Assembly (NCBI GenBank): GCA_028691955.1 | Contig: JAQUYH010000005.1 | Location: forward strand, 14,777 to 78,776 | DNA length: 64,000 bases | Reading direction: 5' to 3' | DNA from: Bacilli bacterium | GTDB lineage: Bacteria > Bacillota_I > Bacilli_A > RF39 > UBA660 | In this document: positions 1 to 64,000 of the stretch, in pieces | Numbering within the stretch: the stretch's first letter is position 1 | Layout of the letters: every line of letters starts with the position of its first letter | Position numbers and translations under genes: made by a program | The notes under the pieces: generated by a model | Seen by the model: only the letters and a program-made list of their open reading frames with translations | Databases searched by the model: none | What the model was told of the DNA's origin: nothing

Positions 1-797
1 TAATAAGCCGCACTTCTATCTACCTTACTAGGGTCTTTACTACTAAAGCATCCTCCACCAATATGCCCTACACCACCATATGTATCACATACAATTTTTC
101 TTCCAGTTGTTCCACTATCAGCAAATGGGCCACCTACTACAAAAGACCCACTCGTATTAATTAAAAATTTAGTTCTTTCATCAATTAAATTGCTAGAAAT
201 AGTCGGTTTGATAACAAGCTCTATTACTTTATCTCTTAATTCTGAAAATAAAACAGAAGCATTATGTTGGCAAGCAATAACAACAGTATCAACCCTTTTA
301 GGCGTTCCATTTTCATATTCAATAGTAACCTGTGTTTTACCATCTGGCAATAACCAACTTACCTCTCTATTCCTTCTAATTTCAGATAATCTAAAGGCTA
401 ATTTATTAGCCAATGATAGCGAAAGAGGCATTAACTCCTTTGTTTCATCACATGCATAACCAAACATAATTCCTTGATCTCCTGCACATAATTTGGAGTT
501 TTCCACAGCTTTGTGGATTTCTTTAGATTGGCTTCCAACTTTAACCAAGACAGTAAATTCTTCTAAATAGCCAATTTCTTTTAGTACGTTTTTAGCTATA
601 CTAGCATAATCTAAATTAGCCTTAGTATTAGCCTCTCCATAAATAAGAATAAAATTATCCTTAATTGTTGCCTCTACTGCCATTTTACTATTTTTATCAA
701 TGGCCAAAGCACTGTCCAAAATCTTATCACTAATTTTATCACAGATTTTATCTGGATGACCTTCTGTAACAGATTCACTTGTAAATAAATAATTCAT
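1..797 (-). CDS. metK: S-adenosylmethionine synthetase, C-terminal part cut by window edge
   Basis: Absent from the ORF track because it runs off the window. Reverse translation from the ATG at 797-795 gives MNYLFTSESVTEGHPDKICDKISDKI. Near position 1 it reads GGPFADSGTTGRKIVCDTYGGVGHIGGGCFSSKDPSKVDRSAAY. Both are MetK signature blocks. Confidence 0.9.
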   Translation of the reverse strand, partial: MNYLFTSESVTEGHPDKICDKISDKILDSALAIDKNSKMAVEATIKDNFILIYGEANTKANLDYASIAKNVLKEIGYLEEFTVLVKVGSQSKEIHKAVENSKLCAGDQGIMFGYACDETKELMPLSLSLANKLAFRLSEIRRNREVSWLLPDGKTQVTIEYENGTPKRVDTVVIACQHNASVLFSELRDKVIELVIKPTISSNLIDERTKFLINTSGSFVVGGPFADSGTTGRKIVCDTYGGVGHIGGGCFSSKDPSKVDRSAAY

Positions 798-821
798 ACA
801 CCTCTCCTTTTACTTTTCATC

Positions 822-945
822 AAAATAAAAAACTCTAGGAAAGAGTTTAATTCTTTCTTTATCGCTGTTAGCTGAACCACCTTACTTAAAAGGTTGGTAT
901 GAGATCTTTGAGCTAACTCTCTCCCTCATTCTTGATAAAAAGCTA
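822..945 (-). promoter_or_regulatory. SAM-I (S-box) type riboswitch leader with intrinsic terminator, upstream of metK
   Basis: The minus strand reads UUAUCAAGAAUGAGGGAGAGAGUUAGCUCAAAGAUCUCAUACCAACC...AAGGUGGUUCAGCUAACAGCGAUAAAGAA. The P1 arms are UUAUC/GAUAA, with a GAGGGA box and an AAGGUG box. It is followed by the hairpin AAACUCUuuccuAGAGUUU plus a U-run (822-848), directly 5' of metK. Confidence 0.65.
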
Positions 946-950
946 ATTAC

Positions 951-979
951 ATTATAATAGTATATAACAAAATTGTAAA
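951..979 (-). promoter_or_regulatory. sigma-A type promoter for the metK leader
   Basis: The minus strand has TTTACA (979-974), a 17-nt spacer, then TATAAT (956-951), a few nt before the riboswitch P1 stem. Confidence 0.55.
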
Positions 980-1088
980 GCGCAAAAACGATATACCTTC
1001 CAAAAATATTACCTTTATAAAAAGAAAAACATAGACTTATTTAAAATTAGAAACTAATTATTCCAATATTTTACACTAAAATAATAGC

Positions 1089-1289
1089 TTAATATGTAAA
1101 TATATCATCTAAAAATCCAACTACTAAATAAGAAAGACTAACAACAATTAAAAAATAAAGAAATCTTGCTTTTAAAACACTATTTTTTTTAAAAATAGCA
1201 TTAATATTCAAACTATCAACAGAATAAGCAACCAAAGGGGTAATGATTAAATATAAAATAATTTTATAACTTATTATCATATTCATCAA
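1089..1289 (-). CDS. small two-TM membrane protein, unknown function
   Basis: 66-aa ORF with two hydrophobic segments. It overlaps the rpiB stop and is co-oriented with it. No recognisable motif. Confidence 0.4.
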   Translation of the reverse strand: MMNMIISYKIILYLIITPLVAYSVDSLNINAIFKKNSVLKARFLYFLIVVSLSYLVVGFLDDIFTY

Positions 1290-1701
1290 TCATATTAATT
1301 CTTCTAATATGCCTCTCCTCATTAGAAAATTTAGTACTTAAAAACTTACTTACAAGCCCTTTCATCTTAAATAGAGAATCTTCCGCAGATAAAGCTATCA
1401 CATTTGCATTATTGTGATATCTTGCACAATAAGCATCATTTTTAGTATCCACCTTCGCACATCTAATACCTTTCACCTTATTAGCTGCTATACTCATACC
1501 TATGCCTGTACCACAGATTAAAATTCCTAAATCAATATTATCCATATCTTCACAAAGTTTAAAAGCAAACAATGGATAATCAACCGAATCTATAGAATCA
1601 GTCCCATAGTCAATACATTCAAATCCTTTTATATTTAAAAAGTTAATAATTTCGGTCTTTCTTTTAACACCTCTGTGATCAGAAGCTATTCCAATCTTCA
1701 T
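1264..1701 (-). CDS. rpiB: ribose-5-phosphate isomerase B (RpiB/LacAB family)
   Basis: KIGIASDHRG and CGTGIGMSIAANKVKGIRCA motifs. The start was moved to the ATG 9 nt after an AGGAGA RBS. Confidence 0.85.
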   Translation of the reverse strand: MKIGIASDHRGVKRKTEIINFLNIKGFECIDYGTDSIDSVDYPLFAFKLCEDMDNIDLGILICGTGIGMSIAANKVKGIRCAKVDTKNDAYCARYHNNANVIALSAEDSLFKMKGLVSKFLSTKFSNEERHIRRINMIDEYDNKL

Positions 1702-1815
1702 AAGCATCATTCTCCTATCTATATTTATTTTACAACAACTATACTTTCAAGTAAACATTTAAAAAACAACTTGGAAAACTTATATAAATAGTTTATAATA
1801 ACTATGGTGAATAAT

Positions 1816-3066
1816 ATGTATAAATTTATTGAAAACTTAAATGAAAAAGAATATGAAAATTTTGTTTACAACAGTGACAAAGCTCATTTCATGCAAAGTA
1901 AAGAATGGAGTCTTGTTCAAAAAGAGAAAAAATTTTCATCCCATCTAGTAGGAATTAAAAAAGACAATATTTTAATTGGGACAGCATTACTTTTAGAAAA
2001 AAAATTATTGAAACATTTTTCATATATTTATTGCCCAAGAGGATTTATAATTGACTACAGCAATAAAGCTGATGTTAAAGCTTTCACAAAAAAAATAAAG
2101 TTATTTTCTAAAAAAAGAAAAGCTATTTTCTTTAGGATTGATCCTGATATAAAACTTCAAAATTTAGATTCAGAAGGAAACAGTTTAAACAGTAATAATA
2201 ACGGATGGCTAGTAGACTATTTAAAAAAAATCGGATTCAAACACAAAGGTTTTAATAAAAATTTTGAAAACAGTCAACCGCGATATACATTTAGACTTAA
2301 CATAGAAAAAAATATAGACGAAATCTTTAAAGGATTCCATCCCACAACAAGAAAAATTCTAAATAAAGGAAATTTATATGATTTGAACATACAAAAAAAC
2401 AACATAGAAACATTTGATGGTTTTTACGAAACAATGTTAGAAACAGCCAAAAGAGAAAATATTAAACCTTCTAGTTTAGAATACTATAAAAATTTTTACA
2501 ATATATTACATAAAAACAATATGAGCGATCTATATACAATATCTGTTGACATCAACAATTTAAAAAAAATTTATAAAAATTTAGTTGCAGAAACAAAAAA
2601 AGATATAGAAAAACAGAAAGCAAATATCAATCAGGAAAAAGCACAAAAAATAATAAATGATTTAAACAATAAACTAGAAAAACAAAAAAAAGAATTATTA
2701 GTGATTGAAGATATCAAGGAAAGATATTTAACACTAGCTGCCATTATAACCGCCAAATACAAAGATAAAGTTTGGACTGTTCATGGTGGAAATCATAGCT
2801 TACTTAGAGAACTTAATGCTAACTATTTAATATACTATGAGATAATAAAAGACGCTAATAAAGACGGATATAAAATAATAGATTTCTTTGGTACAACAGG
2901 AAATCCTATAGAAGCAAATCCAATATACGGAATACATCTATTTAAAAAAAGACTAGGCGGCGAATATACTGAATTTATTGGAGAGTTTGACTATATAAAT
3001 CATAAAATACTATATTTCCTTTATATGAATTATATAAAATACAAGAAAAGAAAAAAGCAACGTTAA
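1816..3066 (+). CDS. FemAB-family peptidoglycan interpeptide-bridge aminoacyltransferase
   Basis: [11 protein letters not shown] near the N-terminus, a central coiled-coil insertion, and a C-terminal [11 protein letters not shown]-like block, all typical of FemX/MurM. GGTGA RBS before the ATG at 1816. Confidence 0.75.
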
Positions 3067-3266
3067 GCTGCTTTTTTTTCTAATTTTGCTTTGAACTTTT
3101 CTACATTTCCCTTTTTAGAAGTAGATAATTGTTGTCCTGTATAATGTGGATGACATTTATCACAAGTCTCTATATGTAATTCACTTTTATTAGATTTAAC
3201 TGTAAAAGTATTACCGCAAGCGCAAGTAACTTTAGTATCAACATACTTTGTTCCTATTTCTTTCAT
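3063..3266 (-). CDS. rpmE: 50S ribosomal protein L31
   Basis: [25 protein letters not shown]...[10 protein letters not shown], the Zn-ribbon form of L31. The start was trimmed to the MKE methionine. Confidence 0.9.
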
Positions 3267-3356
3267 TATAATTCTCCTTCCGCCATGACAAACATTTGCC
3301 ATAGAAATTTAATACCAAAATAGTATAGCAATAAAAACAAAATTTTGCAACAGTTT

Positions 3357-4613
3357 TTAATAATCTTCTATTTGAATTTTAGCTCCAACCGCTCTTAACT
3401 TCTCCACAATGTTTTCGTACCCTCTTAAAACATGCTCAATTTCTTTAATATAAGTTACACCATTTGCTTTTAAAGCAGCAAGAACTAAGCAGGCTCCTGC
3501 TCTTAAATCTGTTGCTTCCACAACACATCCCGATAAATGACTTGGCCCATTTATTTTAATATTTCTGTTATCAATTTTTTCTATATTGGCTCCCATTGCA
3601 TTTAAAAATTCAATATTCTTAAATCTATTCTCATATATTGTTTCCTCTAAAATAGATATACCATCACATTGAGTAAGTAAAGTTGTTAAAGGCTGCTGCA
3701 AATCCGTAGCAAAACCAGGGTAACCCAAGGTCTTAACCCTTACAGGCTTTATTCTATCCTTGGCAGAAACCCCAACATAGTCAACACCTATATCCAATTT
3801 AAAACCCATTTCTTTTAACTTCAAAGTTAATGCATCAATATGTTCAGGAATAACATTACAAATTCTTAAATTATTACCTATTAAGGCACCAGCTATCAAA
3901 TAAGTTCCAGCCTCTATTCTATCAGGGATAACCTCAATATAGGCCTTACCTAAATAAGAAACTCCTTTTATTACTATCTCAGAAGTTCCAGCACCAGTAA
4001 TCTTAGCTCCCATATTATTAAGAAATGTTGCTATATTAACTATTTCAGGCTCCTTTGCAGCATTTTCTATAATGGTTGTGCCCTTAGCTTTTACAGCTAC
4101 AAGCATTGTATTAACTGTTGCACCAACACTAGGCATATCCAAATAAACATGACTTCCAATAAGCTCATCTGCTGTTATAATATATTTATTTCCATATTCT
4201 TCAACTAATGCCCCCATCGCCTTATACGCTTTTAAAGTTTGATCAATAGGCCTAGCTCCAATAGAGCAACCACCAGGAAAATACATTTCTACCTTTTTAA
4301 ATCTGCCTAGAAGTGCTGACATAAAATAATAAGAAGCCCTTAGCTTTTTACTTATTTCTTCAGGTATAGGCTTATTCTTAATGTTTTTACTATTAATTTC
4401 CATTATACCATCAGTTTCACCAACTTCAGCTTCTAAATACCTTAATATCTCATTTAAAGCATCAATATCTGAAATATCTGGGACATTATCAATTTTCACA
4501 ATGTCATCAGATAGTATAGCTGCTGGAATCAAAGCCACCGCACTATTTTTTGCACCACCTATTAATATATTTCCCGACAAAACATTATTTCCCTCTACAA
4601 TTATTTGCTTCAT
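3357..4613 (-). CDS. murA: UDP-N-acetylglucosamine 1-carboxyvinyltransferase
   Basis: 418 aa with GGAKNSAVALIPAAIL, GGCSIGARPID and TDLRAGA blocks. Confidence 0.95.
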   Translation of the reverse strand: MKQIIVEGNNVLSGNILIGGAKNSAVALIPAAILSDDIVKIDNVPDISDIDALNEILRYLEAEVGETDGIMEINSKNIKNKPIPEEISKKLRASYYFMSALLGRFKKVEMYFPGGCSIGARPIDQTLKAYKAMGALVEEYGNKYIITADELIGSHVYLDMPSVGATVNTMLVAVKAKGTTIIENAAKEPEIVNIATFLNNMGAKITGAGTSEIVIKGVSYLGKAYIEVIPDRIEAGTYLIAGALIGNNLRICNVIPEHIDALTLKLKEMGFKLDIGVDYVGVSAKDRIKPVRVKTLGYPGFATDLQQPLTTLLTQCDGISILEETIYENRFKNIEFLNAMGANIEKIDNRNIKINGPSHLSGCVVEATDLRAGACLVLAALKANGVTYIKEIEHVLRGYENIVEKLRAVGAKIQIEDY

Positions 4614-4629
4614 AACTCACCCCTTGTAA

Positions 4630-5481
4630 TTAACTCCTATTTTCACTACCCAATAATTTAATCTTAGCTATAACAGCTTCCTTTAATGCTGCTTCTCCAG
4701 ATTTTATAATCTTTCTAGGATCGTATACACTCTTATCTTGATCTAAAAATTTTCTAACCGCATTGCTCCAAACAATTTGCAACTCAGTATTAATATTTAG
4801 CTTGCAAATTCCACAAGAAATTGCTTTTCTTATTTTCTCATCATCAATTCCTGTTCCACCATGCAAAACCAGTGGAATATTTAATGATTCACTAATTTCC
4901 TTCATCGTTTCAAAGTTTAACTTAGGTTCACCTTTATAAAGACCATGAACACTTCCTAAAGCAGGAGCTAAAAAATCAATACCCGTAGCATTTACAAATT
5001 TAACAGCCTCTGATGTTGTCGTATATAATATGCTTTTCTCTTTACCGTCCTCAGTTCCGCCAACATGGCCAACCTCAGCTTCTACCGAAATATTATAATG
5101 CTTACAATAATTAACAACCTTTTTTGTAATATAAATATTGTCTTCAAAATCATGCATAGAAGCATCAATCATTACAGAACTAAAACCAGCTTTTACTGCC
5201 TCTTTACAAGAATCGTATGATGAGCCATGATCTAAATGAAGAGCCACTGGTATCTTTATATCCAATTCCTTAATCAAAGACTTAACAATACTACTTACCA
5301 CAGTATACCCGCCCATATACTTTACAGCCCCTTCTGAAACCCCAATAATCAAAGGACTATGAACACTATCGGCAGCTTCTAATATAAACCTTGTCCATTC
5401 CAAATTATTAATATTAAAATGAGGCACACAATAATGATTAATAAGCGCATCATTCAACATTTTTCTCATATTCACTAACAT
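4630..5481 (-). CDS. fba: class II fructose-1,6-bisphosphate aldolase
   Basis: MLNDAL..HYCVPHFNINNLEW, HLDHG and LVLHGGTG motifs. ATG start at 5481 after a GGTGA RBS. Confidence 0.9.
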   Translation of the reverse strand: MLVNMRKMLNDALINHYCVPHFNINNLEWTRFILEAADSVHSPLIIGVSEGAVKYMGGYTVVSSIVKSLIKELDIKIPVALHLDHGSSYDSCKEAVKAGFSSVMIDASMHDFEDNIYITKKVVNYCKHYNISVEAEVGHVGGTEDGKEKSILYTTTSEAVKFVNATGIDFLAPALGSVHGLYKGEPKLNFETMKEISESLNIPLVLHGGTGIDDEKIRKAISCGICKLNINTELQIVWSNAVRKFLDQDKSVYDPRKIIKSGEAALKEAVIAKIKLLGSENRS

Positions 5482-5561
5482 ATTTATCACCACTTTAATT
5501 ATAAGATTTAATAGCTATAATTGCAATTAATATATTAAATTCAATGTCAAACAAAAGACAA

Positions 5562-8500
5562 TTAAGATAATAAATTAATAAAATCAACCAAATAGTATAT
5601 GAAATGCTTTTCTAATCCGTAAAGATTTAAAGTTATAAGTAAATTTTTTCCTAACATTTTAAACCTAAAATTTCTAGTAATATTTGTTGTATTTATAAAA
5701 AGGTCTGTTACTTTAATATTTTTAACTAGTTTTTCTGGAATAAGGATTTCAATTGTCTTATCATTTTGAATAACTCTTTCAATGCCAAGCTTGTTAGCTT
5801 TCTTCTCAAAGATTTCCTCATACATATAAATAATCACATCTTCATCTAGCTTTCCAAACCTATCTTCAAGTTCTTCTTTTACAATAAATAATTTATTCAA
5901 TGAATCAATTTCATTTATTTTTTTATGTATCTCAATTTTAACTTCTTCTTCACTAGCGAATTTATCATCAATAAAAGTTGAAACATCAATCAAAGGTAAA
6001 TCATCTTTCTCTTCTGGAGTAGAAATACCTTTTAAGCGATTAATTTCATCTTCCAACATATCCATAAAAAGCTCAATACCAACAGAATCGATAAAGCCGG
6101 CTTGCTCACTTCCTAAAATATCTCCAGCACCTCTAATTGATAAATCTCTCATAGCAATTGAAAAACCACTTCCTAGCTCAGTAAATTCTTTAATAGCGCT
6201 TAATCTTTTAACAGCAAGTTCATTCAATATCTTTTTTTGATTATACATTAAATAGCAATAAGCTATTTTAGTACTTCTCCCAACACGACCTCTTATTTGA
6301 TAAAGCTGCGATAATCCAAAGTAATCAGAATCTAAAATAATTAACGTATTTACATTAGGTATATCAATACCTGTTTCTATAATAGTAGTGCTGATTAAAA
6401 TATCATATTTTTTTTCAACAAACTTATTCATCACATCCTCTAATTCATTTTTCCCCATTTGCCCATTAGCCGTTACAATTTTAGCCTCTGGTACTAAAGC
6501 CTCAATTTCTCTTTTTTTTGTAGACATTTCAGAAATATGATTATATAAAATAAATATTTGACCTTTTCTAGAAAGTTCTTTATATATTGCATCCCTCATT
6601 ACTTGTTTATTTTCAGGTAACACATAGGTTTGAATAGGATACCTATTTACTGGTGGCGTTTCAATTAAAGATAAATTTCTAACACCAGCTAAAGACATTT
6701 GTAGAGTTCTAGGTATTGGAGTTGCGGACAAAGTTAAAACATCAATTTCATTTTTATATTCCTTTATCTTTTCTTTATGCTTAACGCCAAATCTCTGTTC
6801 TTCATCTATAATTAGTAACCCTAAATCCTTAAAAACAACTTCTTTGCCTAATATTTTGTGTGTTCCTATTAATAAATCTATTTTACCTACTTTTAAATCT
6901 TCGATAATTTGTTTTTGTTTTTTTAGTGAAATAAACCTATTTAAAATAGCAATTCTCACTGGAAAATTTTTAAATCGCTCAATAGCATTTTGATAATGCT
7001 GATGAGAAAGAATAGTTGTAGGGCACAAAATAGCTACTTGTTTACTCGAAAGAATTGCTTTAAAAGCAGCTCTAAAAGCAACCTCTGTTTTACCATATCC
7101 AACATCACCACATAACAATCTGTCCATTGGTCTTGAACTTTCCATATCTTTTTTAATTTCACTAATTACTTTTATTTGGTCAATAGTTTCTTGATACATG
7201 AAATCATTTTCAAATTCTTTTTGAATATTATTATCTCTATCAAAAGCAAAACCCTTTGCCTTTTCTCTTAAAGCATATAATCTTAGCAAATCCCCAGCTA
7301 TACTTTCTACCTTTTCTTTTGCTTTTGCTTTAGTTTTTGCCCATTCTTTACTATTCAATCTATTTAAAACAGGTATATTTCCTTCCTTTTGAGAATACTT
7401 ATAAACTTGATCAATTTTTTCCACAGGAATATAAAGTCTGTCATCTCCTCTATATTCAATAAACAAGTAATCTTTCTTAAGACCTTTTTTCTCTATGGTT
7501 TTTATTCCCAAATATTTCCCAATGCCATATAATGAATGTACAACAAAATCTCCAACATTAAGTTTAGATATATCTTTTATTCTTGTCCCTATTTTAAATT
7601 TCGTTTTATTTTTATAATTACTATCATTACTGCCTGTGAACAGATCATTTTCACTAATAATCAAATATTTTTCAAAATAAAAGCCCTTTGTTATTTTTCT
7701 CAAAATAACATTTATCTTTCCCTCAAATATTTTATTTTCATCAGTAATAACTGCATCAGTTATAACATCCATTACTTTTCTAATTTTTTCTTTTGAATTC
7801 AAGCAAATAATAATAGTATACCTTTCCTGTAACTTTTTGATATTACTCAAGAAAGCAATACTATTAATATTTCCTAAGTCAACCTTCTTATCATCATAAT
7901 AAACAGAATTTACCTTATTAGATGAATAACTAAAAAGTTCAAAATATTTTTCAGCATTATTTTTGATTTTATAAAAATCAAACATATAATTAATTTCTTC
8001 TTTTATAGACAAACTATTATTGTATTCAAAAACTTCGTCAACTAATCTTTCATAAGACAATTTTAAATCATGATAATTATTGAATATAACTTCACTTAAA
8101 TCAAAATTACTAATATTGGAGCCTTCAGTATAATTAGGCAAAAATTTCTGCTTTTTTTCATTTACATTATCAAACTTTTCCACAATAAATTCACTGTTAG
8201 GGCAAATACTCACAGAGTCAATCTTTTTACTAGAATGCTGTGTCTCTAAATCAAAACATCTAATACTTTCAATAACATCTCCCCATAATTCAATACGAAT
8301 AGGCTTATCACTATTAGGAGAAAATAAATCAATAACAAATCCTCTTACCGCAATATCCCCGGTTTTATTAACAAAAGAAGTTCTACTATAACCAATATCA
8401 ATTAATTTTTCCACAATAAAAGTAAGATTTACTTTATCTTTTACCTTTAAATTAATATAGGCATCTTCAAAAACTTTTTTGCTTGGCAAGAATCTTAAAT

Positions 8501-8822
8501 ACCCCATCAAATCAGTAATAACTATTGAACGCTTTTTTACTAAATAATCTAAAGTTTCAATTCTAATAGATTTAAACTCTGGAGAGACAGCTAAAGCTTC
8601 ACTCGTTAGAAAATCATCCATTGGAAAAAATAAAACATCCTCCGTATAATTTAACATTATTTGATAAAAATTATTGGCTTCATAAGTAGTAGAAAAAACA
8701 ATCACTAAATTAGTTTTAATTTTTTTAAAATAGTTATACACAAAAAGAGCCTTAGCTTCTTCATTAAGGCCTACTATTTCATCTTTTCCAAAGTCAAATT
8801 TTATATTACTAAAAAAACTCAT
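5562..8822 (-). CDS. mfd: transcription-repair coupling factor
   Basis: 1086 aa. It has a CarD-like block (GDFVVHSLYGIGKY), the helicase motifs GDVGYGKTEVA and DEEQRFGV, and a TRCF C-terminal domain. Confidence 0.95.
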   Translation of the reverse strand: MSFFSNIKFDFGKDEIVGLNEEAKALFVYNYFKKIKTNLVIVFSTTYEANNFYQIMLNYTEDVLFFPMDDFLTSEALAVSPEFKSIRIETLDYLVKKRSIVITDLMGYLRFLPSKKVFEDAYINLKVKDKVNLTFIVEKLIDIGYSRTSFVNKTGDIAVRGFVIDLFSPNSDKPIRIELWGDVIESIRCFDLETQHSSKKIDSVSICPNSEFIVEKFDNVNEKKQKFLPNYTEGSNISNFDLSEVIFNNYHDLKLSYERLVDEVFEYNNSLSIKEEINYMFDFYKIKNNAEKYFELFSYSSNKVNSVYYDDKKVDLGNINSIAFLSNIKKLQERYTIIICLNSKEKIRKVMDVITDAVITDENKIFEGKINVILRKITKGFYFEKYLIISENDLFTGSNDSNYKNKTKFKIGTRIKDISKLNVGDFVVHSLYGIGKYLGIKTIEKKGLKKDYLFIEYRGDDRLYIPVEKIDQVYKYSQKEGNIPVLNRLNSKEWAKTKAKAKEKVESIAGDLLRLYALREKAKGFAFDRDNNIQKEFENDFMYQETIDQIKVISEIKKDMESSRPMDRLLCGDVGYGKTEVAFRAAFKAILSSKQVAILCPTTILSHQHYQNAIERFKNFPVRIAILNRFISLKKQKQIIEDLKVGKIDLLIGTHKILGKEVVFKDLGLLIIDEEQRFGVKHKEKIKEYKNEIDVLTLSATPIPRTLQMSLAGVRNLSLIETPPVNRYPIQTYVLPENKQVMRDAIYKELSRKGQIFILYNHISEMSTKKREIEALVPEAKIVTANGQMGKNELEDVMNKFVEKKYDILISTTIIETGIDIPNVNTLIILDSDYFGLSQLYQIRGRVGRSTKIAYCYLMYNQKKILNELAVKRLSAIKEFTELGSGFSIAMRDLSIRGAGDILGSEQAGFIDSVGIELFMDMLEDEINRLKGISTPEEKDDLPLIDVSTFIDDKFASEEEVKIEIHKKINEIDSLNKLFIVKEELEDRFGKLDEDVIIYMYEEIFEKKANKLGIERVIQNDKTIEILIPEKLVKNIKVTDLFINTTNITRNFRFKMLGKNLLITLNLYGLEKHFIYYLVDFINLLS

Positions 8823-8835
8823 AATTTCTCCATAA

Positions 8836-9393
8836 TTACCTATGATTATATTTATTCATTAAAGACGGAAAGTCCAATTTTAAAAAATCATTAATTATAT
8901 CAAAAGATAAATCTATAATTTCGCATATAGAATCATACTCTTCAGTTGAAAATTTTCCTAATACATAATCCTTTGTATCAATTAATTTATTGTTAGCTAT
9001 TCCAATTTTTAACCTTTTATAACAAGTAGTATTTAGATTTACCTCTATATTTTTTAAACCATTATGACCGCCACTGCTGCCTTGATTTCGTAAACGATAC
9101 ACACCAACATCAAGGTCCAAATCGTCACTTACAATCAAAACATCATCAATACTTATTTTATAGTAATCAACATACCTTTTTACAACTTCTCCACTTAAAT
9201 TCATAAACTTTTGAGGTTTTAAAAGTATAACCTTTTCAGAACCAAATAAAAATTCGGTATAAAGTCCATCAAATCTTAAATTAAAGCTTAAATTATTTTT
9301 ATCAGCAAAATTATCAACAACTAAAAAACCAACATTATGCCTAGTTCTAACATATTCTTTTCCTGGATTGCCAAGACCAACAACCAATTTCAT
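8836..9393 (-). CDS. pth: peptidyl-tRNA hydrolase
   Basis: MKLVVGLGNPGKEY..TRHNVGF and GGHNGLKNI motifs. Confidence 0.95.
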   Translation of the reverse strand: MKLVVGLGNPGKEYVRTRHNVGFLVVDNFADKNNLSFNLRFDGLYTEFLFGSEKVILLKPQKFMNLSGEVVKRYVDYYKISIDDVLIVSDDLDLDVGVYRLRNQGSSGGHNGLKNIEVNLNTTCYKRLKIGIANNKLIDTKDYVLGKFSTEEYDSICEIIDLSFDIINDFLKLDFPSLMNKYNHR

Positions 9394-9401
9394 ATTCTCA
9401 C

Positions 9402-10235
9402 CTACTCATGATATTCTTTATATATTTCACTTTTAGACTTTTTTCTATCCTTTGCCACCTGTTTCATAGAAGATTTTAAATCCATTCCCTGATTTAAATA
9501 AAAACTAATATGCTCTTTAACATCTAATGAAGAGTAATCAACATCCATATTATTGCCTTCAGCAACTATAACAAATTCGCCCTTTAATTCAAATTCAGCA
9601 TCAATTACCTTAGAAATATCATCTCTTATAATTTGCTCATATTTTTTTGTTATTTCCCGGGAAATGCTTATTTTTCTGTCTCCAAGCACTTCCAACATAT
9701 TTCCCAAAGTTGACATTAACCTATGTGGAGCTTCATAAAATATTAACGCCCATTTTACAGATTTTAAATTTTCCAATTCCTTTTTTCTTAGATTTTCCTT
9801 ACTGTTTAGAAATCCATAAAATGTAAAGGGCATTGGTGTTATACCAGAAGTAATTAATGCAGGAATTAAAGCCGTAGCTCCAGGTAAACCAACAACATTA
9901 AATCCTTGGGAAATAATATAACTGGCAATTTCATATCCTGGATCACTAATTACCGGCGTCCCACGATCGGTAACCAAACCAACATCCACGCCTTTTTTTA
10001 AATAATCTAAAACTAATTCCTTTCTCTTACACTCATTAAATTTATGACTTGCAATAATTTTCTTTTTAATTTCAAAATGCTTTAGCAACTCTCCAGTAAC
10101 CCTAGTGTCCTCCGAAAATACAACATCAACTTTTTTTAAAGTATTTATCGCCCTAAAAGTCATATCTTCCAGATTTCCAATTGGTGTTGGTATTAAATAC
10201 AAATTGGGTTTACCATCATAACTATTCTGAATCAT
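9402..10235 (-). CDS. rsmI: 16S rRNA (cytidine1402-2'-O)-methyltransferase
   Basis: LYLIPTPIGNLEDMTFRA, SEDTR and ISDPG motifs. The start is set at the ATG at 10235, preceded by a GGGTGA RBS. Confidence 0.9.
   Translation of the reverse strand: MIQNSYDGKPNLYLIPTPIGNLEDMTFRAINTLKKVDVVFSEDTRVTGELLKHFEIKKKIIASHKFNECKRKELVLDYLKKGVDVGLVTDRGTPVISDPGYEIASYIISQGFNVVGLPGATALIPALITSGITPMPFTFYGFLNSKENLRKKELENLKSVKWALIFYEAPHRLMSTLGNMLEVLGDRKISISREITKKYEQIIRDDISKVIDAEFELKGEFVIVAEGNNMDVDYSSLDVKEHISFYLNQGMDLKSSMKQVAKDRKKSKSEIYKEYHE
9652..9665. promoter_or_regulatory. perfect Noc-binding-site (NBS) palindrome ATTTCCCGGGAAAT
   Basis: The sequence reads tATTTCCCGGGAAATg inside rsmI. This matches the 14-bp B. 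subtilis NBS consensus as I recall it. Confidence 0.6.
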
Positions 10236-10953
10236 TTTTTTCACCCTTAAAGAATTTCTCAACCTCAAATGTGTAGCTTCCATCATCACTATGAACATAC
10301 AAAGGATCCAGAATTTTTAATCCAGGTCTTCCGTTCTTTTTTCCTTCAATAAGTAGTATATTAGCCTCTTTGCCAATTTTTGGATAAACAAACCTGACAC
10401 GTTTAGGCTCAATATTGTTTTTTCGCATTTCATCAATTATTTCAACAAATCTTTCTGGTCTATGCACCAAAACTAAATTTCCCTTATTTTTCAAAACTTT
10501 TTTAGAAATCTTACATATTTTATTTAAAGTTAGAAAATTTTCATGACGAGCAACTGTTTTGTACAAACTATTATTAATTATACAATCTTTAAAGTACGGT
10601 GGATTACAAGTTATAACATCAAAAGAATCTGATTCACATTTCAAATAAAAATCATTGATATCTTCATTTACTATTTTAATTTGGTTTTCTAAAGAATTAA
10701 TTTCCACAGATTTCTTTGCTAAATCAGAAACTTCTTTTTGAATTTCGACACCAACTATTTTTGAATCGGTTTTTGTGGACAACATTAAAGGTATTGGAGC
10801 ATTTCCTGTTCCTATATCCAAAATTTTATTACAAGCTTTATTTATAGTAGCGAAATTAGCCAACAACACAGAGTCCAAAGAAAAGCTAAACATATTTGTA
10901 TCTTGAATTATAAACAAATTATTATAATCCAACAAATAATTTTTAACCTCCAT
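10222..10953 (-). CDS. SAM-dependent methyltransferase, YabB/TrmN6 (tRNA m6A37) family
   Basis: ILDIGTGNAPIPLML motif I and the NPPY motif (CNPPYF). It sits at the position of yabB in Bacillus synteny. Confidence 0.75.
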   Translation of the reverse strand: MEVKNYLLDYNNLFIIQDTNMFSFSLDSVLLANFATINKACNKILDIGTGNAPIPLMLSTKTDSKIVGVEIQKEVSDLAKKSVEINSLENQIKIVNEDINDFYLKCESDSFDVITCNPPYFKDCIINNSLYKTVARHENFLTLNKICKISKKVLKNKGNLVLVHRPERFVEIIDEMRKNNIEPKRVRFVYPKIGKEANILLIEGKKNGRPGLKILDPLYVHSDDGSYTFEVEKFFKGEKNDSE

Positions 10954-11732
10954 TACAATTTTACCTCAACAATTCCAACGTCTTTTACTTCAACCAAATA
11001 ACTCAAATTTAATATATCTATATTTTTTACAATTCCTTTTCCTTCACGCACTTTAACATATTCACCAATATTTGGTAGCTTGCCTCTGTTTTCTTCATAC
11101 AAATCATCTTCATATTTAAGACAACACAGTAATCTACCACAAGCACCATTTATCTTATTAGGATTCAATGATAAGCTTTGATTTTTAGCCATATTTATTG
11201 AAACAGAATCAAAGTCATAACAATATGTAGAACAACAAAGAGGTCGACCACACAAACCAAGACCGCCTATTTCTCTTGCCTTATCCCTAACCCCAACTTG
11301 CCTCATTTCAATTCTAGTTTTATATATAACAGCCAATTTTTTTACTAATTCCCTAAAATCAACTCTATTTTCTGCCAAAAATCTAAAAACCAGTTGATTT
11401 CTATTGAAAGTATAGTATGCATCTATTACTTTCATTGATAAAGAAAGTTTATCGGCCATACTTTGACAATTTTCTGCAGCCTCTTTAGCATCATCTAAAT
11501 TTTTTTTATAATCAGCGTAATCTCTCTTATTAGCAATTCTAACAACATTTTTTAAACAGTTATTTTTTAATCTCTCTTCTTTAACTTCTACATCAAGCTC
11601 AACTACTTTACCAAATTGCAATCCATTTTCTGTTTCAACAATTACAGTAATATTTTTCTTTAACTCAAAGTTTCCGGGAGCAAAATAATAAACTTTTCCA
11701 CCATCTTTTAAAGTTACACCAACAGCCTTCAT
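10953..11732 (-). CDS. ricT: PSP1-domain protein RicT/YaaT
   Basis: Cys-rich block GLCGRPLCCSTY...GACGRLLCCLKYE. It follows holB, as in Bacillus. Confidence 0.85.
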   Translation of the reverse strand: MKAVGVTLKDGGKVYYFAPGNFELKKNITVIVETENGLQFGKVVELDVEVKEERLKNNCLKNVVRIANKRDYADYKKNLDDAKEAAENCQSMADKLSLSMKVIDAYYTFNRNQLVFRFLAENRVDFRELVKKLAVIYKTRIEMRQVGVRDKAREIGGLGLCGRPLCCSTYCYDFDSVSINMAKNQSLSLNPNKINGACGRLLCCLKYEDDLYEENRGKLPNIGEYVKVREGKGIVKNIDILNLSYLVEVKDVGIVEVKL

Positions 11733-12655
11733 TCAGCATTCACCCTTTCTAAACTAACCACCAACTTATCTAGTAACAAGGATTGATTAGCATTAATTTT
11801 AATTTTTGTTGACAGATCCATAATTATACTAATTTTCTTACTAATTTTTTCTTTAGAGTTTACAATTTTCTTAACATCATCTTGATAGTCTCTAAAAATT
11901 TTTATATTTCCATTTAAATAAAATGTCATTATTTCCTGATATAAAAAGGTAATAATATCAAAAAACATAAGCATTTCGTTTTTTTCTTTAAAATTATCTA
12001 GTATTTTTTTAGATAAAAGCATAATATCTACACTGTTATTAGATTCAATACTCATGATAAATTTCACACAACAATCAACTTTCTTTTCTATATCTTCTTT
12101 ATCAGCTATTTGATATTTTTCAAGTAAGTTTTCCACCATGTTTTGTTCTTTTGCAAAATTCATTGACAATATTTGGCATCTAGAAACAATCGTTGGCAAA
12201 AGTTGAAAAATGTTTTCCACAAGTAAAATTGCAACAAGATTGTCTTTAGGCTCCTCCAAAAACTTTAATAATGAATTAGCCGCTTGAATATTCATTCTAT
12301 CTGCATCTTGAATTATATAAATTCTTTTATTTCCAAACAAAGATTTATTATTAAACTCTTTTTGTAACTCTTCAAGTTGCTCTTTTCTTATCCACAAGCC
12401 ATTCGGTTTAATAATTTTAAGTTCAATAAAGTTATTAGAATCAATCATTTGACATAATTTACAATCTTTACACAAATCCAAATTAACATAATGCCAAGGA
12501 CAAAAAAGATATTTTGAAAATGCTAAAGCAAATTTATTAATATCTCTATTTCCGTTAGATTCAATTATATAGGCATGTGAGACTCTATTTTTTTTAATGG
12601 AATTAATTATTATCCTACATGCATTTAACTGTGTATTTTGATATTCTTCTAACAT
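11729..12655 (-). CDS. holB: DNA polymerase III delta' subunit
   Basis: SHAYIIES, an NSLLKFLEEP block and SRCQ. It lies between dnaX/recR and ricT. Confidence 0.85.
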   Translation of the reverse strand: MLEEYQNTQLNACRIIINSIKKNRVSHAYIIESNGNRDINKFALAFSKYLFCPWHYVNLDLCKDCKLCQMIDSNNFIELKIIKPNGLWIRKEQLEELQKEFNNKSLFGNKRIYIIQDADRMNIQAANSLLKFLEEPKDNLVAILLVENIFQLLPTIVSRCQILSMNFAKEQNMVENLLEKYQIADKEDIEKKVDCCVKFIMSIESNNSVDIMLLSKKILDNFKEKNEMLMFFDIITFLYQEIMTFYLNGNIKIFRDYQDDVKKIVNSKEKISKKISIIMDLSTKIKINANQSLLLDKLVVSLERVNAE

Positions 12656-12670
12656 GCTGATCCTTTCAAA

Positions 12671-13264
12671 TCAAATTTCAGTCCTGTTTTCCAAGGCAAG
12701 CTCTAAAGTAAGTGCATCGATATACTCCATATCTGCTCCAAGTGGTATACCATGAGCTATTTTTGTAATTTTAACCCCTGTTTTATTCAACAACTTAGAT
12801 ATATAAAGAGCTGTTGTCTCTCCTTCAATTGTTGGTCTAACAGCTAATATAACCTCTTTAATCTTATCTTTTTCAATCCTGTCAATTAAAGATTTAATAT
12901 TTATATCTTCTGGATTAATTCCATCTAAAGGTGAAATCAGACCGTCTAAAACATGATATAGCCCATTATACGTGCCCATCTTTTCAAACAAAACAACATT
13001 TTTAGGTTCTTCCACAACACAAATTACACTTTTTTCTCTTGATTCATCTAAACAAATTGAACAAAGATCTCCCTCTGTAAAATTATGACACTTTTTACAT
13101 CTTTTGATATTTGATTTCAAATTTTTAATAGAAGAAGAAAAGTTTAAAATCACTTCATCATCTAACGCAAAAAGAGACAAAGCTAAGCGCTCTGCTGTTT
13201 TTTCGCCTATTCCAGGAAGTTTCTTAAAACAATCTATTAAATCCTTAATTGTTTTCGGATACAT
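12671..13264 (-). CDS. recR: recombination protein RecR
   Basis: LPGIGEKTAERLA helix-hairpin-helix, a C4 zinc finger (CKKCHNFTEGDLCSIC) and a Toprim block. Confidence 0.95.
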   Translation of the reverse strand: MYPKTIKDLIDCFKKLPGIGEKTAERLALSLFALDDEVILNFSSSIKNLKSNIKRCKKCHNFTEGDLCSICLDESREKSVICVVEEPKNVVLFEKMGTYNGLYHVLDGLISPLDGINPEDINIKSLIDRIEKDKIKEVILAVRPTIEGETTALYISKLLNKTGVKITKIAHGIPLGADMEYIDALTLELALENRTEI

Positions 13265-13266
13265 AA

Positions 13267-13554
13267 TTAAAACAACCCCGGCATTCCTTTAGTATATTTT
13301 CCTAATTTTTCTTCTGTTTCTCTATCAATTTTTTTATTATTTTCATTAACAGCCACTACAAACATATCTTGTAATAGTTCTATATCGTCTACATCTTGAT
13401 CAATACTTACCTTTAAAAGATTCTTATTTCCAAGAGAAACAACTGTAACCACTCCACTTTTAGTAGCAAATTCCTTATTATCAATCTCATTTTTTTCTTT
13501 TAACATATCAGCTTGCATTTTTTGTGCTTGCTTTAACATTGCTTGCATATTCAT
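13267..13554 (-). CDS. ybaB: nucleoid-associated protein YbaB/EbfC
   Basis: 95 aa with MLKQAQKMQADM and a C-terminal MPGLF. It lies between dnaX and recR. Confidence 0.9.
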   Translation of the reverse strand: MNMQAMLKQAQKMQADMLKEKNEIDNKEFATKSGVVTVVSLGNKNLLKVSIDQDVDDIELLQDMFVVAVNENNKKIDRETEEKLGKYTKGMPGLF

Positions 13555-13564
13555 AAATTTCCTC

Positions 13565-15172
13565 CTATTTATATTCTACTATACTTTCAAACAATTTCAA
13601 TGATGATTCTTCGTCTTTAATATTTTCTAACTCCTCTTTCTGATAAACATAGCTTTTCTTTTTTGCATTAAACTCCATTTTAATTATTTCCCATTCCTTC
13701 TCATCAACAGAAATAACTCTATATTTTTTCAACAAACTTTTTTCTATTATTTCCTCAATTATCAAGACATTGCCATTAAACAAAAACACATCAGATTCTT
13801 TTTTATACATAAAAAGCAAATATTCATTACTTGCCGCCTTCAAGTTCCCATCTAAAATAATTGAAACAAATTGACTATATCTTGCATTAATTAATAACGG
13901 TTTTACTGAAATAATCTTTTTCTTAAGGTCTTGCAATAAATGCTTATCAAATTGAGCTAAAGTATTTTCAATTCTAATCTTTTTACTAATTGAATTTTTT
14001 AATGTATTTTTTTCTTTAGAATCTTTTGTTGATCCTTTTATATCAATACTATCTGGTTCTATTTTTGCCTTTTCAACAGGAATAGTTTCTATAACGTCTT
14101 CCTTTTTTTCGCCTATACTTATATTTTTAATAAAGACTAATTCAAGTAACAATTTTGGGTTATTTGAAGACTTCATTTCCACAACAGAATTATTTAAATC
14201 ATAAATTATTTTAAATATATCTTTTTCCACAGCAAAAGTCGATATTTTTTTATAAATAGACACATCAAAACCTTCAGATTCCAAAAAATCCTCGCTTTTA
14301 TTAAATATTAAAACATTTCTTAAAAAGAAAACCACTTCATTAGCTAATTTAATTAAATTTTTTCCACCACTATAATAATAATCTAGCTTTTCAAGAATAA
14401 ATTTTAAATTGCCTTTAAACAAAGCCTCAATAATATTATTTATGTCCTGTTGGGACACCGTTCCATTCATTTCATGAACATCCAATACTGTTATCTTATC
14501 CTCTGCATATGACCAAACCTGATCAAGTAGATTAATTGCATCACGCATTCCACCCTCAGAAAGTCTTGCTATTTCGCTAACTGCATTATCCTCAATAGAA
14601 ATTTTTTCCAATTCAATAATTTCATATAATTTTTTTCTAATCGAATCTATAGACAGTCTTTTAAACTCAAAAACTTGACATCTAGAAAGTATTGTTAAAG
14701 GAATTTTATGTATTTCTGTTGTTGCTAAAATAAAAATAGCATGAGCGGGTGGCTCCTCTAATGTTTTTAATAGCGCATTGAATGCACTAATAGTTAGCAT
14801 ATGGACTTCGTCAATTATATAAACTTTATATTTCCCATATGCCGGAGCCAAATTAACCTTATTTTTTAATTCTCTTATCTCATCAACACCATTGTTAGAA
14901 GCAGCATCTATTTCAATAATATCACTATTATTTTGCGTACAATTTACACACTTATAGCAAGGTTTATTACTATCTTTTGATTCACAATTAACTATTTTAG
15001 CAACTATTTTAGCTACACTAGTTTTTCCAGTACCTCTAGGCCCTGAAAATATATAAGCATGCGAAAACTTATTATTATAAAAAGCATTTTCAAGTGTTGA
15101 TATTATATTTTCTTGTCCAGCAACCTCTTCAAAATTTTTTGGTCTATACTTTCTATATAAAGCTTGATACAT
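13565..15172 (-). CDS. dnaX: DNA polymerase III gamma/tau subunit
   Basis: MYQALYRKYRPKNFEEV, GPRGTGKTS, DEVHML and SRCQ motifs. An alternative upstream ATG lies at 15187. Confidence 0.93.
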   Translation of the reverse strand: MYQALYRKYRPKNFEEVAGQENIISTLENAFYNNKFSHAYIFSGPRGTGKTSVAKIVAKIVNCESKDSNKPCYKCVNCTQNNSDIIEIDAASNNGVDEIRELKNKVNLAPAYGKYKVYIIDEVHMLTISAFNALLKTLEEPPAHAIFILATTEIHKIPLTILSRCQVFEFKRLSIDSIRKKLYEIIELEKISIEDNAVSEIARLSEGGMRDAINLLDQVWSYAEDKITVLDVHEMNGTVSQQDINNIIEALFKGNLKFILEKLDYYYSGGKNLIKLANEVVFFLRNVLIFNKSEDFLESEGFDVSIYKKISTFAVEKDIFKIIYDLNNSVVEMKSSNNPKLLLELVFIKNISIGEKKEDVIETIPVEKAKIEPDSIDIKGSTKDSKEKNTLKNSISKKIRIENTLAQFDKHLLQDLKKKIISVKPLLINARYSQFVSIILDGNLKAASNEYLLFMYKKESDVFLFNGNVLIIEEIIEKSLLKKYRVISVDEKEWEIIKMEFNAKKKSYVYQKEELENIKDEESSLKLFESIVEYK

Positions 15173-15230
15173 AACATCACCAACCATAACAATTATAACA
15201 TTTTTCCATATATTTAGTTATCAAAAAGTT

Positions 15231-15668
15231 TTATTTTCTTTTGTTTTTGAAGAAATCTTTCAATAATTTTTCCACAGTAAAATCACCATCCATTTTTTTT
15301 ACTATTATATTAAAATTCATTATTCTATTACCTTCAATAAAGTGAGAAAAACCAAATTTCTTATTTTCCACAGCATAAGTCACTTTTTTAATTCTTGCTA
15401 AAGAAATAGCGCCGATACACATAACACACGGTTCAGAAGTTGTGTATAAAGTACAGCCATCTAATCGCCATGTTTTTAGTTTTCCACATGCTTTTTTTAT
15501 AGCAAGAACTTCAGCATGATTTAAAGGGTTATTGAATTTTTCTTTTTTATTATGAGCTCTAGAAATAATTTTATTATCTTTTACGATTACGCACCCTACA
15601 GGTACTTCATCATATTTGAATGATTTTTTAGCTTGCTTAACAGCTTCGTTCATATATATTTGTTCCAT
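15231..15668 (-). CDS. tadA: tRNA-specific adenosine deaminase
   Basis: HAEVLAI and PCVMCIGA deaminase zinc motifs. Confidence 0.9.
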   Translation of the reverse strand: MEQIYMNEAVKQAKKSFKYDEVPVGCVIVKDNKIISRAHNKKEKFNNPLNHAEVLAIKKACGKLKTWRLDGCTLYTTSEPCVMCIGAISLARIKKVTYAVENKKFGFSHFIEGNRIMNFNIIVKKMDGDFTVEKLLKDFFKNKRK

Positions 15669-15680
15669 TACAACCTCCTA

Positions 15681-15696
15681 TGTTTCACGTGAAACA
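15681..15696. promoter_or_regulatory. parS site 1 (TGTTTCACGTGAAACA)
   Basis: Perfect 16-bp palindrome matching the Firmicute parS consensus TGTTNCACGTGNAACA. It lies between the SRP RNA 3' end and the tadA RBS. Confidence 0.8.
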
Positions 15697-15704
15697 TAAA
15701 AAAA

Positions 15705-15775
15705 GCACACACATTTAGAGGCTTATAAAGCTGCTACTTTCCAGTCCTGACTTGGTTAAAGCATAAATGTTGTGC
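15705..15775 (-). ncRNA. ffs: small (4.5S-type) signal recognition particle RNA; ends approximate
   Basis: The minus strand reads GCACAACAUUUAUGCUUUAACCAAGUCAGGACUGGAAAGUAGCAGCUUUAUAAGCCUCUAAAUGUGUGUGC. It contains the domain IV core AGUCAGGnCnGGAAnGnAGCAGC, closed by a long terminal stem. It sits at the same locus (near tadA and dnaX) as scr in Bacillus. Confidence 0.8.
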
Positions 15776-15817
15776 ATATATAATATAATATATTTTTTTT
15801 AATGTTTCAATATTTAA

Positions 15818-15833
15818 TGTTTCACGTGGAACA
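15818..15833. promoter_or_regulatory. parS site 2 (TGTTTCACGTGGAACA)
   Basis: 16-bp match to the parS consensus. Confidence 0.8.
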
Positions 15834-15854
15834 TGGTTATATATTCAAAACTGA

Positions 15855-15870
15855 TGTTCCACGTGAAACA
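15855..15870. promoter_or_regulatory. parS site 3 (TGTTCCACGTGAAACA)
   Basis: Identical to the canonical B. subtilis parS 16-mer. Confidence 0.8.
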
Positions 15871-15893
15871 TAATTATGCAGAAATTAAATTAA

Positions 15894-15909
15894 TGTTCCA
15901 CGTGAAACA
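15894..15909. promoter_or_regulatory. parS site 4 (TGTTCCACGTGAAACA)
   Basis: Identical to the canonical parS 16-mer. It ends 4 nt from the gyrA stop codon. Confidence 0.8.
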
Positions 15910-15912
15910 TAA

Positions 15913-18351
15913 TTATGCTTCACATGAATCATCTAAACTTTCTTTTATTATGGTCGTGACATTAGAAAGCTTTTGATTATCTTTTAAATTAATTAATCTC
16001 ACACCCTGCGTCACTCTTCCTGTTTGAGAAATCTGTTCAACAGAAAGTCTAATAATCATGCCACTATCAGTTGTAACAATTAAATCCTCATCACCACTAA
16101 TAGCCTTAAAAGCAACTAAAGAGCCATTCTTTTCTGTTACATTTAATGCTCTTACTCCTTTTCCACCTCTATGCGTAGCACGATAAGCTGAAATATCAGT
16201 TTGTTTTCCGTAACCATTTTCCGTAGCTACTAATATATTTTGAGTAGGATCAGCTATTTCACATCCAACGATATAATCATTTTGGGAAATGTTCATTCCT
16301 CTTACTCCCGAAGCTGTTCTTCCCATAACACGAATTTCATTTTCATTAAATCTTATCATCCTACCATTATTAGCTGCTATTAATATTTCATTATTTCCCA
16401 AGGTTTTTTTAACAGAAACAATAGAGTCATTCTCCTTTAAACTAATAGCTATTTTGCCGTTATTCCTAATACTATCAAACTCTTTTATATCAGTTCTTTT
16501 AATCAGTCCTTTTTGTGTACAGAATACAATATATTGATATTCATCACTATTTGTAATCTTCATCATTGTTTTGACATTTTCATTCTTATCCAACGATAAC
16601 AAATTAACGATAGGTAAGCCTTTAGCCTGTCTGCTAAATAGTGGGACCTCATATCCTTTTATACGATATACTTTTCCTCTATCAGTAAATAAAAGTAAAT
16701 AATCATGAGTATTCATTGAAATTAAATGTTCCACATAATCTTCTTCATTGGTGGTTATTCCTTTAATTCCCACACCACCTCTATTTTGCGTCTTATATGT
16801 TTCGCAATTAATTCTTTTTATATAACCATTATTAGTTAAAGTAATAACTATATCTTCAGATGGGATTAAAGATTCATCTTCAATATATTCAATGGCAGTA
16901 TAATCAATAGTTGTTCTTCTTTCATCACCATATTTTGATTTGATTTCCAACAATTCCTCTTTAATAATAGCCATTACTTTATCATTATTTGCTAAAACGG
17001 ATTGAAGTTCAGCTATTAATTTTAACAAATCAGCAAGCTCATTCTCAATTTTTTCTCTTTCAAGACCAGTAAGCCTTCTAAGCTTCATTTCAAGAATTGC
17101 CTCTGTCTGTAAATCAGATAAATTATATTTATTTGTTAATTTTAATTTAGCCTCACCATCATTTTTAGCTTCTTTTATAATTTTGATAAAATCATCAATA
17201 TTATCTAAGGCTATCTTCATTCCTTCTAAAACATGAACACGTTTTTCTGCCTTATCTAAATCGTATCTAGTTCTTCTAATTATTATCTCTTTCTGATAAT
17301 CAATATATTTTTCGATAATTTCTTTTAAATTTAAAGTTTTTGGCTGATTTTGATCTAACATTAACAAAATAATTCCAAAATTTGATTGAAGCTGTGTATG
17401 TTTATATAAATTATTTAATATGACATTGGGATTTGCCTCTCTTTTAAGAGTTATTACTATTTTAAGACCATTTTCAATATTTGTTTCTTCATGATAATCG
17501 GCTATTCCCTCAATTATCTTATCCCTTACCAACTCTGCTATTTTTTGCTTTAAATCAGAAGTATTAACGCCATATGGTAACTCCGTTATTACAATAGAGC
17601 TTTTATCATTATGCGTTTCAATTACAGCTTTACTCCTTAATGTAATTGATCCTCTACCTGTTTCGTAAGCCTTTTTTATTCCACTATTCCCCAAAATAAC
17701 TGCTCCTGTAGGAAAATCCGGACCCTTTATATAGTTCATTAATTCAGATATTGTAATATCTTGATTATTAATATAAGCAATACAACCATCAATTACCTCA
17801 CCCAAATTATGTGGAGGAATATTTGTTGCCATACCTACAGCAATACCCATAGTTCCATTAACCAATATATTAGGGAATCTACTAGGTAATACATCTGGTT
17901 CTTTTTCTATCTCATCAAAATTCGGAACAAATCTAACAGTATCTTTTCCAATATCTCTTAATAATTCCAAAGAAATCTTAGATAATCTAGATTCCGTATA
18001 ACGCATAGCTGCCGCTCCATCACCATCCATATTACCAAAATTGCCATGTCCATCAACTAACATATATCTATAACTAAAATCTTGAGCCATACGAACCATG
18101 GCTTCATAAATCGAAGAATCTCCATGTGGATGATATTTTCCCATAACATCACCGACTATTCTGGCACATTTGCGGTATTGTTTATCTGGCGTATAACCTG
18201 ACTCAAACATTGAATATAAAATTCTTCTATGAACAGGTTTTAATCCGTCTCTCAAATCAGGCAAAGCACGAGAAATGATAACACTCATTGAATAATCTAT
18301 AAAGGAGCTCTGAACTTCTTCTACTATATTACAATTTTCAACTTTTTCCAT
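15913..18351 (-). CDS. gyrA: DNA gyrase subunit A
   Basis: 812 aa with [12 protein letters not shown], the AAMRYTE active-site Tyr block and C-terminal beta-pinwheel repeats. Confidence 0.97.
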
Positions 18352-18361
18352 TCTTTACCTC

Positions 18362-21410
<3,049 letters not shown>

Positions 21411-21532
21411 ATTTACCCCCCAATAATTATAAAAAATACCGCATATAAGAATATTTTAAATTTTTAGTATACCTACACACACTAATAATTATAACATAAA
21501 AAAGACAAAATTTAATATAATTAGCTTTTTTA

Positions 21533-21985
21533 TTAAATTTTTTCCATTTTTTTCTGTAACACATCCGATAGTCTAGTAGAACGTAATATTTGACTTTCTA
21601 AACTAAAAAATGACACATCTAAAATTATTTCCACAGCATTATTAAATATAATTTTTGTTTTATCAAGCAATTTATTATAATCTTTAATGTTATTTAATGA
21701 AATCCAGCAACAACTTTCTTGTCTAGGAGAAGCCGTAGGAAAAAAAATTATTCTTCTACTCTCTTCAATTATAATTGGCGCTTTATAATTATAACCTACT
21801 AAATTTTTAGTTCCTTCAAACCTTCCAGTATATGAACTACCAAAAAACTTACAGCTACCATCTATAATATCAAAAGAATTTTTTTCCACAATAAAATCTT
21901 TTTCCTTTTCATAGATTCTACTTACATTTTTAGAAATTGGCACTATAGCTAACGTCACTGTTGTTATTTCATACTCTTTAATCAT
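21533..21985 (-). CDS. comK: ComK-family competence transcription factor homolog
   Basis: CKFFGSSYTGRFEGTKNLVGYNYKAPIIIEESRRIIFFPTASPRQESCCWISL aligns with the B. subtilis ComK block CRFFGSSYAGRKAGT...HKPPIMVDPSNQIFLFPTLSS..QCGWIS. Strong GGAGGTGA RBS before the ATG at 21985. Confidence 0.75.
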   Translation of the reverse strand: MIKEYEITTVTLAIVPISKNVSRIYEKEKDFIVEKNSFDIIDGSCKFFGSSYTGRFEGTKNLVGYNYKAPIIIEESRRIIFFPTASPRQESCCWISLNNIKDYNKLLDKTKIIFNNAVEIILDVSFFSLESQILRSTRLSDVLQKKMEKI

Positions 21986-22030
21986 CTTTTCACCTCCAAA
22001 CAAATTGATAATCTTATACCACAAAAAATT

Positions 22031-22060
22031 CTCGAATTTTCTCGAATTTTTTCGAATTTT
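22031..22060. repeat. three tandem 10-bp repeats (CTCGAATTTT x2, TTCGAATTTT) = helically phased A/T tracts upstream of comK-like gene
   Basis: Read directly: ctcgaatttt ctcgaatttt ttcgaatttt, 46-75 nt upstream of the comK-like start codon. Confidence 0.9.
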
Positions 22061-22070
22061 TAAAAAAAGT

Positions 22071-22097
22071 AAAAAAAAAAGTCAATTTTGACTTTTA
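22071..22097 (-). terminator. intrinsic terminator after dnaN
   Basis: The minus strand reads AAAAGUCAAAAUUGACUUUU followed by a long U-run. It overlaps the dnaN stop. Confidence 0.7.
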
Positions 22098-23213
22098 ATA
22101 TGTTCTTATTGGCACTATTAATTCAGTTAATAGCGTATTATTAGGATCAACAATTATTATAGGTTTAATATCTCCATTAAATTTTAATACAACAAATTCA
22201 CTATTTATAGCCCTTAAAGCATCTGTCATAAATTTAGAACTAAAAGAAATTGTTAAATCATCACCTTTTTTATCCACAACTTTAATTTTCTCTTCTACCA
22301 TTCCAATTTCAGGTATATTAGAAGAAATTTTTATAACATCATTTTTTAATTCAAATAATAAAGTATTTTTATCATCACCACTACTTAATAAAGAAGCCCT
22401 GTCAATTGCTCCAAAAATATCTCTATAAGATACTTTTAATTCTAATTCAAAAGATTCAGGAATCAATTTTTCAGTATCGGGAAAAGTTCCACTAATTAAA
22501 CGAGTTAAAAATTCGATATTATCAAATCTGAAAATAACTTTATTAGTAAAAATATGCATCTCCATTTCATTTTCATCTTCTACTAATAACTTAGTTAATT
22601 CCACTAAAGTTCTATTAGGAATAATTAAATTATTTTCTTCTTCAGTTGATTTTAAATCAATTTTTCTTTTTGATAATCTATATGAATCAGTTGCAGTACA
22701 CTCAATAGAACTATTTCTAATTAAAAAATTAATTCCTGTTAATATTGGTCTAGATTCTTGTAATGAAGAAGCAAAAGATGTTTGATTTACCATAGCTTTA
22801 AAATCAGCTTCTGTAATTACAATAGGATTTTCCTTAGTTTCTAATTCCAAATTTGGAAAATCATTAGCATTGTTACAATTTAAATTAAACTCAGTATTAG
22901 TCGTAGTTATAAATAACTTAGAACCAGCAACCTCTTCTATTGTAATAACTTCATTTGGTAATTTTTTAACTATTTCATATATATATCTACCAGAAACAAC
23001 AACTTCACCCAAAGAAATTATTTCTTCTATTTTTTCTTTTGGTAAAAAAGTTCTTATTGCCATTTCATTATCTGTACTTAATAAATATAATCCATCTTTA
23101 GTTAATTCAAATTTTATACAATTTAATATAGGAATTAAATTTTTATTAGAAACTCCTTTAATAGCATTATTTAATTGTTCCATTAAAATATTTTGTTTTA
23201 TTATAAAATTCAT
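22095..23213 (-). CDS. dnaN: DNA polymerase III beta sliding clamp
   Basis: 372 aa. N-terminus MNFIIKQNILMEQLNNAIKGVS..IPILNCIKF and three-domain length, immediately downstream of dnaA. Confidence 0.95.
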   Translation of the reverse strand: MNFIIKQNILMEQLNNAIKGVSNKNLIPILNCIKFELTKDGLYLLSTDNEMAIRTFLPKEKIEEIISLGEVVVSGRYIYEIVKKLPNEVITIEEVAGSKLFITTTNTEFNLNCNNANDFPNLELETKENPIVITEADFKAMVNQTSFASSLQESRPILTGINFLIRNSSIECTATDSYRLSKRKIDLKSTEEENNLIIPNRTLVELTKLLVEDENEMEMHIFTNKVIFRFDNIEFLTRLISGTFPDTEKLIPESFELELKVSYRDIFGAIDRASLLSSGDDKNTLLFELKNDVIKISSNIPEIGMVEEKIKVVDKKGDDLTISFSSKFMTDALRAINSEFVVLKFNGDIKPIIIVDPNNTLLTELIVPIRTY

Positions 23214-23344
23214 AGTATTCCTTCTTTCTTTTTTATTATTTATTATTTATTATAGATGTGGAAAGTGTGTAAAAACATATTTCCCGTTTAAAATAAATAA
23301 AGTAATTGCTGTGGATAATATGTTAAAAACTTTTTTATTCCACA
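23214..23344. promoter_or_regulatory. oriC part 2 (dnaA-dnaN spacer): DnaA boxes plus AT-rich unwinding candidate
   Basis: Perfect DnaA box TGTGGATAA at 23310-23318 and near-consensus TGTGGAAAG at 23257-23265. TATTCCACA at 23336-23344 is a weaker 7/9 match. An almost pure A/T stretch, tttttattatttattatttattata (about 23230-23254), lies next to them. Confidence 0.7.
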
Positions 23345-24706
23345 TTAACTGTTAATTCTAGCTACAATTTTATTTATTTCCATCTCAAGTTGTGGACTTA
23401 ATTTTACCTCTTTTTTTATTTTGTCAACAGAATGCATTACTGTTGTATGATCTTTTCCACCAAACTCTAATCCTATTTTAGGTAAAGTCTCTCCAAGAAC
23501 GACTCTACATATATACATAGCAATTTGTCTTGGCACCGCAATTTTAGCATTTCTTTTCTTGGATTTCATATCTTCCACTGATACATTATAATTAGCAGCA
23601 ACTAACTGCTCTACTTGTTCCATTTTAGTTTTAGCAATTATACTTTTAGTAAAAAAGTCTTTAAGTGCTTCCGTAACAACGTCCAGATCAATCTTATTTT
23701 GTCCCATAATGGTTGTAAATGCAACTACCCTGTTTATTGCTCCTTCAATTTTTCTAATATGTTCAGTACAAATACTAGCAATATATTCTTTAGCTTCATT
23801 TGTAAAATCACTATTTGGAAATTTGTCTTTAATTTTTTTATCAACAATAGCTAGTCTTAATTCAAAATCAGGAGGCATTATATCAACAGTAATTCCCCAG
23901 TTAAATCTTGTTCTGAGTCTCTCTTCCAATTTCTTTAAATCATCCGGAGATCTATCAGAAGTTATGACCATTTGTTTATTATTTGCATGTAATTCATTAA
24001 AAGTATTAAAAAATTCTTGTTGTGTCTTTGCTGCTATCTCTAGATATTGAATATCATCAATCATTAAAACATCAACAGAGCGATACTTATTTTTAAAATT
24101 ATCGACATTTTCAAAATTATTTTCCTCTTTATTCTTCTTATATAAATCAATAAAGTCATTAACAAATTGTTCACAAGTTACATATAATACTTTTTTATTT
24201 GAGTTTTCCACAATATAATTGCCAATCGCATGCATTAAATGCGTTTTACCTAGTCCACTTCTAGCATAAATAAAAAGGGGATTATACATTTTACCAGGTT
24301 GTTCAGCTATAGCTAAAGCCGTAGCTCGTGCAAATTTATTAGACTTTCCAACAATAAATGTACTAAAATTATAATCTGGAATCAAGTTTGAATTAAAATT
24401 ATTTTGAGCACTGACAGGAACGCCAATATCATCAGTATCAATTTTAACATTAGTAATAACTTCTTCTTCTAAAAGGTATTCAATTTTGAAATTAGAACCC
24501 GTTATTTCATTAAAAGTTTCCTCAACCATTTCGTTATAATTTTCTTTTAGATGTTTTTTATGTAGTACATCTGGAACTAATATTTTAATAGTATTTTCAT
24601 CAATTTCAATTAACCTAGCCTCTTTAAACCATGTTTCAAAAGTAATTTCAGAAAGATTTTTCTGCGTAATCTCTAAAAAATGGTTCCAAAGTACCTCTAT
24701 TTCCAT
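23345..24706 (-). CDS. dnaA: chromosomal replication initiator DnaA
   Basis: GLGKTHLMHAIGN Walker A, LMIDDIQYL, and the C-terminal DNA-binding block GGKDHTTVMHS. AGGTGA RBS before the ATG at 24706. Confidence 0.97.
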   Translation of the reverse strand: MEIEVLWNHFLEITQKNLSEITFETWFKEARLIEIDENTIKILVPDVLHKKHLKENYNEMVEETFNEITGSNFKIEYLLEEEVITNVKIDTDDIGVPVSAQNNFNSNLIPDYNFSTFIVGKSNKFARATALAIAEQPGKMYNPLFIYARSGLGKTHLMHAIGNYIVENSNKKVLYVTCEQFVNDFIDLYKKNKEENNFENVDNFKNKYRSVDVLMIDDIQYLEIAAKTQQEFFNTFNELHANNKQMVITSDRSPDDLKKLEERLRTRFNWGITVDIMPPDFELRLAIVDKKIKDKFPNSDFTNEAKEYIASICTEHIRKIEGAINRVVAFTTIMGQNKIDLDVVTEALKDFFTKSIIAKTKMEQVEQLVAANYNVSVEDMKSKKRNAKIAVPRQIAMYICRVVLGETLPKIGLEFGGKDHTTVMHSVDKIKKEVKLSPQLEMEINKIVARINS

Positions 24707-24770
24707 ATAATCACCTACAATCCTCACCAATTACCTCTATTTTACAATAAAAGCCAAAATAAATAAATAG

Positions 24771-24946
24771 TTTTCCACCATAAAATTATTTTTGTTTAAA
24801 ATATTTCAAACAAAGATAAAAATTATTAATTAACTTTAAATGTGGAAAAGTTTCAACACAAATCAATGTTTGTGTTAAAAGAAATACACATCATATGTAT
24901 AAAAGTAAATATTCCTTTATTTTATAAGAATAAATTCTGTGGAAAT
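24771..24946. promoter_or_regulatory. oriC part 1 (dnaA upstream): DnaA-box cluster
   Basis: TTTTCCACC at 24771-24779, TGTGGAAAA at 24841-24849 and TGTGGAAAT at 24938-24946. Each is within 1-2 mismatches of TTATCCACA or its complement. They sit in the divergent rpmH-dnaA spacer. Confidence 0.6.
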
Positions 24947-24963
24947 AAAAGTGAAAAAAATAA

Positions 24964-24992
24964 TTGACAAAATACTTATATACATATATAAT
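24964..24992 (+). promoter_or_regulatory. consensus sigma-A promoter for rpmH-rnpA
   Basis: TTGACA (24964-24969), exactly 17 nt of spacer, then TATAAT (24987-24992). Confidence 0.75.
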
Positions 24993-25032
24993 GTTAAAAG
25001 CACATGGGGAAATAGGCTCAGGAGGTGGAAAA

Positions 25033-25155
25033 ATGAAAAGAACATTTCAACCAAATAATAGGAGAAGATCTAAGAAACAAGGTTTCTTTGCTCGTATGAA
25101 AACAAAAATAATAAATAGTCGTCGTAAAAAAGGACGTAAAGTTTTATCACATTAA
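25033..25155 (+). CDS. rpmH: 50S ribosomal protein L34
   Basis: [22 protein letters not shown]...[11 protein letters not shown], with a GGAGGTGG RBS upstream. At 40 aa it is a few residues shorter than the 44-aa Bacillus L34. Confidence 0.92.
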
Positions 25156-25159
25156 TTAG

Positions 25160-25184
25160 CCACTGATTAAATCAGTGGTTTTTA
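25160..25184 (+). terminator. intrinsic terminator/attenuator after rpmH
   Basis: Hairpin CCACTGAT-taa-ATCAGTGG followed by TTTTT. Confidence 0.7.
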
Positions 25185-25246
25185 ATATTTATTTTTATAT
25201 TAATTATTATTAAAAAATATTATATAATATATAAGGATGGTGAAAT

Positions 25247-25597
25247 ATGAAAAAAACAAACATTTTGAAAGAAAATAAAGATTTTAAAAGAATAATGAAT
25301 TTGAATAATTGCTATAAAAACAAATATTATCTCATATTTATAGAAAAAAATGAGGTTATTGTTAACCATCATTTTGGAATATCAGTAAGCAAAAAATTAG
25401 GTAACGCCGTAGTAAGAAATAAGTTAAAACGACAAATTAAATCTATAATTGATGAAAAAACCTATCAAAATAACTTTAATTGTATTATAATATTAAGGAA
25501 AGACATATTAAACGCAAGTTTTGAAGAAAAAAAAGAAAACTTATATAATTTGTTGATGAAGGTGAATATAATAAAAGGAGATAAAAATGAAGAATAA
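25247..25597 (+). CDS. rnpA: ribonuclease P protein component
   Basis: 116 aa and basic, with an FGISVSKKLGNAVVRNKLKRQIK block. It lies downstream of rpmH. Confidence 0.9.
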   Translation: MKKTNILKENKDFKRIMNLNNCYKNKYYLIFIEKNEVIVNHHFGISVSKKLGNAVVRNKLKRQIKSIIDEKTYQNNFNCIIILRKDILNASFEEKKENLYNLLMKVNIIKGDKNEE

Positions 25598-26597
25598 CAT
25601 CAAAAAAATTACCATCTTTTTATTGTTAATATTTTTAACTACAGGATGTACAACTCAATTAAAAAATGTAGACAATGAACTTGTAAAAAATGAAACAACA
25701 GGGCAGACATTAGTAAAAAATATATTATGTCAGCCGGAAAGTGAAGAAACCATTCAAAAATACAATGAGACATTAGAATCGGCTAAAGTGAAATTACAAG
25801 AAGAACTAGATAATAATGAAATTACTCAAATAGAATATAATCAAAAATCAGATAATTTAGTTGATATTTCATCACTTCCAAAATGTAGTGAGTTTAATCT
25901 AACTGATGGAGGATATGAGGGATTATGGATGACCATATTCGTAAAACCATTAGCGTGGCTTATATTAAAAGTAGGAGAGCTTGTAGGAAATTATGGCTTA
26001 TCAATACTAATTATAACTTTACTTATTAGATTATGCTTATTTCCAATAACTCAAAAAACAGCGAAACAATCTGAACAAATGAAGTTAGCAAAGCCTGAGC
26101 TAGATAAAATAGAAAAAAAATATACCGGAAAAACAGACCAACAAAGTGTAATGGCCAAAAGCCAAGAGACAATGCTAGTATATAAGAATTTTAAAATTAA
26201 TCCAGTATCAGGATGTATATTTGCAGTAATACAAATTCCATTATTTTTTGCTTTTTATGAAGCATTAAATAGACTTCCAGCCATATTTGAGGAAAGATTT
26301 TTAGGAATACAACTTGGAACAACAGCTTTAACAGGAATTACATCAGGAAAATATTATTATATAATCATTGTTATTCTAGTAATAGCCGCAACATATTTCT
26401 CAATGAAATTAAATAAAACAGCAACAATAGATTCAGAGCAAGCTAAAACAATGAAAATGATGACAAACATAATGATTATAATGATCTCAATAGCTTCATT
26501 TACAATATCAACAGGTATAACTCTTTACTGGATAATGAACAACTTATTTACTATAGTTCAAAATTTAATAGTAAAAAGGAGGAAAGAAAATGCTTAA
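25587..26597 (+). CDS. yidC: membrane protein insertase YidC/SpoIIIJ (lipoprotein type)
   Basis: LTTGC lipobox, a 60-kDa-IMP core (LIRLCLFPITQKTAKQSEQMKLAKPELDKI) and multiple TM segments. Confidence 0.9.
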   Translation: MKNNIKKITIFLLLIFLTTGCTTQLKNVDNELVKNETTGQTLVKNILCQPESEETIQKYNETLESAKVKLQEELDNNEITQIEYNQKSDNLVDISSLPKCSEFNLTDGGYEGLWMTIFVKPLAWLILKVGELVGNYGLSILIITLLIRLCLFPITQKTAKQSEQMKLAKPELDKIEKKYTGKTDQQSVMAKSQETMLVYKNFKINPVSGCIFAVIQIPLFFAFYEALNRLPAIFEERFLGIQLGTTALTGITSGKYYYIIIVILVIAATYFSMKLNKTATIDSEQAKTMKMMTNIMIIMISIASFTISTGITLYWIMNNLFTIVQNLIVKRRKENA

Positions 26598-27207
26598 AAC
26601 ATATAAATATGAAGGAAAAAATGCTGGTGAGTGTTTAAACAAGTGCTTAGATGAATTAAAAGTAACAGAAGAAGATATAACCTTTTTAGAAAATGTTACT
26701 GAGGCTAAGTTATTTAAAGCCAGAAAAACAGAAATAGATGTAGTCCTAAAGCAAGACATTAAATCCGCAATAAAAGAATTTTTGAAAGAAATCTGTAAAA
26801 AAATGAATATAGAAGCCAACTTTGAAATAACAGAAAAAGAATCAGGCTATAATATTATAATTATTTCTGAAAGTGATAATAGTATCTTGATAGGTAAAGA
26901 CGGAAGAACATTAAATGCTTTGCAACTATTATTAAAACAATACATAAATAATGGAAACAAATTTAATATAAGAGTTAATGTTGACGTTTCAAATTACAAA
27001 TCAAGAAAAATGAAGAATATTGAATACGAAGTAAAACGAGCAGCAAAAGAAGTAATCAGCACGAAAATAGAAGTAAAATTAGATCCTATGAACTCATATG
27101 AAAGAAGATTGGTTCATACAATAATAGGCGAATTTCCAGAACTTGAAACAGAAAGTTATGGAGAGGGATTAGAAAGACATGTCGTTATAAGATACAAGAA
27201 GGGTTAA
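26590..27207 (+). CDS. jag: RNA-binding protein Jag/KhpB (KH + R3H domains)
   Basis: IGKDGRTLNALQ KH block and C-terminal R3H (MNSYERRLVHTIIGEFPELETES.GEG..R.VVI). Confidence 0.9.
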   Translation: MLKTYKYEGKNAGECLNKCLDELKVTEEDITFLENVTEAKLFKARKTEIDVVLKQDIKSAIKEFLKEICKKMNIEANFEITEKESGYNIIIISESDNSILIGKDGRTLNALQLLLKQYINNGNKFNIRVNVDVSNYKSRKMKNIEYEVKRAAKEVISTKIEVKLDPMNSYERRLVHTIIGEFPELETESYGEGLERHVVIRYKKG

Positions 27208-27273
27208 TCCTTTCTTTTTTATTGACTAATTATATAAAAAGTTATAAAATCAATTAGACAAAGGAGGGCTAAT

Positions 27274-28617
27274 ATGGAAGACACAATAGCAGCAATATCA
27301 ACAGCTTTAGGAATAGGCGCTATTTCAATTATCAGAATTAGTGGAGAAGAAGCATTATCAATAGTAAATAAAGTATTCTCAGGTAAAGATTTAACGAAAG
27401 TTCCAACACATACTATTCACTATGGTTTTATTATAGATAAAAAAGAAAAAATAGATGAAGTATTAGTCAGTGTTATGAAATCTCCTAAAACATTTACAAA
27501 AGAAAATATAGTAGAAATTAATTGCCATGGAGGTATAGCTGCAACAAATAAAGTGTTAGAATTACTAATTTTAAATGGATGCAGATTAGCCGAACCAGGA
27601 GAATTTACAAAAAGAGCTTTTTTAAATGGAAGAATTGATTTAATAGAATCATCTGCCATAATGGATTTAATTGAAGCAAAGACAGAATTGGCAAGAAAAC
27701 TATCAATCAATAATTTAATTGGTAACGTATCAAATATGATAAAAGAAATAAGAAAAAATATATTAAGTCTTTTAGCTAATATAGAAGTAAATATAGATTA
27801 TCCAGAATATGAAGATATAGAAGAAATTACAGTAGAAAAAATAAAAAAAGAACTTCCTAATATAAAAAAAAGACTAGAACAAGTAGTAAAAGAAAGTGCT
27901 TCCGGGAAAATTATAAAAGAAGGCATAAACACAATAATATTAGGTAAGCCCAATGTTGGTAAAAGTAGCTTGCTTAATTGTCTATTAAATGAAGAAAAAG
28001 CCATAGTTACAGATATTGCTGGAACAACAAGAGATGTTGTAGAAGGAATAGTAAATATTGATGGAATATTACTTAAAATCAGCGACACTGCTGGAATTAG
28101 GAAGACCCAAAATAAAATAGAAAAAATAGGTGTAGAAAAAAGTTTAAGCTTAATAGAAAAAGCCGATTTAATCCTTTTTGTCTTAAATAATAATGAGACA
28201 TTAACTGAAGAAGATAAAGATATTTTAAAAAGAATTAAAAATAAAAGACATATTATAATCATTAATAAAATAGACTTAGAGTCAAAACTTGAACTAGAGG
28301 AAGAAAACATAATAAGAATAAGCGCAAAAGAAAATATTAACATTACACTATTAAAAGAAAAAATAAAAGAACTTTTTAACTTAAATAAAATAGAAACAAA
28401 GGATTTAAATTATTTAACAAATGCCGAATCTTTAGCTAAAGTTAAAAAATGTATTAACAAAATAGAAGAAATAGAAGAAAAGATAGATTCAACATTAATA
28501 GATATGTTAGAAATAGACCTAAAAGAAATTTGGAACTTACTAGGTGAAGTGACAGGTGAAATATATCAAGAAGAACTAATTGATAATCTATTTAAACAAT
28601 TTTGTTTAGGAAAATAG
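27274..28617 (+). CDS. mnmE: tRNA modification GTPase MnmE
   Basis: DTIAAISTALG..AISIIRISG, GKPNVGKSSLLN and DTAGIR motifs, with the C-terminal FCLGK. Confidence 0.95.
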   Translation: MEDTIAAISTALGIGAISIIRISGEEALSIVNKVFSGKDLTKVPTHTIHYGFIIDKKEKIDEVLVSVMKSPKTFTKENIVEINCHGGIAATNKVLELLILNGCRLAEPGEFTKRAFLNGRIDLIESSAIMDLIEAKTELARKLSINNLIGNVSNMIKEIRKNILSLLANIEVNIDYPEYEDIEEITVEKIKKELPNIKKRLEQVVKESASGKIIKEGINTIILGKPNVGKSSLLNCLLNEEKAIVTDIAGTTRDVVEGIVNIDGILLKISDTAGIRKTQNKIEKIGVEKSLSLIEKADLILFVLNNNETLTEEDKDILKRIKNKRHIIIINKIDLESKLELEEENIIRISAKENINITLLKEKIKELFNLNKIETKDLNYLTNAESLAKVKKCINKIEEIEEKIDSTLIDMLEIDLKEIWNLLGEVTGEIYQEELIDNLFKQFCLGK

Positions 28618-28625
28618 GTGAAAAA

Positions 28626-30494
28626 ATGAAAGAATATGAAGTTATAGTAGTTGGAGGTGGACATGCAGGCTGTGAGGCAGCGTTAGCAACAGCAAGAAAA
28701 GGGCATAAAACACTACTTGTAACAGGAAGTATAAAGAATATTGCAACAATGCCTTGCAATCCATCAATTGGAGGATCAGCTAAAGGTATTGTTGTTAGGG
28801 AAATAGATGTTTTAGGTGGAGAAATGGGAAATAATACCGATAAAACCCATATTCAAATAAAAATGTTAAATAATAAAAAGGGTCCTGCTGTTCAAGCCCT
28901 TAGAGCACAAGCTGATAAAACAACTTATCCACAGGAAATGTGGAAAACTTTACAAAATACTCTAAATTTAGAAACTATTGAAGGGATGGTAGAAGATTTA
29001 ATAGTAGAAGAAAATACAATTAGAGGTGTAATTTTATCTGATAATACTGAGATCAGAAGTCAAATTGTCATTCTAACAACAGGAACATATATGAAAGCAG
29101 ATATTCTTGTGGGAAGCTCTAGAACTAGAAGTGGTCCACACGGAGAAGCACCGAGTAACTATTTAAGTGATAATTTAGCAAAATTAGGATTTAGAATAAT
29201 AAGGTTAAAAACAGGAACTCCTCAAAGAATAGATAAAGAAAGTATTGATTTTTCTAAGACTAAAGAAGAATATGGAGATAATAAATACTATACATTTAGC
29301 TTTGATAATGAACCAATGTATAAAATAGAGGATCAAGTTCCGTGTTACTTAATCTACACCACACCACTAACGCATGAAATAATAAGAAAAAATCTACATA
29401 AAGCAAGTATATATGGGGGCTTAGATGATATTACTGGTGTTGGGCCAAGATATTGTCCTTCAATAGAAGATAAAATAGTTAGATTTAGTGACAAAGAAAG
29501 ACATCAACTATTTATAGAGCCAGAAAGTTTATATTATAATGAAATGTATTTACAAGGTTTTTCAACAAGCATGCCTCATGAAGTACAAGATGAAATGGTT
29601 CATAGCTTACCAGGATTAGAAAATGCCAAAATACTTAAATATGCATATGCTATAGAATATGATGCTATTTATCCAACTCAATTAAAAAACACTCTAGAAA
29701 CAAAGATAATCAAAAATCTATATACTGCTGGTCAAATCAATGGTACTAGCGGTTATGAAGAAGCAGCTTGTCAAGGATTAATGGCTGGAATCAATGCAGC
29801 ATTAAATTTAGAAAAAAAAGAACCATTAGTTCTAAGAAGAGATGAAGCATATATTGGTGTTTTGATAGATGATCTAGTAACAAAGGGGGTAAGAGATCCC
29901 TATAGATTACTAACGTCACGTGCAGAATATCGTTTATTATTAAGACATGATAATGCAGATCTTAGATTAAAAGAATATGGATATAAAGTTGGATTAATAA
30001 GTAATGAAAGATATCAAAAGTTTTTGACAAAAAAGCAAAAAATAGAAAAATTAGAAACAAATTTAAAAAGTTACAGGCTAACCCCTAGCAGACAAGTTAA
30101 TAACTTTTTAAGCCAAATTAATACTAATGAAATAACAGATATAACAACTTTATATGATCTACTAAAAAGACAAGAAATAAGAATACTCGATTTTAAAAAT
30201 TTAATAGATATAGATTACCCAGAAGATGTCATCGAAGAAGTAGAAATAATGAGCAAATATGAAGGTTACATTAAGAAGGAATTGAAAGAAGCTGAAAAGA
30301 TGAGAAGCTTAGAAAACAAACAAATACCAGATGATATTGATTACAAAAAAGTGCAAAACTTAGCAAGTGAGGCCAAACAAAAACTATCTGAAGTTAGACC
30401 AACTTCAATTGGGCAAGCAATAAGAATAAGTGGCGTAAATCCTAGTGATATATCAATATTATCAATATATCTAAAAAGGGAGTATCATGGATAA
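28626..30494 (+). CDS. mnmG: tRNA uridine 5-carboxymethylaminomethyl modification enzyme MnmG
   Basis: YEVIVVGGGHAGCEAALA, MPCNPSIGG and GPRYCPSIEDK motifs. AGGTGA RBS before the ATG at 28626. Confidence 0.95.
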   Translation: MKEYEVIVVGGGHAGCEAALATARKGHKTLLVTGSIKNIATMPCNPSIGGSAKGIVVREIDVLGGEMGNNTDKTHIQIKMLNNKKGPAVQALRAQADKTTYPQEMWKTLQNTLNLETIEGMVEDLIVEENTIRGVILSDNTEIRSQIVILTTGTYMKADILVGSSRTRSGPHGEAPSNYLSDNLAKLGFRIIRLKTGTPQRIDKESIDFSKTKEEYGDNKYYTFSFDNEPMYKIEDQVPCYLIYTTPLTHEIIRKNLHKASIYGGLDDITGVGPRYCPSIEDKIVRFSDKERHQLFIEPESLYYNEMYLQGFSTSMPHEVQDEMVHSLPGLENAKILKYAYAIEYDAIYPTQLKNTLETKIIKNLYTAGQINGTSGYEEAACQGLMAGINAALNLEKKEPLVLRRDEAYIGVLIDDLVTKGVRDPYRLLTSRAEYRLLLRHDNADLRLKEYGYKVGLISNERYQKFLTKKQKIEKLETNLKSYRLTPSRQVNNFLSQINTNEITDITTLYDLLKRQEIRILDFKNLIDIDYPEDVIEEVEIMSKYEGYIKKELKEAEKMRSLENKQIPDDIDYKKVQNLASEAKQKLSEVRPTSIGQAIRISGVNPSDISILSIYLKREYHG

Positions 30495-31188
30495 AAAAGA
30501 ATTTACAAAAGAATTATTAAAACTTGGCGTAAAAGCAACAGAAGATCAGATGAATAAGTTAGAAATATATTATAAAACTTTAGTCGAGTGGAATGAAAAA
30601 ATAAATTTAACCAATATAACAGAAGAAACCGATGTCTATCTAAAACACTTTTATGACAGCTTAACACTAATAAAAGCAGTTGATTTAAATCAAGTTCAAA
30701 ATTTTTGCGATGTAGGCACAGGTGCTGGTTTTCCAGGAGTGGTTATAAAAATATTTTTTCCAAACATAGAAGTAACTCTAGTAGATTCACTAGGAAAGAG
30801 AATTACTTTTTTAGATGAATTAGTGAAATCACTCGGTTTAAAAGGAATTAAAATTTATAATCAACGAGCTGAAGATTTCTCACAGAATAACAGAGAAGAA
30901 TACGATGTTGTTACAGCAAGAGCAGTGATGCACCTTAGAAAGCTAATAGAAATTTGTGCTCCTTTGGTAAAGGTTGGTGGATACCTTATTCCTTTAAAAG
31001 GAGGCATAGATGAACTACAAGAAAGTAAAAATGCCGTCTTAAAATTAAATCTACAATTAGAAGAAAAAATAGAATTTAATTTACCTATTGAGAAAAGTAA
31101 CCGAATAATTTATAGATTTATTAAAACAAGTATAAGTAGCAAAATATTTCCCAGAAAATATTCTGACATTCTGAAAAAGCCTTTATAA
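30487..31188 (+). CDS. rsmG: 16S rRNA (guanine527-N7)-methyltransferase
   Basis: NLT.I....VYLKHFYDSL and DVGTGAGFPG motifs. It follows mnmG. Confidence 0.92.
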   Translation: MDKKEFTKELLKLGVKATEDQMNKLEIYYKTLVEWNEKINLTNITEETDVYLKHFYDSLTLIKAVDLNQVQNFCDVGTGAGFPGVVIKIFFPNIEVTLVDSLGKRITFLDELVKSLGLKGIKIYNQRAEDFSQNNREEYDVVTARAVMHLRKLIEICAPLVKVGGYLIPLKGGIDELQESKNAVLKLNLQLEEKIEFNLPIEKSNRIIYRFIKTSISSKIFPRKYSDILKKPL

Positions 31189-31211
31189 ATAGGCTTTTTT
31201 TAAATCAAAAC

Positions 31212-31235
31212 ATATTTCCCAAAATATTTCCCAAA
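31212..31235. repeat. perfect tandem 12-mer ATATTTCCCAAA x2 (each contains the NBS half-site TATTTCCC) abutting the noc-like promoter
   Basis: Read directly. It ends 4 nt before a candidate -35 TTGCAA (31240-31245). That is followed by a 17-nt spacer and TAAAAT. Confidence 0.8.
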
Positions 31236-31296
31236 AGTATTGCAATATTGGATTAAATATAGTAAAATAATTTTTAGAATAGAAAGGGTGTTTTAG

Positions 31297-33027
31297 ATGA
31301 ATGAAAATTTAGAGAATAAACAAGTTAGGATGCTAAAACTTGGCGAAATATTACCTAATAGATTTCAACCAAGAATTCATTTTGATGAACAAGCGTTAAA
31401 TGAATTATCAGCTTCAATTAGACAGCACGGGGTAATTCAACCAATAATAGTAAGACCTTTAGGCGATAAATATGAAATAATAGCTGGAGAGAGAAGATAT
31501 AAAGCCTCAACTTTAGCGAACGTAGAAGAAATTCCAGCAATCGTAGTTGATTTAAATGATAAAGAGAGTTCAGAGCTTGCCCTTATAGAAAACGTTCAAA
31601 GACAAGATCTAACCCCAATAGAGGAAGCTATATCATATAAAAAGATTCTTTCTATGGGTTATCTAAAACAAGAAGAATTAGCCAGTAGACTAGGCAAAAC
31701 CCAATCAACAATAGCAAACAAGTTAAGATTACTAAACTTAAGTCCAGATGTTCAAGACGCTTTAATGGATGGAAAGATATCTGAACGCCATGCTAGATCA
31801 TTGTTAAAGCTAAAAGACTTAGCCAAACAAGATTTGTTATTAGATAGAATAATAAAAGAAAGATTAACAGTCAGAAAGACTGATGAGGAAATAAATAATA
31901 TGATAGATAGTAAAGATGTAGAAGTTCTAGATTTCAACAAAGAAGTAGCAAGTCCAGAACAAATTAAAGATCCATTAAAACAATTTGATAGTCTATATAA
32001 TATACCAACAACAGCTATAGTGGAAGATAGTCAAGATGAAAATCTTCCTAAAATACCCAATATAACAGCAGCAAAAAGCATATTTGACGAAGCAAATGAG
32101 GGAATTCCAACTGCTGAAGTAAAACCTATAGAGCCAATTCAGACAAGTTTTGCTACCGTAGAAGAAGCAAGGCCTATTGAACCAGTGAGTACCATTGCAC
32201 AAGAAGAAAATCCTGGGTTTACTGATATTAATAAAATAGAGCAAAATGCATCTGATATAAATGTTGAACCAAGAAAAATATCATTAGAAGAACTACTAAA
32301 ATCCCCTGGAAAAGTTGTTTCAACAGCTGCAACTGAAGTGCAACCACCAATTCAGCCTGTAGTAGCAGAAGAAAAGGCGACTGAGCCAGAAGATGATTCC
32401 TTATTTAAAACAGGTAAATTTTTTACAATGATGGATGAAGGAAAAGAGCAATTCGTCCCAACACCATCACCAGTGACAACTCCAGAATCAACTATTTTTG
32501 AACCAAATTCATTAGATAATAAAGGCTTTAATGTGGCTCCAGAAAGTCAATTAGCCGATCTTTTGAAAGATACTCCAAAGGTAAATCCAGTCCCTCTAGA
32601 AAAAGTAGATGAAGGATTTGATATGCCTGTAACAGAGATAGAAGAAGATGAAGGAGAAACAATTCCAACTGCCCCACTACAAAATGAAGATGAGGATTTA
32701 GATAAAACAATGGTTTTTGATTCAGTACCATCCAATATTTCTAATTTATCGGAATTCAAAATGCCTCCGCTTGACGATTTTGCAGCACCAACACCAGAAG
32801 TAAGTCCAGCTCCTGCTCCAGCAGAGTATTCACCAGTTTATGAAGATGAAGAAAAACCAGAAGCAGTAGACAATAATAAATATGGAGCAGCCGATTTAAG
32901 AACAGTAATTAATACAATCCGTAATTGTGCAGCAACAATTGAAAAATATGGATATGTATTAGACACAGAAGAGTTTGACTTTGAGGATATGTATCAAGTA
33001 ATATTTAAAGTTCAAAAAAAGAAGTAA
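31297..33027 (+). CDS. noc: Noc-type ParB-family protein with a long internal low-complexity insertion
   Basis: The N-terminal half has ILPNRFQPR, GVIQPIIVR and GERRYKAS. Its HTH region TQSTIANKLRLLNL..VQDALMDGKISERHARSL matches Noc (GQSTIANKLRLLKL...ITERHARAL) rather than Spo0J. The last roughly 50 aa (DLRTVINTIRNCAATIEKYGYVLDTEEFDFEDMYQVIFKV) match the Noc C-terminal domain. An in-frame TAG lies immediately upstream of the ATG. Confidence 0.8.
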   Translation: MNENLENKQVRMLKLGEILPNRFQPRIHFDEQALNELSASIRQHGVIQPIIVRPLGDKYEIIAGERRYKASTLANVEEIPAIVVDLNDKESSELALIENVQRQDLTPIEEAISYKKILSMGYLKQEELASRLGKTQSTIANKLRLLNLSPDVQDALMDGKISERHARSLLKLKDLAKQDLLLDRIIKERLTVRKTDEEINNMIDSKDVEVLDFNKEVASPEQIKDPLKQFDSLYNIPTTAIVEDSQDENLPKIPNITAAKSIFDEANEGIPTAEVKPIEPIQTSFATVEEARPIEPVSTIAQEENPGFTDINKIEQNASDINVEPRKISLEELLKSPGKVVSTAATEVQPPIQPVVAEEKATEPEDDSLFKTGKFFTMMDEGKEQFVPTPSPVTTPESTIFEPNSLDNKGFNVAPESQLADLLKDTPKVNPVPLEKVDEGFDMPVTEIEEDEGETIPTAPLQNEDEDLDKTMVFDSVPSNISNLSEFKMPPLDDFAAPTPEVSPAPAPAEYSPVYEDEEKPEAVDNNKYGAADLRTVINTIRNCAATIEKYGYVLDTEEFDFEDMYQVIFKVQKKK

Positions 33028-33100
33028 AACTTCTTTTTTTTTTACATTGACTAACATTTGTTTGTATAGTATACTATTTTAAATATAAAGGAGGTGCTTT

Positions 33101-34450
33101 ATGCTTATAGAAAAGATTGAAACAAACCTTTCCAAAAGAAAATTTCATATAAAAGAAGAGATAAAAATAACAGAAAAATCAAACACAGAAAACAATCTTA
33201 TAATAATTTATCCAAACATAACATATCAAGAAATAATAGGATTTGGGGGTGCTTTTACAGAAGCTTCAGGCTATAACTTGAATAAACTAAATAAAGAAAT
33301 AGCAAATAAAATAATAAATGATTACTTCTCTATAGATGGGAATAATTACAATTTATGCAGAACTCACATCAATAGTTGTGATTTTTCTTTAGAAAATTAT
33401 AATTATTCTAATAATCCAGAATTAAAAGATTTTTCCATTAAAAGAGACAAGGATTTTTTAATTCCAACGATAAAGAAAGCCGTCTCAGTTAATAAAAGCA
33501 TAAAGCTACTTGCTTCGCCATGGAGCCCTCCACCATTTATGAAAACAAACAAAAAAATGAATAATGGAGGAAAATTATTAGAAAAGTACTATGCCAGATG
33601 GGCGGAGTATTTATTAAAATATATAAGAGAATACCAAAAAGAAGGAATAAATATAAATTATATTACAATTCAAAATGAACCCAAAGCAACCCAAAGCTGG
33701 GAATCTTGTCTTTATAGTGCAGATCAAGAAAATAAATTTATTAATAAATATCTATTTCCATTATTTCAAAATGCAAAAATAAACACAAAAATTCTTTTAT
33801 ATGATCACAATAAAGAGGAATTATATAAAAGAGTTAATAGTATAATGAAAGAAAATCTGTCCCAAAAAAGTATATATGGAGCCGCTTTTCATAATTATAG
33901 TGGAGATCACTTTGAGAATATTAAAATATCAAAAGAAAAATTTCCAAATTTATTTTTCATTCATACAGAAGGCTGCAACGGATATATAAGACCATACATA
34001 AATTGTAACAAAAGAAACCAAATAAAGGCAGCAGAGAGGTATGCTCATGACATTATAGGAGATTTAAACAGCGGAGCTAATGGATATATTGATTGGAATT
34101 TGCTTTTAGACTACAATGGAGGTCCAAATCATCAAAAGAATTTTTGTAGTGCCCCAATAATGCTTAATAAACGAGGAAATAATTATTATAAAATGCTATC
34201 TTTTTATTATATTGGTCATTTTAGCAAACATATAAAAAGAGGAGCTAAGAGGATAGCAATTTCTAATTACAACAGCGAGATAGAGAGTACAGCCTTTATT
34301 AACTTAGATAAAACTATTGTTATCATTATTCTTAATAGAAACAATAAAGAGATAGAATACAACTTAACTTTAAATGACAAAATTTATAATAATATAATAT
34401 TAAGACACAGCATTTTAACACTAATAATAAAGGAGGAAGAGCATGTTTGA
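33101..34450 (+). CDS. glycoside hydrolase family 30 (glucosylceramidase-like)
   Basis: [32 protein letters not shown] (acid/base Glu) and FIHTEGC (nucleophile Glu) motifs. Confidence 0.8.
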
Positions 34451-36389
34451 TTTAGTTTCAAAATATAAGCCATCTGGAGACCAACCAAAAGCAATAAATG
34501 AATTACTTGAAGGCCTTCAAAAAAACTATAAGCAACAAGTTCTATTAGGGGCAACAGGTACTGGAAAAACCTTTACTATAGCAAATATTATTCAAGAATT
34601 AAATAAACCAACTCTAGTCTTAGCACATAACAAAACACTAGCTGGCCAATTATATGCAGAATTAAAAGAATTATTTCCCAATAATCACGTTTGCTATTTT
34701 GTATCATACTATGACTATTACCAGCCAGAAGCATACGTTGCTAAAACAGATACATACATAGAGAAAGATGCATCAATAAATGATGAAATAGATGAGCTTA
34801 GACACTATGCCACATCTTCTCTTTTAAAATACGATGATGTTATTGTTGTAGCCTCTGTTTCATGCATATATGGTATAGGGGAAATAGAAGAATACGAAAA
34901 TAAGATGTTAACAATATCAACTGGTGATAAAGTAAAAAGAAACCAAATTCTAGAAAAATTAGTAGAAATGCTATATGAAAGAAATGACATTGACTTTAAA
35001 AGAGGAACATTTAGAGCTAAAGGCGATATACTAGAAATAATTCCAATAAATGAGCATTCAAAAGGGATAAGAATTGCTTTTTTTGGAGATGAGGTAGAAA
35101 AAATATCTGAATTTGATGTTTTAACAGGAGCAGTACTGCAAAATAAAAAATCAATTAGTATCTTCCCAGCAAGTCATTTTGTAACAAGCGAAAGCAAATT
35201 AAAAATAGCAATTGAAAACATAAAGAAAGAATTAGAAGATAGGTTAAAATATTTTAAAGAAAACAATAAACTTTTAGAACTTCAAAGATTACAAGAAAGA
35301 ACAAACTATGATTTAGAAATGCTTTCTGAAACCGGCTTTTGTAGAGGAGTTGAAAACTATTCTAGACATATTGCTCTAAAGAAAGCAGGAGAAACGCCAA
35401 CAACCCTAATTGACTTTTTTAAAAAAGACTTTTTAATGGTTATTGATGAATCACATGTTACAATTCCACAAGTAAGAGGGATGTACAATGGAGATCAAGC
35501 AAGAAAGAATGTGCTAGTTGAATATGGCTTTAGACTACCTAGCGCTAAAGATAATAGGCCACTTAAATTTGAAGAGTTTCAGCAAAAAATAGACAAAGTA
35601 ATTTATGTATCTGCAACTCCTGGAGACTATGAACTAGAAAACAACAATCGCATAGTAGAACAAATAATCAGACCAACAGGGCTATTAGATCCAACAATAA
35701 CCGTTAAACCAAGCAAGAATCAAATAGATGATTTAATAGAAGAGATAAATAATACAATAAGTAAAAACGAAAGAATCCTTATAACAACACTAACAATAAG
35801 AATGGCAGAAGAACTTACCGCATATTTAAAAAGAATAGACATAAAAGTAGCTTATCTTCATAATGAAGTAAAAACCTTAGATAGATTAAAAATAATCAAA
35901 GACTTAAGAATGGGTAAATATGATGTCCTAGTAGGAATAAACCTATTAAGAGAAGGAATAGACATACCCGAAGTATCTCTAATAGCTATCATGGATGCTG
36001 ATAAACAAGGATTTCTAAGAAGTGCTAGAAGCCTGATACAAACAATAGGAAGAGCTGCAAGAAATGCAAACGGGAGAGTTATAATGTATGCGGACACAAT
36101 AAGCGACTCAATGAAAGAAGCTATAGAAGAAACTAAAAGAAGAAGAGAAATACAAAACAAATACAACGAAGAAAATCACATAGAGCCAAAAACTATCATA
36201 AAGGAAATTAAAGATGTCATTACTAACCAAGAAGATGATAAAGAGTCTAAAACAAAATTAAGCAAACAAGAAAGAAAGCAGTTAATAGTTAATGTCGAAA
36301 ACGAAATGAAAAAAGCAGCAGAGCAGCTAGATTTTGAAAGAGCAATGGAACTAAGAGATATTCTATATGAATTAAGGGCAGAAAAATGA
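34443..36389 (+). CDS. uvrB: excinuclease ABC subunit B
   Basis: [26 protein letters not shown] and the C-terminal UVR motif ([11 protein letters not shown]). Confidence 0.97.
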
Positions 36390-37213
36390 GATTTAAAAAA
36401 ATATATATTGAAATAACAAACAAATGTAATAAAAATTGTTCCTTCTGTTCCGAAGATAGTCTTCCTAAAAGAGAAATGACCATAGACGAATTTAAACATA
36501 TTTTAAAAGAAATAAAAGAATATACTAATTACATATATTTGCACGTAAAAGGAGAACCATTAATTCATTCTAAAATAGAAGACATAATTAAATTATGTGA
36601 TAAATATAACATAAAAGTAAACCTTACTACTAACGGAACATATTTAAATAAATGCAAAGAAGTCCTATCTTGCAAAATAATAAATCAAATAAACATATCA
36701 TTGCAAACGGCAAGCGATGAAGAATTAAAATCTATCATAGAAGCAACAGAGTATATTTTAAAGAACAGCAGAGCTAATGTTGTTTATAGATTTTGGGCAT
36801 TGAAAGATAATCAATTGTCAAAAAATAACCTTCATCTGCTAAAAAATATTGGTAATTTCTATAATCAGAATTTAATTGATAAAGAATCTTGCAATTATAA
36901 AGTAAAAGAACGATTATACCTAAATAAAGAAAAACAATTCATTTGGCCAAATGAAGAAGTACTGGAGAAAAAAGAAAGCTTCTGTAATGGCTTAAAAACC
37001 CATATAGCAATTCTATCAAACGGAACAGTTGTTCCTTGTTGTTTGGATAGCTCTGGAAATATACCTTTGGGGAATATTTTTACCGAAAGTTTATCCAATA
37101 TATTACAAAAAGAAATAACCATAAACATAATTCAACACTTCAAAAGCAATAAATGTTACAGTCCTTTTTGTAAAAAGTGTGGATATAGACTTAATATGTC
37201 AAAAATGATATAA
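36386..37213 (+). CDS. radical SAM enzyme with C-terminal SPASM/twitch-like Cys cluster, substrate unknown
   Basis: CNKNCSFC (CxxxCxxC) at residues 14-21 and a C-terminal CNGL...VVPCCLD...[15 protein letters not shown] start/stop overlap with uvrB. Confidence 0.75.
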
Positions 37214-37220
37214 TAGATAT

Positions 37221-37631
37221 ATGAAAAAAGGAAAAAATTTGATGTATAAAATATTAGATTATTTAGTTCACACAATAGGTTATGCCCTTGTTTTAATAGT
37301 TGCTTCCTTGATATTTCCCAAAACATTTTATATAGATAATAGTTATTACGGATTGTGGCCTTTTATAGCAGCTATCATTATAAGTATTTTAAACAAAACC
37401 ATAAAACCAATATTAGTTTGGCTTACCCTACCATTAACTGCTATTACTTTAGGACTATTTTATCCAGTTATTAATGTTTTAATATTAAACATTGTAGAAT
37501 TTGTTCTAGATAAGCATTTTATTATAAATGGAATTTTTATGAGTATAGTAGTAGCCATAGTAATATCTATACTGAACTATTTTTTAAAGGAATTTATTAT
37601 AAGACCAATTACAGGAGGAAAATATGAATAG
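37221..37631 (+). CDS. YvlD/DUF360 (holin 4_2 superfamily) membrane protein
   Basis: ILNKTIKPILVWLTLPLTAITLGLFYPVINVL matches the YvlD core. It has four TM segments and precedes lgt. Confidence 0.7.
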   Translation: MKKGKNLMYKILDYLVHTIGYALVLIVASLIFPKTFYIDNSYYGLWPFIAAIIISILNKTIKPILVWLTLPLTAITLGLFYPVINVLILNIVEFVLDKHFIINGIFMSIVVAIVISILNYFLKEFIIRPITGGKYE

Positions 37632-38436
37632 TGTATTAATTCAACTAGGAGACTTTTCTATTAGATGGTATTCTATTTTAATTATGTCAGGCGTAATTAT
37701 TGGTGGATTTCTTGCATTTAATGAAGCAAAAAAATTTAACATTTCAAAAGAGTATATGACAAATCTATTCTTTTATTTAATTATCTTTGGAATAATTGGA
37801 GCAAGGCTATACTATGTAGCCTTTAATTGGGAGTATTACGCTAATAATTTAAACGAAACATATCAAATATGGAATGGTGGCCTCGCCATACATGGAGGCA
37901 TTATTGCTGGGTTTATATTTACTTTTATATACACAAAGAAATATAAAATAAAGTTTTTTCGAATGACAGACATCTTATGTGTAGGATTAATAATAGCTCA
38001 ATCCATAGGCAGATGGGGAAACTTCATGAACAGCGAAGCACACGGAGGAGAAACATCATTAGCTTTTTTACAGAGTTTACATTTACCTCAATTTATCATA
38101 GAAGGTATGCACATAAATGGGATTTATTATCAACCAACATTTTTATATGAATCGCTATGGTGCTTGTTAGGTTTTGTTCTATTACTAATTTTTAGAAGGT
38201 TAAATCACACTAAAATAGGCCAAGTAACAAGCCTATATATGATATGGTATGGTATAGGAAGATGCTTTGTTGAGGGCCTTAGAACAGACAGCTTAATGTT
38301 AGGAGAAATTAGAGTAGCTCAGTTAGTGTCAGCAGCAATGATAATATCAGGAATTATTTTATATATTGTTTTAAATAACGGTTCAAAACTAGAAAATAAA
38401 TACAATGATAAGGAGATAATAGATGTTAAATTTTGA
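37624..38436 (+). CDS. lgt: prolipoprotein diacylglyceryl transferase
   Basis: IRWYSILIMSGVIIG, GGLAIHGG, GRWGNFMNSEAHG and YPTFLYESLW-like blocks. Confidence 0.93.
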   Translation: MNSVLIQLGDFSIRWYSILIMSGVIIGGFLAFNEAKKFNISKEYMTNLFFYLIIFGIIGARLYYVAFNWEYYANNLNETYQIWNGGLAIHGGIIAGFIFTFIYTKKYKIKFFRMTDILCVGLIIAQSIGRWGNFMNSEAHGGETSLAFLQSLHLPQFIIEGMHINGIYYQPTFLYESLWCLLGFVLLLIFRRLNHTKIGQVTSLYMIWYGIGRCFVEGLRTDSLMLGEIRVAQLVSAAMIISGIILYIVLNNGSKLENKYNDKEIIDVKF

Positions 38437-39328
38437 TAGTATTATAATAGGCTCAGGAGTTGCTGGGATGACAGCAGCAATATACTTAAAAAGGGCAAAC
38501 TTGAACATTTTATTGATAGAAAAGAATATTCCTGGTGGTCAAATAAATAGATCATCAAGAATAGAAAACTATCCTGGTTTTAAAGAAATAGACGGACCAA
38601 CACTTGCTATGAACGTTTATGAGCAAGTAAATAACTTAAATATTCAATATCAATATGATGAGGTAAAAGAAATAATAAAACAAGAAGATTTATTTTTGGT
38701 AAAAACAAAAAGTCAGGAGTACTTAACAAAAACGATAATTTTAGCAACAGGAAGAAGTGCTAAAGAATTAGGTATTGATAAAGAAAAGCAGCTTGTTGGA
38801 AGAGGAATAAGTTTTTGTGCTTTATGTGATGGCTTTTTCTATAAAGAGAAAGAAGTTGCTATTGTCGGAGGTGGAAACAGTGCACTAGAAGAAGCCTTAT
38901 ATCTATCGGACATATGTAAAAAAGTAACAATTATATTAAGAAGCAAGAAGTTTAGAGCGTCAGAAATGTTTCAAGATAAAATAAAAGAAAAAACAAATAT
39001 TGAGGTTTTATATAACACTCAAATAGCGTCTTTGGAAGAAGAAAATGATAGATTATCTGGCATTATATTAGACAATGGGGATCGCTTAAATGTTGGAGGG
39101 TTATTTATTTACATAGGCTCAAATCCAGATAGTGAAGTAGCTAAAAATTTGAATGTAACAACAGATAACGGTTATATAATAGTTGATGAAAAAATGAAAA
39201 CCAATGTAAATGGAGTCTTTGCATGTGGAGACGTAATTAAAAAAGATGTATATCAGTTAGCAACATCAATCGGAGAAGGCGCTACAGCATCCAATAGCGT
39301 TATAAGTTATTTAAGCGGAATTAAGTGA
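38423..39328 (+). CDS. trxB: thioredoxin-disulfide reductase
   Basis: IIGSGVAGMTAAIY, the redox CALCDG motif, VGGGNSALEEALYL and FACGDV. Confidence 0.9.
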   Translation: MLNFDSIIIGSGVAGMTAAIYLKRANLNILLIEKNIPGGQINRSSRIENYPGFKEIDGPTLAMNVYEQVNNLNIQYQYDEVKEIIKQEDLFLVKTKSQEYLTKTIILATGRSAKELGIDKEKQLVGRGISFCALCDGFFYKEKEVAIVGGGNSALEEALYLSDICKKVTIILRSKKFRASEMFQDKIKEKTNIEVLYNTQIASLEEENDRLSGIILDNGDRLNVGGLFIYIGSNPDSEVAKNLNVTTDNGYIIVDEKMKTNVNGVFACGDVIKKDVYQLATSIGEGATASNSVISYLSGIK

Positions 39329-39376
39329 TTTGACTAACCCAAAAAACTATAGTAGTATTACCATAGGAGGAGTCAA

Positions 39377-40072
39377 ATGAAAAGGGTTAAATTTTTATTT
39401 ATTGCTATGTCTTTATTTCTATTATCAGGATGTATGAAAGCATCAGTTAATGTCGATATTAAAAAAGACGATACCGGAAGTGTAACATACAAGATTGCTT
39501 ATGATAAAGCAGCAATGGAAGAGTATGAAATGGACACAGATGAAATGCTTGGAGAAATTGATAGTTCTTGGACAGAACAAGGAGCTACAGTAACAGATAA
39601 TAACTACGAAGAAGATGGTGTAGAATATGTGGGAAGACAAGTAACTTTTAATTTTAATAGTTTGGAAGAATTAAACACCAAACTACAAACTCTAGAAAGC
39701 GAAGAAGAGGAAGACACAGAAACTACTAATACATTTATGACTTTTACAAGAAATAAAGATGTTGTTACAATTTCTATGCCAAAAGACGAGGAAAGTAGCG
39801 AGTCTATTGGTATGATGGCAAGCATGATAACATATACAATATCCATAAAAGTAGATGGAAAAGTTTTAGAAAACAATGCTGATAGTTTTGATAAAGAAAC
39901 CAACACATTAACATGGAATTATACAACATTCATCAAAGAGGGAATAACAGCAAGTTATAATACGTCCCTTTCAAGCAACAATTGGATAGTTTACATAATT
40001 GGATTGGGTGCCATCGTTTTATTAACAATAGGTTCAATTAACATTTTAAAAAACAAGCAAAAGAAGGCGTAA
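39377..40072 (+). CDS. acidic lipoprotein with C-terminal TM anchor, unknown function
   Basis: LLSGC lipobox at residues 14-18, a Glu/Asp/Thr-rich body, and a C-terminal hydrophobic segment (WIVYIIGLGAIVLLTIGSINIL) followed by KNKQKKA. Confidence 0.6.
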   Translation: MKRVKFLFIAMSLFLLSGCMKASVNVDIKKDDTGSVTYKIAYDKAAMEEYEMDTDEMLGEIDSSWTEQGATVTDNNYEEDGVEYVGRQVTFNFNSLEELNTKLQTLESEEEEDTETTNTFMTFTRNKDVVTISMPKDEESSESIGMMASMITYTISIKVDGKVLENNADSFDKETNTLTWNYTTFIKEGITASYNTSLSSNNWIVYIIGLGAIVLLTIGSINILKNKQKKA

Positions 40073-40133
40073 AGCAATTAAAAACTCGTTTTAAACGAGT
40101 TTTTTATATGTTATAATTAATTTGGTGATCAAA

Positions 40134-41081
40134 ATGAATAAAAAGGTAGTAGTTTTAGGTGGCGGGACAGGTATGTCTTTCCTAATAAAGGGACTAAAAA
40201 ATTTCCCTTTGGATATTACAACAATAGTTTCTGTTTGTGATGATGGTCGAAGTACGGGAAAGTTAAGAACAGAATTTAATATTCCAGCTGTTGGAGATAT
40301 TAGAAAAATACTTATAGCATTTGCCGAGACTGAGCCATTAGTAGAGAAATTGTTAGAGTACCGTTTTGATACTAGTAGCACACTAAGTGGACATACCGTA
40401 GGGAATCTATTATTAGCAGCATCAACGAATATAACAGGTAATATGTCAGATGGAATTGAAGCCTTGGGTAAAGTTTTAAACTTAAAAGGACATGTAATAC
40501 CACTTACAGAAGATAACGTGACACTAGTTGGTAAAATGGAAGATGGTTCTATAATAGAAGGAGAGCACCTTATAACTCAAAGTGAAAAAAAAGTAGTCGA
40601 TGTTTACTATAAAAAAAAGCCAAGAGTAAAAAAAGAAGCTTTAATCGCAATAAAAGAATCAGACCTGATAGTATTGAGCATGGGAAGTATTTATACAAGT
40701 ATTTTGCCAAATCTGATTTGTGATGAAATATTAAAAGAAATAGATAATAGTAAAGCTAAGATAGTATATACTTGCAATCTAGTTACCCAACCAGGAGAGA
40801 CTGATGACTTTAAACTAAGTGATCACATTAAAATATTAAATAGATATTTAGGAAATAGAAAAATAGATGTTGTTATTGCCAATAATGGTAATATAGATGA
40901 AGCCTTAGCACTAAAATATTCTAATTTGGAACAAAAATTACCAGTTATAATAGATGCAGCAGAAACTAAAAAAGAACATGTCAAAATAATATCAGAAAAT
41001 CTAGTAACAATTGAAAACAGTTTATTAAGGCATGACACATTAAAACTAGGCTATCATATATTTTCTTTATTAATGAGGTGA
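40134..41081 (+). CDS. yvcK: gluconeogenesis factor YvcK (CofD-like, UPF0052)
   Basis: VVVLGGGTGMS, DDGRSTG and VGDIRK motifs. It precedes whiA, as in Bacillus. Confidence 0.9.
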   Translation: MNKKVVVLGGGTGMSFLIKGLKNFPLDITTIVSVCDDGRSTGKLRTEFNIPAVGDIRKILIAFAETEPLVEKLLEYRFDTSSTLSGHTVGNLLLAASTNITGNMSDGIEALGKVLNLKGHVIPLTEDNVTLVGKMEDGSIIEGEHLITQSEKKVVDVYYKKKPRVKKEALIAIKESDLIVLSMGSIYTSILPNLICDEILKEIDNSKAKIVYTCNLVTQPGETDDFKLSDHIKILNRYLGNRKIDVVIANNGNIDEALALKYSNLEQKLPVIIDAAETKKEHVKIISENLVTIENSLLRHDTLKLGYHIFSLLMR

Positions 41082-41085
41082 TAAA

Positions 41086-42000
41086 ATGTCGTTTACAAAA
41101 GAAGTGAAAGAAGAAGTAATAAAACATAGTATAGAAGAGATTGCTAAAATATCATTGTTTTCGGCTATTGTTTCAACCAATCAAATAGAAAAAGATAAAA
41201 TAAAGATAACAACAGAAAATGCTAGTTTAGCTCGTTACATTTTTTCCACTATAAAAGAAATACTTCAGATAACCCCACAAGTAACCGTTAGAAATGGTTA
41301 CAATTATCATAAAAATTATATATACATAATAGAAATAAAGAAAGAAAACAGTTGCTTAGAAAAACTTGGAATAAAAGAAGACAAGTTACCTAGTTTATTC
41401 ATTTATGATGATGATGCTTTAAAGAGAAATTACATAAAAGGAGTTTTCCTAACAACAGGGAGTATAAATGATCCCAAAACATCCAGATATCATTTAGAAT
41501 TTATGCTTTCTAATGAAACGTATGCAATCTTTTTTTCAAATTTACTAAATGATTTTAATTTAGGCAGCAAATACATAAAAAAAGACAATAAATACATGGT
41601 TTATATAAAAGAAGCCGAAAAAATAGGAGACTTTTTAAGGATAATTGAAACCGTTCAAGCTCTTTTATACTATGAAGATATCAGAATCTATAGAGATCAT
41701 AAGAATATGACAAATAGACTGAATAACTGTGAGCAAGCAAATGTAGACAAAATTATTTTTGCAGCAGCTAACCAGGTTGAGGACATTAAAATAATAGATA
41801 ACATAGGAGGACTAACCTTACTTGATGATAAAGTAAAGGGAGCAGCAACCTATAGATTAAAATATCCGGAAGCTTCACTTATAGAACTAAGTGAAATAAT
41901 CACAGAAGAAACAGGAAATACAATAACAAAGTCTGGTCTAAATCATCGATTTAGAAAAATAAAAGAATTAGCAAATAAGATAAGAAATAAGCAAATTTAG
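41086..42000 (+). CDS. whiA: DNA-binding protein WhiA
   Basis: MSFTKEVKEE start, a LAGLIDADG-like middle and a C-terminal HTH (SKSGLNHRFRKI). Confidence 0.9.
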   Translation: MSFTKEVKEEVIKHSIEEIAKISLFSAIVSTNQIEKDKIKITTENASLARYIFSTIKEILQITPQVTVRNGYNYHKNYIYIIEIKKENSCLEKLGIKEDKLPSLFIYDDDALKRNYIKGVFLTTGSINDPKTSRYHLEFMLSNETYAIFFSNLLNDFNLGSKYIKKDNKYMVYIKEAEKIGDFLRIIETVQALLYYEDIRIYRDHKNMTNRLNNCEQANVDKIIFAAANQVEDIKIIDNIGGLTLLDDKVKGAATYRLKYPEASLIELSEIITEETGNTITKSGLNHRFRKIKELANKIRNKQI

Positions 42001-42070
42001 TGCTATAATTTAAAAGGAAGCATTTTGCTCAAAAAGTGTAAAAGTTTTATGTTAAAAACAATAAATATAA

Positions 42071-43315
<1,245 letters not shown>

Positions 43316-43322
43316 AAATTAT

Positions 43323-43351
43323 AGCAGTTATCATATAGATAACTGCTTTTT
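43323..43351 (+). terminator. intrinsic terminator after eno
   Basis: Hairpin AGCAGTTATC-atata-GATAACTGCT plus a T-run. Confidence 0.8.
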
Positions 43352-43352
43352 G

Positions 43353-43381
43353 TTGAAAAAATGAAATATTAGTGTTATAAT
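43353..43381 (+). promoter_or_regulatory. near-consensus promoter with extended -10 for the DGR target gene
   Basis: TTGAAA (43353-43358), a 17-nt spacer ending in TGt, then TATAAT (43376-43381). GGGAGG RBS before the ATG at 43426. Confidence 0.65.
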
Positions 43382-43425
43382 CAAGATAATAAAAATAATA
43401 ATATAGTTTATGGGAGGATATTAAT

Positions 43426-45396
43426 ATGAAAAAAGGTTTTACTTTAATAGAACTTTTAGCAGTAATTGTAATATTAGCTATAATAGCTGTTATTGCAACT
43501 CCAATAATATTAGGAGTAATAGAAGAAACTAGAGCAAAAGCTTTTGATGTAGAATCTTCTAATATAGAAAAAGCGGCTGAATATTACTTAACTAAAGACT
43601 TAAGAGTGGAAGATATTCCAGAATATACAGAGTATTATATTAAAGTAAGTGATTTAGTGGGTTTCTTAGATCCTATAACAGATGATATAAAAGATAATTA
43701 TGTTGTAGTTAAAAAGAGTGGTAATAGTATAAGTTATTATTACACAGGACGTGATGATAATCCTTATACTTATTCTGATAATGAAACATTAAAAGAGATT
43801 ATAGAAAGTAATATTGGTTCGCATATAGCAAACAATGTAGTAGTAAATGGAACTACTGTTAATAAAGTAATAGGTACTAAAGCAGAAAAGAAAACAATTA
43901 AAAACTGGGTATACTATTCGGGACAATTATGGCAAGTATTAGAAACAACTGGTGATTATGTTAAACTAATAACAGCTAATTCTATAACTTCTATAGCTTA
44001 TGGCTCTAATTCAACCTGGAGTACATCATGGGTAAGAAAATGGTTAAATGAAATAGATAGTGAATCAGATGAAGATGGGATATACTATAATAATTTATCA
44101 AGAAGTGATTTATTATTAGATGGCAATTTCTGTTTAGATGAACCAACAGATATAACAGAGGAATCTTTTACTATAGGAACAGAAACAAGAAACAAAGTAA
44201 CATCATTTACGAAAATAAGTACATGCTCAAGTATATCAACCGATAAGATAGGATTAATGACATTTGAAGACTATGTATATGCATTAGATGGAACAGATGG
44301 TATAACAGGAGCTTTAGGAGGATCATTTATTGATGAAGATGAACTAGAGTGGACCATGACTAAATATACAGTAGGTGGAGTAACCAACAAGACATGGCAC
44401 ACTTATTACCTAAGTCCATCACATATAGAACATGGTTGGAATGGAACAACTGATTATGGAAAAGGCGTACGTCCTGTAATTTATTTATCAAGTGATTTAA
44501 TAGTAGAAAATAATAGTGATTCTGATTATGGACAAATAACTAATCCATATAGATTAGTAGGAGAACAAACAGCTGAAGAAAGTGATTTACTAAATACTGT
44601 GACAATAGGAAGTTATGTATATATAAGTGAAGAAAACAACCCAAACACAACAACAACAGAAACAGTAACAGACAATATTAGTTATACATATGATAAGACT
44701 AAAGTAAGATATAGAGTAATATCAATAAATGATAATGGAAGCATAAAACTACAAAGAGCCGATGTGTTAAGAAACTTGTCTTCAACAATAGCCATAAACT
44801 CAAATACATATATACCGTTTTATTACTATAACAATGGAGAAAACTCAACAAGTTGTGCTTACTTAAATAGTACATGGTATACCGGAGGATGTACAAATCA
44901 TAATTACTTTCAACCAACCCAAGGAAGCGGTGCTTATGCTTATACTGAAAGTGAAAATATAGGATACTTCTTAAATAATACAACTAATGGATATTATACA
45001 TGGCTCTCTGATGATGTAAAAGCAAACTTAGTAAATTATAATTGGAACTTAAATGTAAGCTCCAATGGTTATGATTATACAAGAAGTTTATTTAATACTG
45101 ATACTAGTGGAATATATCCATCTAGAATAAGTGATGGGATAGTTTCATCTTATGTAGGACTACCTTCATGGGGAGACATGTTTGCAGCAAATGATATAAA
45201 TACAAGTTATTGGCTTATAAACAGATGGTCAGGCTCATCTTCCAACGTCTCGTATGTGCACTCCGACGGTAATTCCAGCAGCATCTGCGCGTCTTATATC
45301 TGGTTTGGTGCGCGCCCAGTTATCAGTCTTACATCTAACACTCGTATAACAAGCGGAGAAGGTACAACTGATAGTCCATATATATTAAATTTTTGA
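43426..45396 (+). CDS. DGR target protein: prepilin-leader (type IV pilin-like) protein with two tandem lectin-like modules, C-terminal variable region
   Basis: The N-terminus MKKG/FTLIELLAVIVILAIIAVIATP is a prepilin cleavage/N-methylation motif with Glu at +5. The modules end in GKGVRPVIYLSS (about 44464) and FGARPVISLTS (VR). Confidence 0.88.
   Translation: MKKGFTLIELLAVIVILAIIAVIATPIILGVIEETRAKAFDVESSNIEKAAEYYLTKDLRVEDIPEYTEYYIKVSDLVGFLDPITDDIKDNYVVVKKSGNSISYYYTGRDDNPYTYSDNETLKEIIESNIGSHIANNVVVNGTTVNKVIGTKAEKKTIKNWVYYSGQLWQVLETTGDYVKLITANSITSIAYGSNSTWSTSWVRKWLNEIDSESDEDGIYYNNLSRSDLLLDGNFCLDEPTDITEESFTIGTETRNKVTSFTKISTCSSISTDKIGLMTFEDYVYALDGTDGITGALGGSFIDEDELEWTMTKYTVGGVTNKTWHTYYLSPSHIEHGWNGTTDYGKGVRPVIYLSSDLIVENNSDSDYGQITNPYRLVGEQTAEESDLLNTVTIGSYVYISEENNPNTTTTETVTDNISYTYDKTKVRYRVISINDNGSIKLQRADVLRNLSSTIAINSNTYIPFYYYNNGENSTSCAYLNSTWYTGGCTNHNYFQPTQGSGAYAYTESENIGYFLNNTTNGYYTWLSDDVKANLVNYNWNLNVSSNGYDYTRSLFNTDTSGIYPSRISDGIVSSYVGLPSWGDMFAANDINTSYWLINRWSGSSSNVSYVHSDGNSSSICASYIWFGARPVISLTSNTRITSGEGTTDSPYILNF
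45233..45319 (+). repeat. DGR variable repeat (VR)
   Basis: 75/87 identity to 47531-47617. All 12 differences lie opposite TR adenines. It encodes SSSNVSYVHSDGNSSSICASYIWFGARP. Confidence 0.95.
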
Positions 45397-45418
45397 ATAA
45401 TAACATATTGATATAATG

Positions 45419-45456
45419 CAAACCCAAAGGGTTTGTAACGGGCCAGACTTGGTCCG
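45419..45456 (+). other. two adjacent GC-rich hairpins just 3' of the target ORF
   Basis: CAAACCC-aaa-GGGTTTG (45419-45435) and CGGGCCA-gact-TGGTCCG (45439-45456; 7 bp including one G-T pair, 4-nt loop). They are conspicuously GC-rich for this genome. Confidence 0.6.
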
Positions 45457-45476
45457 CAAGTGGCAAAACAATGATT

Positions 45477-45526
45477 AAAGAAGTATTTTAATATTATGAT
45501 ATAAATAATATAAAATACTTCTTTTT
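45477..45526 (+). terminator. long-stem intrinsic terminator between target gene and accessory operon
   Basis: AAAGAAGTATTTTA (45477-45490) pairs with TAAAATACTTCTTT (45511-45524) across a 20-nt loop, and the stem runs into a T tract. Confidence 0.6.
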
Positions 45527-45544
45527 GCAAGAAAGGAAATAAAA

Positions 45545-45973
45545 TTGAAATCTATAGATATATACTTTGAAATCAAAAAAAAATATGCCGATTACATAAT
45601 CATGTACAAAATGGGAAACTTTTACAACGTCTTTGGAGATGACAGTCATATTATAGGAGCTCTTTTGGGATATAAAATAAATAGTAACAATAATGTTTTA
45701 AAAGTAGGATTTCCACTAATATCTCAAGAAAAAGTTTTAAAAGTATTAAACAAAGAAAAAATCAATTACATAATTTTGGAAAAAGAAGATGGAATAATTA
45801 ATATCAAAATAAAAAAAAGATATATCACAAACTCATATAACTATTTTAGTAGAGATACACAGTCATTTTGTGAAATTAAAAATAGAATAGAAAAAATAAA
45901 CAGTAAATTAAATTCCAAAATTAATGAAAAAAATATTGATAATATATTAAAACAAATTGAGAACATAATATGA
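45545..45973 (+). CDS. small MutS-domain-I-like protein (DGR accessory ORF)
   Basis: YFEIKKKYADYIIMYKMGNFYNVFGDDSHIIGALLGYKI...KVGFPLISQEKVLKVLNKEKINYIILEK parallels the MutS mismatch-binding domain (Y.EIK..Y.D.IL.FR.GDFYE.F..DA......L.I.LT....AGVP.H....Y...L...G..VAI.EQ). It has a TTG start with an AAAGGAAA RBS, and its stop overlaps the avd start (ATGA). Confidence 0.65.
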   Translation: MKSIDIYFEIKKKYADYIIMYKMGNFYNVFGDDSHIIGALLGYKINSNNNVLKVGFPLISQEKVLKVLNKEKINYIILEKEDGIINIKIKKRYITNSYNYFSRDTQSFCEIKNRIEKINSKLNSKINEKNIDNILKQIENII

Positions 45974-46314
45974 AAGATAATCTAATAATAATAACTAGAA
46001 TCAAAAAAACAATACTAAAACTAGAAAAAATAATTGAAAATTTCAGTAGAACAGAGAATGTTTTAAAAGATAATATCAAAATAACAATGTATGAATTTTT
46101 AAAAAACGCTTATAAAGCAAATATTTCTAAAGATAGTACTAGATTAAATTATCAAAAAGAAATGATTGTAAATATTAAGATGTTAGATTTTTACATAAAC
46201 TGCTCGTACAACAAAAAAATGATAAGTCCTAAACAATACAATTTAATGGGGCAAAACTTTTTAGAAATTTTTTCAATGATTCAAGCATGGGTAAAAAGTG
46301 AAAAGACAAAATAA
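45970..46314 (+). CDS. avd: Avd-like four-helix-bundle accessory variability determinant
   Basis: 114 aa, basic and predicted all-helical, ending ..SPKQYNLMGQNFLEIFSMIQAWVKSEK like the Avd/S23-IVS family. It sits immediately 5' of the RT and overlaps it by 17 nt. Confidence 0.75.
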   Translation: MKDNLIIITRIKKTILKLEKIIENFSRTENVLKDNIKITMYEFLKNAYKANISKDSTRLNYQKEMIVNIKMLDFYINCSYNKKMISPKQYNLMGQNFLEIFSMIQAWVKSEKTK

Positions 46315-47515
46315 TTTATATGAAAAGATCGTTGATACAAGAAAAATATTAGATATTTACAATCGCCAAATAAAAAAATCTACTAAAAATAAAGAGAAAA
46401 TAGAACGATTTGAACAGTATTTAATGATAAATATTGCTAAAATAGAAACAATGTTAAAAAATAAAAATGTTTCATTTAATAAGTACAAAATATTTTTAAT
46501 AAGAGATCCTAAGTATAGAGTAATAATGAGTCAAAGTGTAGGAGATAAAATTATCAATCACTTAGTAGCAAAATATTTCCTTTTAGATATTTTTGAAAAA
46601 ATTTTAATAGATGAAAATGTTGCCACAAGAAAGGGAAAGGGCACAACTTATGGAATAAACCTTATAAAAAAATATATAAATGATTTAAAGAAGCAAAAAA
46701 AGCCAATATACTATTTAAAGTGCGATGTTAGCAAATATTTTTACAACATTGATCACAATACATTAAAAAAAATAATAAGCAAGAAAATTAAAGATAAAAG
46801 CGCAATAGAATTAATAAATAAAATAATAGATACTTTTTCAAGTAAATATGTAAATAAAGAAGTAAATGATGTATGTAATAAAGAAATAGAGTATGTAAAT
46901 AGTCTAAATATTATGGCAATAGAAAAACAGCAAAAAATCAAAGATTTAGAAAAAATTAAGGCTACTATAAAAGATAAAAAAGGCATACCAATTGGGGATA
47001 TGACAAGTCAAGCATTTGCTATAATATATTTAAATGAATTAGATCATTACATAAAAGAAAATTTGAAAATTAAATACTATGTACGTTATATGGATGATTT
47101 AATAATATTAAATAATAATAAAGAAAAATTAAAAGAAGATTTAAATAAAGTTAAAGAAAAAATAGAAGATGAGTATTTATTAGAATTAAATAATAAAACA
47201 CAAATAGGCATGTTAAAAAACGGCTTAGACTGTTTAGGATTTAGATTTATATTATCTAAAGACAAAATATACTTAAAAGTTCGTACTAAAACTAAGAAAA
47301 GGTTTAAAAAGAAAGTAAGAAAACTTTCTAATTTAATAATAAAAGGTAAAATATCAGAAAAGTCATATTATCAATTGTTAGCAAGTTATAAAGGTCATCT
47401 TATTAATGGAAATACATATAAATTATATTCTAGTGTAGCAAATAAAGGTAATGATAAAGTCAATTTAGGTGAAAACGTTTATATTGATAAATTTGGAGAA
47501 ATAATTAAGGGATAA
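46298..47515 (+). CDS. DGR-type reverse transcriptase
   Basis: RT motifs PKYRVIMSQSVGDKIINHLV (1/2), YYLKCDVSKYFYNIDH (A), GIPIGDMTSQAFAIIYLNELD (B, containing the DGR-typical IGxxxSQ), YVRYMDDLIIL (C, YMDD) and LDCLGFRF. GTG start. Confidence 0.92.
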   Translation: MKRQNNLYEKIVDTRKILDIYNRQIKKSTKNKEKIERFEQYLMINIAKIETMLKNKNVSFNKYKIFLIRDPKYRVIMSQSVGDKIINHLVAKYFLLDIFEKILIDENVATRKGKGTTYGINLIKKYINDLKKQKKPIYYLKCDVSKYFYNIDHNTLKKIISKKIKDKSAIELINKIIDTFSSKYVNKEVNDVCNKEIEYVNSLNIMAIEKQQKIKDLEKIKATIKDKKGIPIGDMTSQAFAIIYLNELDHYIKENLKIKYYVRYMDDLIILNNNKEKLKEDLNKVKEKIEDEYLLELNNKTQIGMLKNGLDCLGFRFILSKDKIYLKVRTKTKKRFKKKVRKLSNLIIKGKISEKSYYQLLASYKGHLINGNTYKLYSSVANKGNDKVNLGENVYIDKFGEIIKG

Positions 47516-47530
47516 AACTATATAATTTTT

Positions 47531-47617
47531 GCTCATCTTCCAACGTCTCGAATGTGAACAACAACGGTAATTCCAACAGCAACTACGCGTCTAATAACTG
47601 GAATGGTGCGCGCCCAG
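47531..47617 (+). repeat. DGR template repeat (TR)
   Basis: Starts 16 nt after the RT stop. In the VR frame it reads SSSNVSNVNNNGNSNSNYASNNWNGARP, with 11 AAY Asn codons. It holds 26 adenines, 12 of which are substituted in VR. Confidence 0.95.
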
Positions 47618-47843
47618 CTTTGATAAAAACTAACATTTTTAGGATCATGGTTCTAATTTATAAAAGCTTATCAAAACAAGTTTTAATCCCTCTCAAATCG
47701 AGAAAAATAAAGTATGTGAAAAATAATGCTAGTAAATTTATGAAAGTTTTATTTTTGAAAAGCAGATACATTAAGAAAGTTTTACTTCAAGTAAATCTTT
47801 TTTTATTTGTCCAAAAAGTATATAATATAAAAAGGAGGCAAAT

Positions 47844-48593
47844 ATGATAGATACACATTGTCATTTAACGCTAAAAGACTACCCAGATATTAATGAAGTA
47901 ATAAATAAAATGGGAAATAATAAGATAATAGTTAATGGAACAAATGACGAAGAAAATAAAAGAGTAATAGAGTTAATAAATAAATATCCTAATGTATATG
48001 GAGCTATAGGGATTCATCCCGAGGAAATTGATAAAATTACCACTAATTCATTTAAATATATAGAAGAAAATATAAATAATTCTAAAATAGTAGCCATTGG
48101 AGAAATTGGACTAGACTACTACTATGAGACAGACAAAGAAAAGCAAAAAGAAATATTTATAAAACAAATAGAATTAGCAAATAGATACAATAAAACAGTG
48201 GTAATACATAGTAGAGACGCTATAAAAGACACTATAGATATTTTAAATAAGCATAAAAACAAAAATATAAAACTAGATATACATTGTTATGCAGGAAGTG
48301 TCGAGAGTGCTAAAGAATTGATTAAACTAAACTCAATGTTTGGTATAGGTGGTATAGTAACCTTTAAAAACAGCAAAAACATTAAACAAATAGTAGAAGA
48401 AATAGATTTAAAATATCTTTTACTAGAAACAGACAGTCCCTATTTATCACCAGAGCCATATAGAGGTAAAAGAAACGAGCCTTACAACATACTATATGTC
48501 GCACAAAAAATAGCTGAAATAAAAAGCCTTCCTTTGGAAGAAGTTTTAAAGGTAACTACAGAGAATGCCATAAGACAATTTGACCTTGATTAG
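47844..48593 (+). CDS. tatD: TatD-family metal-dependent DNase/hydrolase (YabD)
   Basis: MIDTHCHL, GEIGLDY, VIHSRDA and LLETDSPYL motifs. Confidence 0.92.
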   Translation: MIDTHCHLTLKDYPDINEVINKMGNNKIIVNGTNDEENKRVIELINKYPNVYGAIGIHPEEIDKITTNSFKYIEENINNSKIVAIGEIGLDYYYETDKEKQKEIFIKQIELANRYNKTVVIHSRDAIKDTIDILNKHKNKNIKLDIHCYAGSVESAKELIKLNSMFGIGGIVTFKNSKNIKQIVEEIDLKYLLLETDSPYLSPEPYRGKRNEPYNILYVAQKIAEIKSLPLEEVLKVTTENAIRQFDLD

Positions 48594-48633
48594 CAAATAT
48601 GCTAAAATATTTCATGATTGAGGTGAATAAAAC

Positions 48634-49323
48634 ATGAATATAAGTTTACTAAATATAATTAGTAAATGGGCACAAATATCATTTATTTCATTAATGACTA
48701 TGTTTAATGTTGAAGTAAGCCATGACATAGTTGTTTTAAATAACGATATTGATAGCAAAAATGCATACCAAGTCACTGATGTTATAAATTATGAAACAGA
48801 ATATGTGTATAATGCATCAATTCCTTCTGGAGAACAAAATATACTAACAGAGGGTAAAACAGGTATAAGTTATACTGAAAATGGAGAAATAAAAGTAGTA
48901 GAAGAACCAATAAACGAAGTTATAGAAATAGGTACAGGGAAAACTGGAGTATATGTTGGAACAATAACCGGATATGGTCCAGACTGTGTAGGATGTAGTA
49001 CAGAAGGTCTTGTTTCTTGCAAAACAAAATATAATGAGACATTTAGTTTAACACATGATGGAATATATTACGAAGATGAAGAATATGGTCCAGTTAGAAT
49101 ATTGGCAGCTGACAGAAGAGAATTTCCTTGCGGGACTATAATCGAAATAACCAATTCTAATTTAAACAAAGAATTAGGCATTGTAATGGATACAGGAATT
49201 GCTATGAGAAATGCTTATGATCAAGGATATATACTAGTCGATTTAGCTTTTGAAAAAGGAGCTTTAGCTCTTACTTCAACAGATAGAAACACAACATTTA
49301 TAGTAAAAAGATGGGGCTGGTAA
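48634..49323 (+). CDS. G5 + 3D domain cell-wall protein (YabE-like)
   Basis: N-terminal TM, a G5-like block (ETEYVYNASIPSGEQNILTEGKTGISYT...VIEIGTG), then a 3D/MltA-like C-terminus (GTIIEITN...GIVMDTG). It lies between tatD and rsmA, as yabE does. Confidence 0.7.
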   Translation: MNISLLNIISKWAQISFISLMTMFNVEVSHDIVVLNNDIDSKNAYQVTDVINYETEYVYNASIPSGEQNILTEGKTGISYTENGEIKVVEEPINEVIEIGTGKTGVYVGTITGYGPDCVGCSTEGLVSCKTKYNETFSLTHDGIYYEDEEYGPVRILAADRREFPCGTIIEITNSNLNKELGIVMDTGIAMRNAYDQGYILVDLAFEKGALALTSTDRNTTFIVKRWGW

Positions 49324-49344
49324 GCCCTTTTTATTGGAGGAAAT

Positions 49345-50172
49345 ATGGAATATTCACCAAAAAAGATGAATGAGGTTCTTGAAAACAATAAGTTTTCTTT
49401 TAAAAAGAAATTTGGACAAAACTTTATAATAGATGAAAATATAATTAATAACATTGTAAATAAAAGCTTAATAGACAAAGAAACACTAATTATAGAAATA
49501 GGGCCTGGCGCGGGGTCTTTAACTACTAAATTAGCTGAAAAAAGCCAAAACGTCATAGCTTACGAAATAGATGAATCTTTAAAAAAAATTTTAAATAATA
49601 ACCTAAAAGAATACAGCAATGTTGAAGTTATATATGAAGATTTTTTAAAAAGAAATGTAAAAGAAGATTTAAAAAATTATCAATATAAAAAATTATATGT
49701 AGTAGCTAACCTACCTTACTACATAACTACTCCCATTATAACTAAATTAATAGAAGAAGAGATAAATGTTGATAAAATAATTATAATGGTTCAAAAAGAA
49801 GTTGGAGATAGATTTAAAGCAAAACCTAATAGTAGAGAATATAGCTCCCTTTCCATATTTTTAAACTATTATTTTGATATAAAAAAAATATTAGATGTAA
49901 GTAGAAATGTCTTTATTCCAAGACCAAACGTTGATAGTATCGTTTTAGAGTTTACAAAGAAAGAAAATAAAATTCCTTTAAAAGATCAAGATTTGTTTTT
50001 TAAAATAGTTAGAGATAGTTTTAAGCAAAAAAGAAAGAATATTAGAAATAATTTAAAGACATATGATTTAAACAAAATAGAAGAAACATTAAAAAAGAAT
50101 AATCTTGATTTAAATGTAAGAGCAGAACAATTAAGCATAGAAATATTTGCGGATATAGCTAACAATTACTAG
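49345..50172 (+). CDS. rsmA: 16S rRNA (adenine1518/1519-N6)-dimethyltransferase
   Basis: KKKFGQNFIIDENI, IEIGPGAGSLT and NLPYYITTPII motifs. Confidence 0.95.
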   Translation: MEYSPKKMNEVLENNKFSFKKKFGQNFIIDENIINNIVNKSLIDKETLIIEIGPGAGSLTTKLAEKSQNVIAYEIDESLKKILNNNLKEYSNVEVIYEDFLKRNVKEDLKNYQYKKLYVVANLPYYITTPIITKLIEEEINVDKIIIMVQKEVGDRFKAKPNSREYSSLSIFLNYYFDIKKILDVSRNVFIPRPNVDSIVLEFTKKENKIPLKDQDLFFKIVRDSFKQKRKNIRNNLKTYDLNKIEETLKKNNLDLNVRAEQLSIEIFADIANNY

Positions 50173-50229
50173 CAAATTGACAAATAAAAAAAACAATGAT
50201 AATATATACCCCGTCAAAGGGGTAGTAAA

Positions 50230-50835
50230 ATGGAAAAACAAGAATCAAAAAAAATTTCAGTTGCAGAGTCAAAACCAAAGCGAAGTAAAAAAATAAAAAA
50301 GAAAATTATAAAAGCTTTGGCGATATTCGGAGTCATAACAACATTAGAAATAGGCGGATATATATTAATAAAAAACACGCCCACAACATCTATACCAGGT
50401 AATAAATATTTGAAATCATTTGTAAGAACAGAAAGAACAATTAGATTGATTGAAGGAACGACTATTCAATATACAGAGAACAAAGGATATGCAAAATATA
50501 ATTCCGCACCCAAAATTTTATCTATAGATGAGTTAGAGCAAGAAGCAGAAAATAAAAAAGAACTTTATTATAATGCTGAATATAATCTATACTATAAAGC
50601 AATATGGGCTCCAACAGGAAATGTTAAGTCATATAAAAAGATAGACGGAACAATAGGAACAGAATATGAAGTACAACAAGTTAATATTATTTACAACCTT
50701 GGTAACACCATAGCAGTTCCTGCAAATATCTTTGGACAAGCTATAGTAAATATAGAAGACACAGAAGGTAAAGATTACATCATTGTACCAGAAATAAGAG
50801 AAAGCTCAAAAATAAAAACAAAAAATATGCTTTAA
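50230..50835 (+). CDS. N-terminally membrane-anchored protein, unknown function
   Basis: 201 aa with a Lys-rich N-terminus and one TM (ALAIFGVITTLEIGGYILI). No recognisable motif. Confidence 0.5.
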   Translation: MEKQESKKISVAESKPKRSKKIKKKIIKALAIFGVITTLEIGGYILIKNTPTTSIPGNKYLKSFVRTERTIRLIEGTTIQYTENKGYAKYNSAPKILSIDELEQEAENKKELYYNAEYNLYYKAIWAPTGNVKSYKKIDGTIGTEYEVQQVNIIYNLGNTIAVPANIFGQAIVNIEDTEGKDYIIVPEIRESSKIKTKNML

Positions 50836-50938
50836 AACTATTAACTAAAAAGTTAGTAGTTTTTTTCTAATTAAAATTTAATTGGTTTGTATCAAAACAC
50901 AATATTTATGATAGAATTAATATAAAGGAAGTGTTAGA

Positions 50939-51592
50939 ATGATAGGAAATAATTGGGACAAAATTTTAGAAGAGGAATATCACAAAGAATACTTTCTAGA
51001 ATTAATTAACAAAGTAAATAATGAATATAGAAATAAAATAATATTTCCCGAATATAAAAATATATTTAATGCCTTTAAGTTAACCCCTTATGAAGTCGTT
51101 AAGGTAGTAATAATAGGGCAAGATCCTTATCATGGAGAGAAAGAAGCGCATGGTCTTTCTTTTTCCGTATTAGAAGGGGTTGCACGTCCACCATCACTTA
51201 ATAATATCTTTAAAGAATTATACAGTGACCTGGGAATAAAAAAAGAAAGCAATGATTTAACTAACTGGGCCAAAGAAGGAGTAATGCTTTTAAATAGCAT
51301 TTTAACTGTCGAAAAAGATAAGCCATTATCACATAAAGACTTTGGATGGACCTATTTTACAGATAGCGTTATAAAAAAAATAAATGAAAAAACAGAACCA
51401 GTAATATTCATATTATGGGGTAATTATGCTAGAAGCAAAAAGGAACTAATAACAAACAAAATACATTACATAATAGAATCAGCGCATCCTTCACCATTAT
51501 CAGCAAGTAGAGGATTTTTAGGAAGCAAACCTTTTAGCAAAACAAACAAAATACTAAAAGAATTAGGAAAGAAAGAAATTAATTGGGAGTGA
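50939..51592 (+). CDS. ung: uracil-DNA glycosylase
   Basis: VVIIGQDPYHG, the GVMLLNSILTV block and HPSPLSA motif. Confidence 0.95.
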   Translation: MIGNNWDKILEEEYHKEYFLELINKVNNEYRNKIIFPEYKNIFNAFKLTPYEVVKVVIIGQDPYHGEKEAHGLSFSVLEGVARPPSLNNIFKELYSDLGIKKESNDLTNWAKEGVMLLNSILTVEKDKPLSHKDFGWTYFTDSVIKKINEKTEPVIFILWGNYARSKKELITNKIHYIIESAHPSPLSASRGFLGSKPFSKTNKILKELGKKEINWE

Positions 51593-51596
51593 TAAA

Positions 51597-52922
51597 ATGG
51601 AAGAAGCATATAAATATATTTTAAAAGATTTAGGACTTAAATATAATGAGCCCGTTGTAATTGGTGTATCCGGAGGCCCAGATTCAATGGCCTTACTGCA
51701 CCTTTTTGTAAGAGTAAAAAAAGTATTAGATTTAAAGGTAATTTGTGCTCATGTTAACCACAGCATGAGAAAAGAGTCAGATGATGAAAAAATATTTGTA
51801 GAGAATTATTGCGCTAACAATAATGTTATTTTCGAATACATGAAAATAGAAGAATATGGAGACGATAACTTTCACAACGAAGCTAGAAGTAAAAGATACT
51901 ATTATTTTGGAAAAATAGTAAAAAAATACAAAGCAAAATACTTATTTACAGCTCATCATGCTGATGACTTAATGGAAACAATATTAATGCGCATAGCTCG
52001 TGGTTCTACACTAAGAGGATATAGTGGGTTTTCAAAGGAGATAACAGTAGATAATTATAAAGTAGTAAGACCACTTATTAATGTAACTAAAGATGAAATA
52101 TATGCATATTTAAAAAAATACAATTTAAAATATGCCACCGATAAATCAAACTTTAAAGATGTCTATACGAGAAATAGATTTAGAAAACAAGTTATACCAT
52201 TTTTTAAAAACGAAGACAAAAACGTTCATAAGAAATTTTACAAATTCAGCACCACTTTACTAGAATATAATGAATATATAGATAAAGAAGTAAAGAAGGT
52301 TCTATATAAAGTATACCCACAAAACATTCTAAATATAGAAGAATTTAATAAACAAGAACACTTAATTCAAATGAAAGTAATATACTACATTTTAGAAGAA
52401 ATTTATCAAGACGATCTAATGCTAATAACCGATAAACATGCTGAATTAATTTATGATTTAATAAAATCAAAAAAAGGAAATGCAAGTATACATCTACCCA
52501 ATAATATCAAAGCTATCAAAGAATACAACAACTTATTTTTAAGACCAATAGAAGTAGAAAGTAACAGTTATGAAATAGAACTAGATAACTTTGCTAATCT
52601 ACCAAACGGTAAAAATATAGAAGTAGTATCCAAAAGTAGTTTAGATAACAATTTTATATGTCGATTAGATAGTTCGCAAATTAAACTACCACTTCATATT
52701 AGAACAAGACAAAACGGGGACAAAATTTCTATAAAAGGAATGCTAGGAAGCAAAAAAATAAATGATATATTTATTGATGATAAAATCTCCAATCAAGAAA
52801 GAGATATGTGGCCAATAGTTATTGACAGCACAGGCGTTATCGTATGGCTTCCAGGTCTTAAAAAATCTAAATTTGATAGAACAAAAAATGAAAAGTATGA
52901 TATAATACTTAAGTACTATTAA
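51597..52922 (+). CDS. tilS: tRNA(Ile)-lysidine synthetase
   Basis: The PP-loop GVSGGPDSMALL and HHADDLMETILMR. Confidence 0.92.
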   Translation: MEEAYKYILKDLGLKYNEPVVIGVSGGPDSMALLHLFVRVKKVLDLKVICAHVNHSMRKESDDEKIFVENYCANNNVIFEYMKIEEYGDDNFHNEARSKRYYYFGKIVKKYKAKYLFTAHHADDLMETILMRIARGSTLRGYSGFSKEITVDNYKVVRPLINVTKDEIYAYLKKYNLKYATDKSNFKDVYTRNRFRKQVIPFFKNEDKNVHKKFYKFSTTLLEYNEYIDKEVKKVLYKVYPQNILNIEEFNKQEHLIQMKVIYYILEEIYQDDLMLITDKHAELIYDLIKSKKGNASIHLPNNIKAIKEYNNLFLRPIEVESNSYEIELDNFANLPNGKNIEVVSKSSLDNNFICRLDSSQIKLPLHIRTRQNGDKISIKGMLGSKKINDIFIDDKISNQERDMWPIVIDSTGVIVWLPGLKKSKFDRTKNEKYDIILKYY

Positions 52923-52938
52923 GAAAAGAGGAGATTTA

Positions 52939-54930
52939 ATGAATAAAAACAAATTAAAAAGAAGCATAATGCCTTATATTGGTTTATTTTTCGTACTAGC
53001 AATGATTGTCTTTTTCTTTAGTGCATTAAATCAAAAAGTTCATGTTTTAACTTATGACGAGTTTATGACATATGCTGATGATAGCACAATAACAGAAATA
53101 GCTATTACGCCACAAACCAGTGCTAATACATACCAAATAACAGGAAAAATTGAAGGATATGATAAAAATGAATCATTCAGTTTAACTGTACCACTTTCAG
53201 AAGAGTTTATGACAAGAATACTTGATTTTGCCGAAGAACAAAACATAGTATTGAAAACCAATGATGATCCGGAATCTAGTTGGATACTAATATTTGCAGT
53301 AAGAATTTTGCCCACTTTATTACTAATTGGTGTAGCTTTCTTATTTATTACAAAACAGTTTGGCGGAACAGCCAACAAATCAATGGATTTTGGCAGAAGC
53401 AAAGCCAAACTTAATGAAGAAAAGAATAAAGTAACTTTTAAACAAGTTGCTGGATTAGATGAAGAAAAAGAAGAACTTCAAGAATTAATCGATTTCTTAA
53501 AGAATCCTAAAAAATTTACAAAGTTAGGCGCTCGTATTCCAAAAGGAGTCCTATTAGTAGGCCCTCCAGGAACCGGAAAAACTTTACTAGCTAAAGCTGT
53601 AGCAGGTGAAGCAAATGTACCATTTTACTTTATAAGTGGTTCAGAATTTGTTGAACTATTTGTAGGTGTTGGAGCAAGTAGAGTAAGAGACATGTTTAAA
53701 CAAGCTAAACATACCGCACCATGCTTAATCTTTATTGATGAAATAGATGCAGTAGGACGCCAGAGAGGTGCTGGTTTAGGTGGAGGACATGATGAACGTG
53801 AACAAACATTAAACCAATTACTAACTGAAATGGATGGTTTTGGAGCTAATGAAGGAATTATCATCATAGCAGCAACCAATAGACCAGACGTATTAGATCC
53901 AGCTCTACTTAGACCAGGAAGATTTGATAGACAAGTAACAGTTAATTTACCTGATATAAAAGGAAGAGAAGAAATCCTAGAAGTTCATGCTAAAAACAAA
54001 TTTTTCACAAAAGGTGTAAAATTAGCTAATATAGCAAGAAGAACAGTAGGATTTAGTGGAGCAGATTTAGAGAACTTACTTAACGAAGCAGCATTATTAA
54101 CAGTAAGAAGAAATAAAACAGCTATATCAATGGCTGAAATTGATGAAGCACAAGATAGAGTATTAATGGGTCCTGCTAAAAAGAGTCATAAATACACTGA
54201 AAAAGAAAAGAAAGTTGTTGCTTATCACGAAGCAGGACATGCGGTTGTAGGAATAAAATTAGATGGAGCAAATGATGTTCAAAAAATAACTATTATTCCA
54301 AGAGGTAATGCTGGCGGATATAACCTAATGTTGCCAAAAGAAGAAAACTATTTAACAACTAAAAATGAACTATTAGAAACAATTAGTGGTTTATTAGGTG
54401 GGCGTGTTAGTGAAGAAATAGTATTTAATGAAATAACTACAGGAGCTCATAACGACTTTGAAAAAGCTACTAAAATAGCTCGCGCTATGGTAACAGAATA
54501 CGGAATGAGTAGTCTAGGTCCAGTTCAATTCGAGCACCAAGAATCAAGCGTATTCTTAGGAAGAGATTATAATAAGTCTAGAAATTTCTCAAGTCAAGTT
54601 GCCTTTGAAATAGACCAAGAAGTAAGAAAAATAGTTGATGAACAATACAAGGTAACAACAAAGATAATTTCTGAAAATAGAGAATTATTAGACTTGATAG
54701 CTAATACACTAATCGAAAAAGAAACTTTAACTAAAGAAGAAATAGATTACCTAGTAGAACACAAATGTTTACCAGAAGAAGATGGAGAAACAGATTTAAG
54801 TGATTTTAAAGAGCTTAGTTTAGAAGATTTAACTTTAGAAGAACTAAAAGATTTAGCTAAAGAGAAAAAAATTAAAGGTTATTCTAAAATGAATAAAGAA
54901 GAATTAACTAACGAATTAAAGGATAAGTAA
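52939..54930 (+). CDS. ftsH: ATP-dependent zinc metalloprotease FtsH with extra C-terminal Rho_N/HeH-like tail
   Basis: [30 protein letters not shown], the HEAGHAV zinc site, and the tail [31 protein letters not shown]. Confidence 0.95.
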
Positions 54931-54984
54931 TTTTATCCTTTTTGTTTTACTTATTTTTTTATTCATAGTATAATACATAGTGAG

Positions 54985-55947
54985 GTGGACTCAGTGGAAC
55001 AAATATATAAAGACTTAACTAAAGAAATAAAGAGACACAATTGCGTAATATTAATGGCCCACAAAAACATAGATTTAGATGCTTTTGGATCATTGTTATG
55101 CTTATACGAAATTGTTCTTTCTTTTAATAAACAGGCAAAAATTGTTATGAATAAAACAGTTAATGCTTCAGTTAAAAAAGCTATGAGAAAAGTAACAGAC
55201 ATAGAATACTGTTACAAAGAAAAAGAAGCAAATGAAACCGATTTACTAATAGTAGCAGATACCCATAAAGAAAATTTAGTAGAAAACATAAATATTCTAA
55301 AGAAAATCAAAGATAAAATAGTTCTTGACCATCATGTTAAAGATGCTAATTATATAAAAGATACTATAGCTTCATATATAGACTCAAATGCTTCCAGCAC
55401 AGTGGAAATTATAATACATTATCTAAAAAGTTTAAACAAAGTAGTAAATCCGACTATAGCTAGTATTATGCTAGCTGGTCTAGAAATAGATACAAACAGC
55501 TTTGATATTAAAACAACAGATAAAACATACGAAACAGCTGCCATGTTATATAGATTAGGCTCTAATAATGCTTTAAAAAAAGAATTGTTGCAACAGAATA
55601 AGGAAGAATATATTAAAAGACAAGCACTACTAAAACATGCACATATCATTAACAAAAACATAGCTATATGTGTTTTTACAGATGAAATATACAACAAAGA
55701 AGATTTGTCAATAATAGCCAATGAACTACTACAATTTGATAATGTAGAAGTTGGTTTTGCTATTGGCAAAATAGATAAACAAACAACAGGAATAAGTGGA
55801 AAAAGCTTAAGCAATTTTAATGTAGAAGAAATAATGCATAAATTAGGAGGCGGAGGACATTTCAATAACGCTGCCACTCAATTAAAAAGAACAACCTTAA
55901 AAAAAGCTGAGGAAATGCTATTAACTCTAATAGAGGAGGATATATGA
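54985..55947 (+). CDS. stand-alone DHH/DHHA1 phosphoesterase (NrnA/GdpP catalytic-domain type)
   Basis: HKNIDLDAFGS, VLDHHV (the DHH motif) and GGGGH (DHHA1). GTG start at 54985, or at 54994 just after a GAGGTGG RBS. Confidence 0.8.
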   Translation: MDSVEQIYKDLTKEIKRHNCVILMAHKNIDLDAFGSLLCLYEIVLSFNKQAKIVMNKTVNASVKKAMRKVTDIEYCYKEKEANETDLLIVADTHKENLVENINILKKIKDKIVLDHHVKDANYIKDTIASYIDSNASSTVEIIIHYLKSLNKVVNPTIASIMLAGLEIDTNSFDIKTTDKTYETAAMLYRLGSNNALKKELLQQNKEEYIKRQALLKHAHIINKNIAICVFTDEIYNKEDLSIIANELLQFDNVEVGFAIGKIDKQTTGISGKSLSNFNVEEIMHKLGGGGHFNNAATQLKRTTLKKAEEMLLTLIEEDI

Positions 55948-56393
55948 AAATAATACTTTTAGAAGACGTAAAAAAGCATGGAAAAAAAGGAGATATCATT
56001 ACTGTAAAAGATGGATTTGGAATGAATTATTTAATAAAAAATAATTTAGGAATGCTAGCCAATGAAACAGGCATGAAGATATTAAACACTGAAAAAAAGA
56101 ATAAAGCAAAAGAAGATGAAGAGAGCAAAAAACAAGCATTAGATATAGCAAACAAATTAAAAAACATAACTTTAACTTTTAAAGTTAAAACAGGAAAAGA
56201 AGATAAAGTATTTGGTAGCATTAGTCCAAAACAAATAGAAGAAGAATTAAAAAAGAAAAAAATAATTATAGATAAAAGAAAAATAAAAATAGATCACCCA
56301 GTAGCCTCTTTAGGAACACACTTAGTAAAAGCTGAATTATATAAAGACGTTATAGGAGAGATTAAAGTTGAACTAACAAAAGAAAGTAGGTAG
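55944..56393 (+). CDS. rplI: 50S ribosomal protein L9
   Basis: MKIILLEDVKKHGKKGDIITVKDGFGMNYLI. Confidence 0.95.
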   Translation: MKIILLEDVKKHGKKGDIITVKDGFGMNYLIKNNLGMLANETGMKILNTEKKNKAKEDEESKKQALDIANKLKNITLTFKVKTGKEDKVFGSISPKQIEEELKKKKIIIDKRKIKIDHPVASLGTHLVKAELYKDVIGEIKVELTKESR

Positions 56394-56398
56394 AGTTT

Positions 56399-57736
56399 AT
56401 GCAAGAAAAAAAAATACCACATAACATTGAAGCAGAACAATCTGTTATTGGTGCTATGTTTCTTTCAAAATATGCTCTACAAAAAGCTGTAGAAGAACTA
56501 GACAAAGAACTATTTTATCTAGATTCACATATTAAAATATTTGGTGTCATAAGTGAATTAGCTGATAAAAAAATACCAGTAGATATAACAACAGTTAGTG
56601 CAGAATTAGATAGAAGAGATTTACTAAAACAAGTTGGTGGGAATGAATATTTAAGCGAACTAGTAAATGTTGTTCCAACAGCGGCCAATATAGAGGAATA
56701 CATTAAAATAGTTTATGAAACAGCTACCTTAAGAAGACTTATAGAAAAAGCAACAGAAATAGTTTCTAGTTGTTATAAACAAGATGATGACGTTACAACC
56801 ATATTAGATAATGCTGAAAAAAACATATCAAGCGTTGTTAAAACCCAAAAAGGAACAGAATTTAGAAGCATTCAAGATGTTTTATTTAAAACCCAACAAA
56901 ATCTAGAAAGATTATCAGAGTCACACGGAGAAATAACAGGACTACCTTCAGGATTCTATGATTTAGATAAAAGAACACTTGGATTTCATGAAAATGAGCT
57001 AATAATATTAGCAGCTCGTCCAGGTATGGGTAAAACTTCTTTTGTTTTAAATATAGCAACTAATGCAGCAATCAATACAAAAAAAACAGTAGCCATATTC
57101 AATATGGAAATGGGTGCTGAACAATTAGCTCTTAGGATGCTGTCATCAGTAGGACAAATAGAAAATAACAAATTAAAATCTGGGCGCCTTGAACACGATG
57201 ATTGGAAGAAATTAAATGAAGCAATTAGCAGACTAGCTGATAGCAAAATATTTATAGATGATTCAGCTGGAATAACAGTAAATGAAATTAGATCAAAGTG
57301 CAGAAGACTATCTACTAGTGAAAGCGGTCTAGCTTTAGTAGTAATAGATTATTTGCAGTTAATTAGCGGCAGTACAAGAAATAATTCTAACAGACAACAA
57401 GAAGTATCTGATATATCAAGAGGATTAAAAACAATGGCTATGGAACTAGGAGTTCCTGTTATAGCAGCAGCCCAATTATCACGTAGCGTTGAATCAAGAG
57501 AAGATAAAAGACCTTTGCTTAGTGATTTAAGAGAATCCGGTTCAATAGAGCAGGATGCTGATATAGTATCATTCTTATTTAATGAAGCATATTATAAAAA
57601 GGAAGCAGCAATAGATGAAAACACCGTAAAATCAGAATTGATAATTGCCAAGCACCGTAACGGTAGTACTGGAGTGGTAGATTTGATTTTCAAAAAAAAT
57701 ACTAGTACTTTTGTAAATTTTGTAAATAAAGAGTAG
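56399..57736 (+). CDS. dnaB: replicative DNA helicase (DnaB family; DnaC in Bacillus nomenclature)
   Basis: PHNIEAEQSVIGAM, ARPGMGKTSF, IDYLQLI and LSDLRESGSIEQDAD motifs. Confidence 0.96.
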   Translation: MQEKKIPHNIEAEQSVIGAMFLSKYALQKAVEELDKELFYLDSHIKIFGVISELADKKIPVDITTVSAELDRRDLLKQVGGNEYLSELVNVVPTAANIEEYIKIVYETATLRRLIEKATEIVSSCYKQDDDVTTILDNAEKNISSVVKTQKGTEFRSIQDVLFKTQQNLERLSESHGEITGLPSGFYDLDKRTLGFHENELIILAARPGMGKTSFVLNIATNAAINTKKTVAIFNMEMGAEQLALRMLSSVGQIENNKLKSGRLEHDDWKKLNEAISRLADSKIFIDDSAGITVNEIRSKCRRLSTSESGLALVVIDYLQLISGSTRNNSNRQQEVSDISRGLKTMAMELGVPVIAAAQLSRSVESREDKRPLLSDLRESGSIEQDADIVSFLFNEAYYKKEAAIDENTVKSELIIAKHRNGSTGVVDLIFKKNTSTFVNFVNKE

Positions 57737-57744
57737 GTGAAATT

Positions 57745-59205
57745 TTGAAAAAGGGAATAACTATATTAGTAATATTATTAGTTAGTATGTCTATCTTTTG
57801 GTTAGGCTTTGATTATAAAGAAAGCACGGAACCAAACACATATTATCAAGTTTTCCTAGATGGAGAATTAATAGGAACAGTCTCATCAAAAGCAAAGCTT
57901 GAAAGATATATAGATAATCAAAATGATTATGTTAAAAATAAATACAAAGTAGATACTGTATATTCTCCAAATGGCTTAGAAATAGAAAAAATAGTCACAT
58001 TTGAAAATAATACAGATAAAATAAGCGATGTGTATGAAAAAATAAAAGCTAAAAAACCCTTTACAATTAAAGGATATCAGTTAACAATAAAAAGTGAAGA
58101 CGAAGAAATAGAAGATAAAATCGTATATGCTACTGAAAAGAACATCTTTGAATCAGCTTTAGAAAAAACCATTATAACATTCGTTGGGAATGATAATTAT
58201 AACAATTACATAAATAATACACAGGCCAAAATAACAACAACAGGAACTACAATAGAAAATGTTTATATAGAAAATGAAAAAACAATAAAAGAGGTATATA
58301 TATCAACAGATGAACAAATATATACAGATGCTGATAGTTTAAGCCAATTTTTCATTTTTGGCCCTAATATGGTTCAAAGCAACTACATTGTAAAAGTGGG
58401 AGATACTATCAGCAGCATTGCTTTTAATCACGAAATAAGTGTTGAGGAATTATTATTATCAAATTCAGATATAACAAGTTCTAAAAATCTACTATATAAT
58501 GGACAAACTTTAAAAATTGCAGAAACAAATCCACAAGTTAGCGTAGTTGTAGAAGAATATGTAGTAGAAGATGTTACTAATCCATATTCAACAATAGAGC
58601 AATATGATGAGGATCTAGCCATTGGAAACGACAAAGTAACACAATACGGTTCAAATGGATTAGATAGAGTTTCAAAAGATGTTAAAATAATAAATGGAAA
58701 TATAACGTACGTTAATACGCAGTCCAAAATAGAAATAGAACCAACAATAGATAAAATAATAGTAATAGGGAAAAAATACATACCTACAGTCGGTAGTCTT
58801 ACAAGCTGGGGGTGGCCAACAAACGGAGGCTATACAATTAGTTCAGATTATGGATATAGAATTAATCCAATTAATGGAGTTCGTGAACTTCATAATGGAA
58901 TAGATATAGCAGGTACTGGATATGGATCAAATATATATGCTGTTAATAATGGAGTCGTAATAACAGCCTCATACCATTATATTAATGGTAACTATGTTGT
59001 TATTAATCATAATAATGGTTATTACACATATTATGGACATATGTCTCAAATACTGGTTCAAGTAGGACAAACAGTAGCTAGAGGAGAAGTTATAGGCTTA
59101 ATTGGTCAAACAGGATGGGCAACAGGACCGCATGTTCACTTTGGAATATACACAGGAGATCCGGATAAAGGTGCAGGAACAATAAACCCCTGGTCGGTGT
59201 ATTAA
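57745..59205 (+). CDS. membrane-anchored LysM + G5 + M23 peptidoglycan endopeptidase
   Basis: LysM (YIVKVGDTISSIAFNHEISVEELLLSN), a G5-like middle, and M23 motifs HNGIDIAG and GPHVHFGIY. Confidence 0.85.
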   Translation: MKKGITILVILLVSMSIFWLGFDYKESTEPNTYYQVFLDGELIGTVSSKAKLERYIDNQNDYVKNKYKVDTVYSPNGLEIEKIVTFENNTDKISDVYEKIKAKKPFTIKGYQLTIKSEDEEIEDKIVYATEKNIFESALEKTIITFVGNDNYNNYINNTQAKITTTGTTIENVYIENEKTIKEVYISTDEQIYTDADSLSQFFIFGPNMVQSNYIVKVGDTISSIAFNHEISVEELLLSNSDITSSKNLLYNGQTLKIAETNPQVSVVVEEYVVEDVTNPYSTIEQYDEDLAIGNDKVTQYGSNGLDRVSKDVKIINGNITYVNTQSKIEIEPTIDKIIVIGKKYIPTVGSLTSWGWPTNGGYTISSDYGYRINPINGVRELHNGIDIAGTGYGSNIYAVNNGVVITASYHYINGNYVVINHNNGYYTYYGHMSQILVQVGQTVARGEVIGLIGQTGWATGPHVHFGIYTGDPDKGAGTINPWSVY

Positions 59206-59942
59206 TGAAAATATCAGTATTAGCAAGTGGCTCCAAAGGTAATTGTACATATCTAGAAACAGAAAATCATCGTATATTAATAGATCTTGGTATGACTACA
59301 AAATATATAGAAGAAAAATTAATGACACTAGATGTTGATCCAAAGACAATAGATAGTGTCTTTCTTACCCACGATCATAAAGACCATATATCAGCTTTAA
59401 AAGTATTTCAAAAAAGATATAATCCTAACATCTATCTGACAGAAAAACTAGAGCAATCATTATGCATAGATAATTGTACTTATTTATTAACTAACAATGA
59501 AATTGACTCATTAAAAATAACAGTCATAAAAACATCACATGATGCGACTGATTCAGTAGGATTTATATTTGAAGAGCACGAAAAGTCAGTAGTTTACATT
59601 ACAGATACAGGGTATATAAATGTAAAGTATAAAGATGTTCTAAAAAATCATAATTTATACGTTTTAGAGAGTAACCATGATATTGAAATGCTTATGAACG
59701 GCAGGTATAGGTATGACTTAAAGGTAAGAATTTTAGGAGATAGAGGCCATCTATCAAACGAGATGGCTACTTCATATTTAGAGGAAATAATTGGTGAAAA
59801 AACGTCAACTATAATCCTTGCCCACCTAAGTGAAGAAAACAATACCGAAGAATTAGCCTATCAAATGATAACTTCTAAAATTAAAGATAAAAACATCATA
59901 ATAGCAAAACAAAACGAAAGAACGGGTTTAATTGAATTATGA
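59205..59942 (+). CDS. MBL-fold metallo-hydrolase (YycJ/WalJ-like)
   Basis: MKISVLASGSKGNCTYLE, LTHDHKDH and AHLSEENN motifs. Confidence 0.85.
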   Translation: MKISVLASGSKGNCTYLETENHRILIDLGMTTKYIEEKLMTLDVDPKTIDSVFLTHDHKDHISALKVFQKRYNPNIYLTEKLEQSLCIDNCTYLLTNNEIDSLKITVIKTSHDATDSVGFIFEEHEKSVVYITDTGYINVKYKDVLKNHNLYVLESNHDIEMLMNGRYRYDLKVRILGDRGHLSNEMATSYLEEIIGEKTSTIILAHLSEENNTEELAYQMITSKIKDKNIIIAKQNERTGLIEL

Positions 59943-60391
59943 AAATAATATGTGTTGGAAAAATAAAAGAGAGTTTTTTTAAAGAAGCTATAAAAGAATA
60001 TCAAAAGAGATTAAGTAAATATACAAGTTTAAATATAATTGAAGTTAATGATTATAGCCTTGACAACATTGATTTAATTTTGGAAAAAGAAAAAGTAGAA
60101 ATACAAAAACATATTTCATTCAAAGATTATGTTATAACCCTAGAAATAGAAGGTAATCAGCTTTCATCTACAGAACTTTCAAAAAAAATAGAAGAAATAT
60201 TAATAGAAAACTCTAACATCATATTTATAATTGGTGGTTCATACGGAATACATAAAGAAATAAAAGAACGAAGCAATTACAGCTTGAGTTTTTCTAACTT
60301 AACATTCCCACATCAACTATTTAGAGTAATACTATTAGAACAAATATATAGAGCATTCAAAATCATTAATAATGAATCATATCATAAGTAG
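59939..60391 (+). CDS. rlmH: 23S rRNA (pseudouridine1915-N3)-methyltransferase
   Basis: SPOUT-type block FIIGGSYG...LSFSNLTFPHQL.RVILLEQIYRA. Confidence 0.92.
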   Translation: MKIICVGKIKESFFKEAIKEYQKRLSKYTSLNIIEVNDYSLDNIDLILEKEKVEIQKHISFKDYVITLEIEGNQLSSTELSKKIEEILIENSNIIFIIGGSYGIHKEIKERSNYSLSFSNLTFPHQLFRVILLEQIYRAFKIINNESYHK

Positions 60392-60486
60392 CACACCGGT
60401 TGTGCTATTTTAATTAAATAATATAGATTTATATTTAAATATATGGTAAAATAAACATTAGAATGGGATAGAAAATGGTGATAAAA

Positions 60487-61272
60487 ATGGGTAAAATAAT
60501 CGCACTTGTTAATCAAAAAGGGGGTGTAGGTAAGACTACTTCCAGCATTAATTTAGCCGCATCTTTAGGCTTCCTAAAAAAGAAAGTGCTATTAGTAGAT
60601 TTAGATCCACAAGGCAATACTACAACGGGAACCGGTGTTGATAAATTAGACTTGAATAAATGCATATATGATTTACTTATTGGCGAGGCTGAAGTAGATG
60701 AGGTTATAAGAAAAACAAAATTTAAAAACCTATATGTTTTACCTGCTACAATTAGACTAGCTGGAGCTGATATAGAATTGATGGAAAGAAGTAGGACTAT
60801 AGAAGGTTTTACAAAAAATGGTCAGCTAAAAAAGAATCTAGACTTAGTAAAAGATAGTTTTGATTATATTATAATAGATTGTCCACCATCACTTGGAATG
60901 CTAACAACAAATGCCTTAACGGCAGCCGATTCCGTTTTAATACCAGTTCAATGTGAATTTTTCGCACTAGAAGGAATAATGCAACTTTTAAATACAATTA
61001 TGATGGCTCAAAAAACACTAAATACCAACTTAGATATAGAAGGTGTTTTACTTACAATGCTTGATAATAGAACAAACTTAGGATTAGAGGTTGTAGAAGA
61101 AATAAAAAGCTACTTTAAAGAAAGAGTGTACGACACAATAATCCCAAGACTGGTTAGACTGTCAGAAGCACCAAGTCATGGCAAACCAATTCTATATTAT
61201 GATGAGAATAGTCGAGGTTCAGAAGCTTATATAAATTTAGCTAAGGAAGTGATTGAGAGAAATGGAAAATAA
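60487..61272 (+). CDS. soj: chromosome partitioning ATPase ParA/Soj
   Basis: The deviant Walker A motif NQKGGVGKTT, IIIDCPPSLG and SEAPSHGKPI. Confidence 0.95.
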   Translation: MGKIIALVNQKGGVGKTTSSINLAASLGFLKKKVLLVDLDPQGNTTTGTGVDKLDLNKCIYDLLIGEAEVDEVIRKTKFKNLYVLPATIRLAGADIELMERSRTIEGFTKNGQLKKNLDLVKDSFDYIIIDCPPSLGMLTTNALTAADSVLIPVQCEFFALEGIMQLLNTIMMAQKTLNTNLDIEGVLLTMLDNRTNLGLEVVEEIKSYFKERVYDTIIPRLVRLSEAPSHGKPILYYDENSRGSEAYINLAKEVIERNGK

Positions 61273-62146
61273 AAAAAGAGCCCTTGGGCGAGGATTAGAA
61301 CAGTTATTTAATAGCGATAACCTAGATTTAGGAGCTATTGAAAAACAAATCTATGAAAATGTATCAAACGAAGAAGTAATTAATATCAAATTAGAAGATC
61401 TAAGACCTAATCCATATCAACCAAGAAAAGTCTTTAAAGATTCAGCTCTTCAAGAACTAGCTGATTCAATTAAGCAGCATGGTGTTTTTCAACCAATAAT
61501 AGTAAAAAAAAGTATTAAAGGTTATGAAATAATTGCTGGTGAAAGAAGAGTTAGAGCATCCAAAATAGCCGGCCTTGAGAAGATACCTGCTATTGTTAAA
61601 GGATTTACTGATGAGCAAATGATGGAAATAGCTCTTTTAGAGAACCTTCAAAGAGAAAATTTAAACTCAATAGAAGAAGCCGAAGCTTATAAAAAAATGC
61701 TAGATAAATTAGAAATAACTCAAGAAGAACTTGCCAAAAAAGTTGGTAAAAGTCGTAGCCACATTACCAATATCATAGGATTACTTAGATTACCAAGAGA
61801 AATTCAAGACTTAATTGAAGAAGAAAAAATATCTATGGGTCATGCTAGGGTACTTTCTAAATTAGAAGATGATAGCAAAGTTATAGAAATAGCTAAAAAG
61901 ATTGTTTCCAATAATTTACCTGTTAGAGAAGTAGAGAAACTAGTAGACAGCTCAGAATTTGAAAGAAAAATAAAAATTGAAAGAAAAAAAAGGGAAACTA
62001 GTTCAGATTTTAAATATGTAGAAGACTTAATGACTGAAAAATTAGATTCAAAAGTAAGAATAAAAGAACACCAAGTTATTATTTCTTTTACCAATACTGC
62101 AGACTTAAAGAGAATACTAGAAATTTTAGACATAAAGGAAGATTAA
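61262..62146 (+). CDS. spo0J: chromosome partitioning protein ParB/Spo0J
   Basis: ALGRGL, NPYQPRK, GERRVRAS and the Spo0J-type HTH KSRSHITNIIGLLRLP...ISMGHARVL. Confidence 0.93.
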   Translation: MENKKRALGRGLEQLFNSDNLDLGAIEKQIYENVSNEEVINIKLEDLRPNPYQPRKVFKDSALQELADSIKQHGVFQPIIVKKSIKGYEIIAGERRVRASKIAGLEKIPAIVKGFTDEQMMEIALLENLQRENLNSIEEAEAYKKMLDKLEITQEELAKKVGKSRSHITNIIGLLRLPREIQDLIEEEKISMGHARVLSKLEDDSKVIEIAKKIVSNNLPVREVEKLVDSSEFERKIKIERKKRETSSDFKYVEDLMTEKLDSKVRIKEHQVIISFTNTADLKRILEILDIKED

Positions 62147-62147
62147 A

Positions 62148-62939
62148 ATGACCCAAGCTTTAACCAATCAAATAATATCTACATCTTTTATAGTAGTTAT
62201 CAGCACAATAATTTGGATAGTATTAAAAAGAATAATAAAACGTTTATTTAATTACAAATCTAAGAAAATTGACGAAAAAAAGCAAAAAACAATAGAAAGT
62301 TTGATATTCAATTTTGTTAAAGCTTTTATCTTTTTAATAGCTGCCTTAATGATTATGGAAGTATATGGAATTGACACCAAATCATTAGTAGCCTCTCTTG
62401 GAGTAGCTGGTTTAGTAATAGGTCTTGCTCTACAAGATTTACTAAAAGATTTTATATCAGGAATGACTATTATTTTTGAAAATCAATACTATATAGGAGA
62501 TATTGTAACAATCAATGGTTTTAAAGGAGAAGTAATATCCTTAACTATTAAAACGACCAAATTAAAATCATATGATGGTCAAGTTAAAATACTATCTAAT
62601 AGAGTTGTTACAGAAGTAGTAAACCACACAGTGGAAAACTCATTAGCCATAGTTGATATAGGAGTATCATATAATACAAATAATGACAAGGCCGAAAAAA
62701 TATTAAAAGAAGCTTGTGAAGAATTAACAAAAACCTTAAAAAAAATTAAAGGTAGTGTAGAATTACTGGGTATTCAAAGTTTATCCGATTCAGCTGTAAT
62801 ATATAGGATTGTAGTAGAAACTAAACCTATGGAGCACTACGAAATAGAGAGAATAATTAGAAAAAAAATAAAAGAAACACTAGATAAGAACAACATAGAA
62901 ATTCCATTTAATCAGGTGGTGATTCACAATGCTAAATGA
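62148..62939 (+). CDS. small-conductance mechanosensitive channel (MscS family)
   Basis: GVAGLVIGLALQDLLKDFISGMTIIFENQYYIGD and an MscS beta domain. Confidence 0.88.
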   Translation: MTQALTNQIISTSFIVVISTIIWIVLKRIIKRLFNYKSKKIDEKKQKTIESLIFNFVKAFIFLIAALMIMEVYGIDTKSLVASLGVAGLVIGLALQDLLKDFISGMTIIFENQYYIGDIVTINGFKGEVISLTIKTTKLKSYDGQVKILSNRVVTEVVNHTVENSLAIVDIGVSYNTNNDKAEKILKEACEELTKTLKKIKGSVELLGIQSLSDSAVIYRIVVETKPMEHYEIERIIRKKIKETLDKNNIEIPFNQVVIHNAK

Positions 62940-63114
62940 ATATAAATTAAACGACATAGTAGTTATGAAAAAACCACACCCTTGTGGAACAAACGAATGG
63001 GAAATAACTAGACTAGGAGCAGACATTAAAATCAAATGTGTTAAATGTGGAAGAAGTATTATGATGCCTAGAATTGAATTTAATAAAAAACTAAAAAAAG
63101 TGGTGGTAAAATGA
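62929..63114 (+). CDS. DUF951 family small protein (YyzM-like)
   Basis: LNDIVVMKKPHPCGTNEWEITRLGADIKIKCVKCGRSIMMPR, at the position of yyzM near spo0J in Bacillus. Confidence 0.8.
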   Translation: MLNEYKLNDIVVMKKPHPCGTNEWEITRLGADIKIKCVKCGRSIMMPRIEFNKKLKKVVVK

Positions 63115-64000
63115 AACACAAAAACAGACATTTAGGGCCTGTAACATCAATCTTAATTATCATGTTAATTGTTATGATAGTTACATCTCTTCTGTCTATA
63201 ATAGGATATGATGGGAAGCAAACAGAAATTATTAATGGAACATTAGAAAGTCATTTAATTACAGTTAACAATATTTTCTCAGCAGATGGATTAAAATATT
63301 TTTTTAGTAATGCATTAACAAATTTTCAAAACTTCGCACCATTATTCTATATGGTGATATCTCTAATTACTGTTGGAATCATGGATAAAAGTGGATTAAT
63401 AAAAAGCATGACCCAAAAAGTAAAAAAACTAAAATTTAAATATTTGACAATATTAATATTGATAATTAGTATTTTATTTACCTATATTGGAGAATATAGT
63501 TATGCTTTTTTAATTCCTTTGATTGCTTTAATATACAAAAAAATAGGGAAAAATCCTATTATTGGAATAATTACCGTTTTTAGTGGACTGACATTTGGTT
63601 ATAGCTTTGGCTGCCTATATAATAATTACACTTTAGGGATACTTACGGAAGCATCTGCCAGACTAGATGTTGATGCCAACTATACTTTTTCACTATTATC
63701 AACAATATATTTATCAATATTCGCTGCCATTATTATTGTTATTATATCTGCTAATATAATAGAAAAAAGAACAGCTTTAAAATTTAACAATCAAAATATT
63801 GAAGAAGATGATACAAAAGTAACAAAAGAAGCTAACCAATATACAATGATAGCCTTTATAAGCTGTATTATTATACTTATATTTACTATAATACCAAGTC
63901 AATTTTCAGGCGTATTATTGGATAAAACACAAATAGACTACGTTGAAAAACTATTTAGTTCAACATCTCCTTTTGGACAAGGACTACCATATATAATATT
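63111..64000 (+). CDS. AbgT-family transporter, N-terminal part (runs off window)
   Basis: Not in the ORF track. I translated it manually from the ATG at 63111 (ATGA overlap with the previous stop) and it stays open to position 64000. The block VNNIFSADGLKYFFSNALTNFQNFAPL...GIMDKSGL resembles the AbgT N-terminal signature. Confidence 0.7.
   Translation, partial: MKHKNRHLGPVTSILIIMLIVMIVTSLLSIIGYDGKQTEIINGTLESHLITVNNIFSADGLKYFFSNALTNFQNFAPLFYMVISLITVGIMDKSGLIKSMTQKVKKLKFKYLTILILIISILFTYIGEYSYAFLIPLIALIYKKIGKNPIIGIITVFSGLTFGYSFGCLYNNYTLGILTEASARLDVDANYTFSLLSTIYLSIFAAIIIVIISANIIEKRTALKFNNQNIEEDDTKVTKEANQYTMIAFISCIIILIFTIIPSQFSGVLLDKTQIDYVEKLFSSTSPFGQGLPYII

Follow-up and report, generated by a model that had tools for sequence, protein, structure and literature searches.

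Cryo-EM work on the RNA of the Bordetella diversity-generating retroelement (DGR) has described a template:primer duplex that lies beside a second, upstream:downstream 'stop' duplex. For phage-related DGRs, a hairpin 4–34 bp downstream of the variable repeat (VR) has also been described, which is not a strict criterion (PMC3240598). A small MutS-like protein is a known class of DGR accessory factor (PMC5758913), and the DUF6273 domain is well established among DGR targets. Here we describe a locus within a 64-kb stretch of Bacilli DNA (the window, from whose first letter all positions are counted) that is very probably a complete, resident and recently active DGR. The system is of a well-understood kind, with a target that is under-described; its modest novelty is a family of DGR targets fused to type IV pilin sequences in small-genome gut Bacilli.

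A template and a variable repeat that differ only at adenines

The cassette lies on the + strand and comprises four intact ORFs and a template repeat (TR), in the order target-MSL-avd-RT-TR. VR (45233–45319), which encodes residues 603–632 of the 656-residue target, and TR (47531–47617) form an ungapped 87-nt direct repeat, with 75 of 87 positions identical in pairwise comparison and a sharp loss of homology at both edges. At all 12 mismatches the template base is A, and VR reads, in order, T, C, T, C, G, G, T, G, T, T, T and T. The probability that 12 random mismatches would all land on the 26 adenines among the 87 positions of TR is 5.4e-8 (hypergeometric). The remainder of TR consists of 25 C, 18 G and 18 T, giving a G+C content of 49% against 28.5% for the whole window. 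Its adenines fall in 11 AAY codons and in TAC, AGC, TCA and CCA codons. In the frame of the target, TR translates as SSSNVSNVNNNGNSNSNYASNNWNGARP and VR, which is in frame at the 3′ end of the target gene, as SSSNVSYVHSDGNSSSICASYIWFGARP; no change at a TR adenine can create a stop codon. The preliminary description of this DNA had given the positions of the 12 mismatches, each of them A in the 47531–47617 copy, and these are exact. It had further reported that ten of the codons are changed in VR, with no stop codon arising, and that TR begins 16 nt past the RT stop codon; the former is reproduced by translation and the latter agrees with the RT ORF (46298–47515). No second VR was found on either strand of the 64-kb window.

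The two repeats share a G+C-rich 3′ end, GGTGCGCGCCCAG (45307–45319 in VR, 47605–47617 in TR), at which the homology ends. Like the (GC)14 element of BPP-1 (PMC3240598), this segment probably functions as an IMH-like boundary. No convincing G+C-rich hairpin or cruciform was found 4–34 bp past VR, and the interval 45300–45420 is without significant structure (z = +1.1). A G+C-rich hairpin, ACGGGCC-loop-GGTCCG, occupies positions 45438–45457 in the spacer between the target and MSL genes, 118 bp from the end of VR and beyond the range described for phages. It is kept at the equivalent place in two related cassettes (L005 and L165) whose proteins are ∼50% identical, and we tentatively regard it as a candidate target-recognition hairpin or RNA element.

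Our analysis also reveals RNA duplexes around TR, which the preliminary description had overlooked. The first is a predicted template:primer duplex, in which the template strand UUUGAUAA (47619–47626), beginning 2 nt past the end of TR/VR homology, pairs with the primer strand UUAUCAAA (47668–47675). The second is a 'stop' duplex, in which the upstream strand AGGGAUAAAACU (47508–47519), overlapping the RT stop codon, is complementary to the downstream strand AGUUUUAAUCCC (47679–47690). Both duplexes covary among related loci. For the template:primer strands, within-locus complementarity across 29 loci is higher than in any of 2000 permutations; for the 'stop' duplex, compared across 28 loci, 0 of 2000 permutations match the observed complementarity. 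Comparison of loci shows that the motif at the junction of the two duplexes, AAACAAG (47674–47680), is conserved clade-wide, and 16 of 45 loci have either GAAACAAG or AAACAAG downstream of TR. The Bordetella structure predicts the priming adenosine at or beside position 47675. Between the template:primer strands lies a small hairpin (47640–47655), with one compensatory change among three sequences, which might correspond to the Avd-binding stem-loop of Bordetella. Since every part of the element is mapped to the nucleotide, the RNA duplexes predicted from Bordetella included, the locus provides independent comparative support for a priming and termination architecture that is conserved in a distant, A+T-rich lineage of Bacilli.

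Variation, chromosomal setting and gene content

An independent Logan contig (L001) is 100% identical to the window over 4.35 kb (45306–49657), TR included, yet the two VR alleles of this strain that were compared, one from each assembly, differ by 15 changes: 13 at TR adenines, a T>C change and the deletion of a single nucleotide. It follows that VR turns over faster than any other substitution arises at the locus. The deletion, in L001, shifts the reading frame; with the non-adenine change, it could mean that the L001 VR is either a dead allele or a chimera assembled from mixed VR reads. Sister cassettes of identical gene order follow the same rule, with VR/TR mismatches at A in 7/7 cases for L005 and in 8/8, 9/9 and 14/14 for L165, L167 and L168, respectively. 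The flanks of the last three are 99.5% identical, TR is identical between L165 and L167, the two loci that reach it, and among five full-length targets of that sister species all 12 variable columns fall within VR. More broadly, A-biased TR/VR pairs are present in 45 of 81 RT-containing loci (L001 counted). The preliminary description had held that the element fired in the past and had suggested comparing related genomes for a VR that differs beside a conserved TR. The first point is strengthened by L001, in which the same strain carries another VR at the TR adenines with TR unchanged, and the pattern sought in the second is seen both in L001 and in the L165/L167 pair.

These comparisons bear directly on whether the locus is a decayed relic, in which the VR/TR divergence is old and the element no longer mobilizes information. 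A relic would fit the difference of the window VR at just 12 of 26 adenine positions, the existence of a paralogous family (cluster P0104) with a fixed VR-equivalent segment, and the several paralogs that have no DGR nearby. It would not fit the divergence of VR in L001 despite 4.35 kb of identity, nor the VR-confined variation shared by sister species; moreover, all four ORFs are intact with their catalytic motifs kept, as are TR, the flanking RNA duplexes and the G+C-rich boundary. We therefore consider decay improbable.

The window corresponds to the oriC region of the chromosome (dnaA, dnaN, recF, gyrBA, mnmEG, eno, tatD, ftsH, dnaB). The cassette is flanked by eno and tatD, and the other annotated ORFs are all housekeeping genes. 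Among the annotated ORFs (all those of 150 aa or more and, near the cassette, shorter ones as well) there are no phage, integrase or transposase genes, which bears out the chromosomal location first proposed. An intrinsic-terminator-like hairpin of the eno transcript (43323–43347), consisting of a 10-bp stem and a T run, follows the eno stop (43315). It is succeeded by a promoter-like site (43353–43381; TTGAAA, 17 nt, TG-TATAAT), with an extended −10 and 11 of 12 consensus positions, and by the ribosome binding site GGGAGG of the target gene (43412–43417). The consensus match suggests that 43353–43381 is the target promoter. Related cassettes occupy different sites: L005 lies beside tRNA-Leu, and L165 beside an NTP-transferase gene and tex. 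Such changes of neighborhood, together with DUF6273 domains typical of gut-phage DGR targets, could be taken to indicate a cassette of prophage or mobile-element origin, with a target that binds receptors on behalf of a phage instead of belonging to the cell surface. We find this very improbable given an oriC setting whose annotated ORFs include none of phage or transposition type, and a target N terminus that has a prepilin signal and a pilin helix rather than a tail-fiber character. In addition, the closest RTs, at 40–53% identity, come from cellular Bacilli MAGs, whereas phage DGR RTs are only ∼30% identical to that of the window.

The RT gene (46298–47515) has a GTG start and encodes 405 aa, including IGDMTSQ and YMDD motifs. 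In a PDB sequence search its closest solved relative is Bordetella bRT (8ub7; E 1e-32 over residues 2–378), with group II RTs at E 9e-9 and retron RTs at E 4e-7, and relative to bRT it contains an insertion of ∼50 residues (∼174–226). The avd gene (45970–46314; 114 aa) overlaps the MSL stop at its start and the RT start at its end. Its product scores 43 bits against Pfam bAvd, above the cutoff of 40, and 49.8 bits against NCBIfam DivGenRetAVD, under the cutoff of 80. Both a DGR-type RT with YMDD and IGxxxSQ motifs and an Avd-like ORF preceding it had been recognized in the preliminary description, and these matches uphold the two assignments. The MSL (MutS-like) gene (45545–45973; 142 aa) had been missed. 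It encodes MutS domain I, the mismatch-recognition domain, only: Pfam MutS_I matches at E 8.5e-11, and NCBIfam MutS models cover just the N-terminal 70 residues. By tblastn, MSL is found in 40 of 81 RT-containing loci (L001 counted). The window thus has a small MutS-like ORF and avd, without an HRDC gene, as in the definition of Architecture D (PMC5758913). An ordinary partial gene duplication, diverged by chance or selection and accompanied by an RT of the retron, group II intron or defense class, could draw on sub-threshold matches of the RT to group II, Drt3a and UG-type models, but can safely be dismissed, since the mismatches are A-only (P = 5e-8), a pattern repeated across dozens of related loci, the RT comes nowhere near the cutoff of any NCBIfam RT model while a DGR RT is the best solved relative over the full length, and Avd and MSL are DGR-specific partners.

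The pilin-like target protein

The target gene (43426–45396) encodes a 656-aa protein with a prepilin N terminus, MKKGFTLIELLAVIVILAIIA. It also has a pilin-like head and a pair of globular domains resembling DUF6273, each trailed by a GxGTxxxPYxL strand. The prepilin motif (GFTLIE) occurs as MKKG/FTLIELLAVIVILAIIA, in agreement with the G/FxxxE pattern, and the N terminus scores 28 bits with Pfam N_methyl (PF07963; cutoff 21.2) and 32.7 bits with NCBIfam TIGR02532 (cutoff 16.3). Matches to type IV pilins and GspG in a PDB sequence search are restricted to residues 2–57. This prepilin-type character was overlooked in the preliminary description. The AF2 model of the target (pLDDT 92, pTM 0.90) has a pilin helix at residues 7–57 and places VR in the second DUF6273-like domain, where it forms a β-hairpin (strands 607–611 and 617–621) and its flanking loops. 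Foldseek retrieves 9qa6, an IgA peptidase that carries DUF6273 at its N terminus, with E values of 6.9e-9 (full model) and 1.5e-5 (domain), and DUF6273 proteins in BFVD match the target model down to E 1.2e-11. Neither domain of the window protein matches Pfam DUF6273 (PF19789) at E ≤ 1; this family is reached by homologs and by the target of another locus, L083 (27.4 bits versus 23.5). The target has at least 662 homologs. Its paralogs are many per genome, some with two VRs and many without a DGR. The 64-kb window contains no genes for T4P/Com/T2SS-type machinery or prepilin peptidase; it does contain comK (21533–22024), a hint of a competence regulon.

For an active DGR at this locus, we propose a mechanism in which a transcript spanning the 3′ end of the RT gene, TR and ∼75 nt downstream would fold into the two adjacent duplexes, template:primer (47619–47626/47668–47675) and 'stop' (47508–47519/47679–47690). 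RT and Avd would prime cDNA from the adenosine that ends the primer strand, such that copying would begin at the 3′ boundary of TR and RT would misincorporate opposite the 26 template adenines. The cDNA would then replace VR (45233–45319), with homing bounded by the G+C-rich 3′ end that the two repeats have in common, and the small MutS-domain-I protein may act as a cassette-specific accessory factor. The product would be the 656-aa protein with its prepilin signal and pilin helix, showing variable residues on the β-hairpin of the C-terminal DUF6273-like domain. The variant space, up to ∼1.4e14 peptides, would presumably alter which ligands are bound by an adhesin displayed on the surface or on a pilus.

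The target ties DGR hypervariation to type-IV-pilin-like surface proteins in reduced-genome, uncultured gut Bacilli, a link that receives passing mentions only in the literature searched. A broader proposal, which we rate as not quite probable, is that DGRs have been recruited to the hypervariable tips of large type-IV-pilin-like proteins in these small-genome bacteria, where they would create a programmable adhesin on a type IV/Com-type filament. If so, the system would be a Gram-positive counterpart of the type V pilus-tip DGRs of Bacteroides and would parallel the CPR and DPANN lineages, which are host-dependent and rich in DGRs; the pilin-like family, with at least 662 members, would form a class of DGR targets not described before. 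Display on a filament would make the protein a tractable model for bacterial attachment that adapts to hosts, partners and mucosal ligands; its 87-nt VR, with ∼1e14 variants, would then be a compact natural scaffold for engineering.

Comparison with described systems

The DGR of Bordetella phage BPP-1 (mtd-avd-TR-brt) resembles the window element in its adenine-specific transfer from TR to VR, its Avd and its RT with IGxxxSQ and YMDD motifs, the G+C-rich 3′ end of both repeats, and the template:primer duplex adjoining an upstream:downstream 'stop' duplex. In contrast, the window order is target-MSL-avd-RT-TR, with TR past RT and an extra MutS-like gene, and the RT carries the ∼50-residue insertion (∼174–226). 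The element is also chromosomal rather than phage-borne, its VR is without a hairpin inside 34 bp, and it acts on a pilin-like protein with DUF6273-like domains instead of an Mtd trimer.

Gut-phage DUF6273 targets (tentaclins of phages nd4/nd12; Faecalibacterium prophages) share the fold of the variable domain and the location of VR on a β-hairpin in the C-terminal part. They are phage receptor-binding or decoration proteins, whereas the window protein falls below the Pfam DUF6273 threshold and has a prepilin N terminus.

The combination of a MutS-domain-I protein with Avd and RT is common to the window and the MSL DGRs ("Architecture D," Wu et al., 2018), such as those of Legionella and of Bacteroides (Bfr/Bth/Bun). 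The window differs in its host clade, uncultured gut Bacilli, in which MSL is unusually common (40/81 loci), and in a target fused to a type IV prepilin N terminus, as opposed to a lipoprotein or type V pilus tip protein. The type V pilus-tip DGRs of Bacteroides (bioRxiv 10.1101/2024.11.15.621889) are likewise chromosomal elements of gut commensals, with Avd and often Msl, and their variable domain is likewise C-terminal on a predicted pilus-associated adhesin. The window target, from another phylum, instead has a predicted class III signal peptide and type IV pilin helix.

Sequence divergence between VR and TR

The 3′ part of the target gene carries the variable repeat (VR, 45233–45319), which aligns without gaps to an 87-nt direct repeat downstream, the template repeat (TR, 47531–47617), with 75 identities and an abrupt end of homology at both edges. 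All 12 differences lie at sites that read A in the downstream copy. Adenines make up 26 of the 87 TR bases, giving P = 5.4e-8 for 12 random differences all falling on them. The repeat has a G+C content of 49%, against 28.5% across the window, and its G+C-rich 3′ end (GGTGCGCGCCCAG) is common to VR and TR. No further copy occurs in the 64-kb window, even with every A treated as a wildcard. Read in the target frame, TR includes one TAC and 11 AAY (Asn) codons, and permits about 1.4e14 peptide variants; VR carries changes in ten of these twelve codons, none of them giving a stop. The preliminary description, made from the sequence alone, had reported this pair and its adenine-only mismatches; we reproduced it in every detail at the same coordinates, and recounting the adenines and codons gave the same figures.

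Turnover of VR is visible in L001, an independent assembly of the same strain (Logan contig, run SRR22315505). Its RT is identical to that of the window, and it matches the window without a single difference over 45306–49657, TR included. The two VRs differ at 15 positions, comprising 13 TR adenines, one T>C and one 1-nt deletion, and VR is the sole variable spot in 4.4 kb. Genuine errors of the retroelement process could explain the T>C change and the deletion, as could chimeric assembly of mixed VR reads. This second allele, with an identical TR and a VR differing mostly at TR adenines, bears out the earlier proposal that the element has fired at least once.

The same pattern is found in related genomes. 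In L005, a related locus with the same gene order, 7/7 mismatches are at TR adenines, as are 8/8, 9/9 and 14/14 in three assemblies of a sister species (L165, L167 and L168, respectively). Two of these (L165 and L167) extend to TR, which is the same in both, and flank identity is 99.5%; here, as in L001, VR differs while TR is conserved, a comparison that the preliminary description had suggested. Among five full-length target proteins of the sister species, 12 of 669 columns vary, all within VR. A more distant target subfamily, the P0104 cluster, is a natural negative control for VR-confined variation: its VR-equivalent segment is fixed, and ordinary variation is scattered. An adenine-biased TR/VR pair is present in 45 of 81 RT-containing loci, L001 included. 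A scan of JGI metagenome contigs with the TR/VR 3′ end and flank, for more strain alleles, returned three chance matches; one contig checked (62% G+C) had only a 20-nt pattern in common and was rejected as an allele. Considered together, gene content, the A-only pattern and VR turnover support the original DGR interpretation, and we hold with high confidence that the element is an active DGR.

Cassette genes and genomic setting

The cassette genes, identified by Pfam, NCBIfam and PDB sequence searches, all lie on the forward strand, with a putative eno terminator and then a strong promoter-like site upstream of the target gene. The latter (43426–45396) is a 656-aa ORF with a prepilin-type N terminus. 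It is followed by a gene absent from the preliminary description (MSL, 45545–45973), whose 142-aa product consists of a MutS mismatch-recognition domain I (E 8.5e-11). MSL is a known DGR accessory class (Architecture D; Wu et al. 2018, PMC5758913), also present in Bacteroides DGRs (bioRxiv 10.1101/2024.11.15.621889), and tblastn found it in 40 of the 81 loci with an RT, L001 included. The Avd-like ORF previously noted before the RT (45970–46314) matches Pfam bAvd at 43 bits, with a cutoff of 40. The RT itself (46298–47515) carries the expected IGxxxSQ motif, as IGDMTSQ, together with YMDD. Among solved structures, it is by far closest to bRT, the DGR enzyme of Bordetella (8ub7, E 1e-32, residues 2–378), with group II RTs at E 9e-9 and retron RTs at E 4e-7 in the PDB sequence search; every match to defence-RT and group II models fell far under cutoff. 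Relative to bRT, there is a Lys/Glu-rich insertion of ∼50 residues at about 174–226 (46817–46975), separating the two blocks that align in the PDB match.

All other annotated ORFs in the window are housekeeping genes of the replication-origin region, including dnaA, dnaN, comK, recF, gyrB, gyrA, dnaX, recR, mfd, pth, yidC, jag, mnmE, mnmG, rsmG, parB-like genes, uvrB, lgt, whiA, eno, tatD, rsmA, tilS, ftsH, dnaB and parA/parB. Annotation agrees with the earlier placement of the cassette between eno and tatD, and no phage, integrase or transposase gene occurs among the annotated ORFs of the 64 kb. The nearest RTs (40–53% identity) all come from MAGs of uncultured gut “Bacilli/Tenericutes”, including a circular genome of 1.26 Mb, whereas phage DGR RTs are only ∼30% identical. 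On sequence grounds, this setting and these RT affinities mark the element as resident in the cellular chromosome and as part of a lineage-specific DGR clade.

The neighbors of the cassette vary by species: eno and tatD in the window, a tRNA-Leu(taa) ∼250 nt after TR in L005 (L005:4717–4805), and an NTP-transferase gene and tex in L165 (4958–8534). Thus, either the whole cassette, including the target, has moved or the genomes have rearranged. Elsewhere in the window, a ParB-like gene of unusual length (576 aa, ParB_N/HTH_ParB, 31297–33027) follows rsmG, ∼28 kb from a conventional parA/parB pair (60475–62146), and a GH30 glycosidase gene (33101–34450) separates this long gene from uvrB. Rfam families on the reverse strand are a SAM riboswitch (856–941), an L31 ribosomal-protein leader scoring exactly at the gathering score (3274–3304) and a small SRP RNA (15689–15785); none falls within the cassette, and there are no tRNA genes in the window.

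RNA duplexes around TR and a spacer hairpin

Folded as single sequences, neither the DNA downstream of VR nor the TR region showed significant structure; around TR, RNA structure is visible only through comparison across loci. Non-coding sequence near TR is almost invariant among the window, L005 and L165, whose proteins are only ∼50% identical. In Helix 1, UUUGAUAA (47619–47626), beginning 2 nt past the end of TR/VR homology, pairs with UUAUCAAA (47668–47675). Helix 2 joins AGGGAUAAAACU (47508–47519) to AGUUUUAAUCCC (47679–47690), with one bulged A; the former strand overlaps the RT stop codon. The 3′ strands of both helices are joined by an AAACAAG motif that recurs downstream of TR in the wider clade. 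Complementarity within loci far exceeds that between loci for Helix 1 (29 loci) and Helix 2 (28 loci), with 0/2000 permutations each, in a test that ignores the relatedness of loci. Despite this, the many distinct compensated versions, among them UUUCCUC/GAGGAAA, UUUCAG/CUGAAA, AGGGUUAAGUU/AACUUAAUCCU and UGGGGUAGUC/GACUACUCCA, argue that both duplexes are real helices.

This arrangement matches the one solved for the Bordetella element, whose RNA has its priming adenosine at the end of a TR:Sp template:primer duplex, immediately beside an upstream:Sp “cPRT stop” duplex, as also predicted in 207 other DGRs (bioRxiv 10.1101/2023.10.23.563531). By analogy, cDNA synthesis would be primed at or next to A47675, and copying would start at 47618 or 47617, which would account for TR/VR identity ending exactly at 47617. 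The cDNA would end before the upstream duplex, 11 nt ahead of the TR 5′ end. TR and the RNA elements that follow it are also overlapped by a 97-aa GTG ORF (47554–47847). Neither Pfam nor NCBIfam matches it, and L005 lacks an ORF of 80 aa or more there, so we regard it as spurious, probably an annotation artifact over conserved RNA, with conservation at the RNA level. In L165 and L167, the ORF called at this place has 72 aa.

On the target side, no significant hairpin lies within 34 bp downstream of VR. The target-MSL spacer contains a G+C-rich hairpin (45438–45457, ACGGGCC-loop-GGTCCG, with one G.T/G.U pair) 118 bp past VR, a spacing outside the range described for phage DGRs. It is kept in three species (L005, about 2326–2345; L165, about 2548–2566), ∼90–120 bp past VR, and is a candidate for a role in target recognition, processing or attenuation.

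A pilin-like target family

At its N terminus, the target has a canonical prepilin cleavage/methylation motif, MKKG|FTLIELLAVIVILAIIA (TIGR02532, PF07963), and its residues 2–57 align with type IV pilins and GspG of solved structure. In a confident AlphaFold model built on 70 homologs (pLDDT 92, pTM 0.90), an N-terminal helix of 50 residues is accompanied by a small β head and two globular domains, both of which end in G(V/A)RPVI...GxGTxxxPYxL. The sole significant PDB structure match is a Thomasclavelia ramosa IgA peptidase, whose N-terminal domain is DUF6273, and a viral structure library returned DUF6273 phage proteins. As a DGR target, the DUF6273 domain is established in gut phages; it is reported to be C-type-lectin-like, with a C-terminal VR on a β-hairpin; here, VR corresponds to residues 603–632 and spans a modeled hairpin (607–621). 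The VR-bearing domain can be described as DUF6273-like by predicted structure, without a CLec assignment, because the target is below the Pfam DUF6273 threshold and classical CLec structures matched only under significance. BLASTP between the two globular domains found only the G(V/A)RPVI motif; we infer that they are related from the model and from L083, a locus whose target carries VRs in both.

In L083 (140–1928), the pilin-like target has two VRs (1062–1139 and 1671–1748), one per DUF6273-like domain; a single TR (1851–1928) directly after the target gene matches both, followed by MSL-Avd-RT and whiA. The family has at least 662 homolog matches, mostly of 620–680 aa with a prepilin motif, and is multi-copy in some genomes, with nine paralogs on one 188,531-bp contig. 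Five loci (L082 and L169–L172), several from one MAG, each have a lone full-length homolog (51–59% identity) among housekeeping genes and no DGR within 6–7 kb of it. These, the nine-paralog contig and the fixed P0104 cluster imply a family much larger than its DGR-linked members. The unlinked paralog in L172 (P0011) is not a current target of the L165 TR from the same MAG because it has ten non-adenine mismatches. Other large proteins with prepilin N termini carry Bact_surface_Ig-like (L089:6989–10262) or DUF285 plus LRR domains (L172:1–1207), and such prepilin-adhesin fusions in related Bacilli genomes are scattered among housekeeping genes, not in pilus operons. Protein searches with the C-terminal 157 aa, for VR-bearing fragments, found one unrelated fragment; genome contigs gave no match to the target protein alone, and an alignment-based search was swamped by generic prepilin N termini. 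Exact look-up of the two closest homologs (P0004 and P0005) returned no record.

The sole hint to target processing and filament display is a comK gene between dnaN and recF (21533–22024, reverse strand; Pfam ComK, E 1.5e-41), which hints at a competence (ComG pseudopilus) regulon that could process prepilin-type proteins.

In a full-text literature search, pilin-type DGR targets appeared in just two forms, one being Bacteroides type V pilus tips, and nothing linked DGRs with RF39-type Bacilli. The mechanism, gene set and RNA architecture are as expected for known DGRs, and the element itself would not surprise a specialist. The under-described part is the family of pilin-fused targets in gut Bacilli with small genomes; this target class, the clean natural evidence of turnover and the covarying RNA duplexes are what the locus usefully adds to the known systems.

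Follow-up and report, generated by a model that had tools for sequence, protein, structure and literature searches.

Known targets of diversity-generating retroelements (DGRs) are phage tails, lipoproteins and, lately, the tips of Bacteroides type V pili. Treponema denticola TvpA is displayed as a lipoprotein, and Legionella LdtA carries a Tat/lipobox signal. In phages, DUF6273 is documented as a CLec-like DGR target domain (PMC10743442, PMC11792537). Known type IV pilins, for their part, bear grafted adhesin modules, and for one of these, S. sanguinis PilB, a 2021 survey proposes a tip location from packing arguments (PMC8179133). The locus described here appears to unite these two known kinds, DGR hypervariation and adhesin grafting onto a type IV pilin, in a combination that was uncharacterised before, and it would give DGR variable domains a new scaffold for display. 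The original prediction knew of no DGR target with such an architecture that had been characterised. Our literature search agrees: it returned none, and none that pairs a diversity-generating retroelement with a prepilin, and Roux et al. 2021 mention neither pilin nor N_methyl in their text or supplements. The sole literature trace is one line of PMC11661182 that places a 'GspG-type pilin' among rare VR-bearing domains.

The target gene (43426..45396, + strand of the 64-kb stretch of DNA analysed here, the window) encodes a trimodular, prepilin-type protein of 656 aa with the N-terminal sequence MKKGFTLIELLAVIVILAIIAVIATP. Its start site is well supported by the features upstream. The enolase terminator (43323-43347) lies just before a promoter-like site for the target gene, TTGAAA-17-TATAAT with a TG extension (43353..43381, +; consensus matches only), and an RBS, GGGAGGA (43412-43418, +), stands 7 nt ahead of the ATG. 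An AlphaFold2 (AF2) model of the full protein (pLDDT 91, pTM 0.88) consists of a helix and a beta-sheet, then two globular modules.

The first module, residues 1-119 (43426..43782, +), was delimited by prepilin models, PDB pilin matches and AF2 secondary structure. The leader is MKKG/FTLIE: cleavage is predicted just before F5, and the mature protein would have Glu at +5 and Pro at +22. The prepilin leader noted in the original prediction has stood up to closer inspection. Pfam N_methyl (PF07963) scores 28 bits on the whole protein and 33 bits in a search of residues 1-60, both above the curated cut-off of 21.2, and the NCBIfam model TIGR02532 (IV_pilin_GFxxxE) reaches 32.7 bits where 16.3 would suffice. 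When the full 64 kb are scanned in six frames, the pattern G[FMYILV][TS]..E.. occurs at the start of the target alone. Across 62 homologues, which share 40-84% identity, F5, L7 and E9 do not vary at all, and G4 (at least 90% conserved) and P26, the mature Pro22, are nearly invariant. Moreover, the family profile matches 20 solved type IV pilins and pseudopilins in alignments that begin exactly at mature residue 1. The best of these PDB sequence matches is the S. sanguinis major pilin PilE1 (8pfb_G, E 5.7e-10, profile positions 6-94); another is 8qqj_J (E 4.4e-6), and the alignments span position 6 to about 100. Judged by its sequence, the N-terminus carries a genuine class III (prepilin) signal, the kind catalogued as IPR012902. 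The AF2 prediction for this module, a 51-residue alpha-1 helix (residues 7-57) and a small beta-sheet (strands 69-73, 92-98 and 101-106), supports a canonical type IV pilin fold for the stem. Type IV pilins have such a helix of about 53 residues, hydrophobic in its N-terminal half, with a beta-sheet head packed against alpha-1C. Assignment to a competence or type II secretion class does not follow: the NCBIfam equivalog cut-offs are missed by GspG (26.7 vs 88.85), ComGD (17.4 vs 70) and ComGC (16.9 vs 75), and matches to these three models are limited to the N-terminal 25-55 residues.

A hydrophobic stretch by itself would suffice to make the protein a type II membrane protein with a plain uncleaved signal anchor, its likeness to a prepilin being fortuitous and type IV filament biology playing no part. 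The absence of a prepilin peptidase from all sequences examined (see below) would fit such an anchor. We nevertheless consider this very improbable, since G-F-T-L-I-E stands at the right distance from the start and is invariant in 62 homologues that are only 40-84% identical, and the motif is common to small pilins of canonical size in the same genomes. Furthermore, the homology to solved pilins runs about 90 residues past the motif, and the curated models are passed.

The two remaining modules are lectin-like. Module A, the proximal one (residues 120-365; 43783..44520, +), is DUF6273-like, of the enlarged C-type-lectin-like kind, and is invariant. Module B, the distal one (residues 380-656; 44563..45393, +), is likewise DUF6273-like and C-type-lectin-like according to Foldseek and profile matches, and it contains the VR. 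That the two are paralogues, as proposed, emerges at the profile level only: BLASTP of module A against module B is not significant, whereas hhalign of residues 120-365 against 366-656, built on the 62 homologues, gives a probability of 84% and an E value of 7e-6 over 182 columns. Both end in the shared motif G.RPVI.L.S. The two terminal motifs are present as predicted, with slightly different coordinates: GKGVRPVIYLSS (residues 345-356) lies at 44458-44493 (+), not 44464-44499, and FGARPVISLTS lies at 45304-45336 (+). The Trp-rich signature WVRKWLNE, which had been attributed to each module, turned out to belong to module A only; the aligned stretch of module B reads IGYFLNN.

The lectin-like relation of these modules rests on homologues and on predicted structure. 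In Pfam searches, residues 61-150, 151-370 and 371-656 of the target itself match nothing even at E<=10, DUF6273 included. Homologues P0007, P0014 and P0074, on the other hand, pass the DUF6273 model (PF19789) with 27-33 bits against 23.5, and which of the two modules the domain falls on, A or B, differs between homologues. The module B model (pLDDT 91.3) has a sole significant Foldseek match in the PDB, the Thomasclavelia ramosa IgA peptidase's N-terminal domain (9qa6, E 1.5e-10, TMq 0.51, 18% identity), which its depositors describe as an enlarged domain of the C-type lectin-like kind (CTLD) (PMC12237041). It also has 13 BFVD matches at E<=1e-3 among phage proteins, several of them annotated as DUF6273. 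These results support a lectin-like predicted fold of the enlarged CTLD/DUF6273 type for the distal module. Neither the full-length nor the module B model has a significant Foldseek match to FGE, Mtd or TvpA, and canonical C-type lectins appear only at E about 3. Like module B, the T. ramosa domain is an enlarged CTLD, roughly double the usual size, and its source is a related gut Firmicute; unlike module B, it sits within a sortase-anchored metallopeptidase, is not hypervariable and is dispensable for activity (PMC12237041).

Immediately downstream of the target gene lies a complete DGR, in the order MSL, Avd, RT and TR. The MSL accessory gene (45545..45973, +) encodes a small MutS domain I protein of 142 aa (PF01624, E 8.5e-11). 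The Avd accessory gene (45970..46314, +; 114 aa) matches PF22296 (bAvd) with 43 bits vs 40, and NCBIfam NF033474 at E 3.3e-13, there under the curated cut-off (49.8 vs 80). The reverse transcriptase (46298..47515, +; 405 aa) matches RVT_1 at E 2.3e-18 and has IGDMTSQ at residue 232 and YMDD at residue 264. The MSL class is DGR architecture D of Wu et al. 2018 (PMC5758913). The TR (47531..47617, +) is 87 nt long with 26 adenines, and comprises 11 AAY codons plus AGC and TAC. It matches a VR at 45233..45319 (+), codons 603-632, which forms a predicted beta-hairpin (strands 607-611 and 617-621) and the next loop. The VR closes with an IMH-like GC-rich 3' end, TGGTGCGCGCCCAG (45306-45319, +), that is the same in the TR. 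Over the 87 nt there are 12 mismatches, and all 12 fall at TR adenines (chance P = 5.4e-8). They recode 10 of the 13 mutable codons, the number of variable residues first counted, all in the hairpin and loop of the distal module. Module A has no TR match, in keeping with the claim that only the distal module is diversified. Substitution in the TR cannot create a stop codon, and about 1.4e14 amino-acid combinations are available. Of the 656 alignment columns, the 40 most variable include all 12 positions of the window VR that are templated by Asn/Tyr codons (AAY and TAC). A non-coding stretch 3' of the TR (47618..47745, +), conserved in 7 loci, is a candidate for the spacer or priming region of the DGR RNA; it includes a predicted, invariant long-range stem of 8 bp (47619-47626 with 47668-47675), with no covariation across the 7 loci. 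No stable hairpin was found 3' of the VR (z = +1.1).

Target and cassette are flanked by enolase and tatD, and the replication origin is about 20 kb away. According to the window annotation, the neighbours are housekeeping genes only, and there are no phage structural genes around the cassette within the window. The ComK homolog noted earlier is real (21533-22024, -; PF06338, E 1.5e-41). These surroundings bear on whether the cassette is a prophage remnant and the target a phage receptor-binding protein. Module B does resemble phage DUF6273 proteins, and DUF6273 DGR targets are typical of phages of gut Firmicutes, with examples from phages of Faecalibacterium and others of the gut (PMC11792537, PMC10743442). 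Indeed, those targets (the tentaclins; a Faecalibacterium prophage) share with module B the domain family and the CLec-like fold, and in the tentaclins too the VR forms a beta-hairpin at the C-terminal end of DUF6273 (PMC10743442, PMC11792537). However, they are virion- or tail-associated receptor-binding proteins, whereas here the module is duplicated and sits on a cellular pilin stem, not on a tail-fibre anchor. Given also the site between enolase and tatD, the housekeeping neighbours, the lack of phage structural genes and the recurrence of a family member after enolase in a relative, a prophage origin of the locus strikes us as exceedingly improbable. An earlier exchange of the module fold with phages may well have taken place; the present gene, by its context and stem, is cellular.

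At least six MAGs of related gut "Bacilli" hold the target plus DGR cassette as well, with orthologous RTs at 50-63% identity. TR/VR pairs were scored for the cassettes next to four orthologues, and their mismatches are adenine-biased throughout: 8/8 (L005), 7/7 (L009), 16/17 (L013) and 15/16 (L030). The same cassette is present at L015 and L040. The L005-type orthologue has five natural variants, whose 12 differing residues all lie in the VR and all stem from adenine-containing TR codons; outside the VR there are 0 differences in 669 aa. Because this orthologue varies cleanly in the VR alone between samples, the system is in use in nature. For the window protein, the 90% cluster has a single member, so that diversification in this genome is read from one VR/TR comparison together with the relatives; by that analogy, the DGR is probably active in this genome at present.

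Relatives also carry paralogues, most of which are unlinked to any DGR and static. Three paralogue clusters without an adjacent DGR show 0-1 VR differences among 17-65 variable sites. The idea that one DGR feeds all paralogues was rejected for the genomes checked, both on account of these static clusters and because seven SHAF22 paralogues differ throughout the VR-equivalent DNA, synonymous sites included. In the genome of L009, a further paralogue, L032, matches the TR found there with mismatches at adenines in 13/13 cases; as an actively diversified trans target it was set aside, its VR being identical in five samples and the same as the VR of some DGR-linked copies. The family is large, with at least 1,584 matches at E<=0.001 in a first search and 236 clusters (50% identity, E<=1e-30) in an exhaustive one, and with a dozen or more paralogues in single genomes; so far it is limited to uncultured Bacilli from human and animal guts. 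The relatives have many large proteins that combine a prepilin leader with diverse binding modules, up to 12 or more per genome and scattered among housekeeping genes; other modular prepilins there bear DUF285/LRR and Flg_new modules. The relatives' small prepilins of 117-122 aa have the same alpha-1N as the target family.

The search for pilus machinery gave a mixed picture. In the window there are no pilus assembly genes, as had been noted: Pfam and NCBIfam scans of about 45 ORFs, and tblastn and phmmer with E. coli GspE, HofB, GspF, HofC and GspO, all came back empty. Neither a prepilin peptidase (A24) nor a PilC/GspF platform protein was found in the window and the relatives' 46-48 loci (636-712 kb) by tblastn and phmmer with distant E. 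coli queries or by a GxGD[..]K scan; the ATPase at L017 (below) was all that these searches brought up. No retraction ATPase was seen in the sequences examined, and two further contexts of family members on long contigs held no machinery. A 402-aa gene without a Pfam match (L017:8684-9892), which lies upstream of paralogues and has a size fitting a platform protein, was rejected as a PilC candidate. Its product has a signal peptide, a thioredoxin-like CxxC part and a multi-pass membrane C-terminal half, which from the sequence we read as DsbD/CcdA-like. At L017, a 441-aa ATPase (T2SSE 427 bits; GspE 504 and PilB 489 bits) is encoded 4 kb from a paralogue and adjoining a prepilin; at L044, two prepilins are followed by a GspE/PilB-class ATPase and then by a family member of 653 aa.

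We consider it probable that the target is a DGR-diversified modular type IV pilin, incorporated into a filament and most likely found at its tip. Modular pilins, as defined in the 2021 survey, have an N-terminal pilin module and extra modules that are not pilus-specific (PMC8179133), and this is the architecture of the target. In the proposed mechanism, the DGR would copy the TR to cDNA with errors at adenines only, and the VR would be exchanged for the mutated cDNA, so that as many as 13 codons of the hairpin and loop are recoded while the scaffold stays as it was. Prepilin peptidase would cut the product after Gly4, with the hydrophobic alpha-1N serving as its membrane anchor. Type IV filament machinery, driven by a PilB/GspE-class ATPase, would then incorporate the protein. 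Its most likely place is the tip, whether of a pilus or of a short pseudopilus, since the body of the filament has no room for two bulky modules, the argument also made for S. sanguinis PilB. The cell would thereby display a re-randomisable ligand-binding surface, in relatives beside a large set of fixed paralogues and other modular pilins. The fuller version of this proposal, in which an ATP-driven type IV filament of these low-GC gut Bacilli carries at its tip a DGR adhesin of about 1e14 variants, along with a library of fixed paralogous tips and other modular pilins, we advance only tentatively.

The same facts could be read in terms of a pilin-type N-terminus that anchors and processes the protein with no long pilus being formed. 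The target would then be a membrane-anchored, pseudopilin-like receptor, or part of a short surface assembly, that is diversified by the DGR, much as the Sulfolobus 'bindosome' consists of ligand-binding proteins with class III signal peptides. Two bulky modules of about 540 aa fit poorly in a filament body, the relatives' many large prepilin-leader proteins are scattered in the genome outside any pilus operon, and platform protein, peptidase and retraction ATPase all went unseen in the sequences examined. Against such a non-polymerised receptor stand the PilB/GspE-class ATPase and the small prepilins (117-178 aa) that adjoin family members in relatives, as well as the conservation of Glu+5 and Pro22. 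These two residues matter for filament assembly, not for mere anchoring. In addition, tip-located modular pilins have a precedent (PMC8179133). Overall, we judge a receptor of this kind possible but unlikely.

Incorporation into a filament would, if true, be the first link of DGR hypervariation to type IV filament biology. The binding specificity of the filament would be re-randomisable within a population, which could explain attachment to changing host glycans or partner cells, and programmed hypervariation of a tip adhesin would suggest a new source of type IV pilus versatility. The locus also gives a concrete starting point for asking by what means these poorly known gut organisms hold on to hosts, food particles or other microbes.

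Among described systems, the S. sanguinis modular pilins PilB (vWA) and PilC (ConA-like lectin) are similar in layout: they have a small class III pilin module, a short linker and one or more bulky ligand-binding modules (PMC8179133), and their host is likewise monoderm. They differ in that the target has two tandem modules of the CTLD/DUF6273 type, which is not among the module types named in the available text of the survey (PMC8179133). Moreover, a dedicated DGR hypermutates the distal module here, there is no pil operon in the vicinity, and incorporation into a filament is our interpretation. T. denticola TvpA and Legionella LdtA resemble the target on the DGR side. Theirs too is a chromosomal DGR with Avd, and MSL is shared with the Legionella DGR; the VR lies at the extreme C-terminus of a domain of the C-type-lectin type and uses AAY codons, and the known proteins are surface-displayed ligand binders. 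Those are lipoproteins, however, whereas the anchor here is a type IV pilin stem and the fold is an enlarged variant of the DUF6273/IgA peptidase N-terminal domain kind. A counterpart in concept is the DGR-diversified type V pilus of Bacteroides, in which a gut commensal also bears a hypervariable pilus adhesin, diversified at its adhesive end (bioRxiv 10.1101/2024.11.15.621889). Type V pili are built by strand exchange after lipoprotein processing and are unrelated to type IV filaments in evolution and mechanism, whereas type IV pili run on ATP and can be dynamic, and the lineage here is not Bacteroides but low-GC Bacilli/Mycoplasmatota-like.

The target ORF of the DGR lies at 43426-45396 on the forward strand, as in the original prediction, and encodes a 656-residue protein with the N-terminus MKKGFTLIELLAVIVILAIIAVIATP. 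Upstream, a terminator-like hairpin (43323-43347) closes the enolase gene, a promoter-like site of extended -10 type, close to consensus, is at 43353-43381, and GGGAGGA stands 7 nt 5' of the ATG. These features leave the four-residue leader MKKG well defined, and the gene is predicted to be its own transcription unit. The prepilin leader proposed for this protein scores above the cut-off of both curated prepilin models: Pfam N_methyl gives 28 bits with the whole protein and 33 bits with residues 1-60 (cut-off 21.2), and NCBIfam TIGR02532 gives 32.7 bits (cut-off 16.3). A six-frame regular-expression scan of the whole window found the prepilin motif in the target ORF only.

At least 1,584 relatives came out of a search through 5.8 billion proteins. 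Among the best 120, nearly all are full-length (615-690 aa) and share the N_methyl start, and Pfam DUF6273 is matched by some of them. Across 62 aligned homologues (40-84% identity), F5, L7 and E9 are invariant, and G4, the hydrophobic stretch and P26 (mature Pro22) are at least 90% conserved. Gly-1, Phe+1, Glu+5 and Pro22 serve peptidase recognition and the packing and melting of alpha-1 in type IV filaments. A plain signal anchor does not need this set, so its conservation, together with the pilin homology, makes it very unlikely that the N-terminus is such an anchor. The family profile matches 20 solved type IV pilins or pseudopilins, and every alignment begins at mature residue 1. The best match is PilE1 of the Gram-positive S. 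sanguinis (8pfb_G; E 5.7e-10; profile positions 6-94), followed by Geobacter PilA-N, MshA and Thermus PilA4/PilA5. With the equivalog models for ComG pilins and GspG, the window protein scores far under cut-off. These matches and scores argue that the protein is of type IV pilin class and a member of neither the ComG pilin nor the GspG family.

The AlphaFold2 model, built on the 62-sequence alignment, is confident (mean pLDDT 91.1, pTM 0.88). It predicts a helix at residues 7-57, the canonical alpha-1 of ~53 residues, then a small sheet (strands 69-73, 92-98 and 101-106) and two globular modules, A (~120-365) and B (~380-656). The modules are paralogous at the profile level (hhalign probability 84%, E 7e-6, 182 columns), and Pfam DUF6273 matches module A in some homologues and module B in others; the window protein itself is below detection with this model. 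Two details of the original prediction need correction: the motif GKGVRPVIYLSS is really at 44458-44493, two codons upstream of its reported position, and the Trp-rich signature of the WVRKWLNE type, assigned to both modules, is present in module A and absent from module B. Module B matches the solved N-terminal domain of the Thomasclavelia ramosa IgA peptidase (PDB 9qa6; E 1.5e-10, TMq 0.51), in which its depositors see a C-type lectin-like core enlarged by additional segments to double the normal size (PMC12237041). Against predicted viral structures it gave 13 matches at E<=1e-3, several annotated DUF6273, and none of Mtd, TvpA and FGE matched the model significantly. For gut Firmicutes phages, DGR targets are documented in which a CLec-like domain, DUF6273, has the VR at its C-terminal end as a surface beta-hairpin (PMC10743442, PMC11792537). 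The window VR likewise spans a predicted hairpin (strands 607-611 and 617-621) and the loop into strand 632-635.

The DGR of the window is complete, with MSL (MutS domain I, 45545-45973), Avd (45970-46314), RT (46298-47515; motifs IGDMTSQ and YMDD) and an 87-nt matching pair of VR (45233-45319) and TR (47531-47617). All 12 TR/VR mismatches fall at TR adenines (chance placement P = 5.4e-8), and they change ten VR residues relative to the template, the number counted originally. The 26 TR adenines are arranged as 11 AAY codons, AGC and TAC, such that no adenine substitution can reach a stop codon and ~1.4e14 peptide variants are possible. The GC content of TR and VR is 49-55%, against 28% for the genome. 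Both repeats end 3' in the GC-rich TGGTGCGCGCCCAG and diverge beyond it, as would be expected of an IMH/IMH* pair. A stretch of ~130 nt 3' of the TR (47618-47745) is conserved in seven DGR loci, those of the window and of the relatives L005, L009, L013, L015, L030 and L040. This stretch includes an invariant 8-bp long-range stem in which UUUGAUAA (47619-47626) pairs with UUAUCAAA (47668-47675) around a variable segment; no covariation was seen in the predicted stem across the seven loci. The conserved stretch may serve the DGR RNA as a spacer or priming element.

The target-MSL-Avd-RT cassette adjoins the orthologue in the same six relatives. In the four TR/VR pairs scored there, mismatches at adenines number 8/8 (L005), 7/7 (L009), 16/17 (L013) and 15/16 (L030). 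The TR follows the RT in the window and four other cassette loci, and lies between target and MSL in L015 (3621-3836) and L040 (373-548); the cassette has undergone rearrangement within one lineage. In the alignment of the 62 homologues, the 40 most variable of the 656 columns include all 12 Asn/Tyr-templated (AAY, TAC) positions of the window VR. The most direct evidence of activity comes from comparing proteins that cluster at 90% identity and were obtained from different samples. Five full-length variants of the L005-type cluster, which has an adjacent DGR, vary at 12 VR residues and at 0 of ~641 residues elsewhere. Each variable residue is encoded by an adenine-containing TR codon, and all VR codons with an adenine-free template are invariant. 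The L009-type cluster, also with an adjacent DGR, has 11 variable residues in the VR and 70 elsewhere; three clusters of other paralogues, with no adjacent DGR, have 0-1 and 17-64, respectively. The recurring cassettes, the adenine-biased TR/VR pairs and the L005-type variation indicate that the pairing of DGR and pilin is conserved and in use in nature.

When one genome per GTDB species was scanned, the family was found at 40 loci. The records of all but two are titled as uncultured Bacilli, Bacillota or Erysipelotrichaceae MAGs; five loci are in one MAG labelled Muribaculaceae, and one 25%-identical match is in Candidatus Faecisoma. Sample and isolate labels (Hadza, RUG, CHK), as distinct from stated origins, suggest human and animal gut sources. 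Paralogues are numerous: CALVXR has at least 12 loci and CAKPKL at least 8. Most paralogues are fixed. At least seven paralogues occupy one metagenome scaffold as two tandem arrays and a solo copy (L001:8037-13908 and 18089-21950; L048:1-4522 and 10001-11953), and no RT is present in the 41 kb of it read. One of these arrays directly follows enolase, as the window target does. There is no support for a single TR that feeds every paralogue, as the seven differ throughout their VR-equivalent DNA. The locus L032:186-2171, a second paralogue in the MAG of L009, has 13/13 mismatches to the L009 TR at adenines. Its VR is the same in five samples, which counts against a second TR target, and some DGR-linked copies have this same VR; L032 may be a former target that was duplicated or converted, not an active one. 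The closest homologues of the window protein, P0002 (MDD3187293.1, 83% identity) and P0003 (MDD3187228.1, 69%), have accession numbers 65 apart and so come from one MAG, and the window's own genome probably has a second paralogue outside the window. Other large prepilins of the relatives share the leader and alpha-1N and carry different cargo, namely DUF285/LRR (Mycoplasma BspA-like), Flg_new (InlB B-repeat) or modules with no Pfam match (L004:3699-5198, L018:19193-20701, L008:3274-5118, L029:14334-15893 and 18843-19976, L010:1380-2243). By their sequences, the relatives appear to be equipped with an entire modular-pilin repertoire.

The window is the chromosomal replication origin region. GC skew changes sign at ~24-25 kb (origin stretch 23000-31200); upstream, all large ORFs are on the reverse strand, and after the flip the forward strand carries rnpA, yidC, jag, mnmE, mnmG, rsmG and a noc/parB-like gene. 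A prophage origin of the cassette is extremely unlikely given this chromosomal housekeeping context, in which Pfam or NCBIfam scans of ~45 ORFs found only housekeeping genes. The ComK homologue noted originally is real (21533-22024, reverse strand; PF06338, E 1.5e-41), with no NCBIfam match at E<=1e-5. Its presence near the origin suggests that the organism may have a competence regulon and, with it, a Com-type pseudopilus. The DGR cassette is only ~20 kb from the origin. The Noc/ParB-like protein (31297-33027, forward) has 576 residues, about twice the usual length; Noc/ParB models cover only residues 6-207, leaving the C-terminal 370 outside the match, and a canonical soj/parB pair is also present at 60475-62146. 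Directly upstream of lgt, at 36386-37631 (forward), lies a gene for a radical SAM/SPASM protein (275 aa) and, after it, one for a holin-family 4-TMS protein (136 aa). Rfam matches at gathering score are a SAM riboswitch (856-941), an L31 ribosomal-protein leader (3274-3304) and a small SRP RNA (15689-15785), all on the reverse strand.

As originally reported, pilus genes are absent from the window: the T2SSE ATPase, T2SSF platform and A24 peptidase had no match, including in the scans of ~45 ORFs. In relatives, a stand-alone gene for a GspE/PilB-class ATPase forms a divergent pair with one or two small prepilin genes (L044:8827-13371; L017:4721-6683). The 441-residue ATPase of L017, 4 kb from a paralogue, scores 427 bits with Pfam T2SSE, 504 with GspE, 489 with PilB, 270 with ComGA and 191 with PilT, and its gene and that of a 178-aa prepilin (KKG|FMLIE) are transcribed divergently. 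L044 comes from the metagenome that also yielded the tandem arrays; its order is 169-aa prepilin, 178-aa prepilin, ATPase and a convergent 653-aa family member. This ATPase (441-452 aa) is 73-94% conserved across many Bacilli MAGs, and in a more distant spore-former (L046) it lies beside holA and a Flg_new protein. Small prepilins of 117-122 aa in relatives have an alpha-1N near-identical to that of the large proteins of the same genome. No platform protein or peptidase adjoins the ATPase in L044 or L017, and distant queries found neither in ~650 kb of relatives' sequence; since these queries were distant and the sampling was restricted to neighbourhoods of family members, this is absence of evidence. 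The main rival, a possible but less probable account, is that the proteins are processed and membrane-anchored and do not polymerise into long pili, in the manner of pseudopilin stubs or a bindosome-like surface layer. It is compatible with the scattered positions of the genes, with the large number of paralogues and with the lack of a match for platform protein and peptidase. The best-supported reading, which we consider probable, is that of a modular type IV pilin that a type IV filament system would display and in which mutagenic retrohoming would re-randomise the distal lectin-like module. The diversified pilin would probably sit at the filament tip, by the reasoning on packing put forward for S. 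sanguinis PilB (PMC8179133).

Each half of this combination is already known. A DGR with MSL and Avd is architecture D of Wu et al. 2018 (PMC5758913), which the window DGR resembles, and gut phages are known to have DUF6273/CLec modules as targets. Modular pilins are common: PMC8179133 gives 264 architectures. The original prediction knew of no characterised DGR target of such architecture, and our literature search likewise found none on a type IV pilin stem: no paper joined a DGR term with 'prepilin', and the text and supplements of Roux et al. 2021 contain nothing on such a target. The one trace is a line that names a 'GspG-type pilin' domain as one of the rare domains with a VR (PMC11661182). 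At the level of sequence and predicted structure, the architecture of a DGR-diversified modular pilin is solid; its display on a filament is a proposed, testable step. Pilus adhesins diversified by DGRs have been reported from Bacteroides, on type V pili (bioRxiv 10.1101/2024.11.15.621889), which are unrelated to type IV pili.

Follow-up and report, generated by a model that had tools for sequence, protein, structure and literature searches.

A MutS-like (Msl) accessory gene preceding avd and the reverse transcriptase gene in a chromosomal DGR of a Bacilli bacterium, and the family to which it belongs

The locus lies in a 64,000-nucleotide stretch of Bacilli bacterium DNA (contig JAQUYH010000005.1 of assembly GCA_028691955.1), which was analysed as a whole and is referred to below as the window. 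The context is chromosomal, not phage: dnaA, dnaN, gyrB and gyrA are encoded on the minus strand, and yidC, mnmG, parB, uvrB, a whiA-like gene and the enolase gene on the plus strand. The origin of replication, oriC, was placed at about 24.7-25.6 kb of the window (dnaA on the minus strand at about 24 kb; change of sign in the GC skew). Open reading frames of at least 600 residues code for Mfd, GyrA, GyrB, MnmG, UvrB, FtsH and the target protein of a DGR, and the 64 kb contain neither mutS nor mutL. Some 18 kb separate oriC from the start of the target gene, which is oriented away from it.

The DGR cassette is arranged on the plus strand in the order prepilin-type target gene with VR, hairpins, msl, avd, RT gene and TR. 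The target gene (43426-45396) encodes a protein of 656 residues with an N-terminal prepilin-type cleavage/methylation motif (PF07963 N_methyl, 28 bits; TIGR02532), and its 87-nt VR (45233-45319) lies near the C-terminus of that protein. Further downstream, avd (45970-46314, ATG start) encodes 114 residues matching PF22296 (bAvd, 43 bits), NF033474 (DivGenRetAVD) and phrog_3206 (Avd of DGR). The RT gene (46298-47515) encodes 405 residues matching RVT_1 (67 bits) and phrog_1423 (E=4e-88); its GTG start is supported by the conserved N-terminus, MKRxNNLY. The TR (47531-47617; 87 nt, 26 adenines) follows 3' of the RT gene, and a listed ORF at 47554-47847 is a by-product of the TR sequence. The two repeats are 86% identical, and all of their differences (12/12) fall at TR adenines, invariably at codon positions 1 or 2 of the target. 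They have the GC-rich end GGTGCGCGCCCAG in common, and in the VR this 3' end is followed by an inverted repeat. With an RT, an Avd, an adenine-specific TR/VR pair and the GC-rich VR end with its inverted repeat all in place, the surrounding element looks, as far as its sequence features go, like an intact, real DGR. None of the cassette ORFs matched HRDC in Pfam. On the 5' side of the target gene, a terminator-like hairpin (43323-43347) is followed by a promoter-like site (43353-43381; 11/12 with TG), and no terminator-like site occurs between the target gene and msl. The promoter scan is uninformative here, since the DNA is AT-rich and the window yielded 39 sites where 37 were expected.

Between the target gene and avd lies msl (45545-45973, plus strand), which encodes 142 residues. 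The first-pass annotation had read it as an ORF with a TTG start and the ribosome-binding site AAAGGAAA; the length, the start and the quoted peptide all proved correct, and the Shine-Dalgarno-like sequence (45532-45539, plus strand) lies 7 nt 5' of the TTG. The only in-frame Met codons are those of residues 20 and 23. Because both of them fall within the domain and residues preceding M20 are kept in the family (K11 in 87-90%, also Y7 and Y14), the TTG start is credible. The closest relative (P0002, from the JGI metagenome contig of locus L001) has the same length and 56% identity, and its gene begins at the equivalent position with a GTG codon behind GAAAGGGA. The msl stop overlaps the avd start in the sequence ATGA (45970-45973), and avd overlaps the RT gene by 17 nt. 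Both overlaps had been pointed out earlier, and both are kept in L001. Tight coupling of msl, avd and the RT gene therefore holds good, but the fixed stoichiometry proposed along with it does not follow: as the three genes start with TTG, ATG and GTG, translation that is coupled yet unequal is no less likely.

We then asked what the profile and structure comparisons say about the protein. Its sole Pfam match is PF01624 (MutS_I), covering residues 5-77 with E=8.5e-11 and 42.5 bits, above the gathering score of 20.6. The MutS equivalog models of NCBIfam match by their N-terminal 70 positions only, at 31-33 bits against cut-offs of 480-642. In phmmer searches of PDB sequences the protein aligned with Taq MutS (E=1.7e-4; GnFYnvFGdD over GDFYECFGED), and hhalign matched a profile of 91 Msl members to the N-terminus of E. 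coli MutS with a probability of 89.8% (columns 3-78 against residues 13-93). The one PHROGs match was weak and fell on the N-terminus of a profile with 853 positions and no assigned function. The AF2 model based on the 91-sequence alignment (pLDDT 95.5, pTM 0.81) shows a beta-alpha core that ends near residue 91, followed by helices at 98-124 and 131-141; it was used instead of an AlphaFold model of the single sequence, which was discarded (pLDDT 42.6). Accordingly, the MutS domain I is drawn at about residues 1-97 and a C-terminal helical hairpin at 98-141. In a Foldseek comparison of the model with the PDB, the best 50 matches were all domain I of bacterial MutS, MSH3 or MSH6 (E down to 4e-7, 92-107 columns, rmsd about 2 Å). 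In a viral structure library the model matched MutS proteins of giant viruses and a few small 'MutS domain I' proteins of phages. The likeness to MutS domain I noticed in the first-pass annotation is thus borne out by profile searches, structural superposition and gene context. Judged by its sequence and predicted fold, ORF 45545-45973 is almost certainly Msl, a MutS-like DGR accessory protein.

Comparison with MutS itself defines what the protein has kept. Msl has the same fold as domain I of MutS (residues 1-115 in E. coli; also Taq) and of MSH6/MSH3, with an rmsd of about 2 Å over roughly 95-107 residues, and shares with MutS domain I the G-x-F-Y motif with the stacking Phe, as well as the D-D/A and G-[IVF]-P motifs. 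In the phmmer and hhalign alignments, F26 of Msl pairs with F39 of Taq MutS and F36 of E. coli MutS, and N28 with Taq E41 and E. coli E38. As claimed beforehand, the Phe-x-Glu motif of MutS/MSH proteins is therefore only half present, Phe being kept and Glu replaced by Asn. The absence of further domains was also described correctly: with Pfam and NCBIfam we found no connector, core/lever or clamp domains (MutS_II-IV) and no ABC-type ATPase domain (MutS_V), and the protein ends at residue 142. Unlike MutS, then, Msl is devoid of domains II-V and with them of the ATPase, the sliding clamp and MutL signalling. It also differs from MutS in additional invariant residues (F56, Y43, N96 and Y98) and in having the helical hairpin in place of the connector domain.

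The gene is not new: accessory genes of this kind, called MSL/Msl, have been described in DGRs before. Wu et al. (2017/18, Nucleic Acids Res; PMC5758913) found MSL in 16 of 372 DGRs as proteins of 112-283 residues, always with avd and never with HRDC ('Architecture D'), and in addition reported three RTs with a C-terminal MutS_I motif. Of the five Bacteroides DGRs in Macadangdang et al. (bioRxiv 10.1101/2024.11.15.621889), three are listed with Msl, and a 2026 preprint (10.64898/2026.07.21.739853) gives the 'many MutS-like homologs' in DGRs as its reason for suppressing mismatch repair. The statement in the first-pass annotation that small MutS-like ORFs occur in some DGR surveys was right, the ORFs in question being the MSL/Msl of PMC5758913. 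So was its remark on the lack of functional work: in the published literature we found no functional experiment on any Msl protein. All features of the family recur at the present locus, namely the size, the MutS_I domain, the DGR cassette, avd without HRDC, and DGR-linked relatives. As in the known DGRs with Msl, which include those of Legionella and of Bacteroides (Bfr, Bth and Bun; bioRxiv 10.1101/2024.11.15.621889), a MutS domain I is combined with avd in the absence of HRDC; at 142 residues the protein is within the published size range, and msl stands directly 5' of avd. It is basic (pI 9.4), whereas the published family average pI is 7.2. The DGR further has its TR 3' of the RT gene, a prepilin-type target, and a chromosome of 28.5% GC with a Bacillota-like origin region. 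The pI, the place of the TR, the type of target and the GC content are lineage details and do not make a new kind of DGR.

An exhaustive HMMER search of 1.84 billion representatives, with sequences clustered at 50% identity, was used to delimit the family. It returned about 750 clusters of Msl relatives at E<=1e-3, of which 122 reached E<=1e-10. Without exception, the best 150 of the ~750 are small (72-322 residues, mostly 130-150), and most of these match over the full 142 positions, the C-terminal helices included. A second, word-indexed search gave 253 clusters at E<=1e-5, and PF01624 was the only domain among the 120 matches listed. The relatives come from MAGs labelled Bacilli bacterium or Clostridia bacterium, and many of the contigs are from human-gut metagenomes. 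A two-sequence Msl alignment searched against species genomes returned only 2 distant loci. Among 111 Msl representatives, F26 and F56 are conserved in 100%, G24 in 99%, D33 and Y43 in 97%, P57 and Y98 in 96%, G55 in 94%, and N96 and Y27 in 90%. The position of the MutS Glu, on the other hand, is free: among the residues found there in the same representatives are E (26%), N (16%), H (15%) and R (10%). The RT-anchored loci described below supplied a second, independent set of 62 distinct Msl sequences. There the Phe is found in 59 of the 60 sequences aligned, and the residue two positions further on is mostly I, Y, H, N, V or D. With Phe near-invariant and the Glu position free, the family appears to have kept the stacking wedge and given up the Glu. 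In MutS, Glu38 discriminates mismatches and authorises repair. Mismatch binding does not need it, as E. coli MutS E38A, E38Q and E38T are seen still bound to a G.T mismatch in structures 1wbb, 1wbd and 1wb9, which were among the Foldseek matches. F56, Y43 and N96-x-Y98 are without MutS counterpart and, together with the helical hairpin, mark a surface specific to Msl.

The linkage of msl to its neighbors was examined in two ways, and both describe a family dedicated to DGRs. In all nine of nine distinct family members inspected, the gene lies directly 5' of a bAvd gene and beside an RVT_1 gene. In the reverse direction, an alignment of the associated RTs, which are 40-63% identical, led to 80 further metagenome loci, in which msl, avd and RT genes were identified by HMMs and TR/VR pairs by a repeat search. 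This RT-anchored survey comprises 78 distinct loci. The msl gene is present in 51 of the 78 and absent from nine with sufficient flank; it is undetermined in seven, and 11 are too truncated for avd to show. Thus, msl occurs in 51 of the 60 determinable loci of this RT clade, nine being without it. Where the distance could be measured (49 loci), msl ends between -11 and +10 nt from the start of avd in 40. Other arrangements are solely 3' of the RT gene (L039, L049), in tandem (L097), or with a second, convergent msl 3' of the RT gene (L008/L009; the L091 group, which includes L092; L094; L096).

Gene fusions tie Msl to the other two proteins even more closely. An Msl::Avd fusion of 245 residues is represented by four sequence variants on 13 contigs, in cassettes without a separate avd (L015/L016). 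In the P0054 sequence of this fusion, a linker seems to take the place of the helical hairpin. RT::Msl fusions were found in P0268 (511 residues), L017 and L062; as in the RTs with C-terminal MutS_I of Wu et al., they carry the same Msl module, the C-terminal helices included, in the same RT clade. In the window, by comparison, Msl is a separate gene 5' of avd and not fused. The two kinds of fusion are the strongest evidence at hand that Msl physically works with RT-Avd, and from these gene arrangements Msl is probably physically linked to the RT-Avd complex.

Relatives without msl show how far the element depends on it. Even at E<=10 with all filters off, a search for msl remnants in the nine Msl-less loci returned noise only. 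TR/VR pairs were found in seven of the nine, and in six of these seven the differences are cleanly adenine-specific (from 10/10 to 21/21). Since the Msl-less relatives keep adenine-specific TR/VR differences, Msl is optional and not a core part of retrohoming. The first-pass annotation had named the absence of the ORF from related intact DGRs as something that would speak against its reading; such absence was found in part, in nine of 60 loci, and the identification of the ORF as MutS domain I still stands.

The target side of the cassette carries two adjacent GC-rich hairpins between the target stop and msl, both on the plus strand. Hairpin 1 (45417-45437) has the core AAACCC-AAA-GGGTTT, and hairpin 2 (45439-45456) reads CGGGCCA-GACT-TGGTCCG with a G.T pair (G45442-T45453). 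Both are kept in L001, where hairpin 1 shows a compensatory change. They correspond to the hairpin/cruciform elements known 3' of DGR VRs (PMC3240598). The hairpin that follows the target gene reads GGCC-loop-GGTC next to its loop in the window and in 10 other distinct loci of the Msl type. Its G.T pair is invariant in these 11 loci, with G on the 5' arm and two to four pairs from the loop, and the pairs flanking it covary (C-G, A-T or G-C). The G.T pair renders the hairpin stable on the sense strand only, which is the strand that the cDNA pairs with. A G.T pair is also a textbook MutS substrate. A second hairpin type, AAAATGA-CTCW-TCATTTT, has a perfectly paired stem and a covarying outer stem; it occurs both in DGRs with Msl (L030, L042, L046, L067, L070, L076, L084) and in DGRs without it (L028, L052, L058). 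This rules out, as a general rule, that Msl reads a G.T in the target-side hairpin. Because the perfectly paired type is found in Msl-positive and Msl-negative DGRs alike, the hairpin type tracks the RT/Avd lineage and not Msl, and the link between G.T and Msl looks, from the sequences compared, like a curiosity of one sublineage.

What Msl may do for the element has to be considered against what is known of mismatch repair and DGRs. Deletion of mutS raised mutagenesis by the Bacteroides Bov DGR 5-10 fold, in an all-or-nothing manner (bioRxiv 10.1101/2024.11.15.621889), and DGR engineering in E. coli employs mutS deletion or dominant-negative MutL. Reconstituted DGRs work best on targets that are near oriC and point away from it, the cDNA being complementary to the lagging-strand template. 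The orientation of the target gene in the window corresponds to this favoured geometry. The explanation that we consider best overall, and to which we would give about an even chance, is that Msl is an optional RT-Avd subunit that protects the mismatched cDNA:target heteroduplex from host MutS. Shielding or resolving of the heteroduplex, as proposed for Msl in the first-pass annotation, is a plausible hypothesis.

In such a scheme, Msl would be translated together with Avd and RT and join the RT-Avd ribonucleoprotein as an optional subunit. Its invariant Phe, the equivalent of MutS Phe36, would wedge into mismatched or distorted duplex by stacking on a base, while the Glu that serves mismatch discrimination and repair licensing would have been given up. 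The mutagenised cDNA would pair with the VR strand, here the lagging-strand template near oriC, and form many mismatches at A sites. Brought in cis by RT-Avd, Msl would occupy or stabilise this heteroduplex, so that host MutS is kept from reverting it. Binding by Msl could not set off excision, since the protein has neither an ATPase nor parts that recruit MutL. The outcome would be a greater yield of retrohoming without the whole genome being made mutator. This specific mechanism is proposed tentatively, and we put it at somewhat below an even chance. More doubtful still is its strongest form, in which Msl would be a retroelement-encoded cis antagonist of mismatch repair at the replication fork, with the rest of the genome protected, and in which the hairpin G.T of the window sublineage might be a docking site for Msl. 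Engineered suppression of mismatch repair (mutS deletion or dominant-negative MutL E32K, in recombineering and synthetic DGRs) offers a functional analogy to Msl only. With those tools, a single-strand donor that anneals at the fork with mismatches is no longer rejected by MutS; they disable repair genome-wide, whereas Msl, encoded by the element, would by this analogy act locally. DNA binding may be weak for an isolated domain I that lacks the MutS clamp. The dispensability of Msl in relatives counts against the shielding reading. The only published correlation between Msl and activity also runs against it (n=5): the three Bacteroides DGRs that encode Msl have low activity and the two without it are constitutively active, a difference that the authors ascribed to transcription (bioRxiv 10.1101/2024.11.15.621889).

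Several alternatives deserve attention, the most serious of which has Msl handling nucleic acid before integration, either the TR-RNA:cDNA hybrid with its A:N mispairs, so that RT can extend, or the VR-side hairpins, on which it would dock. The invariant Phe could equally serve in binding an RNA:DNA hybrid or a DNA hairpin, and loss of the Glu fits a target other than a canonical DNA mismatch. The fusions with RT and with Avd put Msl within the complex that carries out reverse transcription. Docking would agree with the G.T hairpin that is invariant in the window and the 10 other Msl-type loci and stable on the sense strand only, but the link is not general, the perfectly paired type occurring in DGRs with and without Msl. 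Any role prior to integration also has to contend with the Msl-less relatives, which diversify normally, and with the Bordetella phage RT-Avd, which carries out adenine mutagenesis without Msl. Most DGRs are without Msl as well (PMC5758913). On balance, we regard this alternative as rather unlikely.

An action on host proteins, with Msl as a decoy or adaptor for MutS or a MutS partner, or as a brake on retrohoming, seems improbable. The invariant Msl-specific residues (F56, Y43, N96-x-Y98 and K11) could, with the helical hairpin, form a protein-binding surface, and a brake would accord with the low activity of the Msl-encoding Bacteroides DGRs. However, that activity difference has been attributed to transcription, docking on Avd or RT is, given the fusions, a simpler explanation of the surface, and an invariant Phe at the DNA-stacking position argues for contact with nucleic acid. 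Moreover, the contacts of MutS with MutL and the clamp are known to map outside domain I. It is hardly credible that msl is a decaying remnant without present function in this element, even if its non-ATG start, its absence from some related DGRs and the loss of the 'catalytic' Glu might be taken that way. The ORF is intact and its AF2 model confident, the 56%-identical orthologue agrees with it in length, start position and avd overlap, and hundreds of Msl clusters keep identical invariant residues.

The Msl of the window is one more member of a known family and not a new kind of system. What is new lies at the level of the family: its ~750 clusters, the invariance of the Phe and the free Glu position, the abutment on avd, the fusions, and the Msl-less relatives with their adenine-specific variation. 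The invariant Phe, the free Glu position, the fusions and the optional presence of the gene sharpen the shielding hypothesis but do not prove it. If Msl does work locally, it would be a possible add-on for directed evolution based on DGRs or retrons, where it might take the place of switching off mismatch repair throughout the genome. When DGR cDNA is integrated, a heteroduplex with at least a dozen mismatches has somehow to escape repair. Since Msl travels with Avd and RT, and is sometimes fused to them, it is the obvious candidate for the means by which the element itself counters mismatch repair.

Natural fusions join Msl to either Avd or the RT. The Msl::Avd fusion (245 aa; protein P0054 and its variants P0265-P0267) was found on 13 contigs, including the related metagenomic DGR loci L015 (4082-4819) and L016 (4883-5620). 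It retains domain I and the N-x-Y motif, and a linker to Avd appears to stand in place of the C-terminal helical hairpin; a separate avd is absent from the cassettes that carry it. In the second type of fusion, represented by L017 (1325-2293), an ORF of L062 (1538-3109) and protein P0268 (511 aa), the RT is followed by a complete C-terminal Msl module, and no msl was found 5' of avd in these cassettes. Some other cassettes have two msl genes. Most commonly, the second copy is divergent and convergent to the RT, as in L008 (7211-7639, minus strand), L091 (6945-7385, minus strand), L094 and L096 (2040-2528), and it retains the G-x-F-Y, D-D-A and G-F-P motifs. The single tandem pair, in L097 (4274-4720 and 4695-5111), has lost the motifs in its first copy.

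The RT of the window (46298-47515) has an insertion of ~45 aa at residues about 180-227, separating the finger and palm motifs. This insertion is common to the window, L001, L015 and P0268; the RTs of most other Msl-type cassettes are ~315 aa long and lack it. A 97-aa ORF with a GTG start (47554-47847) starts inside the TR (47531-47617) and reads NNNGNSNSNYASNNWNGARPA; it is not a gene but a by-product of the template repeat. The start codons of msl (TTG, 45545), avd (ATG, 45970) and the RT (GTG, 46298) would fit Avd being made in excess of Msl or the RT. Avd of the Bordetella phage system is a pentamer. Together with this, the differing start codons argue against equal stoichiometry of the three products.

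Two types of hairpins are present on the target side. GC-rich hairpins of the G.T type lie 3' of the target gene in the window (45417-45456), in L001 (2672-2710) and in L003, L004, L006, L008, L010, L011, L012, L086 and L096. They share an invariant G.T pair, whose G belongs to the 5' arm and which is separated from the loop by 2-4 pairs; the adjacent pairs covary. Because of this pair, the hairpin is stable on the sense strand only. All distinct loci having it (11/11) also contain msl. The second type, located about 80-120 nt 3' of the VR (L028, L030, L038, L041, L042, L046, L052, L058, L067, L070, L076 and L084), combines a covarying outer stem with a core conserved in sequence, AAAATGA-CTC[ATC]-TCATTTT. 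Both msl-containing and msl-less related DGRs have this type.

The DGR (43426-47617) shares the window with an origin region (23345-25587), where the minus strand carries dnaA, dnaN, gyrB and gyrA and the plus strand carries yidC, mnmG and parB. The sign change of GC skew at ~24 kb locates oriC to about 24.7-25.6 kb. From there, the start of the DGR target is ~18 kb distant, and the gene is directed away from oriC, a position and orientation for which a 2026 study found the highest retrohoming (PMC12875486).

According to the first-pass annotation, absence or frameshifting of the ORF in otherwise intact orthologous DGRs would refute its reading of msl. Such absence was observed in part, in nine related loci of the same RT clade (L028, L034, L038, L048, L052, L058, L060, L063 and L074), in which avd is present and neither msl nor its remnant was found. 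TR/VR pairs were identified in seven of the nine. In six of these, the differences are cleanly adenine-specific (10/10 to 21/21); L048 has a weak and distant pair (4/4). Since DGRs of this clade display adenine-specific TR/VR differences without msl, Msl is optional in related DGRs.
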